64,000 bases of DNA, taken from contig CAYYOT010000004.1 of assembly GCA_964473255.1 (NCBI GenBank), forward strand, positions 68,897 to 132,896, given 5' to 3'. Both the position numbers and the translations under genes were made by a program. This DNA comes from an uncultured Myxococcales bacterium. Its GTDB lineage: Bacteria > Myxococcota > Kuafuiibacteriia > Kuafuiibacteriales > Kuafuiibacteriaceae. Shown here piece after piece: positions 1 through 64,000 of the stretch. Within the stretch, counting starts at the first letter, position 1, and each line of letters starts with the position of its first letter. The notes beneath the pieces were generated by a model. The model ran no database searches. It was not told the origin of the DNA and saw only the letters and a program-made list of their open reading frames with translations.

Positions 1-1280
1 GGTCAAGGACGCGGCCAGCGCCGGGATCGCGATTCCAGCTCCGGTCGCCGCCGACACGACCCGGCGCCAGGCGGCCATCCTCGAGGTCAGCTCGGGGACG
101 AACTGGGGCGTGAGGACGAGCGGACCGACGTCGGGGGCCTGTTCGAACGCCTCCCGGACCTGCTTCAGAAGACCGGCTCGAATGATGCAGCCGGCGGTCC
201 AGATGCGTGCAACCTCTGCGCGATCGATCCCGTAGTTCTTCTCTTCGCTGCCCCGGGCCAGAAGCTCGAATCCTTGGGAGTAGCTCGCGAGCTTGGCCGC
301 GTAGAGCGCGCTCCGCAGGTCGTCGATCCGGACGTCGGACAAGCCCGCTGATGGCCGTCCGAAGGTCGATTCACCCTCGCTTCGGAGCGCGGGTTGGGCG
401 CTCAGAACTCGAGCATCCACCGCGGCCGCAATCGTGGGAATGGCCACGCCCATGTCCGCCGCGGCCATCACCGTCCAGCGTCCGGTCCCCTTCTGCCCAG
501 CCGCGTCGAGGATCTGGTCGACCAGCAAACCTTCGGAGCCATCCGGATCGGCCACGTGAAAGATCCGGCCGGTGATCTCGATGAGGAAACTCTCGAGCTC
601 GGTACCGTTCCACGCGTCCAGGACGTTGGCCACCTCGGCCCCGCTCAGATCGAGCCCCCGACGCAGCAAGGTGACGGTCTCGGCGATGAGCTGCATGTCG
701 CCGTACTCGATCCCGTTGTGGACCATCTTCACGAAGTGCCCGGCCGAACCACGCCCACAGTGCGTCACGCACGGACCGCCCGCACCACGGGCCGCGATGC
801 GCTCGAGCAAGGGCCGCAATCGATCCCAGGCCTCATCCGAACCGCCCGGCATGAGCGAAGGCCCGCGACGGGCCCCCTCCGCGCCCCCGGAGACGCCCAT
901 CCCCACGAGCTCTCCCGGCGCCAAAGCGAAACGTGCGAGCCGCGCATCGGTTTCCCGGTAAAGACTGTTCCCGCCATCGACCACGATGTCGTCCGCTTCC
1001 AAAAGCGGTCCGAGCTCGTCGAGGACGACATCGACGGTCGGGCCGGCATCCACCAGCATGATGATTCGGCGCGGTCGCTCGAGCCCGGCTACCAGCTCGG
1101 TCAGGCTGGTGGCCGTCCCGGCCGACGCAGATTCCGCTTCGGCGAGAAACACGTCGCCGGCATCCCCGGACCGGTCGTAGCCCTTCACGCGAAATCCGTG
1201 ATCGACCAGATTCAGTGCCAAGTTGCGCCCCATGACGCCGAGCCCGATCACGCCGACGTCGAAGAGATCATCGGACATGG
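1..1280 (-). CDS. gnd: 6-phosphogluconate dehydrogenase (NADP+, decarboxylating), C-terminus cut by the window edge
   Basis: Reverse-complement translation from the ATG at 1278-1280 reads MSDDLFDVGVIGLGVMGRNLALN... and contains the hallmark HNGIEYGDMQLI motif. This reading frame is antisense to track ORF 394..1386. Continues past position 1. Confidence 0.88.
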
Positions 1281-1281
1281 T

Positions 1282-3960
1282 TCACCCCCGCAGTCCATCG
1301 GTACCGGCGAGCATCTTCGCTCGCGTGGCCCGATCCAGGTTCTTGAAATCGTCGGCTTCGAGACGGCCGAGAGAACTCAGGATTGAAGCCACCAGACCGG
1401 TCCAGCCCGTCTGGTGACTGGCTCCGATGCCCGCTCCATCGTCACCATTGAAGTACTCGTAGAAGAGCAGGTCGTCTCGCCAATTCGGATCGTTTTGAAA
1501 GCGGGTCGCGCCGCCGAAAACGGGACGCCGGCCGGAAGCGTCGCGCGTGAATATCTGAACCAACCGCTTCCCGAGATCGAAAGCGATCTCGTACAACGTC
1601 AGTTCCCGGCCCGAACCCGTCGGGCACTCGAAGCGCAACGTGTCGCCGTAGAAGGAGTACAGCTCCAGCAGAGACCGTATGAAGAGGAAGTTGATGGGGA
1701 TCCAGACCGGGCCTCGCCAATTCGAGTTTCCGCCGAACATGGAAGAATCGGACTCCGCCGGACGATAACGGACGACGTACCGTTGGCCCTCCCACTCGAA
1801 GACGTACGGGTCCGCCAAGTGAGACCGGGAAATGGAGCGAACGCCGTGCGGAGAATAGAACTCGTGAGCATCCAGCATTCGGGTGATGACGCGGCGAAGC
1901 TTGCCTTCATCCAGGATGGCCAGCATCCGACGATTCGAGTATCCAGCCACGAGCGGGCAGTGGATGCCCACCGTCTCATCGCTTTCGTACACCTGGCGCA
2001 GGCGCTCGCGGAGACGCGGTAACCCGGCGATGGTCTCCGGTTCGAAGACCGATACGGCGCCGAGCGGAAGCAAACCGACCAGAGAACGGATCTTCAACTT
2101 GGTAGACGTGCCGTCCGGGAAGCGCAGCACATCGTAGAAGAACCCGTCCTCGTCGTCCCAAAGCTCGGTACTGAGCGCTTTGGCAATACCGAGCACCCGA
2201 TCGAAAAAGTATAGGGCTCGGTCCTCGTATTCGGGGTCGACCCGACAGAGCTCGAGCGACAGGCGCAGCATGACTTGAGCATAGAATGCCATCCAAGCCG
2301 TCCCATCCGACTGTTCGAGATGACCACCGGTAGGAAGGTCATGACTCCGGTCGAAGACCCCGATGTTGTCCAGACCGAGAAAGCCTCCATGAAAGACGTC
2401 GCTTCCGTCGACGCCCTTCCGTTCGATCCACCATTCGAAGTTTCGCGTCAGGCGTTCGAACATCCATTTCAAGAACCCGACGTCGCCGTGGCCGCGCTTC
2501 GCCTGTTCGAACTGATAGACCTTGAGGGTCGCAAAAGCGTGCACCGGCGGATTCACGTCGCTGAAGTTCCACTCGTAGGCAGGAATCGCCCCGTCGTCCC
2601 GCAGATAGCGATCCTCGAGGAACATCGAGAGCTGGTGCTTGGCGAAATCTACGTCGACCAGCATCAGCGCTAAAGCGTGAAAGGCGAGGTCCCAGACGGC
2701 GAACCACGGATACTCCCACTTGTCCGGCATCGAGATGATGTCCTGCGCCTTGAGATGCTCCCAGTCTTGGTTTCGAGCCGTTGAAGGTTCGCGACCCGCC
2801 ATCCAGGCGGCCATGTCCAAGCTATAGTGTTGCTTGGACCACAGCATGCCGGCCAGAGCCTGACGCATGACTCGGGCCTGGTCTTCGTTCAAACGCTCGG
2901 GGGTCAACCGGTCGTAAAACGCGTCGGCTTCGGTCGTGCGGGCGGCCAAGACATCCTCGAAGCTCTGCCCGAAAGACTCCCCCTCGACCGGAGCCTTGAC
3001 CAACCGCAGCCGAATGATCCTCGTTTCCCCAGCGGCCACCGTGAAGGCGTAGTCGGCGGCGGCCTTGGTCCCGACCCGTTCCGGGTTGACGGCTCCCGTC
3101 TCCGCCATGACGACGGCGCGGCCGATTCCATCTTTCACGTAGGGAGACGGATTTTCCGCGTGGAACAGGCGCTGCTGGTTGGTGTCGTTTTCGGTGAATA
3201 GAAGAGGGGGACCGCCTTCGCAGTGAAGCTCCCAAACGCCGAGCTCATCGTGCTCGGCGCAAACGATCGCGGTGTCGCCAGGGAGCGCCCGCAGGTGGGG
3301 CCGGGCCGCATCATCGTGCCAGGACCACGTATTGCGAAACCACAGCGTGGGCAGCACACGGATGTCCGCCGGCGCAGATCCTCGATTCGAGACGCTGATC
3401 CGAATGTTCACGTCATCCGGACTCGCCTTGGCGTATTCGACCGTCACATCGAAGTAGCGATCCTCGTCGAAGACGCCGGTATCGATGAGCTCGTATTCGG
3501 GATCGGTCTTGCTCCGCGCGGCATTCGTGGCCACGAGGTCGTCGTAGGGGTAGCTGCGCTGTGGGTACCGGTACAGACCCTTCATGTAGGAGTGCGTCGG
3601 CGTCGAATCGAGGTAGTAGTAGTACTCTTTGCAGTCTTCGCCGTGATTTCCTTCGGAGTTGGTCAGACCGAACAAACGCTCCTTCAGAATCGGGTCCTGA
3701 CCATTCCAGAGGCTGAGCGCGAAACAGAGAAGCTGGCGGTCGTCGCAGATCCCCAGCAGGCCATCTTCCCCCCAGCGGTATGCTCGGGAGCGTGCCTGGT
3801 CGTGCGGAAAGTACTCCCACGCTTCACCATTGGGACCGTGGTCCTCCCGCACCGTGCCCCACTGGCGTTCACTAAGATATGGCCCCCACCGGCGCCACTG
3901 GACTCCGTCGTCGTACGCCGCCCGCAGCCTCTCTTCCTCTACCGACACATCAGCCTCCAT
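1282..3960 (-). CDS. Large glycoside hydrolase (GH63/MGH1-like or glucoamylase-like catalytic domain), ~892 aa
   Basis: Track ORF 1282..4248 (-). The likely real start is the ATG at 3958-3960 (MEADVSVEEERLRAAYDD). The N-terminus is highly charged and rich in Trp/Tyr and Gly/Asp, as in bacterial mannosylglycerate/glucosidase-type hydrolases (WGPYLSERQWGTVRED..., GGFLGLDNIGVFDRS, DGTAWMAFYAQ). Confidence 0.55.
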   Translation of the reverse strand: MEADVSVEEERLRAAYDDGVQWRRWGPYLSERQWGTVREDHGPNGEAWEYFPHDQARSRAYRWGEDGLLGICDDRQLLCFALSLWNGQDPILKERLFGLTNSEGNHGEDCKEYYYYLDSTPTHSYMKGLYRYPQRSYPYDDLVATNAARSKTDPEYELIDTGVFDEDRYFDVTVEYAKASPDDVNIRISVSNRGSAPADIRVLPTLWFRNTWSWHDDAARPHLRALPGDTAIVCAEHDELGVWELHCEGGPPLLFTENDTNQQRLFHAENPSPYVKDGIGRAVVMAETGAVNPERVGTKAAADYAFTVAAGETRIIRLRLVKAPVEGESFGQSFEDVLAARTTEADAFYDRLTPERLNEDQARVMRQALAGMLWSKQHYSLDMAAWMAGREPSTARNQDWEHLKAQDIISMPDKWEYPWFAVWDLAFHALALMLVDVDFAKHQLSMFLEDRYLRDDGAIPAYEWNFSDVNPPVHAFATLKVYQFEQAKRGHGDVGFLKWMFERLTRNFEWWIERKGVDGSDVFHGGFLGLDNIGVFDRSHDLPTGGHLEQSDGTAWMAFYAQVMLRLSLELCRVDPEYEDRALYFFDRVLGIAKALSTELWDDEDGFFYDVLRFPDGTSTKLKIRSLVGLLPLGAVSVFEPETIAGLPRLRERLRQVYESDETVGIHCPLVAGYSNRRMLAILDEGKLRRVITRMLDAHEFYSPHGVRSISRSHLADPYVFEWEGQRYVVRYRPAESDSSMFGGNSNWRGPVWIPINFLFIRSLLELYSFYGDTLRFECPTGSGRELTLYEIAFDLGKRLVQIFTRDASGRRPVFGGATRFQNDPNWRDDLLFYEYFNGDDGAGIGASHQTGWTGLVASILSSLGRLEADDFKNLDRATRAKMLAGTDGLRG

Positions 3961-4019
3961 CCGAGATCCACGTTGCGACCTGGAGACCGGCTTAACAGCC
4001 CGGGGAACCGACAACAATC

Positions 4020-4874
4020 TCAGGGAAGCCCGGCTCCGGGAACGTCGACTTCGAAGATCTCGATGCGACCCGTTCGCCGCCGCGCAGCTTCGGCGGGAAC
4101 GCTCGTCTCCGCGCACAGCGCGAAGAGATGGCGTCGCTCGGGGCCGCCGAGCATGCAAGCATACGGTGTGACCGACGGCTCCGCGAAGGCGACCGGTTCC
4201 CCGGACGGTGCCAGACGAAAGACGCGGCCCTGCTTGGTGCAGGCACACCAGACCGCGCCCTCTTCATCGAGGCACAAACCATCGGGCTGAAGGCCGTCGA
4301 TCTCGGCCCAGATGCGGCGGTTTTCCAAGGTCCCGTCGGCCGCAACGTCGAATGCGCTGATGCGCGCCGCGAACGTCTCCGCCACCATGAGGGTCTTACC
4401 GTCGGGAGTGAGCGCCGTCCCGTTGGGAAAGATCACTTCACGGTTTACGACCTTCACGTTGCGATCCGTGCCGACCAAAATGAGCTCCGCCGGCTTGACG
4501 GGTGCGCCTGCATCGACGTCATAGCCGAAGTTGCCCACGTAAGCTCGACCCCTTCGATCGACGAGCATGTCGTTACAGTGGAAGGAGGCAAGGTGAGCCA
4601 GGTCGACGTAAGGCTCCAGCTCCGACCCCCGGATGCGGAGGACCCTTCGCGTCGTCATCGCGACGACCAAGGGCGTCCCGTCGGGCAAAAATCCCAAGCC
4701 GCCCGGCCGGTCTTCCATCCGCTGGACGATGCGCTCGGCGTTGCCCCGCATGTCGACCGTGATCACCTCGTGGGCGTGCTGGTCCGTTAACCAGAGCCGA
4801 TCCTCTCGCCATCGAGGCCCTTCGGGAAAGGCCAACCCGTCGAGGAGGCGTCGCACAGGCGGGTAGGAGCGCAT
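4020..4874 (-). CDS. SMP-30/gluconolactonase/LRE-like six-bladed beta-propeller hydrolase
   Basis: 284-aa ORF. Motifs FPEGPRW, GFLPDGTPLVV, FPNGTALTPDGKTL and LQPDGLCLDEEGAVW are typical of the SGL family. Confidence 0.7.
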   Translation of the reverse strand: MRSYPPVRRLLDGLAFPEGPRWREDRLWLTDQHAHEVITVDMRGNAERIVQRMEDRPGGLGFLPDGTPLVVAMTTRRVLRIRGSELEPYVDLAHLASFHCNDMLVDRRGRAYVGNFGYDVDAGAPVKPAELILVGTDRNVKVVNREVIFPNGTALTPDGKTLMVAETFAARISAFDVAADGTLENRRIWAEIDGLQPDGLCLDEEGAVWCACTKQGRVFRLAPSGEPVAFAEPSVTPYACMLGGPERRHLFALCAETSVPAEAARRRTGRIEIFEVDVPGAGLP

Positions 4875-4942
4875 ACGATCCTATCTCACGGAGACCTCGG
4901 TGGTGACTACTTGGGCCGCCGATGGCTAGTCTCCCCATCGTC

Positions 4943-5791
4943 ATGTGCCGACTGTTCGGGTTTCGCAGCGTCATCCAGAGTCAGGTGCATCGTTCGCTGA
5001 CCGAAGCGGACAATGCCCTGCAGGCGCAGAGCTCCGAGCATCCAGACGGATGGGGCGTAGCCTACTACGTCGACGGCACCCCACACGTCGTGAAGAGCGC
5101 GGACAGTGCATTGAACGACCACATTTTCCAGCGCGTCAGCGGCATCGTCGCTTCGGAGACGGTCCTCGCCCACATCCGAAAGGCAACCGCGGGCTCACTG
5201 TCGATCTTGAATAGCCATCCCTTCCAACACGGTCGCTGGGTGTTCGCCCACAACGGAGAGATCCCAGAATTTTCCCGACACCGCGACGCCCTCATGCAGC
5301 AGATCGCGCCCCGTCTCCGTCGATTCGTGCTCGGCGACACGGACAGCGAAGTGATCTGCTTCTTGTTCCTATCGGAGCTCGAGCGCTACGGGCCCCTCGA
5401 CCGGAGCGCCGCCGTCGAAGACACGATGGAAGCCCTGGCCAAGACCCTCCAGACCGTGCGGGAGGTCTGCGATCCCGGCGCCGAGCGCCCCTGCCTGCTC
5501 ACGATGATCGTCACCAACGGTGCGACGATGGTGGCCACGCGGGGAGGCAAGGAGCTCTACTGGTCATCGTACAAGAGTCGATGCTCGGACCGCGACACGT
5601 GTCCCAGCCTGGACGCGTCCTGTGAGGCGCCGACGACCACCGGCTTCGTGAACCATCTGATCCTGTCCAGCGAACCACTCGCCGGCGAGAACATCTGGCT
5701 CGAGGTCCCGGAGGACCAAATGGTGGGTGTGGACTGGCGAATGCGTCTTCACCAGCGCCCCGTCCACCAGCCCCTGCGGGTCGTTTCCTGA
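4943..5791 (+). CDS. Class II (Ntn-type) glutamine amidotransferase, YafJ/EgtC-like
   Basis: Track ORF 4922..5791. The internal ATG at 4943 gives MCRLFGF..., the MC... start typical of Ntn-type amidotransferases, where the Cys exposed after Met removal is the nucleophile. HPDGWGVAYY and FAHNGEI motifs are present. Confidence 0.7.
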   Translation: MCRLFGFRSVIQSQVHRSLTEADNALQAQSSEHPDGWGVAYYVDGTPHVVKSADSALNDHIFQRVSGIVASETVLAHIRKATAGSLSILNSHPFQHGRWVFAHNGEIPEFSRHRDALMQQIAPRLRRFVLGDTDSEVICFLFLSELERYGPLDRSAAVEDTMEALAKTLQTVREVCDPGAERPCLLTMIVTNGATMVATRGGKELYWSSYKSRCSDRDTCPSLDASCEAPTTTGFVNHLILSSEPLAGENIWLEVPEDQMVGVDWRMRLHQRPVHQPLRVVS

Positions 5792-5792
5792 T

Positions 5793-6284
5793 TCAGCGCA
5801 CTCGGTTGCCGTTCTGGTCGACATATCCGGCGCGTGCTCCACCGATCACGCCCCATAGACCCAGCCCCAACGCGATGACCCCGTTGACGGCGAACACGGC
5901 CGCCGTGCCGCTCGAATTCTCGATCGTTTCATCTCCGGCTGCGCTTCCGGCGAGTGCGAAGCTTCCGATGGCTCCCAAGAGAGAGAGAGTGCCGAGGGTG
6001 ATGGCTGGAATCCTGGCCGACTGTCGATAGCGTCGACTCTCCTCTCCCGTGGAGACTGCCGCCCGAGCCGTGCACTGAAAGCCGGACGAAGTCTCGACGC
6101 AACGCTCATTGGATCCGCAAGATGGATTGCATTGCGAGATACACTGCCCATCGACGCAGCTGTACCCCATGCGACACTCGGGTACGCACTGCGCGCTCGA
6201 AGTGGAGGATGAATCGGTGGCCGCCGCCGACGCGACAACGAGGAGAAAGGTCATGCTGTGAATCATGCCCCAGAATCTAGCCAA
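5793..6284 (-). CDS. Small secreted Cys-rich protein (signal peptide, EGF-like Cys spacing, C-terminal Gly-rich hydrophobic tail)
   Basis: 163-aa ORF with a hydrophobic N-terminus (MTFLLVVASAAA), a cysteine cluster CVPECRMGYSCVDGQCISQCNPSCGSNERCVETSSGFQC, and a C-terminal hydrophobic Gly/Ala segment. Confidence 0.45.
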   Translation of the reverse strand: MARFWGMIHSMTFLLVVASAAATDSSSTSSAQCVPECRMGYSCVDGQCISQCNPSCGSNERCVETSSGFQCTARAAVSTGEESRRYRQSARIPAITLGTLSLLGAIGSFALAGSAAGDETIENSSGTAAVFAVNGVIALGLGLWGVIGGARAGYVDQNGNRVR

Positions 6285-6346
6285 GTCTGGGCCTCGGTTC
6301 TACGGGCCCGCGGCAGTTCGTCGATCGGTGCGCGAGCGAGGCGTAC

Positions 6347-7234
6347 TCACCCGGCGTAGCGCCGGGCGATACGGAGAGCTTGGTCGGCGTAGCCGCCTCC
6401 GAAGAGGGTGGCGTGGTTCATTACGTGATACAGCTCGTAGAGCGGCATCCGCTCGTCCCAACCGGGCTCCAGTCGAGCCGCGCTCGCGTAGGTTTCATAG
6501 AGCTTCTGCGAAAAGCCTCCGAACAAGTGCATCATGCCCAGCTCGGCTTCGGGATGCGCATGATAGGCCGCGGGATCGATCAACACCGGACGCCCTTCCC
6601 CATCCGCGAGGTGGTTCCCGGACCACAGATCCCCGTGAATCAGGGAGGGAGACGCGTCGCTCGTGAGGAGCGTATCCATTCGGGTCGCGAGGCGATCGAA
6701 GACGCGGGACTCCCGAGGCGCGATGCGTCGGCTTTCGACCATGAGTCGGGCCTGGTGCAGAATCCGATGCTCCACATAGAACGGCGTCCAGTCAGGAGAG
6801 CGAGGATTCGGCTGGAGCGTCGTCCCGCAGTAGGTATCGAAGTCGAAGCCGAAGGCCTCGGCATTGGCTCTGTGAAGCTCCGCCAGTCCTTCGGCGATCT
6901 TTTGCTCGTAGTCGGCGGCTGGGCGGCCGCGCGGAATATACTCGAGGAGCAGGAAGCCCGCACGATCCGGCTCTGGGTCGGCGTAGCCGAGCACCCGGGG
7001 GATGCGCAGGATGGTGGACGCCTCTTCGAGCAGCTCCAGCGACCGAGCCTCGGCCGAAAACCAGCGTCCCGACGCGTCGGACTGCGTCTTGACGAAGAAC
7101 TCGCCAGCCGACGTGTCCAGCCGGCGAGCCTCGTTGATGTCGCCCCCGGAAAGGGGCGACGTGCCGCGGACTTCGACGGATGCGCCCGTGAACCGCTCCA
7201 GGGCCTCGAGGATCCTCTCATCATGCTGACTCAT
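6347..7234 (-). CDS. Fructosamine-3-kinase family protein (protein-kinase-like fold)
   Basis: The real start is the ATG at 7232-7234 (MSQHDERILEALERF). HGDLWSGN, LIDPAAYHAHPEAELGM and FGGGY motifs match the fructosamine kinase family. The upstream 295 aa of track ORF 6347..8122 are antisense to the neighbouring gene and judged spurious. Confidence 0.75.
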   Translation of the reverse strand: MSQHDERILEALERFTGASVEVRGTSPLSGGDINEARRLDTSAGEFFVKTQSDASGRWFSAEARSLELLEEASTILRIPRVLGYADPEPDRAGFLLLEYIPRGRPAADYEQKIAEGLAELHRANAEAFGFDFDTYCGTTLQPNPRSPDWTPFYVEHRILHQARLMVESRRIAPRESRVFDRLATRMDTLLTSDASPSLIHGDLWSGNHLADGEGRPVLIDPAAYHAHPEAELGMMHLFGGFSQKLYETYASAARLEPGWDERMPLYELYHVMNHATLFGGGYADQALRIARRYAG

Positions 7235-7312
7235 TCGACTCCCCGAACGGAATGGGTCGTAGTCCGAACGGGGCCTGGAGGTCACGCCCGAGCGGGTCGT
7301 ACAACCCTCGAC

Positions 7313-8179
7313 ATGACAACCATCGCATTTCTCGGACTCGGCGCCATGGGCGCCCGCATGGCCGCCCGGCTGCTCGAAGGCGGCCACACGCTTCGCGTGT
7401 ACAACCGTTCTCCCGAGGCGGCGACGGCTCTGAACGACCTTGGGGCAATCACCACTTCGAGCCCGCGGGAAGCCGCGACGGGAGCCGAAGTGGTCGTCTC
7501 CATGGTGACCGATGACGGCGCGGCTCGGTCGGTTTGGCTGCATCCGGAGACGGGGGCCCTGCGGGGCATGAGCCAGGGCGCCATCGCCGTGGAATCCAGC
7601 ACGGTGACACCCGAATGGATCGTCCATCTGGGCGAGAGCTGCGACGACGCGAACATCTCGCTGCTCGACGCCCCGGTGATCGGCTCGCGTCCCCAGGCCG
7701 ATGCCGGCCAGCTGATCTTCACCGTCGGTGGGCCCGCGCCTACCCTCGAAACCGTCCGCAACGTTTTGTCGAGCATGGGCAGCACCATCCATCACGTGGG
7801 CGCTCGCGGAAGCGGTGCCCGGCTGAAGCTCGTGGTCAACGCGCTCTTCGGCATCCAGGTCGCCGCCCTCTCCGAGCTCCTGGGGTACACCGCAAAGAGC
7901 GGGCTCGAGCCCGCGCACGTCGTGGAGATCCTCGGCCAGATCCCGGTTACGAGCCCGGCGATGAAAGGCATCGGAGGGCTGATCGTTGCCAAGAAGTTCG
8001 ACCCGATGTTCCCCATCGACCTCGTTGCCAAGGACTTCGGGTATGCGGTCGACAGCGCGTCGGCCGTTGGAGCATCGACGCCGGTGACGACCGCTACCCG
8101 CGACGTGTATGTCGCGGCCCAAAACGAAGGACTCGGCCCCTCCAACATCGCCGGCGTCGCGAAACGCTACGTCGACTGA
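7313..8179 (+). CDS. NAD(P)-dependent 3-hydroxyisobutyrate dehydrogenase-family (beta-hydroxyacid dehydrogenase) oxidoreductase
   Basis: The internal ATG at 7313 gives MTTIAFLGLGAMGARMAARLLEGGH (Rossmann GxGxxG). SMVTDDGA and KLVVNALFG motifs match the HIBADH/6PGDH-like family. Confidence 0.75.
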   Translation: MTTIAFLGLGAMGARMAARLLEGGHTLRVYNRSPEAATALNDLGAITTSSPREAATGAEVVVSMVTDDGAARSVWLHPETGALRGMSQGAIAVESSTVTPEWIVHLGESCDDANISLLDAPVIGSRPQADAGQLIFTVGGPAPTLETVRNVLSSMGSTIHHVGARGSGARLKLVVNALFGIQVAALSELLGYTAKSGLEPAHVVEILGQIPVTSPAMKGIGGLIVAKKFDPMFPIDLVAKDFGYAVDSASAVGASTPVTTATRDVYVAAQNEGLGPSNIAGVAKRYVD

Positions 8180-8207
8180 CCTCGAAGGGGCCGGGTGGCG
8201 ACTGCCC

Positions 8208-9974
8208 TCAGATGACGTTGAGGCGCTTCGTGCTGCCGGGCTGGTTGAACCCGGATTCGATCTCGACGATCCGGTCGGTCTCGACCGTCTTTCCGGGCAG
8301 CGGTATCAGCGCATCGGGGGACGGATTCGAGAGGTCGGCAAGGGTGCCGACCCGGCGGAACTCGGTTTGCCAGCGGTGCCGGTTCACGTCGCACAGCGCA
8401 TAGCCCCGGAACAGAGCGTTGAAGTACGCGATATGGGGATTCTCGGGGATACTCTGGCGAACGATGAAATCCGTCGGCCGCGGATCGGGCGTCAGGAACG
8501 TCGAGGCGATGCTCGTGCACACGAACTCGGCCGCGATCATGTCTCCAGGGTTCTTGAAGTCTTTGAAGAGGTTGGAGGCCCACGACGAGTGGATGTCTCC
8601 GGTGAGCACGACCGGATTGTTCGGCCGCAGCGAATCCAGGACGTGGAACAGACGATCGCGGGCCGCGGGGTAGCCATCCCACGCGTCGACGGCGAGCAGA
8701 TTGCTCACCGTCGAGTAGGCGGCGAGGATCTGCGTCTTGAGCGGCTCGGGGATCGTCGGGTCGAGTGCAACCTGTGCTTCACCCGTGGCCCGCAAGTTCC
8801 ACTCCATCTGCATGACCTGCTGCGCAAGAACGTTCCAGGTCGCCTTGCTGCGAGCGAGGTTGCGCGCCAGCCACAGTTCTTGACGGATCCCCAGCATCGT
8901 CGCACCAGGATCGTTGATGCCTGGTTCGTCGAAGATCTTCTCCCCGAGCACCGACTCCAGAAGCGCCGCGACGTCCGCCGGCGGGTTGTCGGTGGAGCCG
9001 AAGTTGTCGAGCGCCGGCTGATCGGTCCGGAACTGACGCGTGTCGAGCATGTGGATGTCGGCCAGGTTCCCGAACTGCAGGCGCCGGAATAGGTTGATGC
9101 GCCCCGACCGGGCCCCCGCGCGGTTCTGAGGACGAAGCGGCATCGTCTCTGCGTAGACCTGATAGGCATTGCGCCGGCGGTCGATGAAGTCCTGCCCCTG
9201 GATGGACGACGTCTCCTCCGGAATCTTCCCCGCGTAGTTGTTCTCGACCTCGTGGTCATCGAACGTGACCAGGAAGGGAAGCTCGGCGTGCACGTCTTGA
9301 AGATCAGGGTCGAGCCGGTACAGGGCGTATCGGTTCCGGTAATCGTCGACCGATACCGATTCCGGCCCGTTGTGCACCCGCCCCGGAACGAGGGGCGTCG
9401 TGCTCGCGGCCCCCTCGTACATGTAGTCACCGGTGTGAACCACGAAGTCGAGGTTCTGCGAGAGCATGTCCGCGTAGGCGTTGTAGAACCCCTGCTCGTA
9501 GTTCTGGCAGGACACGGTCGCGAACCGCATGTGGTTGGCGTAGTCCCAGCGGCTCGGGAAGGTGCGCGTCCGGCCCACGCGGCTGTACTGCCCCTTGGCG
9601 TAGAAGCGGTAGTAGAGCCAGCAATTCGACGGAAGCCCGCGCGGGATGACGTGCACGGCATGGCCCTTTTGGGGAAGCGCTACCGTGGCACCGCGGCGGA
9701 TCACGTGCCGCATGTGGCGATCGTAGGCGACCTCCCAGTGCACCTTGACCGCCTTGTGACCGAGTCCGCCGCCGTTCAGAGGGTCGGGCGCGAGGCGCGT
9801 CCACAGAACGACGGAGTTCGCATTCGGGTCGCCTGAGCACACGCCGAGCGTGAACAAGCTGCCCGATGCCTGGGCCTCTTTGTGAAAGATGAAAGCCGGG
9901 CCGCTGACCAGCGTCGCGCCGACCCCTTGCACGAATCGACGGCGATCGACCGTCGTCTTTGTATCGTTCCCCAT
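8208..9974 (-). CDS. phoD: Alkaline phosphatase D (PhoD-family phosphodiesterase/phosphatase), Tat-secreted
   Basis: 588 aa. The N-terminal twin-arginine motif DRRRFVQGVGATL is present. PhoD/metallophosphatase motifs include VHTGDYMYE, FDDHEVENNY, GDIHSSWA and a FRxDxP-like block. Confidence 0.8.
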   Translation of the reverse strand: MGNDTKTTVDRRRFVQGVGATLVSGPAFIFHKEAQASGSLFTLGVCSGDPNANSVVLWTRLAPDPLNGGGLGHKAVKVHWEVAYDRHMRHVIRRGATVALPQKGHAVHVIPRGLPSNCWLYYRFYAKGQYSRVGRTRTFPSRWDYANHMRFATVSCQNYEQGFYNAYADMLSQNLDFVVHTGDYMYEGAASTTPLVPGRVHNGPESVSVDDYRNRYALYRLDPDLQDVHAELPFLVTFDDHEVENNYAGKIPEETSSIQGQDFIDRRRNAYQVYAETMPLRPQNRAGARSGRINLFRRLQFGNLADIHMLDTRQFRTDQPALDNFGSTDNPPADVAALLESVLGEKIFDEPGINDPGATMLGIRQELWLARNLARSKATWNVLAQQVMQMEWNLRATGEAQVALDPTIPEPLKTQILAAYSTVSNLLAVDAWDGYPAARDRLFHVLDSLRPNNPVVLTGDIHSSWASNLFKDFKNPGDMIAAEFVCTSIASTFLTPDPRPTDFIVRQSIPENPHIAYFNALFRGYALCDVNRHRWQTEFRRVGTLADLSNPSPDALIPLPGKTVETDRIVEIESGFNQPGSTKRLNVI

Positions 9975-10116
9975 GATGTTGACTCCTCCCGAGTTAGCGA
10001 ATGCGGACGGTTCCGCGGGTGCGAAACGTTAGGATCGAAAGTTGTCGAAATGGTGGCGCTCCGGCGTCTTCCCTCGTTCGTTGGACAGCCGCGCCGAGCT
10101 CGGTCAAGGTTCAGGG

Positions 10117-10419
10117 ATGGAACGCTCCGCCTACGTGGTGCTCGGCGTATCGACCAACGCGTCGCCCGAAGAGATCCGGCGGGCGTACCGCGTCATGGCG
10201 AAGAGAAATCACCCGGATCGGAATGGCAGCACCGAAGAAGCGCACACCCGATTCGTGGAAATTCAACTCGCCTACGAGATTCTCAGCGATCCAGACCGTC
10301 GGCTGCGCCACGATCGCGGGGAAGAACATCTGGACGACGATCGCGCGCGACAGATTCTGGAGCAGAGGATCGCTCAGCTCGTTCGCCGTCGGGAACGTCT
10401 TCGCCGGCTCTACGAGTGA
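10117..10419 (+). CDS. Small J-domain (DnaJ-like) protein
   Basis: The ATG at 10117 gives MERSAYVVLGVSTNASPEEIRRAYRVMAKRNHPDRN, a J-domain with the HPD motif. About 100 aa with no zinc finger or C-terminal domain. Confidence 0.65.
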   Translation: MERSAYVVLGVSTNASPEEIRRAYRVMAKRNHPDRNGSTEEAHTRFVEIQLAYEILSDPDRRLRHDRGEEHLDDDRARQILEQRIAQLVRRRERLRRLYE

Positions 10420-10804
10420 CCGACGGCTCGGATTCGGGAACGGACGACAGCTGATCCCACAGGCGATCCACGACGGCCGTCGCGGCGGCGGTGGCGGCCT
10501 GACCCGCCACCCAGCCCAGCGTGCTGGGCGCCCCGGCCTTCGCTTCCGGCCGTCGCCTTCGGCCACGGGCGAAAACCCAGCCGAATACGAAGGAGGAGCT
10601 CAACAGCAGCCAGCGGTGCCGAACGACGTGGGTCTGCACGGCGGCGCGAGCGTACTCCAGGTGGTCGACCTTCTCCTCGATGCGCTCCCGAATGAGCCGC
10701 GCCGTCGCTTCCACGCGACGCTTGTGGTCATCGGCCTCGGCTCGAAGACGGTCGCGCTCGACCTCGGCTGGAAGCCGGGCGGAAACGGGGACCGGCTTCG
10801 TCAT
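10283..10804 (-). CDS. YqjK-like small membrane protein; last gene of a YqjD/YqjE/YqjK-type triad
   Basis: The ATG at 10802-10804 (MTKPVPVSARL...) overlaps the upstream stop by 4 nt (ATGA). It has a coiled-coil N-terminus and then one transmembrane helix (WLLLSSSFVFGWVFA). The 3' end is uncertain because the tail overlaps the convergent J-domain gene. Confidence 0.45.
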   Translation of the reverse strand: MTKPVPVSARLPAEVERDRLRAEADDHKRRVEATARLIRERIEEKVDHLEYARAAVQTHVVRHRWLLLSSSFVFGWVFARGRRRRPEAKAGAPSTLGWVAGQAATAAATAVVDRLWDQLSSVPESEPSVTRRAGEDVPDGERAERSSAPESVARDRRPDVLPRDRGAADGLDR

Positions 10805-11106
10805 TGCCGGACCCCGACCAGCACCGTGATGCCGCCCGCGCCGACGAGGGCCGCGCCGACGATCAGACACGTCACCGCCAGTCCCAACCCGAGGTCGATG
10901 GCGACCCAGTAGAGAAAGGCGACGAGCAGTACCTGCAGTCCGGCCAGCCCCAACAGAAGGCCCACCGCAACCCAGGCCGCGGTGCGTTGGGTCCGGTCGA
11001 GGCGAAGCTCGAACTCGGCCCGAAGACTTCGAGCCTCCGCTTGCAGCCAGCCTGATGTTTCGTCGGCCAGGTCGCGAACCAGTACGGGAGTGGAAGGTTC
11101 CGACAC
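10801..11106 (-). CDS. YqjE-like (DUF1469/phage-holin-like) inner-membrane protein
   Basis: 101 aa with two hydrophobic helices (AAWVAVGLLLGLAGLQVLLVAFLYWVAIDLGLGLAVTCLIVGAALVGAGGI). It sits between a YqjD-like and a YqjK-like gene, as in the E. coli yqjDEK locus. Confidence 0.55.
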   Translation of the reverse strand: MSEPSTPVLVRDLADETSGWLQAEARSLRAEFELRLDRTQRTAAWVAVGLLLGLAGLQVLLVAFLYWVAIDLGLGLAVTCLIVGAALVGAGGITVLVGVRQ

Positions 11107-11107
11107 G

Positions 11108-11503
11108 TCAGTCCCGTCGGAAGAGCCGTCCCAGGACGTAGCCCAAGCCAGCCCCGATCAGCAGAGCCCGGTAGGGATGCTGCTGAATCGAGCGATCGAG
11201 GTCGCCGAGGACCGACCGGGGGTCCCGCTGCTGAAGATATCCGGCCGCCGTGTGCATCTTGTCGGCGACGGCGTCGACGTGTCGCGAGTCGATGTGGAGC
11301 TTGCTGGCGGCCTCGGGCGCCCGGTCCCGCAGATAGTCGGCCGCTTCGTCGAGCTTGCTCCCCATCTTGGTAAAGCCCTTCGAACCCGACTCGTTGGCCT
11401 TATCCAGCAGCTCTTTGGAGGCGTCCTGGGCCAAGCTCCGCGCCCGGTGCTTCAAGTCGACCTGCTCGTCTTTTGTGGTTTCGGTCAGCTCCTGTTCGGT
11501 CAT
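11108..11503 (-). CDS. ElaB/YqjD/DUF883-family ribosome- and membrane-associated protein
   Basis: 131 aa with a charged coiled-coil N-terminus and a C-terminal single transmembrane helix (YRALLIGAGLGYVLGRLF), the typical DUF883 architecture. Confidence 0.6.
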   Translation of the reverse strand: MTEQELTETTKDEQVDLKHRARSLAQDASKELLDKANESGSKGFTKMGSKLDEAADYLRDRAPEAASKLHIDSRHVDAVADKMHTAAGYLQQRDPRSVLGDLDRSIQQHPYRALLIGAGLGYVLGRLFRRD

Positions 11504-11567
11504 GCCCTCGTGTTACGGCAAGACTGGGGCATCGGGCAATCGGTCCCGACGGATCTTCGAGCCCGTC

Positions 11568-12623
11568 TCAGGGGTTGGCCGGGGTGCGCAGCGCAGCCAT
11601 CCGCGGGTCGGCCAGCAGGGCCTGGATCTCGTCGCGATACTGCAGCCATTCGAAGTCCAGTTCACCGAGCTCGGAACATGTCTCTAGCAAGCCGATCGCA
11701 GACTCGCGGCGTCCGGCACGGGCTTCGTGGAGAGCAAAGTGCAAGGCGACTTCCTGTATCCGTTCGCGGCCGTCTGCCGCCGAGCTGTGCCGCTGCTCCA
11801 GGACGTCTTCGGCCCAACGCACTCCGGCGCCCTGGTCGGTGTCCAGGAGCCACCGCGCGGCCGCGCAGTATGCGGGATGGAGAGGCCAGAGCCGTTGGCG
11901 CAGCGAATTCATCGCCTCGACGTCCCCGAGTGCTTGAGCCGACAGCAGTCCGAGCTCACCCAGCTCAGCCTGTCGAGCCCGGCGGCCCGCTGAGTGCCGG
12001 CGGACTCGCTCCACTACGGCCCGGTGGCGCCCGGCTCTCCAGTCGTCGTACACTTCACGATGCACGACCGCCGGCCACTCCGTCCGAGCCATCACGAGGG
12101 CAAACGTCGAGATGCCGAGCAGCCAGGTCAGAGCACTCGTCCACGAGAGAACGAACAAGGCGAGGACGGCCGCGGTCGTGCACGCCACGGCGATCGCGCC
12201 AGTCCGTCGAAACGCGTCGATCGGGGAGTTTCCGCGGTGCTCCAGCCGATCGCGAAGCCAGACCCCGCCATCCGACGCGGGAAACGGCCACGCCTGAAAG
12301 GTCAGGTATGCCCAGGCCACCGCCGTAGGGCCCCCGACGGCCCTCAGGATGGACGCGTACAGGAGCGTCGGCAGAAGCCCGGCCAGCAGGGTCGCCCGAC
12401 GGACCGGCCACGGATCACCGTCGACGTAATAGGCATCGCCCGCTCCGAACTGGAGATCGAAGCGGACCGGGTGGCCCGTCATCCACGCTCCCAGCACACC
12501 GTGTCCCAGCTCGTGGACGGTCATGACCGCCAGGAGCTGTCCGGCAAAGGATGGAGAGAGGACCGCGGTTACGCCGAGAATGGCGAGGACTTCGACCCGG
12601 ACCCGAACCGTGTTCCGATTCAT
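11568..12623 (-). CDS. Membrane-embedded zinc metalloprotease, site-2-protease (M50)-like, with a C-terminal helical extension
   Basis: An HExxH motif lies in a hydrophobic segment (VHELGHGV) and a downstream DGG motif (FPASDGGVW) matches M50. There are several transmembrane helices. Its stop overlaps the start of the upstream MBL gene. Confidence 0.55.
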   Translation of the reverse strand: MNRNTVRVRVEVLAILGVTAVLSPSFAGQLLAVMTVHELGHGVLGAWMTGHPVRFDLQFGAGDAYYVDGDPWPVRRATLLAGLLPTLLYASILRAVGGPTAVAWAYLTFQAWPFPASDGGVWLRDRLEHRGNSPIDAFRRTGAIAVACTTAAVLALFVLSWTSALTWLLGISTFALVMARTEWPAVVHREVYDDWRAGRHRAVVERVRRHSAGRRARQAELGELGLLSAQALGDVEAMNSLRQRLWPLHPAYCAAARWLLDTDQGAGVRWAEDVLEQRHSSAADGRERIQEVALHFALHEARAGRRESAIGLLETCSELGELDFEWLQYRDEIQALLADPRMAALRTPANP

Positions 12624-13546
12624 TCGCGTCCGGCTTTGGGAGGGCGAGGAATGGGGATCCGGTCTTCATCCTCCGCGACGGCGACCGGGCCGAAGGTCTC
12701 GGCGACTTCCTGGGCCAAGGTCGATGGGTCGTCGTGTTCGGGAGGAAAGCCGGTCAGCACGAGTCGACCGACCCCCGCGGTCTTCGCCAGTCGCCCGGCC
12801 TCGCTCGCGGTCATGGCGTTGCGTCGCTCGGCCCGCTCGGCATCGTGGTCGGGCAGAACGCCGCGACACACGAGGATGGCCGCTCCGAGCGCCAGACGAT
12901 GGGCGGCCAGGCAGGGCCGCGTCGGCGGCAGATAGGCGACCGCCTGCCCCTTGCGCGGCACGCTCACGTCTTCCAGCCGGACGGTCTTACCATCGACTTC
13001 GACCGCGCCCTCTTGCTGCAGGCGCTTGATTTCGGCGCCATGCACCCCGTACTCACGCAGACGCTCGGGCAGCATCGTCTGCCGGTCGCGCTCTTCGAGT
13101 CGAAGCCCAAAGCCGACGGGACGCCCCACGACGGGAGCAGCCAAGAGGCGAAGCTCCTTCTCCTCGACGAAGGGTCCAGGCTCGGTCAAGGGGACGGGCG
13201 TGAGATGAGCCGCGGCGTGATAGACCGAGGCCTTGCGCAGACGCTCGTAGAACACTCGTCCTGAAGCAGGAAATGCGACGTCGATCGCGTGCGGCACTCG
13301 GTCCAAAGAGATCCGCTGGACCAATCCGGCGAGGCCCAAACAATGATCGGGCACGAAACGGCTGACGAACACCCGCGAGATCGACGTCGCGGTGACGTCG
13401 CAATAGATCATCTGCCGCTGTGTCCCCTCGCCCGGGTCGATGAGGAGTCCCTCGTCGTCCCAGCGGATCAACAGGCTGTGAAGGTTGCGGCGCTTGGTCG
13501 GGACATCTGCGCCCGTCCCCAGCACGACGAGCTCCCGTACGGACAT
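12620..13546 (-). CDS. MBL-fold protein resembling ribonuclease Z/BN; the zinc-binding HxHxDH motif is degenerate
   Basis: The N-terminus (VLGTGADVPTKRRNLHSLLIRWDDEGLLIDPGEGTQRQM) matches RNase Z motif I. The canonical HxHxDH is replaced by SRFVPDHCLGLAGL. Confidence 0.5.
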   Translation of the reverse strand: MSVRELVVLGTGADVPTKRRNLHSLLIRWDDEGLLIDPGEGTQRQMIYCDVTATSISRVFVSRFVPDHCLGLAGLVQRISLDRVPHAIDVAFPASGRVFYERLRKASVYHAAAHLTPVPLTEPGPFVEEKELRLLAAPVVGRPVGFGLRLEERDRQTMLPERLREYGVHGAEIKRLQQEGAVEVDGKTVRLEDVSVPRKGQAVAYLPPTRPCLAAHRLALGAAILVCRGVLPDHDAERAERRNAMTASEAGRLAKTAGVGRLVLTGFPPEHDDPSTLAQEVAETFGPVAVAEDEDRIPIPRPPKAGRE

Positions 13547-13556
13547 GGGGAGGGTC

Positions 13557-15902
13557 TCAGCCGGACTGCTTCAGTACGAAGGGGTACTTAACGACCACGA
13601 TGCCCCCGCCCTTCGGTTTGGGGAACTTCCAGGTTCGGATCTTTTGACAGATGCACTGCTCGACCGCTGCATTGTTGAGCGTGGTCTGGTCAACCTTCGC
13701 CATCGTAACCGTGCCCTTACCCGAGATGATGAACTGAGTCGCGACCTTGCCAAAGATCCCGGGGCTGCGACTGAGCTCCTTCTCGTAGCAGTAGCGAATC
13801 TGGGCCAAGTGCTGCTTGATCACCCGCCGGATCACCTCCTTGGGAAGCGACCCCTCGATCCGGACGCGCTCGGTGGTGATGGTGACTCCGCGGTCCTTCT
13901 TCTCGTCGAGCTGTCCGGCGCCCACACCGTAGTCACCGGTACCGCCACCGCCGCGCCCCTTGGTCCCCAGCCCTCCGATTCCGTAGGATGTGTACGACTT
14001 GCCGCCCCCACCGGGTCCGGACCCGCGAAGGCCCAATCCTCCGAAGCCGGAGGCATCGCCGACCCGTGCCCCGGTCACGCCCCCGAGCGCACTCTTGAGC
14101 TCACCGCCCATGCCGGTACCCCCCATGACGGCACCGACGGCGCCCGCCCGACCACCGAAGAGCTTGGTGAGCGCCTGCGTCGCGAGTTCTTTGTCGTCGG
14201 GCTTGCCTTTGTTGGCCCGGCGACCCGGGTTCTTCGGCTTGGCGTCCTTCCGTCCCGCCTTGCCTTGCTTTCCGGCGGCCTTGGCGGCCTTTTCACCAGA
14301 CTTGAGCTTGCTGAGCAGCGCCTGCTGTTTCTTGCGCTGCTCGGGGGAGAGGCGGGTCTGGGTGAACCGATTCACGGCCTGGTAGACCTCCTCGAGATTG
14401 TCCGTCGTTTGCGGCATAGCCAAGAAGCTCGCCACGGCGACGACATGGAGGAACAGCACCAAGATGAAGGTATTCGCGTACTCGTAGCTGATCCGCTCGG
14501 CGAGCGGCACCGGAGGAAGCGAAGTTCGGCGTACATAGCGAACCTGAACTGCGAGCTCGCCGAGATCGACGTAGACCGTCTCCTCGGGCTGCAGCTCGTA
14601 GGTGCCGAAGGCCGGGTCGGCATCCGGGTGGAGGACGCTCTCCAGCGGCAGCACGGGACCATCGAACTTCTCGACTCGACCGGCCGCCGAACGAGGAATG
14701 TGCAGCCGATACTCGGCCGCTTTGTCGCTCATGGACTCCGCGAACACGAACGAGGCAGCTGGGAGACCCCTGGTGGGAACTTCGACGTCGCAGCGCTGAA
14801 CCTTCTGGAATGGTCCCCAGCCGGTGACCTTTCGCTCGTCGCCCAAGGTGACCGTCTTCTCATCGAATACCGTCAGTGAATCGAGGACGACGTCGCTTTT
14901 CCAAAGCGTCTTGATCTCGAGAGCGCGGTGGGTCGGCAGCACCTTCACCGACGCCAGGTTGCTCGGCACGGAGCCCCACGCATGGTCCACGTGGGGCACG
15001 GCCACCCCAGCGTCGTGCCGAGCCGCGGGTGGAAACGGCGCGGTCGAGGTGCTGCTGGTGGGCGGAACCGGCGACACGGCGGGCGCCATGTCCGCGGTAC
15101 TCGCCGAATCGGACGGCGCCGGGGGCGGCGCGCCGGGGAAGCCGCTCGTCGGTGGAGCCTCGGCCTCGACCGGAGGCCCCGAAACGTCGCGGAGCTCTAA
15201 GGCGCGTCCTCCGCTCGCCGGCGCCTCGGCCGGGACCGAAGGCGAGCCGAAACCGCTCGAAGGCGAGCCGAAACCGCTCGAAGGCGAGCCGAAACCGCTG
15301 TTCGGCGGGGACTCCGCCGGAGAGGCCCCGGTGTCGGAGAGCGCGGGAGACGGCGGCGGAAACGAGTCGGTCTGCGCGGGAGCCGGCGGCGAAAACGAGT
15401 CGGTCTGCGCGGGAGACGGCGGCGAGAACGAACCCGTCTGCGCGGGAGACGGCGCCGAGAACGAACCCGTCTGCGCGGGAGGCGACGGCGACAACGAGCC
15501 GGTGTGCGCCGTGGTCGACGCTGGACTCGCGGGAGGCGCCGACGACAATCCCGCAGCCCAGGGCGAAGGCGCGGAGGTCGCCCGCGCAGCCTCCGGCATG
15601 GCGAAACTCGCCCAGTGCAACTCGATTCGGTACGGCCCGACCGTGACGACATCGCCGTCTTCGATCTTTACGCGCGAGACCTTCTGGTCGTTGACGCGGG
15701 TCCCTTCCGGAGACCCCATGTCGATCAGGTTGTAGCCGCCCCCCGATGCTTCGAGTACGGCGTGAATCCGCGCAACCGAGGGCTCGTCGAGCTTCACGTG
15801 GGCCGACGCCAATCGACCGATCTTGAGAAGGTCGCGTTCGAAGGTTTCTTCGAACACGTGCTCGGGACCGCGGTACACGCTGACTTTTACGGGGCGCGCC
15901 AT
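13557..15902 (-). CDS. FHA-domain / TonB-C-domain bitopic envelope protein (GltG/PglI/NfsG-like)
   Basis: 781 aa. The N-terminal FHA domain reads KIGRLASAHVKLDEPSVARIHAVLE...GSPEGTRVNDQKV. It is followed by a long Pro/Ser/Gly repeat linker, one transmembrane helix (FILVLFLHVVAVASFLA), a Lys-rich segment and a C-terminal TonB-C-like domain (IRYCYEKEL...GKGTVTMAKV...). This is the same architecture as Myxococcus GltG/NfsG. Confidence 0.7.
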   Translation of the reverse strand: MARPVKVSVYRGPEHVFEETFERDLLKIGRLASAHVKLDEPSVARIHAVLEASGGGYNLIDMGSPEGTRVNDQKVSRVKIEDGDVVTVGPYRIELHWASFAMPEAARATSAPSPWAAGLSSAPPASPASTTAHTGSLSPSPPAQTGSFSAPSPAQTGSFSPPSPAQTDSFSPPAPAQTDSFPPPSPALSDTGASPAESPPNSGFGSPSSGFGSPSSGFGSPSVPAEAPASGGRALELRDVSGPPVEAEAPPTSGFPGAPPPAPSDSASTADMAPAVSPVPPTSSTSTAPFPPAARHDAGVAVPHVDHAWGSVPSNLASVKVLPTHRALEIKTLWKSDVVLDSLTVFDEKTVTLGDERKVTGWGPFQKVQRCDVEVPTRGLPAASFVFAESMSDKAAEYRLHIPRSAAGRVEKFDGPVLPLESVLHPDADPAFGTYELQPEETVYVDLGELAVQVRYVRRTSLPPVPLAERISYEYANTFILVLFLHVVAVASFLAMPQTTDNLEEVYQAVNRFTQTRLSPEQRKKQQALLSKLKSGEKAAKAAGKQGKAGRKDAKPKNPGRRANKGKPDDKELATQALTKLFGGRAGAVGAVMGGTGMGGELKSALGGVTGARVGDASGFGGLGLRGSGPGGGGKSYTSYGIGGLGTKGRGGGGTGDYGVGAGQLDEKKDRGVTITTERVRIEGSLPKEVIRRVIKQHLAQIRYCYEKELSRSPGIFGKVATQFIISGKGTVTMAKVDQTTLNNAAVEQCICQKIRTWKFPKPKGGGIVVVKYPFVLKQSG
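15238..15300. repeat. Three tandem 21-bp repeats (gaaggcgagccgaaaccgctc) encoding an SSGFGSP heptad repeat in the GltG-like linker
   Basis: Read directly from the sequence. Copies lie at 15238-15258, 15259-15279 and 15280-15300, with one mismatch in the last. Confidence 0.85.
15331..15501. repeat. About five tandem 33-bp repeats (gtctgcgcgggagNcggcgNcgaNaacgaNNcg) encoding an 11-aa PSPAQTxSFSP repeat in the GltG-like linker
   Basis: Four near-perfect copies lie at 15370-15402, 15403-15435, 15436-15468 and 15469-15501, plus a degenerate copy upstream. Confidence 0.85.
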
Positions 15903-15912
15903 GCTGCGGTCC

Positions 15913-16194
15913 TCAGATCTGGGAAACCGAGTCCAAGACGTTGGCTCGGAAATCCTCTCGGACCTTGATGAGGTTGCTGTGTCGGATGCGCTTTCGAATC
16001 TCGACGTAATCGCCGTCGGGCTTCGTCAGGTCGCCGTCGATCGTGTCGTCGTCGAAGCTGACGACGGTCTTCTTTTGATAGACCACCTTTTCCACTTCGA
16101 TGATTTCGGTTTCCTGCGCCAGGGCTGGGACAGCGGGGACGGTCGCCGCAAGAACCAGTCCTCCGGCCAACATCCATGTCTGGATACGGAGCAC
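15913..16194 (-). CDS. Small secreted protein (GltF/NfsF-like by position and size)
   Basis: 93 aa with a signal peptide (MLAGGLVLAATVPAVPALAQE). It lies 10 nt upstream of the GltG-like gene, and its size and position correspond to gltF/nfsF. Confidence 0.5.
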   Translation of the reverse strand: MLRIQTWMLAGGLVLAATVPAVPALAQETEIIEVEKVVYQKKTVVSFDDDTIDGDLTKPDGDYVEIRKRIRHSNLIKVREDFRANVLDSVSQI

Positions 16195-16263
16195 GGTCCA
16201 CGCACTATACGAGACTTTCGTTCTCTTCGCGAAAACCCAGAGATTCCCGAATCGTAGGGAAAG

Positions 16264-16935
16264 CTACGACCCCGGGGAGCCAGACGACGACCGCCGGGAG
16301 CGCCGGAGCACGAAGAGAACCAGACCGACCAGGGCAAACAGCCCCCCACCCCACAAAATCAGCAGGGCATTCGACGGCTCCAGCCAGACCCGGCGCGCTC
16401 CACCCGCCACGCCGACCGTGACTGCGACGATCGGCGCCATCCCGGCCGCAGTGCTCAGCATGAATCGGCCGAACCGATAGCCGGATGCCCCGAGCGCCGC
16501 GTTCACCAGACTGAAGTGGGCGAGCGGAACCCATCGGATCCCGGCGACGGCCAAGAGCCCTTTGGCTCCCTCGGCGTCGACGCGTTCTCTCGCCATCGCC
16601 AGCGCCGGATGGGCTCCCAGGCGCGCGGAAAACAGCCGGCCGGCCCAGTAGGTGACGGCAGCACTGGCCAGGCACCCGAGGCTCGCCGCCAGATAGGCTT
16701 CGGCCGGGGGTAGGAGAACGCCGAGCCCCACGAGCAAGACCGTCAAGGGGAGCATCAGCAGCCCACCGACCACGAAGATGAGGACGATCGCCGGAAACAG
16801 CCATCCGGACGCACGGGCCGACCGCAGCATCGACTCCAAGACATCGAGGTCCAGGTACGTCTTCAGGGGCCCAACCTGCCAGGCGGCAGCCAAGACGAGG
16901 GCCGCCAAGGCCGCGAGGACACCGGTCCGTTTCAC
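16264..16935 (-). CDS. DedA/TVP38/TMEM64-family (SNARE-associated) integral membrane protein
   Basis: 223 aa and polytopic. The loop motif and hydrophobic helices (LPLTVLLVGLGVLL..., GYRFGRFMLSTAAGMAPI) match the DedA family. Its start overlaps the upstream stop in an ATGA. Confidence 0.65.
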   Translation of the reverse strand: MKRTGVLAALAALVLAAAWQVGPLKTYLDLDVLESMLRSARASGWLFPAIVLIFVVGGLLMLPLTVLLVGLGVLLPPAEAYLAASLGCLASAAVTYWAGRLFSARLGAHPALAMARERVDAEGAKGLLAVAGIRWVPLAHFSLVNAALGASGYRFGRFMLSTAAGMAPIVAVTVGVAGGARRVWLEPSNALLILWGGGLFALVGLVLFVLRRSRRSSSGSPGS

Positions 16936-18254
16936 TCGAAGTCGTCGTCGGTCGGAAGCGGTTCGGGTTCGGGTTCGGGCTCCGGCTTGGGCTGCGCTTT
17001 TTTGCGAGACTTCGAGCGGGAGCGCCCCCTGGACTTGGACTTGGGCTTCGGCTTGGGTTCGGCCGGAGCCGGCGTTGCGGCAGCGGGGGCGGCCGGAGTC
17101 GCAGCCGGAGCGACCGCCGCCTCGTCTTCGGCCGTGGTCGGGGGACTTTCGGAGACCATCTGGCGTCGGGCTTCGATCTCCTGGAGCATGGCGAAGGTCT
17201 CACGAGACTCCCCGTCCGAGAGCTGCAGGCTACGCTTCAAGTGGACCTCGGCTCCGTTGAGGTCGTCGAAGTGCCGCAGAAGAAGCACGCCCAGATTGAA
17301 ATGAGCCTCCCCGGAGCCGTCGTCGGCGCCGAGTGCCCGACCGTACGCCTCCCGGGCCCCCTCGAAGTCGGCCTGGGCCTTGAGCGCGATACCTAGATTC
17401 ACCCAAGCGGGGGCGGCATCCGGGTCGAGTTCCGCCATCTTGCGGTACGCGGCGGCGGCACCCGCGTAGTCGCGAAGCTCCAGCGAGATGCGCGCGATTT
17501 CGGCGTAGGACCGGGACCGTTCCGGATCGCTTTCGATGGCGCGCGCGAAAGCCTTCATCGACGCGGCCGTCTCACCCTCGGCCTCGGCCGCGAAGCCCAG
17601 AGCCTCGTGCAGGCACGCCAGGTCGGGCGCAAACTTGAAACCCTGGGCCGCGAGGAGTCGGACGCGACCCCACTGCTTCTTCATCTCCGCGCCTCGCGCC
17701 AAGATGCAGTAGGCCTCGGGGAGCGTCGGCTCGTAGGTCAGCGCCTCACGACACAGCCGTTCCGCATCGTCGACATTTCCGCGCGCCAGACGACGCGAAG
17801 CCAAGGTCACGCGGGCGGCGGCGGCGTCGTTTCGACGCTCCACCTCTTCCCGTAGAAGTTGGATCGCCTCCGCATCCTCGCCGGCCAAGAGAAGTAGACG
17901 CGCGAGGTTCTCCCCCGGTCCCGGGAGCCGAGCATCCTCGGCTCGCGCCCGTCGGTAGGACTGCATTGCGTCGTCGGTCTCTCCCTGTTGCTCTTGAGCG
18001 AGGCCCAGATTGAACCACGCCGCAGCAAAGCCCGGGCGCTCTTTGACGATGCCGCGCATGGTTGCCTCCACGCGCGACCACGTCACGGGCTGACCAGCAT
18101 CGATCTCGCCGCGAACGCGCGCTGCTTCTTCGCGGAACGAAGCCTCGGTATCGGCGACCGGGTCGATGACGTCGGCCCCGGAGGATGGACCGCGGGAGCC
18201 CGCGCACCCGATGCCGACGACCAGACTCAGGGCCAGGCTCGTGCCCCTATTCAC
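16932..18254 (-). CDS. TPR-repeat lipoprotein (GltE/AglT/NfsE-like) with a low-complexity charged C-terminal tail
   Basis: 440 aa. It has a lipoprotein signal (LSLVVGIGCAG), multiple TPR-like repeats, and a tail rich in PA/PKPK/PEPEPEP. Its start overlaps the stop of the GltD-like gene in an ATGA. Confidence 0.6.
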   Translation of the reverse strand: MNRGTSLALSLVVGIGCAGSRGPSSGADVIDPVADTEASFREEAARVRGEIDAGQPVTWSRVEATMRGIVKERPGFAAAWFNLGLAQEQQGETDDAMQSYRRARAEDARLPGPGENLARLLLLAGEDAEAIQLLREEVERRNDAAAARVTLASRRLARGNVDDAERLCREALTYEPTLPEAYCILARGAEMKKQWGRVRLLAAQGFKFAPDLACLHEALGFAAEAEGETAASMKAFARAIESDPERSRSYAEIARISLELRDYAGAAAAYRKMAELDPDAAPAWVNLGIALKAQADFEGAREAYGRALGADDGSGEAHFNLGVLLLRHFDDLNGAEVHLKRSLQLSDGESRETFAMLQEIEARRQMVSESPPTTAEDEAAVAPAATPAAPAAATPAPAEPKPKPKSKSRGRSRSKSRKKAQPKPEPEPEPEPLPTDDDFE

Positions 18255-21055
18255 GGCTGCACCTCCGCCACCGAGTCCGGCGGAGCTTCCGACCGGTCAG
18301 GGATCTCGAGCAAGGGACCCTGCTGCGCCGGGGGGGCCAGCGGGACGGGCACGTCGACCGCAGCCGGTCGCTCGATCAAGGTGGGGATCGCACCCTGCTC
18401 CTCGAGCGCCTCCATGCATCGGGTCGAGTCTCGGGTGAACAGGCCGAGCTCCCGCGATTTCTGCGCGCAAGCCCGGTAGGCCTCGAGCCCGGCCTCCTGC
18501 GCCGGCGCGGCCATGGTCTGAATCTCGTCTTTGAACACGAAGCAGGCGTCCTCGTTGAGCCCCCGCGGGCAGGGAACCGACGTGAGCGCGGCAACGAAGT
18601 CCGTCCAGATACCGGCGATGCGATTGAGGGCGGCCAGCGTGCTGTCGGCCTGCTGGTACCGAGTGACGATGCGAGTGTAGCTCTGGATCAGCTCGTCCCG
18701 CGCCTTCGACTTCGCCGCAACGGATTTTTGAAAGGGCTTGGGGTTCCGAAGATTGGGACGGACGATCCTGGTCTTGATGAACCGCTGATACGGCTGTTCG
18801 AGATCTTCGAGCGCATACAGAGCCACCCACTTACGACCCGCCTCGGGCACCTTGTCGCGGCCCGCCGCGCGGTAGCGGCGCTCCAACTCCCGGCGCAGCT
18901 TTGCTGCCGTCGACGTCTGCCGGAGCTTGCTTCGCAGGGCCGCTTCCCGACCGAGCGCATCCCAGAAACGAGAATCCTTGGGAAACTGTTTTCGGAACGA
19001 CGCGTAGCGTTCCGCGGCTTCTCTGATACGGTCGCCACGCTCGAGGTCGACGGCGACCGTCCAGTAGAGGTCGGCCGTCTCGCCGGTCTTCGATCGACCG
19101 TACCGTTCGATGTAGTTGAGCCGCACTTCGGCCGCCGTCTTCACCCGGTTGACGCCGGCGTAGAAGACCGAAGCATTGTACATCGCGTCCTGCGCGCGCT
19201 CGTCCTCCGGGTAGTTTCGAGCGAAGGCGAGGAACGCGTCGGCAGCCAGGAGGAACTCGGTCCTCTCCTCGTGTTGTCGAGCGACGTAGTGAGCGACGTC
19301 GGCGCGGAGCGGCGAGTCCTCGAACTCGACGAGCAGCCGTTGGCGCAAGGCGCGGGCTCGCTCCTTTTGCCCAGCGCGGTCCCAGGCGAGCGAAGCGTTG
19401 AATAGCGCCTTGTCCGCATTGGGGCTGCGAGGATACTCGGCGTAGAAATCCTCGTAAGCTTGCGCGACCTGACGATCGGTGGCGGACCCGGCTGCAGCCT
19501 GTGCCTCCAGCGCCTGAACCAGCTTGAACTTCGCGAACTGGCCGAACCGAGCCAAATCCTTCGCTAGTCCGGGCCGACCGCGAACCAGCGCTTCGTTCGC
19601 ACGATAGGCGGAAGCCGTCGCATAGAGCGCGCCCCAGTCTTCGCGCAAATTGTGGATGTCCACCACGAGGTTCGCCGAGTATTCGGCCTGCTCGCTTCGT
19701 GGAGCTTCGTTCACGATCGACTCGAATCGCGGAAGCGCTTCGTCGAAGTGATTGTAGTCGTAGAGTATCTTGGCGGCGCGAAATCGAACCTTCTCCCGCT
19801 GCTCCGCCTTGTCCTCGGGGACGAACTGCACATACATCTGGCAGGCGTCGATGAGCCGCAGCATTTGTGGATGGATCTCGACGGGCTCGGTCCCCCCCTT
19901 GGGCGTTTCGATGTCGAGGTCGCGAAGATGCTCCTCGATGGCCAGGATCCGATCGTTGGCCGCGTCGACAACGTGCTTCCCTTCCGGCTCGGCCAAAACG
20001 GTCATTCGGTAAGCGTTCGCCGCTTCGTCGAAACGCTCCAGCTTGTAATAGAGGTCGGCGAGCTGAAAGCGCATCTCGTACGAGGACTCAGCGTCGTCGA
20101 AGACGGCCAGGTAGTCCTCGTACATGGTGAGCGCATGAGCGAACGTGCTCTTGGTCTTCGTCTTTCGAGCCTCTGCGTTCCAGACCTGGGCCAGACGACG
20201 AATCGTAGACTGGGCGAGGAGCTGAGCACTCTCGAAGGCGTCGGCCGCCTCCGGCGACTCCCCGGCCAACGCCTCGAGCTTCTGGTAGCTAGCCACCAGC
20301 TTCTTGCTCTCGGCGACGGTCGCCTTCTTGCTGCCCAGACGAGAGACGAGGTCGACGATGCGCGCCTGACGGTAGGTATTGCGCAGGTCGTCGGGGCGTC
20401 CCGCGATCAGCGTTCGGTAGAGTGCGGCAGACTCGGCGAAGTAGCCGCTCTCGAACCACAGACCGGCCAGCTGGTCGAGCAGCTTCCGACAGCGGTCGCT
20501 CGTGCAGTCATTCTCGCTGAGCAGGTCGGCGAACTCGAGCGGAGCGCGCCGCGGATTACCGACGTGCGCGTAGGTTCGCACGAAGTCCTTCTGCGCTTCC
20601 CGCCCTAGCGCGATCTTGTTCTCGCCGCTGAGCTCACTCGCCAGCTGCGAGTAGAAGACGGTCGCCTTGAACTTCTCCAAAGCCTTTTCCCATTCAGATA
20701 GATTGAAGTAGCACCAGCCCTGTTTGTAGAGCGCGAAGCCGTACACTCGGGAGCGACGATCCTTGGCTGCCTTCTGATAGCTGCGGAGCGCTCGATTGAC
20801 GTCGTTGTTCTCGAAATAGAACTCGCCAAAACCGAGCCAGGCGTCGGACACCAAAGGGCTCTCCGGATACACGCGGATCAGGTCCGCATACACGTCGATC
20901 GCCTCCTGATACTGCTCCTGACTCCAATAGGCTTGGGCCAGAGCGAACAGGACCTCGGGCATGCGCGTATAGCCGGGATAGACCTCCCGAAGCTCGCGAT
21001 ACATGGCCATCGCCGACTGAAGCCACTCTTGGTTTGCTCGCTCGGCGGCCTTCAT
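18251..21055 (-). CDS. Large periplasmic TPR protein, main body (GltD/AgmU/NfsD-like); no signal peptide of its own
   Basis: 934 aa of TPR-like repeats throughout (YWSQEQYQEAIDVYADLIRVYPES..., WCYFNLSEWEKALEKFK...). It lies in the same reading frame as ORF 21074..21430, which carries the signal peptide and the first TPR helices. Confidence 0.6.
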   Translation of the reverse strand: MKAAERANQEWLQSAMAMYRELREVYPGYTRMPEVLFALAQAYWSQEQYQEAIDVYADLIRVYPESPLVSDAWLGFGEFYFENNDVNRALRSYQKAAKDRRSRVYGFALYKQGWCYFNLSEWEKALEKFKATVFYSQLASELSGENKIALGREAQKDFVRTYAHVGNPRRAPLEFADLLSENDCTSDRCRKLLDQLAGLWFESGYFAESAALYRTLIAGRPDDLRNTYRQARIVDLVSRLGSKKATVAESKKLVASYQKLEALAGESPEAADAFESAQLLAQSTIRRLAQVWNAEARKTKTKSTFAHALTMYEDYLAVFDDAESSYEMRFQLADLYYKLERFDEAANAYRMTVLAEPEGKHVVDAANDRILAIEEHLRDLDIETPKGGTEPVEIHPQMLRLIDACQMYVQFVPEDKAEQREKVRFRAAKILYDYNHFDEALPRFESIVNEAPRSEQAEYSANLVVDIHNLREDWGALYATASAYRANEALVRGRPGLAKDLARFGQFAKFKLVQALEAQAAAGSATDRQVAQAYEDFYAEYPRSPNADKALFNASLAWDRAGQKERARALRQRLLVEFEDSPLRADVAHYVARQHEERTEFLLAADAFLAFARNYPEDERAQDAMYNASVFYAGVNRVKTAAEVRLNYIERYGRSKTGETADLYWTVAVDLERGDRIREAAERYASFRKQFPKDSRFWDALGREAALRSKLRQTSTAAKLRRELERRYRAAGRDKVPEAGRKWVALYALEDLEQPYQRFIKTRIVRPNLRNPKPFQKSVAAKSKARDELIQSYTRIVTRYQQADSTLAALNRIAGIWTDFVAALTSVPCPRGLNEDACFVFKDEIQTMAAPAQEAGLEAYRACAQKSRELGLFTRDSTRCMEALEEQGAIPTLIERPAAVDVPVPLAPPAQQGPLLEIPDRSEAPPDSVAEVQP

Positions 21056-21073
21056 CTCCTCGGTCGCTCGCGC

Positions 21074-21430
21074 CTACCCGGCTTCGTCTTCGGCGGCCAC
21101 CCGGCGCTCGTCAGCCTCCTGAGCGCGAAAGAAGTAGAACCCGGCCTTTTCGTAATAGAGCTCACCGAGTCGAAACTTGATATCGGGAATCTCGGCCTCG
21201 TCGGCGCCAAGTTCGAGGAGTCGCAGCAGACCCGCGATCTGGTCGTCCCGCTTGGCCGCAGCCTGAAGTTCGACGCCCTTTCGAAACCGATCGTACGACA
21301 GCGTCGGCGCCGAGGTGTCATCCTTGATCTTCTTGGGTCGGACTCGCGTCTTGCCCTCGGCGATCGCGCCCCCGAGCAGCAGGAGCGATACGGCCCAGGT
21401 TCCGGCCCGGCGGCGGCGGCGGCATCGCAT
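21074..21430 (-). pseudogene. N-terminal signal-peptide fragment of the GltD-like TPR protein, separated from the main body by an apparent in-frame stop (or a 1-nt frameshift)
   Basis: 118 aa: MRCRRRRRAGTWAVSLLLLGGAIAEG... ending ...YYEKAGFYFFRAQEADERRVAAEDEAG*. By track coordinates it is in the same frame as 18251..21055 and separated by only 6 codons. The (GGC)7 tract at 21400-21421 encodes the poly-Arg. Confidence 0.5.
21400..21421. repeat. (GGC)7 trinucleotide tract
   Basis: ccggcggcggcggcggcggcgg on the plus strand. It encodes the RRRRR run in the N-terminus of the GltD-like fragment (minus strand). Confidence 0.7.
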
Positions 21431-21431
21431 G

Positions 21432-23318
21432 TCAGCGGCAGGAGCGGGCGAGCGTCAGCTCATACGTGCCGAGCTCGTCGCGCCAGTACTCCCCTTCAAA
21501 GGGCCAAACCAGCTTCTCGTCATCGGTCCACGCTACGTAGGTTCGTTCGGTCTGCTTGGGCCTGGACTGAACGGCGCGAAGCTGGGACTCGATCCGCTCC
21601 TGCTCGGAGCGCGCCGTCTCGATGTCGATTCGAACCGCTTGCTGGATCAGAGACCGAATGTTTTCCCGCTCCTGGATTAGGCGGCGCTCCACGGCGAGAC
21701 CCGCTTCGGCAGAAAGTCCATCGAGTTTCCGAGTGAGCGCAGCGTCCAGTTCGCCGGCGAGCCGCGTATCGAACCCCAAGTCGGGGATCCGAGACCGCTC
21801 GGAGAGTACTTCGTCGCGAGAACGGTCCAGGCGAGCCAAGTCGGGGTCGGCCAGCGCAAGCTCGAGAATTCTGCTCAAGAGCACGGGGTCACCGCTCTCG
21901 GCCTCCATCAGGTCGTCGTTCTTCAGTCCGTCGAGGATGGAGAGGTATTGTTCGGAGGTTTCGTTGTCTTGCGTCAAACGGCGGAGCTCCTCCAAAAGCG
22001 GTTCGTAGCGCTGCATGAACGCCGCCAGTATGGCCTTGGCCTCGGCATAGCGGCAGTTCTCATAGTAGATGACCGCCTCCAGAACACGAGATTCGGGAAA
22101 ATACGAGTCGGCGAAAAACGGGGCATGGAGCGTCAGGAGGTTGCCCAGCGCCTTCTCGTAGTTGCCCAAGCGGAACTGTGCCCAGCTCTCTTCAAAGAGC
22201 GCCGCCAGCCAGTCCGCCGAGTCCCGACTGACCTTGTTGTAGTAGAAGATCGAGAACGTGGGCTGTGAGGCCCCAAAGTGGGTTCGCGCCAGCTGGAAAA
22301 AGGCGAGCTCTCGGAGTCGGGCATTCGGATGGGGCTGGTCGGGCCGCGTGAGGCGTACCACGTCCTTGAAGGCCTTCAGCGCCTCGTTCTCTTTGCGGTC
22401 GTGAAACAGAACCACCGCTTCGATGAACTTCGCTCGACCGCCGTACTCTGAGTCGGGGTTCACGCGCAGGGCATACTCGCGGGCCTGCTGGAGGTGAGAG
22501 GAGACGGTGAAGGCACCCGAGGGCGGAGTAGCCCCGAAGACGTCGACTTCCAGCTCGATGCCCCCCTCTTCCTTTCCCGCACCGGTCGCGTCGCCGGAAC
22601 CGAACAGGTCCGTACCCACTGAAATCCCGTCGGACCCGGACTTCGTCTCGTTACCGGTGGTGGTTTCACCGGTTCCGAACAAGTCGCCTCCGACGGAGAT
22701 CCCGCCGCCACTGCTCTTCGAGGCGTCAGCGTCGTCGGACCCGAACAGGTCGCCGCTGACGCTGAGTCCCTCGCCCTTCTTCTGCGTGAGCATCGGGCGC
22801 TGAGCCTCGCGCTCCATGCGCAGTCCGGAATTTGCGTGGTACCGCGCGAGGCGGAACAGGAACTCGTCGCGGTACTCGGAGGGGAAATCGGTCGAGCCGA
22901 ACTTCACCAGAGTCTCGCTTACCGACGCGTCGTCGACCATCTTTCGGCCGATGAACAGACACCATTCGAGAGCCGCCTGGTAGTATCGACCGTCCGGCCC
23001 AAGTTCGAGCACCCGAGCGAAAGCATCGAGCGCGCCGTGATACAGCTCGAGCCGATACAGACTCTTGCCCAGCAGGTAAGTCGCCTCGTCCTGGAGCTCC
23101 GGTTCGGTCGCGGACGTTTCCTGTTCGAAGAAGAGTCCTGCCGCCTGCACGTACTCCCGTCGCTCCATGAGGGCCTTGCCTTGCTCGATGGCCGCGCGGG
23201 CCGGGTCGCCCTGCTCGGCGGCAACTTGCCCCAGGCCCGTCGAGCCGGCGTCGTCTTGGCCTGTCGCAGTCAGCGGGACGGCGACCAACACAGCTAGGAG
23301 TCGCATCGAAACCCTCAT
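21432..23318 (-). CDS. Secreted TPR protein with internal GDLFG/ISVG repeat block (GltC/NfsC-like)
   Basis: 628 aa with a signal peptide (MRLLAVLVAVPLTATG) and TPR-like helices. The central repeats read SGDLFGSDDA, ISVGGDLFGTG, ISVGTDLFGSG and VDVFGA. It is 1 nt from the downstream gene and 5 nt from the upstream outer-membrane gene. Confidence 0.55.
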   Translation of the reverse strand: MRVSMRLLAVLVAVPLTATGQDDAGSTGLGQVAAEQGDPARAAIEQGKALMERREYVQAAGLFFEQETSATEPELQDEATYLLGKSLYRLELYHGALDAFARVLELGPDGRYYQAALEWCLFIGRKMVDDASVSETLVKFGSTDFPSEYRDEFLFRLARYHANSGLRMEREAQRPMLTQKKGEGLSVSGDLFGSDDADASKSSGGGISVGGDLFGTGETTTGNETKSGSDGISVGTDLFGSGDATGAGKEEGGIELEVDVFGATPPSGAFTVSSHLQQAREYALRVNPDSEYGGRAKFIEAVVLFHDRKENEALKAFKDVVRLTRPDQPHPNARLRELAFFQLARTHFGASQPTFSIFYYNKVSRDSADWLAALFEESWAQFRLGNYEKALGNLLTLHAPFFADSYFPESRVLEAVIYYENCRYAEAKAILAAFMQRYEPLLEELRRLTQDNETSEQYLSILDGLKNDDLMEAESGDPVLLSRILELALADPDLARLDRSRDEVLSERSRIPDLGFDTRLAGELDAALTRKLDGLSAEAGLAVERRLIQERENIRSLIQQAVRIDIETARSEQERIESQLRAVQSRPKQTERTYVAWTDDEKLVWPFEGEYWRDELGTYELTLARSCR

Positions 23319-23322
23319 CGCA

Positions 23323-24090
23323 TCACTCGTAGTCGTACTCGAATTTGGGAGGCAGGAAGAACGAAACCATCAAACCGAAGAAGCCCGGAGTTCGAAGCTC
23401 CGAGTCTCCGTTGCGCTCCTCCACGAAGAAGTAGTTTCGATACTCGATACGGACGGCTAGCCACTTCAGGGCGAAGAAGCGCATGCCAATGCCGAGGTTA
23501 CCCGCGCCGTGAAGTCCGACGTCCGTACCCACGAGACCACCTCCGGCCGCGATGTAGGTGTCGAAGTGAAGAATGGCATCACCGAACAGTGACATCTTTC
23601 CGTAGATCGGTGCCCACAAGAGGTCGAAGTCGACCAGGTAGTCGAGCTCGTACTGTTCGGTCAGCAGTGCGTCGGTCTCCTCCCGCACGAAACGGACGAC
23701 ATCTGTTTCCTCTTGAACGACCACACCCACGCCGCGGGCCTCGAGCGCGAGACCGTCGGTGATGTGGTACGCGAGCGAGCCGCCCAGCGTCAGCTGACGG
23801 AAGAATGCGTCGTTGAGATTCAGCCCCACGAATGGAGTGACGTCGAATCGGCGACGCTTCAGAAACACCTTCTGTTGCACGGATTTGATGCGATCCGACA
23901 GCTTTTGCTCGTCCTCTTCGGCAGCCTCTTTGGTGACTTCTTCTTCCGCCGAAGTCTCGTCGTCAGACACTTGGGCTCGCGTCTCGGACGGCCACGGCCC
24001 CGAGAGGAGGAAAAACAAGGCCAGGCCGGCCCGGGCAAAGTGTCGACTCATGAGCTGACGCGGGGATGCTACGCCCATCCCGGAACCCAC
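23323..24090 (-). CDS. Outer-membrane beta-barrel protein (GltA/GltB/NfsA/B-like; OmpA-like barrel size)
   Basis: 255 aa with a signal peptide, alternating amphipathic beta-strands (LNLNDAFFRQLTLGGSLAYHITDGLALEARGVGVV...) and an aromatic C-terminal region. It is the first gene of the operon. Confidence 0.55.
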   Translation of the reverse strand: MGSGMGVASPRQLMSRHFARAGLALFFLLSGPWPSETRAQVSDDETSAEEEVTKEAAEEDEQKLSDRIKSVQQKVFLKRRRFDVTPFVGLNLNDAFFRQLTLGGSLAYHITDGLALEARGVGVVVQEETDVVRFVREETDALLTEQYELDYLVDFDLLWAPIYGKMSLFGDAILHFDTYIAAGGGLVGTDVGLHGAGNLGIGMRFFALKWLAVRIEYRNYFFVEERNGDSELRTPGFFGLMVSFFLPPKFEYDYE

Positions 24091-24151
24091 TTCAAATCTT
24101 GTCCCATCGCAAGGGGCGGACCCTCGCTTAACTTAAGTCGGGAGCCGCTCC

Positions 24152-24538
24152 GTGCTACGTCGGAGTCTCATGAGAGCACTCCTTGCCCTCGGATGCGTGG
24201 CCTTCGCCTTTGCGGCCTGCTCGGAGTCGGACGTCGGCCGGTGCTGTGAGGTCTTGATCCAGAACGGCGAAGACCTGCTGCCCGTTTCCGAGGAGATCTC
24301 GCCGGGGAAGTTCATCAACGACGTCTCGCGCGACCCCGCATTCGACTGTGAGAGCCTGACGTGCGTGGCGTTCTTGGGATCCGAGGCCTACTGCACCGCG
24401 GCGTGCAGCAGCGACGAGGACTGCCCGGGAGGCTTCGTTTGCGTCTCGGTGCTGCAGAGCGACCCTCCGCCCGGAAGCTCGATCACCGCGGAGGACATGT
24501 TCTGCGTCCGGGACGAGTTTCGCGCGAGCTGCGATTAG
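24152..24538 (+). CDS. Small secreted Cys-rich protein (lipoprotein-like signal)
   Basis: 128 aa. Signal ALLALGCVAFAFAAC. There are 12 Cys, including CC, CxSLTC and CTAAC patterns. Confidence 0.45.
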   Translation: MLRRSLMRALLALGCVAFAFAACSESDVGRCCEVLIQNGEDLLPVSEEISPGKFINDVSRDPAFDCESLTCVAFLGSEAYCTAACSSDEDCPGGFVCVSVLQSDPPPGSSITAEDMFCVRDEFRASCD

Positions 24539-24564
24539 CGCAAGCCACGAAAACGCTTGGACAT

Positions 24565-24990
24565 TCAGCGCGGGGGGATCGTTCGAGCGACCTGGTCGCG
24601 AAGGTCGACGTTGCCCTTACCCGCAGCGCTGCACACGTCGGCCGGTCGACTGCATTCCATGTAGGAGCCGAGGAACATCTTGCAGCCCTGCGGGTCGAGG
24701 CGCGCCAAGATCCGGACCCCGATGGTCGCGGCCTCCACCCGGGCTTCGGCCTTTTGACCCTCGGCCTCCAAACGACACGCCGGACTGAAGGCCTGCAACC
24801 AGGCCTGCACAGCGAGCTCCTCTCCGTCGAGGTCCTCGGGTACCGATCCGTCGGGAGCCGCCCGGCGGTTCGTCGTCAGATAGCTTCGCACGGCCCGGCT
24901 CCAAGCCGACTGACAGTCCGCTTCGCTTCGCGCCTGGGCTACGCCCATGGACGAGATGAGGACCAACAGCGCGAGCCCCGACCGCAGCAT
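24565..24990 (-). CDS. Secreted hypothetical protein
   Basis: 141 aa with a signal peptide (LALLVLISSMGVAQA) and 6 Cys. Confidence 0.35.
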   Translation of the reverse strand: MLRSGLALLVLISSMGVAQARSEADCQSAWSRAVRSYLTTNRRAAPDGSVPEDLDGEELAVQAWLQAFSPACRLEAEGQKAEARVEAATIGVRILARLDPQGCKMFLGSYMECSRPADVCSAAGKGNVDLRDQVARTIPPR

Positions 24991-25055
24991 GAGCTACGTG
25001 TTACCCTTCATCGGAGAGGGCTTCAAGAAGTTGGCCCTTAGGCACAACGGGCTCA

Positions 25056-25973
25056 TCACGGTCCATCGACGGAGCGGACGGTGCCCAGCAGGTCTTTTTC
25101 GGGGACGAAGCCGAGTTCTCGGCGGGCCGCCGAGCCGTCGACGATACAGTGGTACTGGATATGCCGGAGCTCTGCCGTGGGAAAGCCGGTCATGCCGAGA
25201 CGAAAGCCCCCGGCCAAAAGTGACTTGGCGAGCGGCCCCGGGAGGCTTCGGGGTCGTCGCCCCAAGACCTCCAAGATACGTGAAAGTGGCGCCTCCCCCG
25301 GTCCTACGACGTTGAACACCCCGCGAGCGTCGGTCTGCACCGCGCGGACGAGAACGCGAACGACGTCCTCTTCGTGGATCAGCTGAACCATGGGATCGAA
25401 GCCCATGATCGTCCACGGACGCTCCAGCCGCAGGTAGAGTGTAGGGGCATTCCTTACGCGCGGTCCGACGATGTGAACCGGCCGGAGCAGGACGGTTCCG
25501 ATCTGTGGCTGTCGGTAGAAGAAGCTCTGGACGATGTTGTCGACGGCGACCAGGTCTCGCACGTCGGCATCGTGCTCGGCGCCGAGGAGCGGAGCGTCCT
25601 CGGTCAGAAACTGTGAGTTGTCGGGGTCCGGCCCATAGATGTTCGCGCTGGACAGCATCACGAATCGGCCGACTCCATAGCGAGCGGCCAGCTCGAGGAG
25701 CCGCTGTGTCCCGATCACGTTGTACCGATACTGTCGAACGCGATTCCGCGGGTCGTGCTTGATGCCCAGATGGACGACGGCATCGATTCGACGCTGACGG
25801 AAGACTTCCTCCATGGAGCGCCAGCGCAGGTCACCCTGAATATGGGTCACGTCCTTGGGTAGCCCGTGGATGCTCCGACGATCGACGGCGATCACGTCAT
25901 GGTCGCGGTGGAGTTGCTGGACCAGCAACCGGCCCAGGTTCCCGGCAGCTCCGGTCGTCAAGACGACGCTCAC
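25056..25973 (-). CDS. NAD-dependent epimerase/dehydratase (extended SDR) family protein
   Basis: The N-terminus is TGAAGNLGRLL (Rossmann). The SDR-like catalytic region (SSANIYGP) is present. 305 aa. Confidence 0.7.
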   Translation of the reverse strand: MSVVLTTGAAGNLGRLLVQQLHRDHDVIAVDRRSIHGLPKDVTHIQGDLRWRSMEEVFRQRRIDAVVHLGIKHDPRNRVRQYRYNVIGTQRLLELAARYGVGRFVMLSSANIYGPDPDNSQFLTEDAPLLGAEHDADVRDLVAVDNIVQSFFYRQPQIGTVLLRPVHIVGPRVRNAPTLYLRLERPWTIMGFDPMVQLIHEEDVVRVLVRAVQTDARGVFNVVGPGEAPLSRILEVLGRRPRSLPGPLAKSLLAGGFRLGMTGFPTAELRHIQYHCIVDGSAARRELGFVPEKDLLGTVRSVDGP

Positions 25974-26812
25974 CGGAAGATCCCCTGGCGCTCGACGAGT
26001 CCGCGGTCGAGAAGGCTCGCGATCCGGTCGCGGACCACGTCGATCTTCGTACGGATCACCTGGTCGTCTTCGTTGCCCTCACCCTCGAACCGAAGCGGCT
26101 CCCCGAAGTAGATGCGGTACCGCGTGGGCAGCGGCAACAAGCCGAGCGGGCCGAACCAGGGGAACGTGGGGGTAATCGGAAACGCGGGTGCCCCCACCAT
26201 CCGGCCGATCCCCTCGAGGTTGGCGAGACTGGGGGCCTGCTCCTCGGCCCCCACCACCGCGACGGGAACGATGGGTGCGCCAGCCTGAAGCGCGAGGCGC
26301 ATGAATCCCGACCCGAATCGAGCCAGCTGGTAGCGCCTCGAGAAGGGCTTCGATAGGCCCCGGACGCCCTCGGGAAAGACGAGGATGGCCTCCTCGTTAC
26401 GCAGGAGGCGCAGGCAGTTCTCGGGCGTCCCCACGACTTGGCCAAGCCGCGCCATGAGAACCGAAACGAAGGGCAGCCGCGGGACCCAGCGCTCGATCAT
26501 GGAGCGCGGGACCCGCGGCGGGTCGCGCTCCATGAGCATGGCGCCGGCGATCATCAGTCCGTCGAAGGGGAGCTGGCCCGAATGGTTCGAGCAGAGCAGA
26601 ACCCGCCCCTCGGGGACGTTCTCGATCCCTTCGGTGAGCACGCGAAAGTACCGCGTGTAGAGCCAACCCACCCAGCGGGCGGCCCTGCGGATCGCCTCCG
26701 GGTCGTAGCCGAAGGGATCCACGCCGAACGGTCCCACGTCGGTCGAGAGCTTTCGCAGGCGACCGATCGCTTCCTCTACGTCCACCGGGGGCGAGCGGTC
26801 CTTGGCAGCCAT
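25970..26812 (-). CDS. Lysophospholipid (1-acyl-sn-glycerol-3-phosphate) acyltransferase, PlsC family
   Basis: The NHSGQLPFD motif (HX4D), the FPEG motif (LVFPEGVRG) and the PIVPVAVVG block are present. 280 aa. Its stop overlaps the epimerase start. Confidence 0.7.
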   Translation of the reverse strand: MAAKDRSPPVDVEEAIGRLRKLSTDVGPFGVDPFGYDPEAIRRAARWVGWLYTRYFRVLTEGIENVPEGRVLLCSNHSGQLPFDGLMIAGAMLMERDPPRVPRSMIERWVPRLPFVSVLMARLGQVVGTPENCLRLLRNEEAILVFPEGVRGLSKPFSRRYQLARFGSGFMRLALQAGAPIVPVAVVGAEEQAPSLANLEGIGRMVGAPAFPITPTFPWFGPLGLLPLPTRYRIYFGEPLRFEGEGNEDDQVIRTKIDVVRDRIASLLDRGLVERQGIFR

Positions 26813-26844
26813 GGACGAGGACTGTAATCGCGACCGAGGCCGGT

Positions 26845-28209
26845 GTGGTAGCGTCGAAGGGCGTGGAAGGTCCCAAGACGACGTACGTGGGCAGCGAGAT
26901 CCATCTCGACCGCCCGAAACTGATCGTCCTGAGTGGCCCGCAGAAGGGCCGAGAGGTGTCGCTCGACCGGCTACGTCTCACTCTGGGGTCGGCTTCCGAC
27001 AACGACGTGGTGCTCGAGGGCCTGGCTCCGGTCCACGCCGAGCTCTCGGTGGAGGCCGCTGGGCTGCTCTTTCAGGATCGCTCGGGCGGACGCTCGAAGG
27101 TCAACGGCTCGGCGATCCACGAGGCGGTCCTCGGACCCGGAGCAACTCTGGAACTCGGCGACGTCGAGATGAAGCTTCAGGACGCGCAGAATGCGCTCGC
27201 GGTCCTGCCCTCCTCGCGAGACCAGTTCGGGGACGCTCGCGGCCGGTCGCTCGCCATGCGAGAAATCTTCGGTGTGCTCGAGGCCATCGCGCCGACCCAG
27301 GCCACGGTGCTCCTCATGGGGGAGACGGGCACCGGAAAAGACGTCCTCGCCCGGGGCATCCACACCTGCTCGGACCGGAGCGGCGAAAGCATGCAGACGC
27401 TGGACTGCGGGGCCATCGCGCCGAGCCTCATCGAGAGCGAGCTCTTCGGATACGAGCGGGGCGCGTTCACCGGAGCCGAAGAGCAGCACATCGGGGCGTT
27501 CGAGCGCGCGAATGGAGGAACGTTGTTCCTCGACGAGATCGGAGAACTCCGGTTGGACGTTCAGCCGAAACTGCTTCGAGCGTTGGACGAACAGGAGATC
27601 CAGCGCGTCGGCGGGAGCCAAACCGTGCGTGTCGACGTCCGCGTCGTCGCTGCCACGAAGCGCGACCTCCTCGAAGAAGTGAAGCGCGGCCGCTTCCGCG
27701 AGGATCTGTGGTTTCGGCTGGCGGTCGTCCCGCTGACACTGCCCCCGCTGCGGCTTCGCCGAGAGGACATCCCTGCCCTGGTGGACACGTTCGTCCAGCG
27801 CTTTCGCGCACAGCACCCCGAATCTCGCGGAACGATCTCACCGGAAGAGGTGTCTCGGCTTCAGGCCCATGACTGGCCCGGCAATGTCCGTGAGCTGAAG
27901 AACACCGTGGAGCGCGGCCTGTGGATGGCGCAGACGGGTGACGGTGAAGTGCGGTTCCTGCTGCCGAGCCTGCAGCCGCAGGGGCTCGAGGCAGCCACCC
28001 CAGCGGACCACTTCGATCCCGGTCGGTCCTTCTCCGAGCACAAGCAAGCATGGGAAGAGGACTTCGAGCGTTCTTTCCTTCCCTGGCTCCTGGCTCGGGC
28101 GGACGGGAGCCTCTCCAAAGCAGCGCGGCTCGCGTCCATGGACCGCAAGCATTTGCGGAACCTCCTTCGCCGGCACGGCTTGCGCGACGACGCGGATGGG
28201 AGCGGTTGA
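26845..28209 (+). CDS. FHA-domain sigma-54-dependent transcriptional activator (NtrC-family enhancer-binding protein)
   Basis: The N-terminal FHA domain reads LTLGSASDNDVVLEGLAPVHAELSV...GGRSKVNG. The AAA+ sigma54 domain has GETGTGKDVLA and the GAFTGA motif (ERGAFTGA). A C-terminal HTH is present (LSKAARLASMDRKHLRNLLRRHGL). Confidence 0.8.
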   Translation: MVASKGVEGPKTTYVGSEIHLDRPKLIVLSGPQKGREVSLDRLRLTLGSASDNDVVLEGLAPVHAELSVEAAGLLFQDRSGGRSKVNGSAIHEAVLGPGATLELGDVEMKLQDAQNALAVLPSSRDQFGDARGRSLAMREIFGVLEAIAPTQATVLLMGETGTGKDVLARGIHTCSDRSGESMQTLDCGAIAPSLIESELFGYERGAFTGAEEQHIGAFERANGGTLFLDEIGELRLDVQPKLLRALDEQEIQRVGGSQTVRVDVRVVAATKRDLLEEVKRGRFREDLWFRLAVVPLTLPPLRLRREDIPALVDTFVQRFRAQHPESRGTISPEEVSRLQAHDWPGNVRELKNTVERGLWMAQTGDGEVRFLLPSLQPQGLEAATPADHFDPGRSFSEHKQAWEEDFERSFLPWLLARADGSLSKAARLASMDRKHLRNLLRRHGLRDDADGSG

Positions 28210-28249
28210 CCGCATCGTCGGCGTCGGTTGAGCTTCCGCCACGACGCCG

Positions 28250-29560
28250 ATGGCGCTCCTGTACATGAGCATGGCGGGCGAGGGCCGCGGCCACGCCACG
28301 CGGATGCGAGCTCTCGTGGAAGCGCTCCGCTCCCGGCACCGCATCCGCCTGTTCGCTCCTGGAGCTGCCTACGACCTGCTCTCTCCGGCGTACCGCGACA
28401 CCGAAGTGCAGGTCACTCCGATTCCCGGACTGCCCAACGTCTACTCTTCGGAGCGGGAGCTCAACTATGCGGCTACACTCCGAAAGTCGGCTCACTTCTT
28501 TCGGCGGCTCCCCAGCGTGCTGCGGCGGCTCCAGACCGAGTTTTCTCGGGAGCGTCCCGACCTGGTCGTCTGCGACTTCGAGCCCGTGCTCCCGCGCGCC
28601 GCGGATCGATGCCGCGTGCCGTGTATGGTCGTCGATCATCAGCACTTTCTCATCGTGAGCGATCTCTCGGAGCTGCCGCTCCGGCTGAGATTCCACGCCA
28701 CCACGCTCGGTTGGGTCGTCCGCTTCATCTACCGACGTCCGCGGACGGTGGTCCTGTCCTCGTTCCACACGGCGCCCCTCAAGCCCGGGACCCGCTCGGT
28801 TCGTCAGGTTGGCCCCTTCCTGCGACCGAGCGTCCTGCGCGCTCGCCCTGGGCCGGGTCGGCATCTGCTGGTGTATCTGCGGAGATTTGCTCCACCGAAG
28901 CTCTTGGAGGGACTGTTCCGATTGGGCCGACCAACCATCATCTATGGACTCGGCGCGCTCCCTGCCGAAGGGAGCCTGACCTTCAAGGACGTGGAAGAGG
29001 ATGCGTTCGTGGCCGATCTCGCGAGCGCCCAAGCTCTGATCACCACCGCCGGCAATCAGATCGTGGGCGAAGCCATGTACCTGGAGAAGCCGGTGCTCGC
29101 CATGCCGGAGGCCAACAACTTCGAGCAAGCGATCAATGCGCATTTCCTCGTCGAGAGCGGGGCCGGTATCGCCGTCCCCCTGGAGGAGTGTGGCTTCGAG
29201 CAGCTCGTCGATTTCGTCGCTCGTCTGTCCCAGTTTCGCGCCCTACCGCGAACGACACGTTCGAACGGAACGCCCGACGCGGTGGAAGCCATCGAGGGTG
29301 AGCTCGCGCGGCTGGACGGGCCGCCTCCCGCGAAGGGCGAAGCCGCTCAGCGGACGACGATGTCGGCGCGTTCGAACGACACGGTTCCGTTGACGACCCC
29401 GAAAGCCACCCCGCCCGCCCGAGGAGCGGGCGTTTCGCAAAGCTGCTCCTCGGAGCCGTCGGCGCCGAGGTCGAGCGTGACGCGCGTCCCGCCCGCCGAG
29501 CGGCGAATGCGAACCTCGATCGGTCCCGCTTCCCCGAGTTCCGGCAGCAAGACTGGTTGA
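28250..29560 (+). CDS. GT-B glycosyltransferase (GT1/MGT-family or GT28-like UDP-glycosyltransferase)
   Basis: The N-terminal motif is GEGRGHATRMRALVEAL. The C-terminal domain has an ITTAGNQIVGEAMYLEKPVLAMP nucleotide-sugar-binding block. The low-complexity tail overlaps the convergent lipoprotein gene, so the 3' end is uncertain. Confidence 0.6.
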   Translation: MALLYMSMAGEGRGHATRMRALVEALRSRHRIRLFAPGAAYDLLSPAYRDTEVQVTPIPGLPNVYSSERELNYAATLRKSAHFFRRLPSVLRRLQTEFSRERPDLVVCDFEPVLPRAADRCRVPCMVVDHQHFLIVSDLSELPLRLRFHATTLGWVVRFIYRRPRTVVLSSFHTAPLKPGTRSVRQVGPFLRPSVLRARPGPGRHLLVYLRRFAPPKLLEGLFRLGRPTIIYGLGALPAEGSLTFKDVEEDAFVADLASAQALITTAGNQIVGEAMYLEKPVLAMPEANNFEQAINAHFLVESGAGIAVPLEECGFEQLVDFVARLSQFRALPRTTRSNGTPDAVEAIEGELARLDGPPPAKGEAAQRTTMSARSNDTVPLTTPKATPPARGAGVSQSCSSEPSAPRSSVTRVPPAERRMRTSIGPASPSSGSKTG

Positions 29561-31293
29561 CAAACGATCCGCGATCCGCCGCGACGAAGAGGCGAACGGA
29601 CGACCTGGGGAGCCGTCTGCAGCACGTAGTGGTCGTAGTCGCCGGAGGCGAGCCCGAAGACCAGCGAGGGTCGCGCGGCTCCGTCCTCCCGGCGGTACGT
29701 CACGGTCAGATCGAAATCGACGACGCTGCCGACGAGGAACGTCACCAGTTCGCCGGGTACGGGGTCGAGGGCGAAGCCCCTCGGTCCTTCGACGACGAGT
29801 CGACCTTGGTCGAACGAAGCCGCCCCAGGACGCTGAGGAATCAGGCCCGACGGTAGACCCTCGCTCGGTTCACGGATGCCCGGGGCCGTCCGCGCGAGAA
29901 CCCCGCTGGGTCCCGAGTGAAAGCTCCAAACGCTTCCGTCCTCGCCCTCCAGGTATGCGAGCCCCGGGGCGAGCGTGGCTCCCACCAAAGCGCCGACCTC
30001 CGCGGGAGGGCGCGGGACCGTCTGCAGCGCCTGGGGCAAGAGTCGAATCCACGTGAGGTCTTGGTCGGGCGTCGAAGGCACGAAGAGCAGACTGCCGTCC
30101 ATCAAGTCCAGGAGCTCACCAGGCCCGGGCGCCGCCGCTGCACCGAGCGGATCTGCCGGGCGGAACGCTCCGGAAAGATCGGGGTCGAGCGACAGACCAC
30201 TGATGAAGTCGATCGGTCCGTCCTGTCCGACACCGCCGGCAACGATGAGGGCGCCGGATGCGATCGCAGCCACGGCCAGGTCGGAGCGTCCGTCGTCGAA
30301 GACCGTCGTAACCGCGACCGCGCGACCGCTGCTGAAGTCGAAGACCGACACATCCTGAAGTCGGGCAGTCGTCGCGGTCGTCGCGCGACCACCGACGAAC
30401 GCCGCCCGATTCCCGGCGATCGGCGCAGCGGCCGAGGCCCCACGGGGGCGATCCAGATTGCCGACGGGATCCACGCGCGCGGGCCGGATCGATGGGTCGG
30501 CGAGCTGGACCTCGGTCCGAGCGACGGTTTCCGTGGTGCCGCCTCCGACGACCACGTTCGCACCGGGAAGCGCAGCGACGGCTGCACCCGGTGGATAGTC
30601 ACCCACCCACGGTTCCTCATGGGGCAGCGGTCGGTCTGGCGCATACACGGCGATCAGATCGGCATCCACGAAGCCACCGCACGCCTCGCCCGTGCGTCCG
30701 CCGAGGACGGCAGCCGAGCCGTCGACCAGACTGACGCCACGCGCTCCGATACGGGCATCGCGCACCACCCCCCGGGGCGCCGGTGCGTCGACGATCCCGA
30801 CCTCGATCAGGTCTTTCCTCGGACAACCGTCGATTCCGACGCCCCCGCCGAAGACCACGCGATCTCCGACTCGGACGGCGTACCCTTCCCGACGCGGACC
30901 GATGCCCTCGCCGACGAGCGCCAATCGGCCCACGGAACTGAAGTAGATGGGAATGGGTCCCGCCGGCGGATCGCGAACGACATCCAGCTCCGGGCTGATC
31001 CCGGAGGCAACCACGCGGTCGTCCGAGTCGAGCCCAACGACGATCAGGCGGTCGAAGGTGGGAGCGAGAGTCGCGACCGAGACCGGACCCTGGTCCCAGG
31101 GCCATCGTCCGAGATCGACCTGCTCTCCCTCGGCGATGGCCGAGACCTGCAGATCCGCGACACCGAAGAATGGGTCGGGATCGAGCGGACGCTGAAGTTC
31201 GAGCCGCAAATCGACCGAGCGCGAGCAGGCGAGCATGGCCCCGCCGGCAACGAGGGCGATCAAAGAGATGCGTGGGACCGCCATCATTGCCAT
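29347..31293 (-). CDS. Large hypothetical lipoprotein
   Basis: 648 aa. The lipobox (GAMLACSRS) follows a hydrophobic signal. The protein is Gly/Val/Asp-rich with beta-rich repeat character. Confidence 0.45.
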   Translation of the reverse strand: MAMMAVPRISLIALVAGGAMLACSRSVDLRLELQRPLDPDPFFGVADLQVSAIAEGEQVDLGRWPWDQGPVSVATLAPTFDRLIVVGLDSDDRVVASGISPELDVVRDPPAGPIPIYFSSVGRLALVGEGIGPRREGYAVRVGDRVVFGGGVGIDGCPRKDLIEVGIVDAPAPRGVVRDARIGARGVSLVDGSAAVLGGRTGEACGGFVDADLIAVYAPDRPLPHEEPWVGDYPPGAAVAALPGANVVVGGGTTETVARTEVQLADPSIRPARVDPVGNLDRPRGASAAAPIAGNRAAFVGGRATTATTARLQDVSVFDFSSGRAVAVTTVFDDGRSDLAVAAIASGALIVAGGVGQDGPIDFISGLSLDPDLSGAFRPADPLGAAAAPGPGELLDLMDGSLLFVPSTPDQDLTWIRLLPQALQTVPRPPAEVGALVGATLAPGLAYLEGEDGSVWSFHSGPSGVLARTAPGIREPSEGLPSGLIPQRPGAASFDQGRLVVEGPRGFALDPVPGELVTFLVGSVVDFDLTVTYRREDGAARPSLVFGLASGDYDHYVLQTAPQVVRSPLRRGGSRIVCQPVLLPELGEAGPIEVRIRRSAGGTRVTLDLGADGSEEQLCETPAPRAGGVAFGVVNGTVSFERADIVVR

Positions 31294-31376
31294 GTCCCCC
31301 AGCCCGAGGCATAGTTCCAGCCCGAGGCGAGCAGCGGGGCGTCATGGATTGTCCCCGCTCGCGCGGCTGAGGCCAA

Positions 31377-33191
31377 GTGTTCCAGCCTACCACCTTTGGT
31401 AAGTACTTCCTGACCCGTCGACTGGCCGTCGGCGGCATGGCCGAGGTGTTCCTGGCCAAGCTCTACGGAGCGGACGGCTTCGAAAAAGATCTCGTCATCA
31501 AGCAGATTCTGCCGCAGCACGCGAAAGACCCTGAGTTCGTTCAGAGCTTCGTGGGCGAAGCCAAGATCGCGGTCAGCCTGAACCACGCCAACATCGTGGG
31601 GATCTACGAACTGGGCCGGGTCGACGGGACCTACTTCATCGCCATGGAGTACGTCGACGGTCTCGACGTCTTCCTGACCAGCGAAGCCGCCCGCAAATAC
31701 GGCGAGGTCCTGACGCCGGGAATGGCTCTGCTGGTGTGCGAGGAAGTCGCGAAGGGTCTGGATTACGCTCATCGCAAGCGGGACCCCACCGGGCACCTCT
31801 TGGGCCTCGTTCATCGCGATCTGAATCCCCGAAACGTTCTCATCTCCCGCGAGGGCGAAGTGAAGATCCTCGACTTCGGGATCGCCAAGACCGCGTCCCG
31901 CGCCGCGGAGATGCCGAAGACCCGCGCCGGTGTGGTCAAGGGAACGACCGGCTACATGTCGCCCGAGCAGGCCACGGGCAAAGACGTCGACGCCCGCACG
32001 GACATCTATCAGGCCGGGCTCCTCTTGTACGAGCTGCTCACGGGAGAAGCGCTCTTTTGGCGACCCGACGAAGAGATCACTCGGTCGCTGATGCGACGCC
32101 ACGAGGTCCCCATGCCTTCCCAGTTCTCGGAGACGCTTCCGCCCGAGGTCGACGAGATCTGTACGACGTGTCTGGCCCGCCAGCCGGACGACCGCCCAGC
32201 ATCGGCCGCCGACCTCGCGCAGCGTCTCGCCCGGCTTCGCTTCCTCTACTACCCCGATGAGGACCACCGAAAGCTCGGCGCACTCGTCACCCGATTGATC
32301 GCAAAGCGCGAGGAGGAGGTCGCACGCACGCAAATCCCGTCGGACATCCCGAACACCGTCGAGCTGTCCGAAGTCATCTCCCAGGCGATCGAGCACTCGA
32401 TCTCGGATGACATCGAGACGATCGCGACCCGCTTTCCCTCGGCCGATCTGTCGGAACCAGGCTCAGCCCCCCTCCAGGTCAAGAGCGACCAGACGGTGCA
32501 GCCGACACCGGCGTTCGGCACCGAGAACCCGCTCGAGACGCCGGCGCCCGAACCGACCGCGGTGCCCGTGGCACCACTGGCATACGGGCCGACCGATTCA
32601 TCGGATGTCGAACCAGCCGACGTTGCGGAGGTTGCTCTCGTTCCCGAACGACGTTGGATGTTGGCCGCAGGCAGCGCGGCCGCCGTCGTCGTCTTGGGTT
32701 TGGCGCTTTGGGCTACGGTCGGCGGCGGGACGACGGCCGAACCGGAACCCGTCCGACCCGCGCCCGTCTCGTCGGTCTCCGGTCCGACGGCCGTGACGGC
32801 AGTGCTGGACGCCGGAGCGCCCCGTGACGCCGGGGGCGAGGTTGCCCTCACGGCGGCCGAAGCATCGGGTTCCGATGAGGTCACGTCGATACGTCGGACG
32901 CCCCGTACCTTCGGCGAAGCCACCGTCGCCTTCGGAACGCGCTCCTGCTCCAGCCGGGTTACCGTCGACGGCAAGATCGTGACCCGCACGACTCCGTCGT
33001 ACGACCATCGACTTCCGGCGGGCCGGCATCGCATCGTCATCGAAGGAACCAGCTGCCCGCCGATCGAACGGCCGGGCTCCCTGCGGCGTGCCATCCCGGT
33101 CGTCGTCTCCGACGTGATGCTCGAGGCCGACCGCAACGTGAAGATCATTGCCGATTTCGAGAAGGACCGACTGATCGTCAAGAGCTACTGA
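31377..33191 (+). CDS. Eukaryotic-like Ser/Thr protein kinase with a C-terminal PEGA-like domain
   Basis: Kinase subdomains are present: GGMAEVFLA, VIKQI (Lys), HRDLNPRNVLI, ILDFGIAKT and GTTGYMSPEQ. It has a Pro/Ala-rich linker with one transmembrane helix (MLAAGSAAAVVVLGLALWA) and a C-terminal PEGA-like beta domain (RHRIVIEGTSCPPIE). Confidence 0.85.
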   Translation: MFQPTTFGKYFLTRRLAVGGMAEVFLAKLYGADGFEKDLVIKQILPQHAKDPEFVQSFVGEAKIAVSLNHANIVGIYELGRVDGTYFIAMEYVDGLDVFLTSEAARKYGEVLTPGMALLVCEEVAKGLDYAHRKRDPTGHLLGLVHRDLNPRNVLISREGEVKILDFGIAKTASRAAEMPKTRAGVVKGTTGYMSPEQATGKDVDARTDIYQAGLLLYELLTGEALFWRPDEEITRSLMRRHEVPMPSQFSETLPPEVDEICTTCLARQPDDRPASAADLAQRLARLRFLYYPDEDHRKLGALVTRLIAKREEEVARTQIPSDIPNTVELSEVISQAIEHSISDDIETIATRFPSADLSEPGSAPLQVKSDQTVQPTPAFGTENPLETPAPEPTAVPVAPLAYGPTDSSDVEPADVAEVALVPERRWMLAAGSAAAVVVLGLALWATVGGGTTAEPEPVRPAPVSSVSGPTAVTAVLDAGAPRDAGGEVALTAAEASGSDEVTSIRRTPRTFGEATVAFGTRSCSSRVTVDGKIVTRTTPSYDHRLPAGRHRIVIEGTSCPPIERPGSLRRAIPVVVSDVMLEADRNVKIIADFEKDRLIVKSY

Positions 33192-33233
33192 CACCGACGG
33201 CGCCGTGAAGAGGACGGAAACGACGTTCCGTCG

Positions 33234-34580
33234 TCAGGTCAGCATCAAATCGTGCACCAGGAGCGGCGGGACCACGGCTCCCGCCGCCCACCGAGGAAGC
33301 CCGAGGGCTTCGATGCGATTCAGCAGACCGATGACGTCGACGGTGGCCGCCATCGGCGGAGCCAAGCCGGCGACCTCGCCGCGGTGGATCAGATGCGGTG
33401 CACCGCGCGTTGCGCCGATGACTCGGACCGTCTGGCTGTCGATCAACCGGAGGCTCTCGAAATCGCGAATGCAGATCCCCTGATCGACCCGAGCCACCAG
33501 CTCGGAGATACTGTTGTCTTCGCCGGCCATCACGAGATGGCTCGCCCCCTCGTAGCCCCAAAAGTCATCGGCCGCTCGCCGGTGCCCCGTCGGGCGCTCA
33601 TCCATCTGGGCCGCGGTCGACCAGGCGTAGACGGCGGCGCGCGCCTGACCTTCCTCGATGATCTGAACCCGCTTTCGAGCGACGCCTTCGACGTCGAACG
33701 GCACACCGCGATGGTCGGGATGATTGAAGTCGTCTTCGAGCTGGACCCGCGGGTCGACGATCGACTGTCCGAGATGATCCGACAAAAACGACGCACCGGC
33801 GGCGGCCATTCGCGCCCCGCAGGTCCGACCCAAGAAGCTGATGAGACGGGCGACGGCCGGTTCCTCCAAGACGGCAACGTAACGGCCGGGACGGAGCGCC
33901 ACGTGTCGAGCCGGGACATCGAGTTGTTCGAGCGCTAGCTCGACCATTTCCTCGACGTCGAGCTCGTCCCGCGACCACGAGCTGGCGTCCGCTCGACCCC
34001 GACCCAGGTCGGCATGCCCGAACTCCATCTCCACGTCGATCCGCGTACGCGGATGGTATGCGAGAAGGCCGCGCGTATTCGCGATGGCGTACGGGACAGG
34101 CACCCCATCGGGATCGAATGTTCCTCGGGTGACGCGAACGCGACCCCGCGTGGATACGTGTCGTTCCTTGGCGGCAAGCACGGCTCGCGCAGCGAGACCG
34201 GTGCGTTCGATCGGGCCGAGGGCCGCGGTCGCTGCATCGTAGGCCGAGACTTCTTCGTAGTTTTGCGGGTCGGGCAACATGCCGTTCGTCTCCGCACCCT
34301 TTTCCAAAGACGCGACGCGCGACTTCGCGGACACGATGGCCTCCGCCACGCCATCGGTCGAGAAGTCGGACGTGGCCACCCGAGACACTCCACCCTGATG
34401 GGCGATGCGGACGGTCAGAAGCTCGAGCCTTCGGTCGTGCGCGTCCCGGATCCCGGAAGCATCGAACTCCGTGCTCCCGACCTCACCGCCGAGCAGCGCG
34501 ATCTCCGCCTCGTCGACGCCTTGCGATGCCTCGGCCAGGGCCGCTTCGAGAATGCGGAAGGCTGCTTCCTGGGCGTGCAT
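33234..34580 (-). CDS. TldD/PmbA-family (peptidase U62) protein
   Basis: The likely start is MHAQEAAFRILEAALAEA at 34580, 4 nt downstream of the stop of the paralog. The family-typical organisation and a Gly-rich C-terminal domain are present. Confidence 0.65.
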   Translation of the reverse strand: MHAQEAAFRILEAALAEASQGVDEAEIALLGGEVGSTEFDASGIRDAHDRRLELLTVRIAHQGGVSRVATSDFSTDGVAEAIVSAKSRVASLEKGAETNGMLPDPQNYEEVSAYDAATAALGPIERTGLAARAVLAAKERHVSTRGRVRVTRGTFDPDGVPVPYAIANTRGLLAYHPRTRIDVEMEFGHADLGRGRADASSWSRDELDVEEMVELALEQLDVPARHVALRPGRYVAVLEEPAVARLISFLGRTCGARMAAAGASFLSDHLGQSIVDPRVQLEDDFNHPDHRGVPFDVEGVARKRVQIIEEGQARAAVYAWSTAAQMDERPTGHRRAADDFWGYEGASHLVMAGEDNSISELVARVDQGICIRDFESLRLIDSQTVRVIGATRGAPHLIHRGEVAGLAPPMAATVDVIGLLNRIEALGLPRWAAGAVVPPLLVHDLMLT

Positions 34581-34584
34581 GACC

Positions 34585-36117
34585 TCAGTACCGATCCTTT
34601 CGCGCCGTTCGCCGCCAGCTCCTCCTGCGCGGAGGAGCCGAGCTGCGCAGTAACCCGTCCGGTAGACGAAAGCGGCCGGCGGGCAGGCCCGTCGTCGCAT
34701 CGCCCACCTGCGCATCGCGGACGCGCAGGGGCGGTACCGCCGCCCCGACGACCAGGCCGGCATCATCGAGGTAGCCGTACGTGCCCTGAGCGTCCCGGGG
34801 CCCGAGCGCGTCGACCGTCGTGAAGAACTCGAGCACGTGACCGCCGTAGATCAGATCGCGGACGGGCTCGATCGGCCGACCGTCGCGAATGAGCCAAGCG
34901 CGGCCCCCGACCGCCGTGAACGATCCATCGGGAAGGCTTTCGAGGTGCGAAAGCGATTCCACGAGGATTCCGTGCGACGTGTCGGCGACGAGGGCCTCGA
35001 GGCTTTCCGCCTCGCCGCCGTCCATCACCCAGTTAGACGGCGACACCCGAGGGGGCGCATCCCAGGCCGGCGCCCGCATGCTCGCCGTCGGTCGTTCGAG
35101 ACCTGCCCGCGCAGCGCCCGAACGGGAGCAGAGGCCGCGGGCAAAGCAGCCATCTTCGAGCAGGGTGACCGGCTCGGACGGTATGGCCTCGTCGTCGTAC
35201 GCATAGTTCGCTGCCCCACCGGGAAACTGTGAATCGACGGACAGGCGCATCCCCGCGGGGCCCAAGCGTCGACCAACGAAACCGCCGAGTTCAGCGCTCC
35301 GGGCCGCGCCATGGCCCGGGCGATCCATGTCGAAGACGTCGCCCATGATCGATAGGTGGGCAGCCGTGACCGCCGGCGCCAGGACCAGCGACATCCCGCC
35401 GGAGGGCGCGACCGAGGCGCGGGTCTGCTCGACGATGGCGGCGCCCAGGTCGTCTGCTCGACGCGCGGGGTCCAGCTCGTCGATGAACTCCCAGCCCTTG
35501 GCCGCCATCGCCCGGATCCGACCGTTCGGGTAGCCGAGCGAAAGGAGACGATCGCCATCGGATGCGCCCGCTTCGATGAGGAGCGATGTCCAGAGCTTGT
35601 CCTGCTCGACCTCCGCGCCCTCGGAGGTCACGACGATCGAATGGCGGCGCTCGAAGCCCAGGTGACTTCGCGCCATGACGACCGCGGGACTGCGGCGAAG
35701 GTTGGCGTCCACGGTTCGTAGCAGGTCGACTTTCTCGTTCAGCGGCACTGTCGCCGGGTCGCGCTCGTGCTGCGTGCGATGCAGACCGCGGATGGGTTCG
35801 GCCTCCACGATCTCGTCGCCGTGCTCGGCAAGGACGGAGGCCGCTTGCGCCGCGGACACCGCCCGCCGGGCGAGGACCGCCGCATCATGGCGATTCGGCT
35901 CGGCCACCGCCGCGAATCCCCAAGCCCCGTGAGCGAGCACGCGAAGGCCAAGACCGCGGTCGGCGCGAACGCGGGAGCGGACCCAGTCGCCGCTGTGGAC
36001 ACGCAGGTCCTCGCGGCTGACCCACTCGTAGCGGCCCGCCGCGAAGACGGCCCCCAGGCGGACCGCTTCTTCGACGGCGATGTACGCCAGCTCCAGTGCC
36101 AGGGATTGACTGTACAA
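34585..36117 (-). CDS. TldD/PmbA-family (peptidase U62) protein, paralog
   Basis: 510 aa. The first codon at 36115-36117 is TTG. The region LELAYIAVEEAVRLGAV...RVRADRGLGLRV... is TldD/PmbA-like. It is in tandem with the downstream paralog. Confidence 0.65.
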   Translation of the reverse strand: MYSQSLALELAYIAVEEAVRLGAVFAAGRYEWVSREDLRVHSGDWVRSRVRADRGLGLRVLAHGAWGFAAVAEPNRHDAAVLARRAVSAAQAASVLAEHGDEIVEAEPIRGLHRTQHERDPATVPLNEKVDLLRTVDANLRRSPAVVMARSHLGFERRHSIVVTSEGAEVEQDKLWTSLLIEAGASDGDRLLSLGYPNGRIRAMAAKGWEFIDELDPARRADDLGAAIVEQTRASVAPSGGMSLVLAPAVTAAHLSIMGDVFDMDRPGHGAARSAELGGFVGRRLGPAGMRLSVDSQFPGGAANYAYDDEAIPSEPVTLLEDGCFARGLCSRSGAARAGLERPTASMRAPAWDAPPRVSPSNWVMDGGEAESLEALVADTSHGILVESLSHLESLPDGSFTAVGGRAWLIRDGRPIEPVRDLIYGGHVLEFFTTVDALGPRDAQGTYGYLDDAGLVVGAAVPPLRVRDAQVGDATTGLPAGRFRLPDGLLRSSAPPRRRSWRRTARKDRY

Positions 36118-36386
36118 CGCGACTCCTCTCGGCGGCCCAGGTTCCCCGCCATGCGGTTATCCCTTGGGTTGGGACCCAGGGCAAGCGGCACGTCTTCGTA
36201 CCGGCGATCTGCGCTCCGTCCGGCGGGAAGAAGCAGGGTCGGGAGAGGGTCGGCGCCTCTTCAGCGACATCTTCTTGTTGGTTCCTAAATCGGGGAGGAA
36301 GAGCCCTTCTGCGGACGCGAAGCGACGACCGAGTCGGCAGCGGAGCTCGCCTTGCAAGGCCTCACTTCCTTTGGAAAATTGCGTCC

Positions 36387-39300
36387 ATGCTGGATCATCG
36401 CGCGGCGTCGTCCTGGCCCTGGGTGATGGCCTGCACGTGGCCGTTCCTCGCCTGTGGGTCCGATGCGGCCGAGCCTGAGCGCTTCATCGAGCTGCGGAGC
36501 GCGACCGCAATGCAGTGTCCGACCGGAGGTACGGTGGTGTTGGTCGGAGTGGACGCCGACCGGAACGGTACGCTGGCCGATTCGGAGGTCGAGCAGCAGG
36601 CGACGATCTGTGATGGCCGGAATGGAAGCAGCGTCCTGATCCGAACGGCCGGCGAACCGCCGGGTACCGAGTGTCCGACCGGAGGGATCCGGGTCGAGGC
36701 CGGGCCAGACTTGGACGGCAGCGGAGAGCTCGAGCCCGGAGAGGTCCGGGAGAGTCGCCAGCTCTGTAATGGCGCCGACGGCCGTCCACATCGAATCGAG
36801 ATCGAGACGGAAGTTCCGGGAGACAACTGCGGAGCTGGCGGCAGCCGTATCCGCTCTGGGATCGACCTCGACGGCAACGAGGTTCTCGACGCCGAGGAGG
36901 TCGAGTTCGAGTCGTACGTTTGCCAGCCCCTCGCCAGCCTCGTTCGCATCACGGAAGAGCCCGCGGGTGCGGCATGCGCCGAAGGGGGGACGGCGGTCGA
37001 GGTCGGACTCGACACGGACAACGACGGGGAGCTCTCCGATGAAGAAGTCTCCGGTCGCCGCGTCGTCTGCGACGGCGTGACCGGAGACGCTTCACTCGTC
37101 GCCGTCGTCGTCGAGCCGGCCGGCGAACGCTGTGAGGCCGGAGGCTCGCGCATCGAGACCGGGCGCGACGACAACGGCAACGCCCAGCTCGACCCGGAAG
37201 AGGTCAGCCTCGTGAGCTACGTGTGCAGCGGCGATGCAGGCGCCGACGGCGACGATGGCTCGCTCGTACGCGTGTCGACCGAGCCTGTCGGCGCCAACTG
37301 CACCGGGGGAGGTCTCCGCGTCGATACCGGACCCGATCTCGACGACGACGGCGTCCTGGACAGCAACGAGATCGTGGAGTCGGCCTTCGCCTGCAACGGG
37401 TCGTCCAATGCCGTGCTGGTCGACTCCAGCCCCGTCGCAGAAGGCGCCGACTGTTCCGAGGGGGGGACCCGAGTGAAGGTGGGAGTCGACGCCAACGCCA
37501 ACGGGATCCTCGAAGAGAGCGAAGTCAGTACCAGTTTCGTCGTGTGCAACGGACAGGCGTCGGTACCCTTTGCCATTCAGACCGGGTCGCTCCCCGACGG
37601 CCGCCGGTCCGAAAGCTACTCCGCGGCGATCACCGCGGCGGGAGGAACCGGCGGCGGCTACGCTTGGACCGTTTCCGCCGGAATGCTTCCTCCAGGCTTG
37701 GCTCTGGGCGCGAGCGGAACACCCAGCACGACGCTGGCGGGGATTCCGACCGCTGCCGGCACCTATACCTTCACCCTCAGGGTCAGCGACGTGTTCGGAC
37801 AAATCACGGAGCGGGGCTTCACTTTGCTCATCGAGGGTGCCGATCTCGCCATCGCTACCCACACGGTACCTCGGCCCGAAAGCGGTACGCCCTACTCTTT
37901 CGATTTGCTCGCTTCTGGGGGCCGGTCTCCGTACCGCTGGTCCTTGACGTCGGGAACCCTCCCCGCGGGGCTCGCGCTTTCCACGAACGGTCGAGTCTCC
38001 GGGACCCCGACGTCGACCGTCGGCTCGACCGTACTGGTCGAAGTGGCCGACGCCGACGGCGATACGCAGGTCGCTCGCTTACGATTTCTGAACACACCGC
38101 GCTGGGTCGCGTTCACCGGCGACACGGTCACGAACGGGACGACCGACGTCTCCATAGTAAACATCGAGGGTGGGACGCCGGGGACACCCGTGGTCTTGAA
38201 CAAGACGCCGGTCGCCGGCGGCGGCGTCGAAGCCGACTCGGTCCAGTTTTCGGATAACGGCGAGTGGCTCGGCTTCATCGGCGACTTGGATACGGCCGAT
38301 GAAGAGGAACTCTGGGTCGTCGATGTGTCGGGGGCGACGCCCGGAACCGCAGTGAAGGTCAATGCGCCTTTCACGGGTCAGCCGGCGGACGAAGAGTACG
38401 TACAAGACTTCTACTTCGCGGCCGACGGAGACTTCGTCGTATACAGCAAGTGGCTCCTCACGCCGTCGTTCACGAGCATCGAGTTCTTCATTCACGACCT
38501 GCGGACCGGCTCCACGGCACGGAACGTTTCGCCGACGGGGCAGGTGTTCCAAGGGGAAGACGTCGTGATCTCCCCGGACGGAAACACGGTGGCATTCTCG
38601 GGGTACTCGGGCTCGGACCACGGCTTCTGGGTGGTCGACGCGACGTCCTCGTCGGCCAAGCCCGTCCGCTTCGCCCTGGCGGGCCTCCAAGATCTCGAGG
38701 ACTTCGCCTTCGGGCCTGACTCCGATGAGCTTTTCTACACCGACGCTTCGCGGAATCTGAGTGTGGTGGACATCTCCACCTTGGCTTCCACGGGCTCGAT
38801 CGGCACGTCGCTGACCATCAGCAGCACGATTACCGGCCGGATCATCTCCGTCTCTCCAGACGAGACGACGCTCGCCTTCGATCGAACGACGGAACTGAGC
38901 GTCGTCGACCTGTCGGCGACGCCCCGGCGACTCCGAAGGATCCAGCCCGGGCCTCTGAGTCGTTCGTCCGTTGCCGACTGGACCGTCGACTCCCGGGGGC
39001 TAATGCGAGACGGGTCCTACATCGATCGAGAAACGGGTGACGAGACCGAGATCTTTCCCCCCACGACGGGGTTCGATGACCGCCTGGAAGACCTGGTCGT
39101 CGTGCCGAGCAACGTCGGTCTCGTCTTTCGGAGTCAGCGGGAGTCTCCGACGGTCTTCGATGCCTACCTGGCCCGCTACGACGATCCCGGCAATCCAACG
39201 CGCCTGTCCACGAACATATCCGGCGCCGAGGACGTGAATAGTCTCGTCGTCTCGCCCGACGGGGACCACGTGCTCTATAGCGGGGATGCGAACGGAGCCG

Positions 39301-39587
39301 GTATCGACGAGCTGTTCGTGATCGACATCTCCGGAGCGACGCCGACGGCGCCGACGCGCGTGAACGAAGCGCTCGTCGTCGGCGGCGACGTCCTCGACGA
39401 CAAGCAAACCGGCTATGCGATCGTCGGGGACTACGATGGAGTGGTCTACATCGCAGACCAGGACACCGATGACGTCTTCGAGCTGTACTTGCGCTGGCGG
39501 ACCGGCGGAGCGCTCGATCCCGCCGTGACCGTGAGTCCCACGCTGCCCGCGGACGGCGACGTCGAGAGCGTATTCGTGCAGCCCTAG
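36387..39587 (+). CDS. Giant multidomain lipoprotein: 7 disulfide-bracketed EF-hand-like Ca-binding repeats, 2 Ig-like (cadherin-like) domains and a beta-propeller
   Basis: The real start is the ATG at 36387 (MLDHRAASSWPWVMACTWPFLACGS, a lipobox). The repeats are C-x2-GG-x-V-x-V/A-G-x-D-x-D-x-x-G-x-L-x-x-x-E-V-x6-7-C. The Ig-like blocks read GGTGGGYAWTVSAGMLPPGLAL...GTYTFTLRVSD and GRSPYRWSLTSGTLPAGLAL. SPDGxxVxFSG repeats are PD40-like. Confidence 0.7.
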   Translation: MLDHRAASSWPWVMACTWPFLACGSDAAEPERFIELRSATAMQCPTGGTVVLVGVDADRNGTLADSEVEQQATICDGRNGSSVLIRTAGEPPGTECPTGGIRVEAGPDLDGSGELEPGEVRESRQLCNGADGRPHRIEIETEVPGDNCGAGGSRIRSGIDLDGNEVLDAEEVEFESYVCQPLASLVRITEEPAGAACAEGGTAVEVGLDTDNDGELSDEEVSGRRVVCDGVTGDASLVAVVVEPAGERCEAGGSRIETGRDDNGNAQLDPEEVSLVSYVCSGDAGADGDDGSLVRVSTEPVGANCTGGGLRVDTGPDLDDDGVLDSNEIVESAFACNGSSNAVLVDSSPVAEGADCSEGGTRVKVGVDANANGILEESEVSTSFVVCNGQASVPFAIQTGSLPDGRRSESYSAAITAAGGTGGGYAWTVSAGMLPPGLALGASGTPSTTLAGIPTAAGTYTFTLRVSDVFGQITERGFTLLIEGADLAIATHTVPRPESGTPYSFDLLASGGRSPYRWSLTSGTLPAGLALSTNGRVSGTPTSTVGSTVLVEVADADGDTQVARLRFLNTPRWVAFTGDTVTNGTTDVSIVNIEGGTPGTPVVLNKTPVAGGGVEADSVQFSDNGEWLGFIGDLDTADEEELWVVDVSGATPGTAVKVNAPFTGQPADEEYVQDFYFAADGDFVVYSKWLLTPSFTSIEFFIHDLRTGSTARNVSPTGQVFQGEDVVISPDGNTVAFSGYSGSDHGFWVVDATSSSAKPVRFALAGLQDLEDFAFGPDSDELFYTDASRNLSVVDISTLASTGSIGTSLTISSTITGRIISVSPDETTLAFDRTTELSVVDLSATPRRLRRIQPGPLSRSSVADWTVDSRGLMRDGSYIDRETGDETEIFPPTTGFDDRLEDLVVVPSNVGLVFRSQRESPTVFDAYLARYDDPGNPTRLSTNISGAEDVNSLVVSPDGDHVLYSGDANGAGIDELFVIDISGATPTAPTRVNEALVVGGDVLDDKQTGYAIVGDYDGVVYIADQDTDDVFELYLRWRTGGALDPAVTVSPTLPADGDVESVFVQP

Positions 39588-39589
39588 AG

Positions 39590-39865
39590 TGGTATCACTA
39601 CGTCGTCACCGTCGAGCCCGGTGCTCACCACGCGTACCTGACTGGTGAGGAACTCTCGCTTCACTATAACGACACCTCGATCGAGGACCACGGCTTCTTC
39701 TCGACCATCCGCGACCGGCAGCAGATGACCCTGGGGCAGGGGATCTTCAGCCTCCAGCGCTCCTGGTTGGAATTCAACGGGGCCATCACCGACGTGAGAG
39801 TTTACGACCGGATCCTCGATCCAGCCGAGATCACTGAGCTTACCGACGGTCCCCTCCGCCAGTAG
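39590..39865 (+). pseudogene. Out-of-frame LamG/ConA-like lectin domain C-terminal half, directly after the stop of the giant lipoprotein (frameshifted C-terminus or remnant)
   Basis: Frame +2 relative to the giant ORF reads WYHYVVTVEPGAHHAYLTGEELSLHYNDTSIEDHGFFSTIRDRQQMTLGQGIFS...FNGAITDVRVYDRILDPAEITELTDGPLRQ*. This is the classic LamG C-terminal motif (G.IDEVRIY.RALSAAEI). There is no start codon, and the frame is open upstream through the 3' end of the giant ORF. Confidence 0.5.
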
Positions 39866-39918
39866 GACCGCCTTCCGGCCGGGTGGTCATCGGCGGAAGA
39901 TCCTCGGTACGGTCAGGC

Positions 39919-41226
39919 ATGGGTTTGTCGCGAGCTGCGCGTATCACTCTGCTGGCCGCGCTGGTGGCGTGCACCGAGGATGAGGGGAGCGAGGAGCGAC
40001 GTCCCGATGCGGTGGCTCGGCCGGATGCCCGTGGTGCCGATGCGACCGCACCCGACGCCGGAGGTCCCGATGCCCGCCGTCCCGATGGTTCGAGCCTTCC
40101 CGATGCCGCCCGGATGACCGACGCTTCTCGACCCGATGCACGGGCGCCGGATGCCGGTGCGCCCGGTGACGAGATCGTCGGCGTTAAGCCCCCGCCTCGC
40201 CGAGCCCATACATCGACCCTCCTCGACGACGGCCGGGTCTTGATCGTCGGTGGCACGGGGGCGGCCGAGAGCCCCGAGCAATCCTGGCTCTTCGACCCGA
40301 CCACGAATCGTTTCTCGCGGGGACCCGACCTCGACCCCGGTCTCAGCGGCCATTCCGCAACGAAGCTGCCCGGGGGCAAGGTGCTCATCGCCGGCGGACT
40401 CGACGGCTTCGGCACGAACGCCACGACCGTCGACACGGCTCTGCTCTTCGATCCGGCCACCGATACCTTCGAAACGACGGGCTCGATGACCGGACCCCGG
40501 TTCGCACACCGTGCGTTCCTCCTGGAGAACGGACCCGACGCGGGCAAAGTGCTCGTGATCGCGGGGGCGAAGCGTCCGCCTGTGGGTGACGAGCGAATCC
40601 TCCCGCTCGAAGTCTACGATCCGGCCACCGGCGAGTTCGCCCTCTTGGGAACGAGCCTTCCGATCCAGCGCGACGGCGCGAACTACACGGTCCTAGCCGA
40701 CGGTCGAATTTTGATTGCGGGCGGGGCCACCCGAAGCGGTGGTCGCGACTACGTGGATACGGCCCTGATCTACGATCCGAGCACGCGACAGCTCGAAGAC
40801 GTCATGGACACGATGGCTTTCCTTCGCGCAAACCAGTCCTCCATCCTCCAGCCCGACGGCGAGGTCTTTCTTTTCGGAGGCGGCAATCGGACGACGAGTA
40901 TGATCGAAGAGACCGACATCTATGATCCGTCGACCGACACCTTCCGCGACGGTCCCGACTGGACGGACTTCGTGTCCAGCCATCGCATGGTTCCGCTCGA
41001 CGACGGTCGAGTCCTACAGATGGGTGGAACGTCCGTGAGCGGAGTTCGAGACGACGTCATCATTTGGGATGCCGCGACCTTGGAAACCACGCTTCATCCT
41101 CGAAAGCTGTCTCGAGGCCTGTTCAGCTTCACCGCCACCATCTTGCAGGACGGGAGAATCCTCCTCGTGGGTGGCCAGGGACAAGGCAGTATCGTCGTCG
41201 GCGAGGCCGAGCTCTTTTTGCCCTGA
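39919..41226 (+). CDS. Kelch-repeat (galactose-oxidase-like beta-propeller) lipoprotein
   Basis: The ATG at 39919 gives MGLSRAARITLLAALVACTED (lipobox). A Pro/Asp/Ala-rich linker follows. Repeated Kelch-like blocks are present (DGRVLIVGG, GGKVLIAGG, GKVLVIAGA, DGRILIAGG, GEVFLFGGG, DGRILLVGG). Confidence 0.7.
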   Translation: MGLSRAARITLLAALVACTEDEGSEERRPDAVARPDARGADATAPDAGGPDARRPDGSSLPDAARMTDASRPDARAPDAGAPGDEIVGVKPPPRRAHTSTLLDDGRVLIVGGTGAAESPEQSWLFDPTTNRFSRGPDLDPGLSGHSATKLPGGKVLIAGGLDGFGTNATTVDTALLFDPATDTFETTGSMTGPRFAHRAFLLENGPDAGKVLVIAGAKRPPVGDERILPLEVYDPATGEFALLGTSLPIQRDGANYTVLADGRILIAGGATRSGGRDYVDTALIYDPSTRQLEDVMDTMAFLRANQSSILQPDGEVFLFGGGNRTTSMIEETDIYDPSTDTFRDGPDWTDFVSSHRMVPLDDGRVLQMGGTSVSGVRDDVIIWDAATLETTLHPRKLSRGLFSFTATILQDGRILLVGGQGQGSIVVGEAELFLP

Positions 41227-41248
41227 GCTGCCCCGGCAGAGGATGCCG

Positions 41249-42406
41249 TCAATCCGACGGTCGCGACGCGTCGAGGGGGCGGGCCGCTCCGCCCCGCCGC
41301 CGCAGTCGAAAGTCGGTGTCCTTGGGCGGCACGAGCGCCTCGACGCCGCCTTTCGAGACGCGGATGACGTAGTCGGGGACGGGGTCGATCGCCAGGACTC
41401 GACGGAGATCGGTGAGAGGCGACCTCCAGTTCGATGCGCCGAGCGCCAGGCCGAAGACCCAGCCTTCGGGTGACCGCCCCAAGAGCTTCGCCGGATACTC
41501 GGCCCGCGACTGCCAGCGGAGGTCGACGTCGGACGGACACGACCACACGAGCACCATCGGCACGTACGGTCCCAGCACGCGGTGAAACCGAAGGGCCTGA
41601 CGCTGCGCCAGGCGCACTTCTTCGCAGGCTCCCTCCCCGGCCCAACCTGCAGGCGTTGCCGTGGCCGTCGCCACCTCTTTCCATCCGCGCGGGACGAGCG
41701 CCGCTGTCGCCGCCGAAGTCGGGGCGACCGAGTCGGCGGGGACCTCCGCGAGTCCCGTCGCCGAAGGCACCTCGAATGACTCGAAGTTCGACGTGCGAAG
41801 AACATCGGCCAGTTTCTGGGTGGCCTGCTGGAGGGTCGCTCCGAGCACCCACCATGGACTGAGGGGCTCGGGATCCGACGACCGAGCCTGCCGCCACACG
41901 CTCCATCCGGTGGCCCCGGAAAAGCGCAGCGGACCTTCCACGCCGCTGCGAATCTCGATGTCGCTGAGCACTACTTCAGCCAGTATCCAGGGTACCTCAC
42001 CCTTCTTCACGTCTTCGACGTACCCGCGGGCCCGCAGGACCTTGGCCGAAAGAACCAGGTCGGACCGTCGGGCCTGGCGAACGTCGCGAACGAGTTCGAC
42101 CCGAGCAAACGCCGACGTCGAGACGAGAGCTTGGGCGAAGGCCCGCGTTACCTGCTCCATCGGCTCCGGAGCGAGCCAGTCGAGGTTGGTTCCGCGAAAG
42201 AGCCGCCGTCGGTAGACGTACTTCCCCTTATCGTCCGGCGACTCGCCGCCTTTGCGCGCATCGACCAGCGGCAGGATCGCGATCGACTGTCTCTGGGCTG
42301 CGGGCTCCAAAAAACGCTGGTCGACCAGGAGCGACGGGATCTGGGCAGGGGTCCCCGCGCAAGCCAGCACGACGCCCATCACCCACGGCGCCGACCATCG
42401 GATCAT
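41249..42406 (-). CDS. Hypothetical lipoprotein, translationally coupled downstream of lnt
   Basis: The ATG at 42404-42406 (MIRWSAPWVMGVVLACAGTP, a lipobox) overlaps the lnt stop (ATGA). The upstream 155 aa of track ORF 41249..42871 overlap lnt and are judged spurious. Confidence 0.5.
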   Translation of the reverse strand: MIRWSAPWVMGVVLACAGTPAQIPSLLVDQRFLEPAAQRQSIAILPLVDARKGGESPDDKGKYVYRRRLFRGTNLDWLAPEPMEQVTRAFAQALVSTSAFARVELVRDVRQARRSDLVLSAKVLRARGYVEDVKKGEVPWILAEVVLSDIEIRSGVEGPLRFSGATGWSVWRQARSSDPEPLSPWWVLGATLQQATQKLADVLRTSNFESFEVPSATGLAEVPADSVAPTSAATAALVPRGWKEVATATATPAGWAGEGACEEVRLAQRQALRFHRVLGPYVPMVLVWSCPSDVDLRWQSRAEYPAKLLGRSPEGWVFGLALGASNWRSPLTDLRRVLAIDPVPDYVIRVSKGGVEALVPPKDTDFRLRRRGGAARPLDASRPSD

Positions 42407-43917
42407 CTTGCACGCCACACGCGAACGGCGGTGAACAGACAAAAGAGGAGCCCCACCCATCCGAGAAAGTCGCCCCAGCGCATGTGCAGCGAGGTGCTGT
42501 CGTCTCGAATGACGGGGACCCGGGCCACCAGCGTTTCCCGGGTCCACTGTCCGGTCCGCTCGGCGATGCGGCCGACCGGATCGACGATCGCACTGATCCC
42601 CGTGTTGGTGGAACGAATCATCGCCCGTCGCGTCTCGATGGAGCGAAAGGTGGCGAGGGCCAAGTGGGTGAGTGGCTCGTGGCTGTCTCCATACCAGCTG
42701 TCGTTGGTGATGTTGACGAGCACGTCCGCGGGCCCCGCTCGGTTCCACATGGTTCGCACGAAGGACGGGATGATGTCCTCGTAGCAGATCATCGGTAGCA
42801 GCCGGTACGGGCCGAGCCGGAGATGCTCGAACGTCCGGCCCCGGGTGAAGGACGCGCTTCGCGGGAACCACTCCTTGATCTGGGGGAAGGTCTCCACGAA
42901 CGGCAGCGACTCGCCGAAGGTCAGAAGACGGACCTTGTCGAAACGGGATGCAAGGGCACCGGTGGACGACGTGAGCACGGCCGTGTTGAACACTTCGCGT
43001 TCTTCACCGCGAATGTCTCCGGAGATGGCTCCGAAGAGCAAAGGAACCGGGATGTTGCCGTTGACGTACGCAAGTTCGGTCCGGTCGCGAGGAAGAAATC
43101 GGTTGTAGGAACTCTCCGGCCAGACCACGAGATCGAGATCCGGGTGCGCGTCGTACGCGGCCCTCGTCATCTCTTGGTGCCGACGGATGAACTCGGAGCG
43201 CTTCCCCACTTTGTCGCGCGCGCCGAGATTCGCCTGGATCAGGGCCACTTCGATGGTCGGCGAGCGCTGGACCAGGAGGTCGACCTGATACATCCGGATC
43301 GTCCCGTAGAGCGCCACGACGGCGAGCAGAGCGGAAGCCTCGGCCAGCGGGCGGTGCATCCGTCGCCCTTCCCGAGCCGCGGCGACCGCGTCCGCCAACG
43401 CCCCGTTGACGCCCCCGACCAAGACGCTGAGGCCCGCCATCCCGAAGAGCTCGACGTGTTGAGTGAGGCGCGGGACCACGTACAGCGTGTTGCCCGCATA
43501 GTTGGGAAACAAGAACGGGTACCAGGCCTCGATGGCGATCACCGCCATCGTCAGCGAGATCGCCGTCGGAATGCGCCAGTGGGTCCGAGCCTGATGCTCG
43601 AAGAGCGCCACGATCCCCCACGCCAAGCCCTGGTACGCGGTCAACAGGAAGAAGCCGAGGACCGCCCAGTGCAGGTCGAGATGAGCGAACGTCTGCAGCA
43701 GGTGGACGACCCAGTAGTAGCCGCCCCACATGGCGACGGTCCCGGCCAGCCATCCGAGGAAGAAGGAGGCGCGGGCGCTACGCTGGCGGGTCGCGGTCAT
43801 CAGCGGGACCAAGAAGACGAAGATCAGCGGCCATAGGCCGAACCCGACGAATCCGAGAAAATAGAGGACCCCGCTGGCGACGGCCCAGGCCCAGGGCAAG
43901 CGCGCGGGTTCAGGCAC
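42403..43917 (-). CDS. lnt: Apolipoprotein N-acyltransferase
   Basis: 504 aa. The N-terminal multi-transmembrane region is followed by a CN-hydrolase (nitrilase-like) domain with the VWPE motif (LDLVVWPESS) and the catalytic-Cys region (MICYED). Confidence 0.8.
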   Translation of the reverse strand: MPEPARLPWAWAVASGVLYFLGFVGFGLWPLIFVFLVPLMTATRQRSARASFFLGWLAGTVAMWGGYYWVVHLLQTFAHLDLHWAVLGFFLLTAYQGLAWGIVALFEHQARTHWRIPTAISLTMAVIAIEAWYPFLFPNYAGNTLYVVPRLTQHVELFGMAGLSVLVGGVNGALADAVAAAREGRRMHRPLAEASALLAVVALYGTIRMYQVDLLVQRSPTIEVALIQANLGARDKVGKRSEFIRRHQEMTRAAYDAHPDLDLVVWPESSYNRFLPRDRTELAYVNGNIPVPLLFGAISGDIRGEEREVFNTAVLTSSTGALASRFDKVRLLTFGESLPFVETFPQIKEWFPRSASFTRGRTFEHLRLGPYRLLPMICYEDIIPSFVRTMWNRAGPADVLVNITNDSWYGDSHEPLTHLALATFRSIETRRAMIRSTNTGISAIVDPVGRIAERTGQWTRETLVARVPVIRDDSTSLHMRWGDFLGWVGLLFCLFTAVRVWRAR

Positions 43918-44230
43918 CGTGTCCCCCAGGGGAAAACCGTCGATGGTCCAGGACCTGCCACCCGACGAAAAGAATGGCCACCGCCGCTCGGAACACCTGG
44001 GTGTTGAGGGCCTCGGTCATCGAAGGGTACATCATGGGGACGGCCCACGAGACCCACGCTCCGGTCGCGAGCGCGAGGCTCGCCGCCAGCAGCGAAGACA
44101 AGCCAGACTGCCAACCTAGCCCCGACACCACGAATCCCGAGGCGACCACTCCGACGAATATCCCCCAGGGTCCAGGCAAGAGCGCCGCCGGGCACCCGGC
44201 GACGACGACAGCGACCACGGCCCGCCCCAT
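43910..44230 (-). CDS. Small polytopic membrane protein upstream of lnt
   Basis: An internal ATG at 44228-44230 gives MGRAVVAVVVAGCPAALLPGPWGIFVGVVASGFVVSGLGWQSGL.... It has 3-4 hydrophobic helices and overlaps the lnt start by 8 nt. Confidence 0.4.
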   Translation of the reverse strand: MGRAVVAVVVAGCPAALLPGPWGIFVGVVASGFVVSGLGWQSGLSSLLAASLALATGAWVSWAVPMMYPSMTEALNTQVFRAAVAILFVGWQVLDHRRFSPGGHGA

Positions 44231-44318
44231 GAGAGCGCCGTCATGTGGCGGGTGTCGCGCTTGTGTGTCAATCTTCCGTCTGTTAACCGGCCGTTTCCGG
44301 AGGACGTTCGAAGCCACC

Positions 44319-45725
44319 ATGCGCAAGTGCTCGATGTTCCTGCTTGTCGCGTGGACGTTGACGCCGACGACGCTCGCCGCCCAGGCCGACGCCCCGGATC
44401 CATCGCCCCGCGGCCTCACCCTGGACCAGCTCGTCGAGCTGGCCCTGGAGCGGAACCTGCTGGTCCAGGTGAAGGAGTCGGAGGTCGACCAAGCGCGTGC
44501 GCTCTACCGGACGGCAGCGTCCCTGGCCTACCCTCGGCTCGACGCCAACACGATCATCGGCGGCCCGACCGCTGAAGCCAAGACCGCCGTTCAGAACGAC
44601 ATCAACACCGTGACCCAATCATCGCTCGGCGGAGACCTCGATTTCGGACAGCTGGGCGTCACCATCCGGGGCGACGTCCAGATCGCGCAGCCACTGTACA
44701 CGTTCCGCAAGATCGCCAGCTCGAAGGACGCAACGAAGCACCTCATCAACGCCCGCGTGCAGGACGCGGAGGCAACGCGAGCCGACATCGTCCTCGACGT
44801 CCATCGCGCCTACTGGGCTCTGCAGCTCGTTCAGGCCTTCCTGAACACGATCGACGAGGGCACGGACACGTTGACCGGCGTCCTCGAGCAGATCGAGGAG
44901 CTGCTCGACGAGGACTCGGTGCAAGTCACGGAAAACGATCGACTCCGCCTCGTTCATGCCCTCGCTACCCTGCGCGTTCGCAAAGCGGAGGCGATCGGGG
45001 GGCGCGACCAGGCCAACCTCGCGCTGCGGATCCTGACCCGCTCCCCGCTGGATACACCGCTGATGGTGGAGCCTTTCGACCTCTACGACGCCATTCCCGA
45101 GACGACCCCGGAGGTCGAAACCACGGTGGAAGACGCCCGAGCCTCTCGGGCGGAGCTCCTGGCCCTGCGCCAGGTCATCGAAGCCCAGCAAGCCTTGGTC
45201 GAACTTCGGCGGGCAAACCTGTATCCCGACATCTTCTTTGGGGTGCGGATGAACTATGCGTACACGAGCAACGCGACCGAGCAGACCAATCCCTTCATCT
45301 ATGACCCGTTCAACGACTTCAACGTCGGTATGGGGATCGGTATTCGCTGGGAATTCGACCTGTTCACGAAGCTCGCGCGGATCGAGTTCGCCGAGTCCGT
45401 CCGCTCGACCCGCGAGATCCAGGAGGCCCTGGCCTCCGATGCCGTCGAGCTCGAGGTTCGGCAGATCCACACCCTCCTCGAGAACGGATTCGACCAGCTC
45501 GACGAACTCGACCGCGCCAACCGCGCCGCCCGGGCCTGGCTGACATCGACCGTCCTCGCGTACGACATCGGTACCGGCAACGCCCGCGAGCTGATCGATG
45601 CGTTCCTCGCCTGGGCCGCTTCCACCGCGCAGCTGGAGACGGTCCGGTACGACACCGTGGTTCGGCTGTCGGAGCTGGCCCGAGCCCGGGGACGTCTGGT
45701 CGCGCTCCGGGGAGCCCCTAGATGA
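44319..45725 (+). CDS. TolC-family outer-membrane efflux protein (OMF)
   Basis: The ATG at 44319 gives MRKCSMFLLVAWTLTPTTLAAQA (signal). The two-repeat OEP architecture is present (LTLDQLVELALERNLLVQ..., AEATRADIVLDVHRAYWALQ, ELLALRQVIEAQQALVELRRANLYPDI). Confidence 0.75.
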   Translation: MRKCSMFLLVAWTLTPTTLAAQADAPDPSPRGLTLDQLVELALERNLLVQVKESEVDQARALYRTAASLAYPRLDANTIIGGPTAEAKTAVQNDINTVTQSSLGGDLDFGQLGVTIRGDVQIAQPLYTFRKIASSKDATKHLINARVQDAEATRADIVLDVHRAYWALQLVQAFLNTIDEGTDTLTGVLEQIEELLDEDSVQVTENDRLRLVHALATLRVRKAEAIGGRDQANLALRILTRSPLDTPLMVEPFDLYDAIPETTPEVETTVEDARASRAELLALRQVIEAQQALVELRRANLYPDIFFGVRMNYAYTSNATEQTNPFIYDPFNDFNVGMGIGIRWEFDLFTKLARIEFAESVRSTREIQEALASDAVELEVRQIHTLLENGFDQLDELDRANRAARAWLTSTVLAYDIGTGNARELIDAFLAWAASTAQLETVRYDTVVRLSELARARGRLVALRGAPR

Positions 45726-45782
45726 GGTTGGCGGTTGAATACGCGCTTGCCGGGCTTCGTCACTTTGTTCGACCTCCAACCG

Positions 45783-46457
45783 ATGCGTCGATCCATCTTC
45801 AGCTCTGCCGTCCTCTGTCTCGCGGCCGCCCTTCCCTTCCCGGCCTGGGGCGCAGCCTCCACCGCCGCCTCGCCCAAGCCTTGGCTGGAGGAGAAGATCC
45901 GGGAAGGCCGGGCGCTGGCCGAGCGGCCCGTGAAGCCGGACTCACCAAGCGAGGACGCCTTCAAGAAAGACGCCGAGCGCCTGCTCGACGAGGTCCTCGA
46001 CTGGAACAAGCTGATCGAGCGAACCGTCCCCAAGTCTCAGTGGCGAAAGCTGTCCGATGCCGATCGAACGCGCTTCAAGAAGCTCCTGGAGAAGCTCATC
46101 CGCGCCTCGTATCGCTCGAAGCTCAAGCTAGCCGCCCAGGAAAAGCAGACGGGTAAGAAGCCACGCGAAGTCGAAATCGATTGGGTCGAAGAAAAGGTCG
46201 AAGATGATGAGGCCTATCTGGAAGCCAAGGTGCGAGCCGGTCGGGACCGGGTCGACTTGGGCTTCGACCTGATCCGCGAAGATGACCAGTGGAAGGTGTT
46301 CGACCTGGCCATGGATGGGGTCAAGACCACGCGCACGTACCGCAGCGAGTTCCGGAAGATCATCAGCGACGAGGGTTGGGACGGGCTGTTCCAACGCCTG
46401 GAAGAAAAGCTGGAGGACGTCGAAGCCGGCCGCGCAGAGTTCGGCCCTCGACGCTGA
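45783..46457 (+). CDS. MlaC/Ttg2D-family periplasmic phospholipid-binding protein
   Basis: The ATG at 45783 gives MRRSIFSSAVLCLAAALPFPAWGAAS (signal). The region EVLDWNKLIERTVPKSQWRKLSDADRTRFKKLLEKLIRASY... is characteristic of the MlaC (toluene tolerance) family. Confidence 0.6.
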   Translation: MRRSIFSSAVLCLAAALPFPAWGAASTAASPKPWLEEKIREGRALAERPVKPDSPSEDAFKKDAERLLDEVLDWNKLIERTVPKSQWRKLSDADRTRFKKLLEKLIRASYRSKLKLAAQEKQTGKKPREVEIDWVEEKVEDDEAYLEAKVRAGRDRVDLGFDLIREDDQWKVFDLAMDGVKTTRTYRSEFRKIISDEGWDGLFQRLEEKLEDVEAGRAEFGPRR

Positions 46458-46482
46458 CCCGTCCGCCGGCGCCCCGCAACAG

Positions 46483-48042
46483 CTAAGGGACGCCGCTGCC
46501 GGTTCGGCAGTACTGCTCCAATCGGGTCAGCGAACGCTCATGGAGCCCCGACCGCGGTACCGTCGTGTCCCGGACTTCCCGCCAGAGGTTACATGCCGCC
46601 CTCTCGCCTCGCTGCGCCGCGATCTCGGCGTCGTCGGCGAGGCGACGGGCGCGAATGCGAAGCCGTGCGATCCCGTCCGCCGCTTGGTCGTGCGAGGGGT
46701 CGATCTCGACCGCCGTTTTCCAGGACTGAAACGCGCTCTCGTAGCGTCCTTCATCGAACCGCTGCGCGCCCTGGTTGGACAGGGCATCCACGACCGCCAC
46801 CCCGAGCTCTCGAACGATGAAGGACGGAGAGCCATCGGGACTCAGCGGCGCCTCGAGCTGCGCGAGAACGTCCAGCAGAGCGGCGGCCCGGACGGGGTCG
46901 TTACTGACTTCCGTGCGAACGCGAGCCTGCATTCGTGGGATCTCGTCCAGGGTTGACGACAGCCTCAGCTCCCGCGCGAGCGGACTGTCGAGTTCCGTCG
47001 CCAGCCTCTGCGCTTCCGCCAGATCTCCGCGCCGATACGCGACCAGCGCGGGTACGGCCGGGTCTTCGTCGTACCGGTCATTGAACGACTGCGCGACGGG
47101 ATCGGGGACCGGAGCCGCCGTCCGAGCCCGGCTCCGCCGCCGCCGCGTCCGCGGTATCGGAGGAGGTCGCGTGGGCGCCGGCTCGTCGACTTGGCCAACG
47201 GCCGGGAATTCTGGAGCGGGCGCGGGCGATGGCGGCGCCAGCGACGACGATGGCTCCGGCCGGGGAGATTGCTCCGGATCGCCGTCCAGCCGCAGCTTGG
47301 AGCCGAGCGCTCCGGCGAACGCCAGCACGCCGATGGCTACGGCGACCGTCCCGAGGACCACCGGGCGCCGGGGGCTCCGCTCTTCGTGAGATTCGAGAAG
47401 TCGTTCGACCGGGAGCGACACGGCCAGCGGCACGCGGACCTCGAACTCGACCGAACCGAGCCTCAGCCGATCGAGGTCCCGGAGGTCGGCACGACGAACC
47501 CGAGCGTCGTTGACCCACAGGCCGTTCGCCGAGGCTCGGTCTTCGACCCGGAGTCGAGCCTCGGAGCCGGAGAAATCGATGTCGGCGTGGCGGCGCGAGA
47601 CCGAGTGGTCCTCCACGGTGACGTCGCAGTCATCGTCCCGACCGAGGGAGGCCCGCCCGGGGGAAACGGCGAAGGTCCGGCTCTCGACCGGCGGAGTCTG
47701 GCCCACGAGGAACACTCGAACATCAAAGGCCGCAGAAGCCGTAGCCTCTCGCACCTGCAGGCGATGAGCGGCAAAGCGAATGTCATCGGTCGCCTGAACC
47801 CGGCTGGGAGCGTCGATCCGCTGACCGTTGATCTCCACACCATGACTGCTCGCCAGATCGCTGAGGACGACGCTACCGTCCCGCACCTCGATTCTCAGGT
47901 GGCGACGACTCACCTTGGGGTGGTCGATTCGGATGTCGGCGCTGTCGTCGCGCCCGATCTCGACGGCCTCGCGGGCGAGCGGGCGCTCGACGCCGTCGGT
48001 CCCGGGCCCCTCGATGACGATGACGTAGCCGGGGTCGGTCAC
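46483..48042 (-). CDS. Double-FHA-domain bitopic membrane protein with a Pro-rich periplasmic/cytoplasmic linker and a C-terminal helical (TPR-like) domain
   Basis: FHA1 reads EIGRDDSADIRIDHPKVSRRHLRIEVRDGSVVLSDLASSHGVEING. FHA2 reads LGRDDDCDVTVEDHSVSRRHADIDFSGSEARLRVEDRASANGLWVND. There is one transmembrane helix (VVLGTVAVAIGVLAFAGALG). Confidence 0.7.
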   Translation of the reverse strand: MTDPGYVIVIEGPGTDGVERPLAREAVEIGRDDSADIRIDHPKVSRRHLRIEVRDGSVVLSDLASSHGVEINGQRIDAPSRVQATDDIRFAAHRLQVREATASAAFDVRVFLVGQTPPVESRTFAVSPGRASLGRDDDCDVTVEDHSVSRRHADIDFSGSEARLRVEDRASANGLWVNDARVRRADLRDLDRLRLGSVEFEVRVPLAVSLPVERLLESHEERSPRRPVVLGTVAVAIGVLAFAGALGSKLRLDGDPEQSPRPEPSSSLAPPSPAPAPEFPAVGQVDEPAPTRPPPIPRTRRRRSRARTAAPVPDPVAQSFNDRYDEDPAVPALVAYRRGDLAEAQRLATELDSPLARELRLSSTLDEIPRMQARVRTEVSNDPVRAAALLDVLAQLEAPLSPDGSPSFIVRELGVAVVDALSNQGAQRFDEGRYESAFQSWKTAVEIDPSHDQAADGIARLRIRARRLADDAEIAAQRGERAACNLWREVRDTTVPRSGLHERSLTRLEQYCRTGSGVP

Positions 48043-48053
48043 GATGAAGCGAC

Positions 48054-50069
48054 TCAGCCCTGGAAGATGCTCATGTTGACCTGCACCTCACCCCGGGCCG
48101 CCATGTCCTCGAGAAATCGAGGCACGTACCCGGTGGCGTGGAAGGTCCCGGTGACCAGGCCCTGGGAGTCGAGCCCCTCGGAGCGAAAGAGGAAGATGTC
48201 TTCCGTCCGAAGACGACCGTCCTCGAAGATGACTTCCGACACCCGGGTGATCCGGCGCGAGTTGTCCAAGAATCGGTCTTCTTGAATCACCACGGGGAAT
48301 GCAGCCGCAACGCGGGCCGCGCGGTCCTCGCCGACCGAGTCCTGAATGCGCGCGATGGCTTCCTCCGGATTCGAGGCCGACAGAGACACCACCGACCCCT
48401 GGAGGGGTCCGGCCACCGCGTCGAGCACCTCGGCGGCGGAATCGTCCAGGTTGGCAACGATCAGGCGGTCTCCCTGAAGGGCGAGGGCGAACTCGACCAA
48501 GGCTTCGAGCCCCCCGAACGGCTCCGGCTCCAGGGCCGTGGCGAGACGCTCCGGGTCGAGGTGAAGCTCGACGCCATTCTCGATGGTGATCAGCCGGTCT
48601 CCGACCGGCATGCTGGAGACCAGAGCGTTGAGCGTGGCCGTAGGCGAGACACCGGGCCCGACCGAAAGGAGGATGTTCCGCCGAAGACCCAAGCAGTCCT
48701 CGACGAACGAACGGATGCCAGAACTGATCGCGGAGTACTCGACGAGCTTGTCCAAGGTGAAGAGGTCGCGGGTCGTTTTCCGGATGGAAAGCGTGGGCCC
48801 GCGGAACGATACGGGAGGTCGAGCCGCTACGACGCGCGAGCCGTCACGCAGTCGCACGTCCAACGTCGGGCCAACGTCGAGGCCATCGATCCCCGCCAAC
48901 ACTGCAAACTGGCGGATCAGGTCATCGACGCGTTTGGCCGACGGGACGTCGGACCCGGCTTCTTCCAGGCGACCGTCGCGGTCGACGAGGATCTGCCCCT
49001 CTGGCGTGATCAGGACTTCGACAACGGCATCGTCGTTCACGAACTCGGCGACCAGCCCGAAGTCGGTCGCTAGCTTCGCCGCGCGCTCGCTGAGCGCCTG
49101 GACGTCTTCGCCGGCCGGGATGCGGCCCGCGCGCTGAAGACGGAACGCGTGGCGTCGGGCGGTCGTCTGGGCAGCGGTCTGCCGACCTGGGAGCTCCACC
49201 AACGGAACGTCGGCGAGACTCAACTCCTCGACCACGAAGCGGTGGAGACCCACCTCGATCTCGTCCCAGTCGAGCGGCTCGATACTCGACGCGACCGCGG
49301 CCATGGGCCCCTCCGATTCGGCGGAGGTCTGGACGTCGGCGGTGGACGGAGGTCCGGGGCGTGGCCGTGCTCGTGAACCGAGGGTTCGGCTGACGGGACG
49401 GGGCCGCGAGACCGAAGCGGGGCTGACGGCAGCAGGCGGCTCGGGGTCAGGGTCGGGCTCGAAGGCTGGCTCGGGGACGGGGTCGGGCTCGAGCATCGGC
49501 TCGGGAGCGAGTTCCGGCTCCCCAAGCGGTTCGGGAGCAAAGCTGGACGCGATGATCTCGTCGTGGTGCTTCGGGGGCTCCGGGGCGAAACCGTTGTCGC
49601 CGAGGTCCATCGGTTCGAGCTCCGGCTCGGCCTTCGGGGGGGGTGCCGCCGGCTCGGCCGGCTCGGGCGACAGACCGAAGTCCTGGTCGAAGTTATCGTC
49701 GATCAGGCCTGGGGCAGCTTTGGGCTCGTCCTGAGACTCGCCGCCAAACAGGTCGATCGCATCGTCCGGAAGGGGCGCCGCCTCGGTCTCGATCTGGACG
49801 GTGAAGTCGCCGATGTAGATCTTGTCGGTGCTCTTCACGACCTGAGGCGCGGTGATCTTCTTGCCGTTGACGTACGTGCCGTTCGTCGACTTCAGGTCCA
49901 CGATGACGTACTTGCCGTCCTTCAAGACGATCCGAGAATGGCGCTTGCTGATGTTGCCTTTGGGCAGAATGACGTCGTTGCCCTGGACGCGACCGATCGT
50001 GATCTCGTCCTTCTCGTAGGTTTCGTTGCGCGTTTCCCCGCCCTTCTCGTTGATCGTCAGCCGAAACAT
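48054..50069 (-). CDS. FHA domain fused to a degenerate CpaF/TadA-type (T2SS/T4SS E-family) secretion-ATPase domain (predicted pseudo-ATPase)
   Basis: The start is the ATG at 50067-50069 (MFRLTINEKGGETR...), an FHA domain containing NGTYVNG. A PEP/PEPxxEP acidic linker follows. The C-terminus has CpaF-like topology, but Walker A is GPGVSPTA (not GxxGSGKT), Walker B is DRLIVANLDD and the His-box is GPLQGSV. Confidence 0.6.
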   Translation of the reverse strand: MFRLTINEKGGETRNETYEKDEITIGRVQGNDVILPKGNISKRHSRIVLKDGKYVIVDLKSTNGTYVNGKKITAPQVVKSTDKIYIGDFTVQIETEAAPLPDDAIDLFGGESQDEPKAAPGLIDDNFDQDFGLSPEPAEPAAPPPKAEPELEPMDLGDNGFAPEPPKHHDEIIASSFAPEPLGEPELAPEPMLEPDPVPEPAFEPDPDPEPPAAVSPASVSRPRPVSRTLGSRARPRPGPPSTADVQTSAESEGPMAAVASSIEPLDWDEIEVGLHRFVVEELSLADVPLVELPGRQTAAQTTARRHAFRLQRAGRIPAGEDVQALSERAAKLATDFGLVAEFVNDDAVVEVLITPEGQILVDRDGRLEEAGSDVPSAKRVDDLIRQFAVLAGIDGLDVGPTLDVRLRDGSRVVAARPPVSFRGPTLSIRKTTRDLFTLDKLVEYSAISSGIRSFVEDCLGLRRNILLSVGPGVSPTATLNALVSSMPVGDRLITIENGVELHLDPERLATALEPEPFGGLEALVEFALALQGDRLIVANLDDSAAEVLDAVAGPLQGSVVSLSASNPEEAIARIQDSVGEDRAARVAAAFPVVIQEDRFLDNSRRITRVSEVIFEDGRLRTEDIFLFRSEGLDSQGLVTGTFHATGYVPRFLEDMAARGEVQVNMSIFQG

Positions 50070-50139
50070 GGCGCCTCGTCGGGAGCCTATCCCGATGGGA
50101 TCCTTGTAAGCCTGGCCAGGTATGGGCGCAAGATCCTGC

Positions 50140-53100
50140 TCAGTCGATGGACCGAACCGAGAGGCCATCCGACCGCAGGAGGACCTCCTGAATGCTTCGG
50201 GACCCCGGGAAGCTGAAGAGAAATCCGCGCCGAACGGGGACATAGGTGCCGGAATCGGGGACCGCGGCCAGCGGTCGACCGCCGTCCACGACGCCCACGA
50301 ACTGGATGACGGGCTCCGCCGAGTTCACCTGGATCTCGACGGCGTCGCACTGCCGCTGTCGGTAGGAGACGAAGCAGTTTCCGAACGTCGTGCAGTCCAG
50401 CGCACACTGGCCCGGGCAGTCGCTGCCGCTGCCCACGCACGACCGCCCGCTGCCGCACTCGGAGTTGCGCATGCACGCCTGGCCGATACCGTCGGGATTC
50501 GGCACCCCGTTCTCCAGCTCGAACGGGGTGTCCGTCCCGGCTTGCCCCGGTCGTGCGTCGCCAGCCCGAATGTCGCAGCGAAAGACGTCGGTGGGCTCCG
50601 CCGTGCGCCAGGTGAACGACAGCGGAAGCTCATCCGGAAAAACGATTTCCGACGGGTCCAGGACCGGGCTCCGAGCGACGACCCGCTGGACCGTGCCGTC
50701 GAGAGTCTCGACCGTGAGCACGGATTCGTCGTCGCGGGGATGGATCTCCAAGTGAAAGAGCAAGAGCTCCCGCTGCCCTCGAAAGGCGGTCGTGGCCTGA
50801 TCGCGAGCGGCAACGAGCGAGACGCAGGCCTCGAGGAGGCCGGCCGTGGCGTTGATATCGCCCGGAAGCAGGGACGGCGTGTCGCGGACGGTCGGAGGAA
50901 AGATGGGACACGCCTCGTTGACGCTGAGGTCGTCGTTCAAGCTGTCCTGTCGGAAACACGACCTGGACGTGTCGACGAATTCCGCCTCCTCGAACTGGTT
51001 CGGCACCTCCACGGTGAAGGAGTTCCGGTCGACCGCGACCAGCTCACCAGGTCCCCCGTCCGAACCCTCGAAGAAGCCGAGCTCCAGGCGTATCCGTTCG
51101 AGCTCTTCGGGGTCGTCGTCGTCCGGCGTTCGGCAGTTGAGGAAGAGCGACACCATGTCGCCCGGCCCCTCGGGCGATCGCGGGCGAACCTTGAAGTCCT
51201 CGAGAAGGTCGATCGTCGGCGGAATCTCGAAGACGATCTGCGTGGAGCCGGACGTGGTGCCCGGACCGACCGAGGCCACCGGAAGCTGCTGGGAGCGAGC
51301 CCGGAAGAGCGCTCCGCGGAAGCTGGCTCGGTAGCGGGTGTCCGCGGCCACGGGCTTGGCCCGGATCGCCGGGCAATTCTGACTTTGAACGAACGTGCCC
51401 TCGGTATCTGGACCGATGTAGCGATTGTCGACCCATCGCGGAATCGCCTCCACCGAAGTGTCGCCGGTGCGAACCGAGAAGTTCTCTCGGCACCGGGGAA
51501 CTGCGATGTCGACGGGTGGTTCGGGCGCGATCTGTCGGTTTCGCTCCTCGTTGAGCTGCTCGACGCGCTGGTCGCGGCGGCACAGTCCCACGACCTCGGT
51601 GCGACGGTCCTGGAGGACGACCGGTTCGGCCGGCTGACCCTCGACGTTACCGGTTTCGACCGTTTCGATGATCAGAGTGCGCTCGAACACCTCTTCGACC
51701 CGAGGCTCGGGTGCCGTTCGAAGGAGCAGCGACGTCGAGTTCACGTTGCCGGGCTCCCCTTCGGTGGTGGCCACGCGGAGAGCGTCGATCGGCCCGACCA
51801 CGAAGCTCACCGTTGCGTCGCGGTGGGCCAGAGCGAGAATGCCGGGCCCCGGGTCGCCCCCTTCCCCTGGCGTCCCGTCGTAGGCCTCCACCACCCCGCG
51901 CGTGAGACGACCACGCAAGAGGAGCGAGTCTTTGTCGGCCGCGATCGCCGCGGCGTCGGAGGGCGTCTCTCGGAGGACCAAAACGCCAGGCGGCTGACGG
52001 CCCCGCTCGTCGTCCTCCAGATAGGGTGAGTCAAAGACGGCGTCCACCGCTCGACAGGGCCCGTTCCGGCAGTCGAGGGCGTCGATGGCCGAACGATCGG
52101 AGCGCACCACGACCGCTCCCCCATCGCCGTACGGGAGCGCGCGAAAAGCCGAGCCTCCGATCGAAGCGAGTCCGACCAGCGAAAGCTCCGGAGGATCGTG
52201 CAGTCCGCTGACTCTGATCTGAGCGACCGTGGACGATCCGGCTGCGTCGACCACCAGATACGTGCCGTCCGAAGAAGCCGTCGACGACACCGTGCCGGAT
52301 AGCGTGGACGTCGCCGTAATCCGGGTGAGGTCGCGCGGACTGATGCCGATCTCCAGCGCAACGGGACTCGACTCCGCCCCGTCGGCGTAGCCGACGCCCA
52401 GCGTTTCGACCGCGTCGAACTCGAAGTCGCAGTCGGCGAACGCGAAGGAAGCGTTCGCGGTCGGCGTGAACACCGACCGTACGTCCATCACGACGAGAAG
52501 GCCGCCGTTCCCGGGGGGGCCGTTGCGCTCGAGCCCGAGGAGCAGGCGCGTATCGACGACGTCGGCGGATGCGGATGTCATGGCGGGCGGTTCTCCTCCG
52601 CCGGGACACCCCGACTCCGCGGCCCGCTCGCCGATCGCGACCGCGGCCACGAGCGAGAACGCCTCGAGGTCGACATCGCCCAGCGACGCGGCATCCAGCA
52701 GCGAAACGACGGGAAGACTCTGATCCGTGCCCGGAATCGGCGACAGCGGGTCGATGGCGAGGAAGTCATCGACGCCCGAGGTGATCACCACCGTCCCCAG
52801 TCGTCGCTGGATGGTGTCGGAGCTCACCCGGGCGGCCGGCGACTCACCGACCGTGGCCTGGGGAAGGTGCAAAGCATGAATCACCGACTGCCCGGGCGCG
52901 ATCGCGTATGGCCGGACGCTCGCCGTGTTGGGCGCGGCGGCGACCGCGACCGGATAGCCAGGCGTCGAAACGGTGATGTTGGACAGGACTACGGGTGCGG
53001 GCAAAAACGCCGGGAAGTTCGCGCCTTCGTACTGTAAGACGCGCACGCCCTCCGCTTCCGAATCCGCGACGAAGACATCGCTGCGCACGAGCGGGTTGCC

Positions 53101-53235
53101 CGAGGAGGTGGAATCCGGGGCTCGCGGGACGATGGTCAGGCCCGAAGGACGACGCAGGTTGGCCGCGGGGTCCGGGGGGGTGGATGGACAGGCGCACAGC
53201 GCTAGCGCCGTCAAAGCAAAGAAGCGTCGCATCAT
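50140..53235 (-). CDS. Very large hypothetical lipoprotein (1031 aa)
   Basis: Signal plus lipobox MMRRFFALTALALCACPS. There are no recognisable catalytic motifs. The protein is Cys-poor except for a C-terminal Cys cluster (CMRNSECGSGRSCVGSGSDCPGQCALDCTTFGNC). Its start overlaps the upstream stop (ATGA). Confidence 0.5.
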   Translation of the reverse strand: MMRRFFALTALALCACPSTPPDPAANLRRPSGLTIVPRAPDSTSSGNPLVRSDVFVADSEAEGVRVLQYEGANFPAFLPAPVVLSNITVSTPGYPVAVAAAPNTASVRPYAIAPGQSVIHALHLPQATVGESPAARVSSDTIQRRLGTVVITSGVDDFLAIDPLSPIPGTDQSLPVVSLLDAASLGDVDLEAFSLVAAVAIGERAAESGCPGGGEPPAMTSASADVVDTRLLLGLERNGPPGNGGLLVVMDVRSVFTPTANASFAFADCDFEFDAVETLGVGYADGAESSPVALEIGISPRDLTRITATSTLSGTVSSTASSDGTYLVVDAAGSSTVAQIRVSGLHDPPELSLVGLASIGGSAFRALPYGDGGAVVVRSDRSAIDALDCRNGPCRAVDAVFDSPYLEDDERGRQPPGVLVLRETPSDAAAIAADKDSLLLRGRLTRGVVEAYDGTPGEGGDPGPGILALAHRDATVSFVVGPIDALRVATTEGEPGNVNSTSLLLRTAPEPRVEEVFERTLIIETVETGNVEGQPAEPVVLQDRRTEVVGLCRRDQRVEQLNEERNRQIAPEPPVDIAVPRCRENFSVRTGDTSVEAIPRWVDNRYIGPDTEGTFVQSQNCPAIRAKPVAADTRYRASFRGALFRARSQQLPVASVGPGTTSGSTQIVFEIPPTIDLLEDFKVRPRSPEGPGDMVSLFLNCRTPDDDDPEELERIRLELGFFEGSDGGPGELVAVDRNSFTVEVPNQFEEAEFVDTSRSCFRQDSLNDDLSVNEACPIFPPTVRDTPSLLPGDINATAGLLEACVSLVAARDQATTAFRGQRELLLFHLEIHPRDDESVLTVETLDGTVQRVVARSPVLDPSEIVFPDELPLSFTWRTAEPTDVFRCDIRAGDARPGQAGTDTPFELENGVPNPDGIGQACMRNSECGSGRSCVGSGSDCPGQCALDCTTFGNCFVSYRQRQCDAVEIQVNSAEPVIQFVGVVDGGRPLAAVPDSGTYVPVRRGFLFSFPGSRSIQEVLLRSDGLSVRSID

Positions 53236-55079
53236 CGGTCGGGCCGGAAGAAGTTGTCGTACGATTCCCGCGTTCCCGCGGCGTTCAGGTCGCGCCCCAC
53301 CCGCGCGACGATGCGATGGCGAACCGGGTTGGGATCGGTCACGTCGAAGACCGCGATCGTCGAGTTCTCGAAGTTGGAAATGTACATCAGGCGCCGCCCG
53401 TCCCGCTCATCGAAGACCGCTTGCATGGGGGACGCGAGGAGAAACGTCACGATGGTGCGGTCGGTCGGCCCGCCGTCCGGGAGGTCGCGCTGCCCCCGAC
53501 CACGCAAGGTGAACAGGAGCGACGGGCGATCCTGGGTGACGTCCAACAAGAAGATCTGGTCGCCGCGCGCATCGAGTACGTAGACCCATCGACGGTTGGG
53601 CGGAGCGAATGGCGACAGGAGAACTCCGCCGAGCTCCTCGCCCAGCGCGAAGACGTTTCGAACCTCGAATTCTTCGGTCTCGGGGTCGTAGCTAGAAATC
53701 ACGAAGGCCGACGTGTTGCTGTCCACCTGCTGCCGAATCTGGATGGTCGTGTACAAGCGACCGGCAGTGCCGGCGGCTTCATCGGCCTCGACGTAGACCG
53801 ACCCTCGCGTCGTGAATCCGGCGGTGACTCCGCTGAAGTCGACGCCGACTTCGGGAGCGATGAACGTCTCGGTGCGGTTCGGCTCATCGGAGGGCTGGAA
53901 GGCCGGAGCGAGGATCAGCGTGTCCTCGGTGACACCGACCGCGTTGAGCTCCCCGCCCAGGTCACGATTCGTGGTGACGATGAACCCGGGACCCGGTTCC
54001 TCGCCGGCTTCGGAGCGGGCCAGGCTCTGCACCGGCACAACGGTGCTCGACGAGTCCAGACCTCGGATCGCGGCCCCGCAGAATTCGGCCTGATTCGGAT
54101 CGCTGTTGAGCCGGAACCCGGTCTCGAGGCGGCAGTCCCGAGGCAGCGGATTAGCTGGAGGCTCGATGCCCGGGAAGAGTTCGCTCGGGTGCTCGGGGCA
54201 CGACGTCTGGGGTCGGCTCGGGCCGGACAGCACGAGAAAGTCCGACGTCCGCAGCCCGCGAAATCGATCCTGGAGCTCACAAGCCTCGATGAAGCTGATC
54301 ACGCCGACGGTGAACGAGAAAGGGTCGACGGAGAGATGTGTGACCGCGAGGTTGCGAGTGACGTCTCCGTCGGTCAGCTGCGCCACCATGTACGGATCAC
54401 TTTTGACCAGGGGCAGAGTAAAGGTCTCCGAGCAATCCGTGGTCCCAACCCGATCCACGTCGTTGGACGACTCGCAGGGCCGACCAAAGCACTCGCTGGC
54501 GTCCGCCGCGAAACGGCAGGCCAACGGCGTCGACCCGATGACCTGGGGAGGCAGGGCCCTCGGGTCCATGCCAAAGTTCACGCCAACTCGGTCCGTCCGG
54601 ACTTCGAGCAGGGTCAGCGTCTGCTGAAAGCGGGTGGGCAGAGCCAGGAAGCTGCGGATCTCCGGGTCGTCATCGTCGGGATTTGGATCGAAGCGGAGGA
54701 CGGACAGGAGGCCGGCGGCGCCGTTTGTTCGGACCGCGCCGACGAATGGGGCAGGCCCCCCGTCGGTCGGGTCGAGATTCTCAAGGTAGGCGACGGTCGA
54801 TGAATCGGTCGGGATCATCCGCGAAAGCTCCGAGAGGAGGTAAGCGGTGACCGTGCCCGCGTTGTATCGCTGATCGAAGTTCGAGTTGGCGACGAGAAGG
54901 AGGTCGGAGCCTGAGGGCGCGGACGTCGTCGTAAAGGCCGGAACTCTCGCCAAACCCACCGGAAGGTAAGGGAGAGCAGCCGAGCGATTCGGGTCGTCCA
55001 GAGGATTGGCGCCGATCTCCGAGTCGACGCAGCCCGCGACAACGACGGCGAGGCCGAGCAGAGATTGAACGCGGATCAA
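53232..55079 (-). CDS. Large hypothetical lipoprotein (615 aa), beta-propeller-like
   Basis: Signal plus lipobox LLGLAVVVAGCVDS. The sequence is rich in beta-strands. Its start overlaps the ppdK stop (ATGA). Confidence 0.5.
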   Translation of the reverse strand: MIRVQSLLGLAVVVAGCVDSEIGANPLDDPNRSAALPYLPVGLARVPAFTTTSAPSGSDLLLVANSNFDQRYNAGTVTAYLLSELSRMIPTDSSTVAYLENLDPTDGGPAPFVGAVRTNGAAGLLSVLRFDPNPDDDDPEIRSFLALPTRFQQTLTLLEVRTDRVGVNFGMDPRALPPQVIGSTPLACRFAADASECFGRPCESSNDVDRVGTTDCSETFTLPLVKSDPYMVAQLTDGDVTRNLAVTHLSVDPFSFTVGVISFIEACELQDRFRGLRTSDFLVLSGPSRPQTSCPEHPSELFPGIEPPANPLPRDCRLETGFRLNSDPNQAEFCGAAIRGLDSSSTVVPVQSLARSEAGEEPGPGFIVTTNRDLGGELNAVGVTEDTLILAPAFQPSDEPNRTETFIAPEVGVDFSGVTAGFTTRGSVYVEADEAAGTAGRLYTTIQIRQQVDSNTSAFVISSYDPETEEFEVRNVFALGEELGGVLLSPFAPPNRRWVYVLDARGDQIFLLDVTQDRPSLLFTLRGRGQRDLPDGGPTDRTIVTFLLASPMQAVFDERDGRRLMYISNFENSTIAVFDVTDPNPVRHRIVARVGRDLNAAGTRESYDNFFRPDR

Positions 55080-57727
55080 CGGCCCTCCTGGATGGCGGCC
55101 TGGGCCGCCGCCAAGCGCACCCGTGGAACCTCGGCCACCGCGCAGGAGACATAGTCGAGTCCGAGACGCTGAGCCAAGCGGATCGAGCGCGGGTCGCCGG
55201 CGTGGCGGCCGGTCAAGCCGAGCATGAGGTCGGGCCGACGAGCCCGTCCTTCACGAACGGCTACGTCGATGAGCCCGCCAACGCCATCTTCGTCCAGGAC
55301 GGTGAACGGGTCGGCCGGCAGGAGGCCGCGATCCACGTACTGCGCAACCAGGCCTTGGCCATCGCCTCGCGCCATCCCGAAGACGAGCTGGGTGAGGTCG
55401 TTCGTCCCGAAGGAGAAAAAGTCGGCCGACTCGGCGAGGGCGCGGGCCCGGAGCGCGGCCCGTGGGACCTCGATCATGGTTCCGATGCGAAAGTCGATGC
55501 GCTCCCCGGCATCGAAGACGTGCTCGGCCACCTTGTCGAGGGTGCGCCTGAGAAACGAAAGCTCGCGGGCGCCCGATACCAGCGGAAGCATGATCTCGGG
55601 TCGGACCTGGACGCCCCGCCGGTGCGCTTCGATGGCAGCGGTCAGCACCGCTCGGGTCTGCATCTCGTACAGCTCCGGATGGGTCACCCCCAACCGGCTC
55701 CCTCGCAGGCCGAGCTCGGGGTTATCGTCGGCCAGCGCGGCCACCTTGGCACGGATCACGGAGGTCGGTCGGCCCAGCGTCTCGGCGACCCTCTCGAACT
55801 CTTCGTCGGAGTGGGGCCTCCACAGGGAAGGGTCGGGGTCGAGCAGGCGAATCACGACGGGCAGCCCAGGCATGGCTTCGAAAAGCTCGAGCAGGTCGGC
55901 CTGCTGAACCGGCTCGATTCGGCGCACCGCAGCTCGCCGGCCGACGTCGGTATCCGCGAGCAGGACGGACTGCAGCGATAGGCGCTTGTCGGGGGAGCGG
56001 AACATGGCCTCGGTCCGACAAAGCCCGATTCCTTCCGCTCCCAGTCGCCGAGCGAGCGCCGCGTCCTTGGCATCGTCGGCGTTGACGCGGACCTGCAGCG
56101 TCCGACGCTCGTCCGCCCAGCCCATGAGGCGATCGTACGCTTCGTTCACGGCGGGAAGGACCGTTTGCTTTTCGCCGAGCAGCACATCACCGGTGGCCCC
56201 CTCGATGGTGATCGACTGTCCGGTTTCGATACGGTGGTCCTTGACCAGCATGAAGCCGCGGGCGGGATCGATGCGCAGCGCCGAGCATCCCACGACGCAG
56301 GGCCGACCCAATCCTCTCGCCACCACTGCGGCGTGGCAGGTCATGCCGCCGCGTGCGGTGAGCACGCCGGCCGCAGCCTTCATGCCGGGCACGTCCTCGG
56401 CCGAGGTTTCGTTTCGCACCAGGATGACGGGCTGCTGTGAGCCGAGGCGAAGGGCATCCTTCACCGTAAACACGACGGCGCCGCTGGCGGCGCCGGGACT
56501 GGCCGGAAGTCCGTGGGCGACGACTTCGGCCTCGGAATGGGGGGCGATCCGAGGCTCGAGCAGGCTCTCCACTTCGGCCGTACCCACCCGCAGAAGAGCC
56601 GCATCTCGATCCACGAGGTCCTCGTCGACCATGTCGACCGCCAGCCGAAACGCCGAGGCCGGCGAACGCTGGGCCGTCTTGGCTTGAAGCAGCCACACCT
56701 GCCCCGACTCGATGGTGAACTCGAACTCGATCAGGTCGCGAAAGTGCATCTCGAGACGGTCGCGCATGGCGACGAGCTGGGAATAGGCCTCGGGGAGCGT
56801 ACCTTCGAGCGTTCTCCCCGAGCTGGAGCTGCTTTGGTTCAGCGGGGACGGGTCCCGGCTCCCCGAGACCACGTCCTGCCCCTGCGCCCCGAGCAGATAT
56901 TCGCCGAAGAGCCGGTGGGCGCCGGAATTCGGATCGCGCGTGAATGCGACGCCGCTCCCCGAGCGGTCATCGCGATTGCCGTAGACCATCGCCTGGATGA
57001 TGACGGCGGTGCCCAGCGCGGCGTCGATCTGATGCTGTCGCCGATAGGCTTTGGCCCGCGCATTGTTCCACGACCGAAGCACGCTCTCCACTGCGGTTTC
57101 GATCTGTTCGAGGGGCTCGACCGGCCAAGTCGCACCCTCCAAGAGCTTTCGGTAGCTTCCGACGAGCGCGCGGAGGTCCTCTTCCGACACCGTGCCCGAG
57201 CCGTGCCGTCGAACGCGTTCGGCTTCGTCGGCGAAAGCGGTTCTTCCCGTGTCCGGATCGACTGCCGCCCGTTCCACGATCTCACCCACTTGCCGAAGGA
57301 GTCGAGCCTGGCAGTCGAGGACGAGGCCGGGCTCACGTTCGGCCCAGGCGTCGGCGAGTGCATCCGTGAGTCCGACGTTCAGGATCGAGTCGAGCATTCC
57401 GGGCATCGAGCGGGGTGCCCCCGACCGAACCGCGACGAGGAGCGGACGCTCGGGATCCGCGAGTCGAAGGCCGGTCGCGCCCTCGAGCCAAACGAGTTCG
57501 TCGCGAAGGCGAGCCAGCAGCTCCGAGGGGAGGCGCTCGCCCGAAGCAAAGAAGGCCCGAGCGACTTCGACGGGCAACACGATCCCCGGCGGGACCCGAA
57601 GTCCGAGCCGGCAGGCCTCGAGGAGGAGGCTGGCCTTCGAGCCGACCGTCGCCGGCGGGAGGTCGGGTGCTTCACCCGACCGGAACCGATGGAACTCAAC
57701 CGGCGACAAGGGTCGGGCGGTTATCAC
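55076..57727 (-). CDS. ppdK: Pyruvate, phosphate dikinase
   Basis: 883 aa. The N-terminus is PPDK_N/ATP-grasp. The central phospho-His domain carries the PEP-utilising signature GGMTCHAAVVARGLGRPCVVG. The C-terminus is a PEP/pyruvate-binding TIM barrel (IGTMIEVPRAAL, FFSFGTNDLTQ). Confidence 0.85.
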   Translation of the reverse strand: MITARPLSPVEFHRFRSGEAPDLPPATVGSKASLLLEACRLGLRVPPGIVLPVEVARAFFASGERLPSELLARLRDELVWLEGATGLRLADPERPLLVAVRSGAPRSMPGMLDSILNVGLTDALADAWAEREPGLVLDCQARLLRQVGEIVERAAVDPDTGRTAFADEAERVRRHGSGTVSEEDLRALVGSYRKLLEGATWPVEPLEQIETAVESVLRSWNNARAKAYRRQHQIDAALGTAVIIQAMVYGNRDDRSGSGVAFTRDPNSGAHRLFGEYLLGAQGQDVVSGSRDPSPLNQSSSSSGRTLEGTLPEAYSQLVAMRDRLEMHFRDLIEFEFTIESGQVWLLQAKTAQRSPASAFRLAVDMVDEDLVDRDAALLRVGTAEVESLLEPRIAPHSEAEVVAHGLPASPGAASGAVVFTVKDALRLGSQQPVILVRNETSAEDVPGMKAAAGVLTARGGMTCHAAVVARGLGRPCVVGCSALRIDPARGFMLVKDHRIETGQSITIEGATGDVLLGEKQTVLPAVNEAYDRLMGWADERRTLQVRVNADDAKDAALARRLGAEGIGLCRTEAMFRSPDKRLSLQSVLLADTDVGRRAAVRRIEPVQQADLLELFEAMPGLPVVIRLLDPDPSLWRPHSDEEFERVAETLGRPTSVIRAKVAALADDNPELGLRGSRLGVTHPELYEMQTRAVLTAAIEAHRRGVQVRPEIMLPLVSGARELSFLRRTLDKVAEHVFDAGERIDFRIGTMIEVPRAALRARALAESADFFSFGTNDLTQLVFGMARGDGQGLVAQYVDRGLLPADPFTVLDEDGVGGLIDVAVREGRARRPDLMLGLTGRHAGDPRSIRLAQRLGLDYVSCAVAEVPRVRLAAAQAAIQEGR

Positions 57728-57812
57728 TGTCGCACCGCTTGAATCAATTCGCGCCTGCGGCCGCTGATCCCTGGCGGCTGGACGAAGGCATGGCCGTGCT
57801 TACGCCTGACCG

Positions 57813-58049
57813 GTGAAGAACCCGGGCGTCGCTGCGGTCCTCTCTTTCCTGATCCCCGGTCTGGGCCAGATCTACAACGGCACATTCCTTCGCGGGCTCT
57901 TCTGGCTGATCATCACCCCCGGCATGTGGGTGGGGACCGGGGGGTTTCTCGGGTGGGTTTGCCACTTCGCCTCTGCGTACACGGCCTACACCCGAGCGAA
58001 CCAGCTGAATGAGGGAGAACCCCAAAAATCCCTCTCCTCCGGCTCCTGA
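57813..58049 (+). CDS. TM2-domain-like small membrane protein
   Basis: 78 aa. The motif AAVLSFLIPGLGQIYNGTFLRGLFWLII resembles TM2/small two-helix membrane proteins. Confidence 0.45.
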   Translation: MKNPGVAAVLSFLIPGLGQIYNGTFLRGLFWLIITPGMWVGTGGFLGWVCHFASAYTAYTRANQLNEGEPQKSLSSGS

Positions 58050-58099
58050 CCGCGCTTCCGGTCCTGCGGTCTGGGGCTTTTGGGGTAGGCTCCGGCCTC

Positions 58100-58564
58100 G
58101 TGGAAGCGTTTCGCCGCGGTCCGATCGAACGGATCATTCGTCGTCTCGAGCGCCACCCCTCGGCGGTGGTCACCATGGCAAGCCTCTCGCTCCGCTTCTC
58201 GAAGGACTGGATGCGGGTTCGTGCAGGCATGATCGACGGAGCCGAGTTTCGGCGACGTGGCTTCACCCACGTGGGCTCGGTCTCCGGTGGTCTGGCGGGA
58301 GGTGCGGCCGGGGCTCTCGCCGGGACCGCGCTGGCTCCGGGCCTGGGAACCGTGCTGGGAGCCTTCGCCGGGTCGATCGTGGGCGATGAGGCAGGGACAC
58401 GCTTCGGGCGCGCCGCGGTGGAACACGCCGAGGTCCGACTACGTCGGCTTCCGCTCGGCGGTGGTCGGGGACCACGCCGAGCCCCCGACCGTTCGCCCGT
58501 GCGCGACGCAGCCGAGGAGTCGATCGTGCCGCCCGGATCGAGTCGACCCCGACGGAGACTCTGA
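58100..58564 (+). CDS. Glycine-zipper-containing small protein
   Basis: 154 aa. The central motif GGLAGGAAGALAGTALAPGLGTVLGAFAGSIVG is a glycine-zipper motif. Confidence 0.4.
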   Translation: MEAFRRGPIERIIRRLERHPSAVVTMASLSLRFSKDWMRVRAGMIDGAEFRRRGFTHVGSVSGGLAGGAAGALAGTALAPGLGTVLGAFAGSIVGDEAGTRFGRAAVEHAEVRLRRLPLGGGRGPRRAPDRSPVRDAAEESIVPPGSSRPRRRL

Positions 58565-58604
58565 GACGGTGGCACCTCGCCTTCCCCCGGACATCCTGGA
58601 GCGA

Positions 58605-59003
58605 ATGAAGCATCCGCTGGTTCTGGCGGCGGCGGTGAAGCTCGGCGTCACCCTCGGCCAGGAGGTGGGCCGAGTTCGGACTGGCGAAGTGTCCTGGGCT
58701 CACTTCAAGCGAACGCTCAGCCGACACGTCGGGGGCCTGACCGGAACCGCGACCGGCATGGCGCTGGGCGGTTGGGCCGGCAGCATCGTTCCCGGGGTCG
58801 GAACGATCATCGGCGCCTTCAGCGGCGGCCTGGCCGGCCAGATGCTCGGTGAACGACTGACCGAGGTCAGCGCCGACCGAGTGAGTGGCGGTGGTCTTTC
58901 CCGGATCGATCAGGATGATGACCCGGGCGACGCCGCCCGTATGTCGGAGGACGCCGCCCTGGGCGCGGGCGAAGAACCGGATCGCGACGCCTCGGCCGTC
59001 TGA
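58605..59003 (+). CDS. Glycine-zipper-containing small protein, paralog of the upstream gene
   Basis: The internal ATG at 58605 gives MKHPLVLAAAVKLGV.... The motif GGLTGTATGMALGGWAGSIVPGVGTIIGAFSGGLAGQMLG parallels the upstream protein. Confidence 0.4.
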   Translation: MKHPLVLAAAVKLGVTLGQEVGRVRTGEVSWAHFKRTLSRHVGGLTGTATGMALGGWAGSIVPGVGTIIGAFSGGLAGQMLGERLTEVSADRVSGGGLSRIDQDDDPGDAARMSEDAALGAGEEPDRDASAV

Positions 59004-59815
59004 AACCAGCCGTCGCGCACCGGCCCGTCGTACAGCTCATCGATGCGAGCGAGTAGCGCTTTCGCGTCGGACCGGCCCTCGATCGAAGGCATGACCAGGC
59101 GGATGTGGACGCGGAGGTCGCCCGGCGGAAGTCGCCCGCTGGCGGCGACCCCATGTCCGCGGATCCGGTACTCGGACCCCGGCTCGGCACCCGCTCGAAT
59201 GACGAAAGGGACGGTACCGCAGGGCGTCGGGAGGGTCAGCGCGGTCCCGGCCAGGAGCTCGGTGAGGCTGACGGGAAGCCGATACACGACATCGCGGCCC
59301 TCTCGACGAAACAACGGGTGAGGCGCAACCCGAAGCTGCAGGATCAAGGGCTCCCGTGCGGGAGGGCGAGGGGCGAGCTGGAGCGTAGCCCCACTTTGCA
59401 GCCCGGGAGGAATCCGAACATCGAGGCTCGATGGTAGCCCGTGGTGCCGCTGGCGTTCGTCGTCGAGGCCGACGTGCTTGGTCCCACCGCGGACGGCCTC
59501 GATGAACGAAACGGTCACCGGCATCGCCGGCAGCGGGAGAGCATCCGCCGCCTGCGCGGCGCGGACGCGGTCGGGGTCGAATCCTGCGCTGACGACGACG
59601 TGACCGTAGCGGTCGTACTGCTCTCGGCGCGACGGATCGGACAGGACGTTGTAGGCAGCCGTGATGCGGCGAAAACGCTCCGCAGCGTCGGGGTCTTTCG
59701 GATTCAAGTCTGGGTGGTACTGCCGCGCCAACCTTCGGAACTGGGAGCGGATCTCGGAAGGGGTCGCTTGGGGCTCACACTCGAGCTCCCGATAGAATTC
59801 GCTTTCGGCGACCAC
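58910..59815 (-). CDS. CbpA-like J-domain protein (J domain plus DnaJ C-terminal substrate-binding domains, no zinc finger)
   Basis: A J domain with the HPD motif is present (EFYRELECEPQATPSEIRSQFRRLARQYHPDLN...YDRYG). DnaJ_C-like beta domains follow (VTVSFIEAVRGGTKHVG...). The start is probably the GTG near 59815. The longer track ORF would overlap the ImuA-like gene. Confidence 0.55.
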   Translation of the reverse strand: MVAESEFYRELECEPQATPSEIRSQFRRLARQYHPDLNPKDPDAAERFRRITAAYNVLSDPSRREQYDRYGHVVVSAGFDPDRVRAAQAADALPLPAMPVTVSFIEAVRGGTKHVGLDDERQRHHGLPSSLDVRIPPGLQSGATLQLAPRPPAREPLILQLRVAPHPLFRREGRDVVYRLPVSLTELLAGTALTLPTPCGTVPFVIRAGAEPGSEYRIRGHGVAASGRLPPGDLRVHIRLVMPSIEGRSDAKALLARIDELYDGPVRDGWFQTAEASRSGSSPAPRAASSDIRAASPGSSS

Positions 59816-59862
59816 GGGGAGAGAAGTGTACCTCGCGCGCAGGTGAAAAAGACAAGCCGCTC

Positions 59863-60498
59863 TCACCCCCGAATCGGAACGAGAGGTGGGAGTTCGAAAC
59901 GGCCGGTTTGGCCCTGAACCTGCCCCCGGCGGTCCTTCTCGACCCGGAGCTGAAGACATCGATCCTCGTTCGCTGCCTGCAGTCCGAGCCTCAACGCTGC
60001 CCCGTGGACGGTCCGTGCGGCCTGCGGGTGCAAAACGAGCACGGTCGGGCCCGGGCAAGCCTCGGCCGCCCGCTGCACGCGTCGAAGCCGCGGCGGTGTG
60101 AGCCACGGCTCGAGACCGGTGGCCGCCGTTGCCGCGAACAGACCTGATTCGAGGATCTCTTCGAGGGCCGCGACCACGCACTCATGAGCGCGACGAACCA
60201 GGAGCATGCGCCGTAGCTCGAGACCCTCCTGGGCAAGCGCCGGCGGGTAGAGCGTCCGCGAAGCATCGACCCATGCGACCGGAGCCCCCTCGACGGCCGA
60301 ATGGGCGAGCAGCTGGGCGGCGAGACGCGTTCCCCCGGTTCCGAGCTCCGCGCTCACGACGGTCAACGCTCCTCCGGGGAGTCCGCGGATCAGCGCATCG
60401 AGCCCGGTCAGCCCCGTCGCCCGCCCGGATTCCACGCCGACGAAAGGCGCTCGAGCCTGGAGCTCGGCCCGGAGAGCGTCGACGATCGCCGAGGACAT
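59863..60498 (-). CDS. ImuA/SulA-like RecA-fold protein (no cognate imuB/dnaE2 in the window)
   Basis: 211 aa. The region TGLTGLDALIRGLPGGALTVVSAELGTGGTRLAAQLLA...VAWVD...LRRMLLVR matches the ImuA pattern TG.-LD.LLGGG.P.G...E..G..G.G. Confidence 0.45.
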   Translation of the reverse strand: MSSAIVDALRAELQARAPFVGVESGRATGLTGLDALIRGLPGGALTVVSAELGTGGTRLAAQLLAHSAVEGAPVAWVDASRTLYPPALAQEGLELRRMLLVRRAHECVVAALEEILESGLFAATAATGLEPWLTPPRLRRVQRAAEACPGPTVLVLHPQAARTVHGAALRLGLQAANEDRCLQLRVEKDRRGQVQGQTGRFELPPLVPIRG

Positions 60499-60541
60499 GG
60501 AATCTGTATACTGAACGCGTGAGCAGATATCCAGCTCGAAG

Positions 60542-62497
60542 TCAGAACAGCGCGTACCGAGCGCCGGCCGTGATGGAGAAGATCAGCTCCGGCACTTCGA
60601 TGTTGTCCTCGTCCACCGGCAGATAGCCCACCGCCGTCTCGACGAAGAGCCACGACCAAGCCGCCCCCACCGCCCCTTCGACGCCCGGATTGACGCTCGT
60701 GCTGCGATCGACGGCCCCATCGAACGTCGTCTCGACCTCCGAGAACGCGAGCCCCACGACACCGTAGGCGCTGCCGTAGGCCCTCCAGGGGCCACGTCGC
60801 CACATGTCCACTTCGGCACCGACGGCCAGCGGCACCATCCGCACCACGCCGTTGATCTCGACCGGGTCGTCACCCGGCACCAAGACCCCATCGAAGGTCC
60901 GCTGGCGCTGAAAGTACGACGCGCGAAACCGAACGCGCACCCGATCCTCCCACAGCGGGAGACGCACCCCCAACTCTGCCCCTCCGAGGAAGAACACCCC
61001 CTCACTGAAGAGGGGCCCCGCCCGCGCGCCGAGCTCGAATCGACGAGGGGTGCGCCGGAGGCTCAGGGTCTGCTCCGCCTCGATGCGCCCGCTGTCGTGA
61101 CGAACCCTCACGTTGACCCGGTCTCGTCCGCGGTCGGCGGTCAGCCGACTTCGATAGCGACCGGGTTCGGTCGTCTCGATGGGGCCGGCCTGAACACCTT
61201 CATCGACGGTGATCTCGAATCCTCCCTCCTCGAACGGGCGACCACGAAGATCTCGGGCGACCCAAGCAGCATAGACCGGCGGTGGATCGCCTGCGCCCAG
61301 AGCCCGCTCGAGCTCGAGGGACCCCGGCCAGGGCGGCGGGTCGACCGGAAGCTCGACCGTGCTCTCTAGGTCGGGGTCCGACTCTCGAGCGACCCGAAGG
61401 TCGATCCGAACCGAATCGACGTCGACGCTCGGCGCCAGCGGGGCCAGCCGAATGCGGTAACGGCCGTTGCCCTCGGGCTGGACCTCTCGCACCTGGGCCG
61501 GGTCGGCCCGAGCCTCCACGGCGAATCCGTCGACCCCCAGACCCAAGCGATCGGTCAGCAGCACCTGAAGGTCGTATTCCGTCTCGCCGTCGGCCACCCA
61601 GCGCTCCGGGACCATCCGAGGAACGAGGCGCTCGGGGATCGGCAGTCCGAGTTCGACTTCCACGGCCGCTTTCGAAGCCCGATCCTTCCGGACCCGACCC
61701 TTGATCACGACCGAGCCCGCGGACTCCGCGCGATCCGGGGTGTAGCGGTAGCGAAGACGGGGTCCCTGTCGGTCGACGAACCGCACCCGACCACTGGGAG
61801 CCGAAACCGAGACCGAGCTTGGACCGACCGGCGGGTCGCGGTCGACGTAGACGTGGAGCATCGCATGGGACTCGCCGTCGGAACGGACCTTATAGGGCGC
61901 AAGGGCCAACGTTAGCCGGTTGTAGGGAGGAACTCCGGTCGCGATCTCGGCCTGACTCCGCTGTGGGCCTCGAACCGAAGTGACCGTCACCTGGCCGACG
62001 CCAGGGGGAACGACGATGGGGATGACGGCTCGGCCGCGCCGGGCTGCGACCGGCCCGAACGTCTCGTCGCCGACTTTGATCGAGACCTCGGCACCGCGCC
62101 GGGCCTCCACGGGCACATCGGTGCGTCCATGCAGCGGAATGCGAAAGAAGCGGATATCGGCATCGGGACCGGTCTCCCGCCACGCCGCGACCAAAGCGAC
62201 CTGGGGAAAGCGGGTTTCGGGCAGTCGATACCGCGCTCGGTATTCGCCGGATGCGAGACGCTCGACGGGTCCGAAGCGGCCGACGTTCACCGATAGGCGG
62301 AGGGGACGACCGGCCACGGCCTCGGTTTCTGGAGCCCGGATCAGGACTTCGACCTCGGCCACATCACCGAGGATCAGAGGACTGGGGCCAGCCACCTCGA
62401 TCTCGACCGGCGCGGCCGCAAACCATCCGACCGCGGCTGCCGCGACGAGCCCGAGGTCCATCGACGGCACTATACCGAGGGTTGGACCGGTAGCCAT
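60542..62497 (-). CDS. Secreted protein with N-terminal Ig-like/beta-sandwich repeats and a C-terminal outer-membrane beta-barrel (terminal Phe)
   Basis: 651 aa. The N-terminus has a signal (MDLGLVAAAAVGWFAAAP). The C-terminal ~230 aa have alternating hydrophobic strands and end ...ITAGARYALF, an OMP C-terminal signature. Confidence 0.5.
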   Translation of the reverse strand: MATGPTLGIVPSMDLGLVAAAAVGWFAAAPVEIEVAGPSPLILGDVAEVEVLIRAPETEAVAGRPLRLSVNVGRFGPVERLASGEYRARYRLPETRFPQVALVAAWRETGPDADIRFFRIPLHGRTDVPVEARRGAEVSIKVGDETFGPVAARRGRAVIPIVVPPGVGQVTVTSVRGPQRSQAEIATGVPPYNRLTLALAPYKVRSDGESHAMLHVYVDRDPPVGPSSVSVSAPSGRVRFVDRQGPRLRYRYTPDRAESAGSVVIKGRVRKDRASKAAVEVELGLPIPERLVPRMVPERWVADGETEYDLQVLLTDRLGLGVDGFAVEARADPAQVREVQPEGNGRYRIRLAPLAPSVDVDSVRIDLRVARESDPDLESTVELPVDPPPWPGSLELERALGAGDPPPVYAAWVARDLRGRPFEEGGFEITVDEGVQAGPIETTEPGRYRSRLTADRGRDRVNVRVRHDSGRIEAEQTLSLRRTPRRFELGARAGPLFSEGVFFLGGAELGVRLPLWEDRVRVRFRASYFQRQRTFDGVLVPGDDPVEINGVVRMVPLAVGAEVDMWRRGPWRAYGSAYGVVGLAFSEVETTFDGAVDRSTSVNPGVEGAVGAAWSWLFVETAVGYLPVDEDNIEVPELIFSITAGARYALF

Positions 62498-62526
62498 GGT
62501 TGCGGGGATCGACCGGAAGTATTGTC

Positions 62527-64000
62527 ATGGCTGAAGTGGTCCAGCCGACGCATCCTTCATCGTTCGAGGAGGTCAGCCTCACCCCTGGATCGGTGGTCGG
62601 CGAGTACCGGATCGAGTCCAAGCTGGCCGCGGGGGGGATGGGGACCGTGTACGCCGCGGTGCACCCCATCATCGGAAAGCGGGCGGCGATCAAGGTCTTG
62701 AAGACCGAGCATTCTCGCGACGCCGGGCTCATCCAGCGTTTCATCGACGAGGCCCGAGCGGTCAACCACATCGGTCACGAGCACATCGTCGACATCTTCG
62801 CCTTCGGAACCCTGCCGGATGGACGGAGCTATTTCGTCATGGAGTGGCTGGTCGGAGAGAGCCTGAAGCAGGCGTTCCGTCGCCGTCCGATCCCGTTTCT
62901 GGAGACCGTCGAGATTCTGACTCAGCTCTGCGACGCGCTGCACGCCGCCCACGTCAAGGGGATCATCCATCGCGACCTGAAGCCGGACAACGTCTTCCTC
63001 GAAGACACGCGCGGCGGACAGTCGGCGAAGCTGCTCGACTTCGGAATCGCCAAGCTGAGCGGGGCGGCCCGCGGTCGACAGGCCTCGGCCTCGGCCGACA
63101 CGAATCCCGACGTCGTGATGGGGACGCCGGACTACATCTCGCCCGAGCAAGCGAGCGGAGCCGACACGTTCGCTCCTGCCGACTGCTACTCGCTGGGCGT
63201 CATCGCCTACGAGCTGCTCACGAAGAAGCGGCCATTCTACGGCAGCGGGCCGATGGAGGTGCTCATCAAACATGTCAGCACACCGCCTCCGCCGCCTCGC
63301 TCGATCCGCCCGGACATCCCGCCGTCCCTGGAGGGGCTGGTCCTTTCCATGCTGGCCAAAGATCCGGGCCAACGCCCGACGGTCCCCGAGGTGCGCGACA
63401 CGCTGGAAGAGATGGCCCGCGTCGCGCGCGTCACCTCCAGCATGCCCCGGCGGCCGAATCGTGCTTTCGAGCGACCGGTCCTCGTTCGTTCGGCGGAGCG
63501 GCTCACCGAGATCACGAGACCGCTTCTATCCGAGCTGAGCGCCGGCGCATGCTGGGTGGACGCCAACGGACAGCCGCCGGCGGTCGGCACGCCGATGGTG
63601 CTTCGCTTCGAGGTGCCCCGGCTGGACGGCCGCTTCGACTTCGATGGCGTCGTCACGGGTCTCTTCGGCGCCCAGGGGGAGCGGACCCTCATCCGCTACG
63701 ACCGGGTCTCCAAGCGGGTCATCGATGCCGTCGTCGAGCTGACGAGCGTTTCGACCCGAGGCGTGACAACGGGTTCGGCCGAGTGGCGTGAGGGTACGCG
63801 AGTCGCCGAGTCTCCCTGGGTCGCCTTCCTCTCGGGCGACGAACCAGACTCCGATCGAGAAGAGGAAGGTTCGGGGCCGACGATCCCGGTCTCGCGGCCC
63901 TCGATGCCGCCCATCACGCGTACGGATGAAGCCACGGTCGGAACCCCGGAGGCGCCGACTCCTCCACCGCGTCGATTCGCTTGGTTGGGCCTCGGGGCGC
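62527..64000 (+). CDS. Eukaryotic-like Ser/Thr protein kinase with a C-terminal PilZ-like domain, cut by the window end
   Basis: The ATG at 62527 gives MAEVVQPTHPSSFEEVSLTPGSVVGEYRIESKLAAGGMGTVYAAVHPIIGKRAAIKVL. Kinase motifs are HRDLKPDNVFL, LLDFGIAKL and GTPDYISPEQ. The downstream ACWVDANGQPPAVGTPMVLRFEVPRLDGRFDFDGVVTG block is PilZ-like. Confidence 0.85.
   Translation, partial: MAEVVQPTHPSSFEEVSLTPGSVVGEYRIESKLAAGGMGTVYAAVHPIIGKRAAIKVLKTEHSRDAGLIQRFIDEARAVNHIGHEHIVDIFAFGTLPDGRSYFVMEWLVGESLKQAFRRRPIPFLETVEILTQLCDALHAAHVKGIIHRDLKPDNVFLEDTRGGQSAKLLDFGIAKLSGAARGRQASASADTNPDVVMGTPDYISPEQASGADTFAPADCYSLGVIAYELLTKKRPFYGSGPMEVLIKHVSTPPPPPRSIRPDIPPSLEGLVLSMLAKDPGQRPTVPEVRDTLEEMARVARVTSSMPRRPNRAFERPVLVRSAERLTEITRPLLSELSAGACWVDANGQPPAVGTPMVLRFEVPRLDGRFDFDGVVTGLFGAQGERTLIRYDRVSKRVIDAVVELTSVSTRGVTTGSAEWREGTRVAESPWVAFLSGDEPDSDREEEGSGPTIPVSRPSMPPITRTDEATVGTPEAPTPPPRRFAWLGLGA

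Follow-up and report, generated by a model that had tools for sequence, protein, structure and literature searches.

Closest described systems

CpaF/TadA is the bifunctional motor of the Tad pilus. FHA domains take part in the assembly or activation of other envelope machines, including the T6SS (Type VI secretion; Fha1/TagH with PpkA) and the T3SS (Type III secretion; the cytoplasmic FHA-like domain of SctD/YscD). In Myxococcus xanthus, Kil cluster 1 (MXAN_3102-3108) encodes part of a Tad-like apparatus for contact-dependent prey killing (Seef et al., 2021, PMC8460266; PMC12075869). The M. xanthus Kil genes are split between two distant clusters, KilD foci arise where prey is contacted even when a functional Tad core is lacking, and the authors of that study suggest that uncharacterised genes of the cluster encode a sensing cascade acting upstream (PMC8460266).

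A stripped-down paralogue of Kil cluster 1

The locus described here lies in a window of 64,000 nucleotides (the whole stretch of DNA analysed). An open reading frame (ORF) check recovered the originally predicted chain of five minus-strand genes with all of its coordinates, running from ppdK to a protein with two FHA domains. The features are as follows.

55076-57727, minus strand: ppdK, pyruvate phosphate dikinase (PPDK), first gene of the operon (TIGR01828 and match to C. symbiosum PPDK)
53232-55079, minus strand: lipoprotein 1, 615 aa, MXAN_3102-like (lipobox, family, hhalign)
50140-53235, minus strand: lipoprotein 2, 1031 aa, in the MXAN_3103 position (lipobox, family alignment)
48054-50069, minus strand: FHA domain, disordered Pro/Glu-rich linker and CpaF/KilF-like pseudo-ATPase, 671 aa (CpaF alignment, AF2, Foldseek)
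46483-48042, minus strand: KilD-like protein with two FHA domains, 519 aa (Pfam, family alignment, hhalign)
57728-58099, no strand: spacer separating ppdK from the divergently oriented glycine-zipper genes, presumed promoter region (gene coordinates)
58100-58564, plus strand: glycine-zipper copy A, 154 aa (translation, family HMM)
58569-59003, plus strand: glycine-zipper copy B, 144 aa, GTG start (Pfam, family HMM)

The predicted ATGA overlap between the two lipoprotein genes agrees with the sequence. The one proposed between ppdK and lipoprotein 1 reads TTGA, and lipoprotein 1 starts with TTG. As called, the FHA-ATPase ORF (48054-50243) would overlap lipoprotein 2 by 104 nt; the most likely start is the ATG at 50069 (671 aa) because both the FHA domain and every homologue start at that point, and the gene therefore follows lipoprotein 2 after a gap of 71 nt.

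A canonical Kil cluster 1 (locus L008), located after glyS and before polA, has the order 3102-like, 3103-like, FHA, secretin, KilF with an intact P-loop, and KilD, which agrees with Supplementary file 1 of PMC8460266. The module shares four homologous components with Kil cluster 1 in the same order (3102-like propeller lipoprotein, lipoprotein at the 3103 position, KilF, and KilD). Judged by sequence comparison, this four-gene core is an old, same-order paralogue and stripped-down duplicate of Kil cluster 1, and because this holds for the whole core, the module appears to derive from a described system. Unlike Kil cluster 1, however, its ATPase is predicted to be catalytically dead, it has no secretin (KilC), prepilin peptidase (KilA), or MXAN_3104 (an FHA protein), it carries ppdK in front and glycine-zipper genes upstream, and its family is found only in uncultured lineages. 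A secretin or 3104-like gene is absent from every module locus. As originally predicted, the scan of window ORFs gave no Pfam match for pilin, secretin, or platform genes; there was likewise none for a prepilin peptidase in any window ORF scanned, and no true Kil/Tad system lies within the window or any 22-kb module locus.

The two lipoproteins had been regarded as orphans, which does not hold, because the four core genes are paralogues of Kil cluster 1; each lipoprotein has a family of its own. Lipoprotein 1 (lipobox VVAG/C) and the MXAN_3102-type lipoprotein are homologues (hhalign with the 3102-like family gives 99.65%, E = 4e-25 over 404 columns). Its orthologues, present in 13 of 13 other loci, keep the lipobox cysteine almost without exception. 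Lipoprotein 1 probably bears YVTN/lactonase-type beta-propeller blades, as weak matches to 1l0q (E = 1.6e-4) and Pfam Lactonase suggest. Lipoprotein 2 (lipobox LCA/C) resembles the 3103-like family weakly and only over 86 N-terminal columns (hhalign 86.7%, E = 4e-6), and differs from MXAN_3103 by a family-specific C-terminal module rich in cysteines that are invariant across the family alignment. Only 77 relatives were found among 1.84 billion representatives, with no match in Pfam or PDB.

The last gene encodes a membrane protein with two FHA domains, as predicted: Pfam identifies both of them together with TPR, and there is one hydrophobic segment. The layout is KilD-like, with the FHA pair, a single transmembrane helix, a Pro-rich linker, and, at the C-terminus, a helical/TPR domain in which a Cys pair is conserved. 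The match to the KilD family (hhalign 100%, E = 7e-68, 650 columns) does not depend on the FHA domains, since the region after the transmembrane helix alone still links the two families. As in the T6SS and T3SS proteins, FHA domains lie at the cytoplasmic side of a bitopic protein of the inner membrane, with domain-level matches to NCBIfam TagH and SctD and to Pfam Yop-YscD_cpl. However, these matches score far under the family cutoffs, the likeness is limited to the FHA fold, and no T6SS or T3SS genes are present.

Degenerate motifs in a retained CpaF fold

The FHA-CpaF protein is, on its alignments, catalytically degenerate, with every catalytic motif replaced and the fold retained. The HMMER alignment to Caulobacter CpaF (8rkd, E = 6.6e-32), its best sequence match, confirmed the predicted CpaF-type domain with degenerate Walker A, Walker B, and His box. 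Walker A changes from GGTGSGKT to VGPGVSPT (Lys to Pro), the Asp box from ED to EN, Walker B from GE to AN (Glu gone), and the His box from H...H to L...S (both histidines gone), and the Arg-finger loop is deleted relative to CpaF in this protein as in its whole clade. In the AF2 model, residues 260-671 have pLDDT >90 and the FHA domain about 90, with residues 98-259 disordered; the best Foldseek matches are CpaF structures of the same two-domain architecture (8rjf, 9e24, and 8rkd; E ~1e-28, ~412 aligned columns). Together, the model and the alignment support the CpaF fold and the loss of the P-loop, Walker B, and His box. In addition to the lost motifs, the N-terminal FHA domain and the ~160-aa disordered linker set the protein apart from CpaF/TadA.

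Among the best 120 database matches, 70 lack GxxGxGK[ST] and share the loop GPGV[SGTN][PAG][TS]ATLN; in these 70 the Walker B Glu is gone as well, together with the His box and the Arg-finger loop. The other 50 are FHA-CpaF proteins with intact GGTGSGKT. The 70 proteins with the replacement loop represent as many distinct clusters at 90% identity, their ORFs are intact, and a NJ tree recovers the family as monophyletic. In alignment A1, identity to the window protein is 39-55%; P472, G473, A478, T479, and N481 of the new loop are among the invariant residues, and the family shows no variation in the phospho-Thr-binding FHA residues (GR, SxxH, and NG). The intact ORFs and invariant loop and FHA residues argue for a module kept by selection and not for decay. 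Identity to a true Myxococcaceae KilF is 64% in the FHA domain and 31% in the ATPase domain, which makes it probable that the two FHA domains recognise phospho-marks of the same kind.

An FHA plus CpaF-like architecture also occurs in other Myxococcota families (Polyangiales, Kofleriaceae, Sandaracinaceae, Nannocystaceae, and Bradymonadia), many with degenerate P-loops and often followed by a KilD-like gene. Their replacement motifs differ from those of the module, however, and they have no detectable 3102/3103-like lipoproteins, ppdK, or glycine-zipper genes.

Distribution of the module and its flanking genes

Co-conservation of the lipoprotein and FHA genes had been set beforehand as the point on which the original prediction could fail. 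Lipoprotein 1, lipoprotein 2, the FHA-pseudo-ATPase, and the membrane protein with two FHA domains occur together in 14 of the 14 loci examined; the partner genes are 24-55% identical across these loci, and the flanking genes differ between them. The module has been found so far only in metagenome-derived (uncultured) Myxococcota, and no description of it was found in the searchable literature.

One or two small glycine-zipper genes lie divergently upstream of the module in 12 of the 14 loci. Their family HMM has matches in the window and at 11 of the remaining 13 module loci, with none at canonical Kil or other FHA-ATPase loci. In the window, copies A and B stand in tandem and are transcribed divergently from the operon; copy A matches the family HMM (E = 1.1e-36; frame 58013-58561) and copy B matches Pfam Gly-zipper_YMGG and Gly-zipper_Omp (E ~2e-5). 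The intergenic region 57728-58099 contains no match to the sigma-70 consensus or to Rfam.

The ppdK product scores 933 bits against TIGR01828 (cutoff 843) and 723 bits against C. symbiosum PPDK, with the catalytic His and Cys retained. According to the motif table, it keeps the catalytic His (GGMTCHAAVVARG), R561, R617, E745, ND, and Cys, while GGKG is changed to GSKA and R337 to K. By these motifs and its 31-49% identity to other module-linked PPDKs, it is a divergent member with the key catalytic residues kept. The arrangement had been called undescribed: no paper describing ppdK with Kil-like genes was found in the searchable literature, although the four-gene core itself goes back to the described Kil cluster 1.

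The ppdK adjacency could be hitch-hiking, with synteny inherited behind a housekeeping gene and no functional tie to the module, much as the canonical cluster of L008 lies between glyS and polA; we regard this as a tentative explanation, somewhat less than evenly probable. It fits the eight module-linked PPDKs that look fully canonical and the three of 14 loci that lack ppdK, which for that reason is not obligatory. On the other hand, ppdK heads the module in the remaining 11 loci despite differing outer flanks and is usually coupled to it in translation, a 4-nt start/stop overlap with lipoprotein 1 occurs in at least seven loci, and, besides the divergent PPDK of the window, the PPDK-like first genes of L085 and L088 are intact ORFs with degenerate catalytic motifs.

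Potential function of the module

We favor, with a probability of roughly 0.6, an envelope scaffold or sensor that derives from the Kil machine, depends on phospho-Thr, and does not act as a motor. The pseudo-ATPase would be unable to power pilus extension and may instead serve as a cytoplasmic scaffold that works independently of nucleotide, with FHA/phospho-Thr contacts holding it at the KilD-like protein of the inner membrane. The periplasmic domain of the KilD-like protein would touch both lipoproteins, and the assembled module proteins could span the envelope as a sensing or recruiting complex. One possible role of the pseudo-ATPase is to recruit or gate a true Kil/Tad motor encoded elsewhere, or to compete with it, and the co-expressed PPDK may be a physical or regulatory partner. 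The original prediction of kinase regulation drew on the presence of FHA domains and on two Ser/Thr kinases in the window. Only one Hanks-type kinase was found there (31377-33191, plus strand), at a distance of about 13 kb; no kinase linked to the module was identified, and only the FHA domains point to kinase regulation. A second kinase-like ORF (within 6347-8122, minus strand) belongs to the fructosamine-kinase/APH family and was rejected as a Ser/Thr kinase.

Alternatively, the module may be autonomous and unrelated to pili, with Kil accessory parts now serving outer-membrane/lipoprotein homeostasis or signalling independently of Tad. This would fit the module-specific glycine-zipper membrane proteins, the lack of any Tad core gene in the window and the module loci, and the genes for MlaC, a TolC-like OEP, and apolipoprotein N-acyltransferase (Lnt) that adjoin the module in the window, L081, L087, L089, and L090. 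However, this neighborhood is limited to five of 14 loci and may therefore be lineage synteny, and missing core genes in the vicinity carry little weight because the M. xanthus Kil genes are themselves divided between distant clusters (PMC8460266). Moreover, the FHA domain is nearly as conserved with true KilF as inside the family, which argues for a shared phospho-ligand. We regard the autonomous module as unlikely.

It is very improbable that the protein is still an NTPase binding nucleotide non-canonically through the altered loop GPGVxxTAT: the loop is conserved with its Gly and Thr residues and the overall fold is intact, but the whole clade has lost, together, the Walker A Lys, Walker B Glu, Asp-box Asp, both histidines of the His box, and the Arg-finger loop. 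A duplicated kil cluster undergoing pseudogenisation, to which the lost catalytic motifs and missing secretin and peptidase might point, is effectively refuted by the intact ORFs and conserved replacement loop of 70 distinct clusters, the co-conserved partner genes, and the confident AF2 model of the ATPase domain.

Within the favored scaffold or sensor, the KilD-like protein of the window is a short form missing ~250 aa present in most orthologues, so that this genome may have a different version of the complex.

Operon organization and gene calls

The five consecutive minus-strand ORFs of the original prediction are all present in the window (G+C ~66%), and two small glycine-zipper genes lie beyond them:

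55076-57727, minus strand: ppdK, full-length pyruvate phosphate dikinase (PPDK; TIGR01828 match)
53232-55079, minus strand: lipoprotein 1, signal peptide MIRVQSLLGLAVVVAG followed by C
50140-53235, minus strand: lipoprotein 2, signal peptide MMRRFFALTALALCA followed by C
48054-50243, minus strand: FHA-ATPase ORF, FHA domain and CpaF-like region
46483-48042, minus strand: 2xFHA protein, two FHA domains, hydrophobic segment, and TPR-like C-terminus
58100-58564 and 58569-59003, divergent from the operon: two glycine-zipper copies

The two lipoprotein genes overlap in an ATGA, as originally read, and the overlap between ppdK and lipoprotein 1, also taken for ATGA, proved to be TTGA, the lipoprotein gene beginning with TTG. 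For the FHA-ATPase gene, the most plausible start is the ATG at 50069, leaving a 71-nt gap after lipoprotein 2. A scan of the region for sigma-70 promoters, terminators, and Rfam families gave nothing informative. Pfam matches for the Tad/Type IV pilus core are absent among the scanned ORFs, which agrees with the proposed lack of pilin, secretin, and platform genes in the window. Of two Ser/Thr kinases that had been counted there, one is a Hanks kinase (31377-33191) and the other ORF is instead of the fructosamine-kinase/APH type.

A CpaF fold without catalytic motifs

The closest solved relative of the FHA-ATPase is Caulobacter CpaF (8rkd, E 6.6e-32 by phmmer), while models of TadA, TrbB, and VirB11 match it far below their cutoffs. 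The CpaF two-domain fold is kept, with an N-terminal domain and a RecA-like C-terminal domain. An AF2 monomer model built from a 27-sequence alignment has pLDDT >90 over residues 260-671 and ~90 for the FHA domain, and residues 98-259 are disordered and Pro/Glu-rich. Foldseek ranked the CpaF structures 8rjf, 9e24, and 8rkd first (E ~1e-28), with a TM-score to CpaF of 0.67 when normalised to the target.

Residue alignment to CpaF identified no intact GxxGxGK[ST] P-loop in the window protein: Walker A is changed from GGTGSGKT to VGPGVSPT (Lys to Pro), the Asp box from ED to EN, Walker B (hhhhGE) from VGE to VAN, and the His box from H...H to L...S. The Arg-finger loop, ESRPPNxEG in KilF-like sequences, is 4-5 residues long (ALEP) in all clade members. 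The CpaF fold and the loss of the P-loop are thus confirmed by structure model and alignment, as is the degeneracy of Walker A, Walker B, and His box together. Residual NTPase activity is unlikely because five motifs are gone at once.

A homologue search of the pseudo-ATPase covered 5.8 billion proteins, and the best 120 matches were classified. Walker A is absent in 70 of these (all matches to E ~1e-105 and two lower-ranked), which share the replacement loop GPGV[SGTN][PAG][TS]ATLN and lack the Walker B Glu and the His box as well; the Asp box is likewise altered across the clade. In the remaining 50, also FHA-CpaF proteins, GGTGSGKT, GE, and HxxxxxxxH are all intact. Within the 27-sequence alignment, residues P472, G473, A478, T479, and N481 of the new loop are invariant, as are the phospho-Thr-binding GR, SxxH, and NG residues of the FHA domain (G26, R27, S41, H44, N63, and G64). 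The invariance of both sets of residues indicates, at the level of sequence, that the pseudo-ATPase is under purifying selection and not decaying.

Conservation of the gene neighborhood

Thirteen further loci of the clade were examined, three from species-representative genomes (L001, L003, and L004) and ten on metagenome or NCBI contigs (L081-L090). Assemblies carrying the module include GCA_016713425.1 (contig JADJPE010000005.1), ERZ25039533 (contig_11175), and ERZ26696514 (ctg303842), and its MAGs come from activated sludge and sediment. A scan of the genome collection using FHA-domain peptides as patterns returned mostly other FHA proteins, with three module loci among the matches listed. 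The same four core genes occur in the same order in 14 of 14 loci, the window included: one lipoprotein of 450-615 aa, a second of 690-1031 aa, the FHA-pseudo-ATPase, and the 2xFHA protein. The lipoprotein genes are therefore co-conserved with the FHA genes in relatives, and the possibility that the lost motifs mark a decaying pseudogene cluster is ruled out because the conservation is too broad.

Genes beyond the core vary by locus and include CheA/CheW, a DEAD helicase, sulfite reductase, or MlaC/OEP. The ppdK gene precedes the core in 11 of the 14 loci (L004, L084, and L090 are without it), and in at least seven its end runs 4 nt into the lipoprotein gene. Small glycine-zipper genes (117-154 aa) lie divergently upstream in 12 of the 14, often as two tandem copies, including L004 and L090 that have no ppdK. 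This family was found neither in the canonical Kil loci nor in the other FHA-ATPase loci compared. The two module loci without glycine-zipper genes encode homologous ~200-aa proteins (L084:4658-5278 and L089:2784-3380; phmmer E ~1e-13), located downstream of sulfite reductase genes and immediately ahead of the module.

In five of the 14 loci (window 42403-46457, L081, L087, L089, and L090), genes for Lnt (apolipoprotein N-acyltransferase), a TolC-like OEP, and MlaC convergently adjoin the module, and three of the five also encode a Poly_export protein and another of 624-693 aa that matches Yop-YscD_cpl (FHA-like). This neighborhood may represent lineage synteny or a link to outer-membrane lipid/lipoprotein biogenesis.

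Relation to Kil cluster 1 of Myxococcus xanthus

M. xanthus kills prey on contact by means of the Kil system, a Tad-like apparatus (Seef et al., eLife 2021; PMC8460266) whose ATPase KilF carries a fused N-terminal FHA domain (PMC8460266). Kil cluster 1 (MXAN_3102-3108) begins with a cytochrome-cd1-like propeller (MXAN_3102), a YWTD propeller (MXAN_3103), and an FHA protein (MXAN_3104), and continues with the prepilin peptidase KilA, the secretin KilC, KilF, and KilD, which has FHA and TPR domains (PMC8460266). The same cluster 1 arrangement was found in two Myxococcaceae loci, L008 and L009, with an intact KilF P-loop and a KilD having two FHA domains and TPR. A companion cluster 2 of the Kil system comprises the platform proteins KilG/H, the CpaB-like KilB, and pilins.

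The module shares with Kil cluster 1 the architecture and order of KilF followed by a 2xFHA/TPR KilD. The 2xFHA and KilD families align in hhalign with 100% probability (E 7e-68, 650 columns), and the post-membrane region, which is free of FHA domains, links the two by reciprocal matches of 5e-30 to 4e-12. The lipoprotein 1 family matches the 3102-like family (hhalign 99.65%, E 4e-25, 404 columns) and the L008 orthologue of MXAN_3102 (hmmsearch 5e-35). Lipoprotein 2, in second position like MXAN_3103 and with a lipobox, is only a tentative 3103-type protein, its family matching the 3103-like family weakly in hhalign (86.7%, E 4e-6, N-terminal 86 columns). Compared with a Myxococcaceae KilF, the pseudo-ATPase shows 64% identity (84% similarity) in the FHA domain and only 31% identity in the ATPase domain. 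Pilus polymerisation requires a catalytically active motor; the module counterpart has no intact Walker A, Walker B, or His-box motif.

The L008 secretin as a query gave no KilC match in any module locus, no separate MXAN_3104-like gene was seen in the module loci, and no KilA prepilin peptidase occurs in the precomputed Pfam tables of L081-L090. Judging from the profile matches, the shared order, and the missing secretin and 3104-like genes, the core is a same-order paralogue of Kil cluster 1 in which the motor has been inactivated and from which the outer-membrane channel, one FHA protein, and, going by the Pfam tables, the peptidase have gone.

In L008, the canonical Kil cluster 1 has glyS on its upstream side and polA on its downstream side; with ppdK ahead of the module, both clusters stand directly behind a housekeeping gene. 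A ~700-aa ORF occupies the glyS position in L009 and in two further comparison loci, L037 and L051.

Lipoproteins and the KilD-like protein

By inspection, the lipoboxes are VVAG-C in lipoprotein 1 and LCA-C in lipoprotein 2, and the alignment of each family shows the lipobox Cys to be nearly invariant. Neither window lipoprotein has a Pfam or NCBIfam match. Orthologues were collected from the conserved loci because word-indexed homologue searches returned only self-matches for lipoprotein 1 and a self-match and one 35% match for lipoprotein 2. Both lipoproteins had been described as orphans, a label that no longer applies as each forms a real family. With only 77 relatives in a set of 1.84 billion representatives, the lipoprotein 2 family is roughly as large as the pseudo-ATPase clade. 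It has many invariant cysteines in its C-terminal module, and its profile found nothing meaningful in PDB or Pfam. For lipoprotein 1, weak profile matches and homology to the MXAN_3102 family weakly suggest a propeller.

FHA domains (PF00498) are matched in Pfam at E 2.6e-17 in the pseudo-ATPase and 7e-34 in the 2xFHA protein, the first FHA domain of which has SHG in place of SNG in the window. Matches to T6SS TagH, T3SS SctD, and GltG cover the FHA domain only and are far below cutoffs, so membership in these families was rejected. The window 2xFHA protein contains a 20-residue hydrophobic segment with RR just before it. The KilD-like protein probably spans the inner membrane, since the positive residues would be inside and a Cys pair is conserved in the C-terminal domain.

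KilD is cytoplasmic in the literature, but may be a bitopic membrane protein: in the family alignment, a hydrophobic stretch, about LLAGVGVGALVLVGVIA, of the KilD orthologue of a Myxococcaceae MAG (L008:11849-14074) aligns with the transmembrane helix of the module 2xFHA proteins. The KilD-like proteins at window 46483-48042 (519 aa) and L004:11980-13464 (494 aa) are missing a helical region of ~250 aa, the DFDFDxFV...DPIN...ERKMR segment, which is present in the nine other aligned orthologues of 731-822 aa.

Pyruvate phosphate dikinase

The window PPDK, a full-length three-domain enzyme, scores 933 bits to TIGR01828 (cutoff 843) and 723 bits to the PPDK of C. symbiosum, with catalytic His and Cys kept. 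Conserved elements include the His in GGMTCHAAVVARG, CRTE, IRLLD, TMIE, TNDLTQ, and SC. The ATP-grasp domain is divergent (GGKG to GSKA and QTRxGKRT to QAKTAQRS), Lys stands at the position of C. symbiosum Arg337, and the protein is only 31-49% identical to the other module-linked copies, though its remaining key residues are all conserved. Eight other module-linked PPDKs have canonical motifs. The ATP-grasp motifs are degenerate in the homologue L088:3386-6016, and the homologue L085:4124-6517 has neither these motifs, TNDLTQ, nor the catalytic Cys, keeping only the central GGLTSHAAVVAR, despite which it is an intact 797-aa first gene. The central phospho-carrier motif G-G-[ML]-T-[SC]-H is the sole PPDK element kept in every module-linked copy. 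In plants and bacteria, the PPDK regulatory protein phosphorylates the Thr of this motif.

PPDK may be co-expressed for metabolic reasons, may have hitch-hiked, or may be a physical partner. The recurrence of a translationally coupled ppdK, whose product has decayed to a pseudo-enzyme in some lineages, marks a possible tie of central carbon metabolism to an envelope machine.

Proposed function and alternatives

As a Kil cluster 1 paralogue, the module would have a motor (pseudo-KilF) unable to energise pilus assembly and serving as a scaffold independent of nucleotide. Docking on phospho-Thr sites would be the task of the pseudo-KilF FHA domain and of both FHA domains of the KilD-like protein, which probably also touches both lipoproteins. 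KilD foci of M. xanthus arise at prey contact sites without a functional Tad core (PMC8460266), so a complex of the non-Tad parts is a plausible contact-sensing or recruiting unit; uncharacterised genes of the Kil cluster are themselves suspected as the prey-contact sensor (PMC8460266). Where a true KilF reads the same phospho-mark, such a complex could act as its gate, recruiter, or competitor.

The main rival to this reading is an autonomous envelope module with no link to a pilus. The MlaC/OEP/Lnt neighbors in 5 of 14 loci speak for it; it seems rather unlikely, if a serious contender. A further conceivable arrangement, which we consider quite improbable, is a stand-alone contact- or energy-sensing complex with PPDK as a structural or regulatory subunit, in which FHA domains of pseudo-KilF and/or the KilD-like protein would read the PPDK phospho-Thr and couple PEP/ATP status to a Kil-derived envelope complex gating a predatory or secretion machine.

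For the question of how Kil senses contact with prey, the module offers a natural dissection of the system. What evolution has retained is precisely the set of parts outside Tad, the two lipoproteins and KilD, and a motor with its chemistry deleted and its FHA reader preserved, which points to the components that form a functional unit. Pseudo-KilF is also a pseudo-enzyme suited to testing scaffold or decoy roles among secretion ATPases. Two Kil papers (PMC8460266 and PMC12075869) make no mention of ATPase-dead Kil paralogues or a PPDK link, and targeted literature searches returned nothing on either.

Other FHA-CpaF families and window neighbors

Many other FHA-CpaF-like families with degenerate P-loops occur in Polyangiales, Sandaracinaceae, Nannocystaceae, Bradymonadia, and related groups, often followed by a KilD-like gene. 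None of the 3102/3103-like lipoproteins, ppdK, or glycine-zipper genes was found at the loci of these families that were compared. FHA-fused, P-loop-degenerate CpaF paralogues are thus common in Myxococcota, where they are currently annotated as "pilus assembly ATPase CpaF/TadA". Degenerate Walker A sequences among the FHA-CpaF paralogues of comparison loci L011-L066 include GVAGSGRS, GAMGSGVS, and GTRDAGTS, and several of these genes precede a KilD-like gene; example loci are L032 (Sorangium sp. So ce176), L039 (Polyangium sp.), L013, L015, L016, and L028.

Elsewhere in the window, a minus-strand cluster (13557-23318) begins with the gene for an FHA protein of 781 aa, continues with those for a VTT-domain protein and three large TPR proteins (440, 934, and 628 aa), and may be another FHA-linked envelope system. 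A plus-strand gene (26845-28209) for a sigma-54 enhancer-binding protein whose N-terminus is an FHA-like domain (Yop-YscD_cpl) lies near a glycosyltransferase gene and the Hanks kinase gene. The plus-strand gene at 36096-39587 encodes a protein of 1163 aa in which DUF7151 is repeated seven times (E 6e-94) alongside He_PIG/PKD-like Ig domains; a Kelch-repeat protein follows at 39883-41226.
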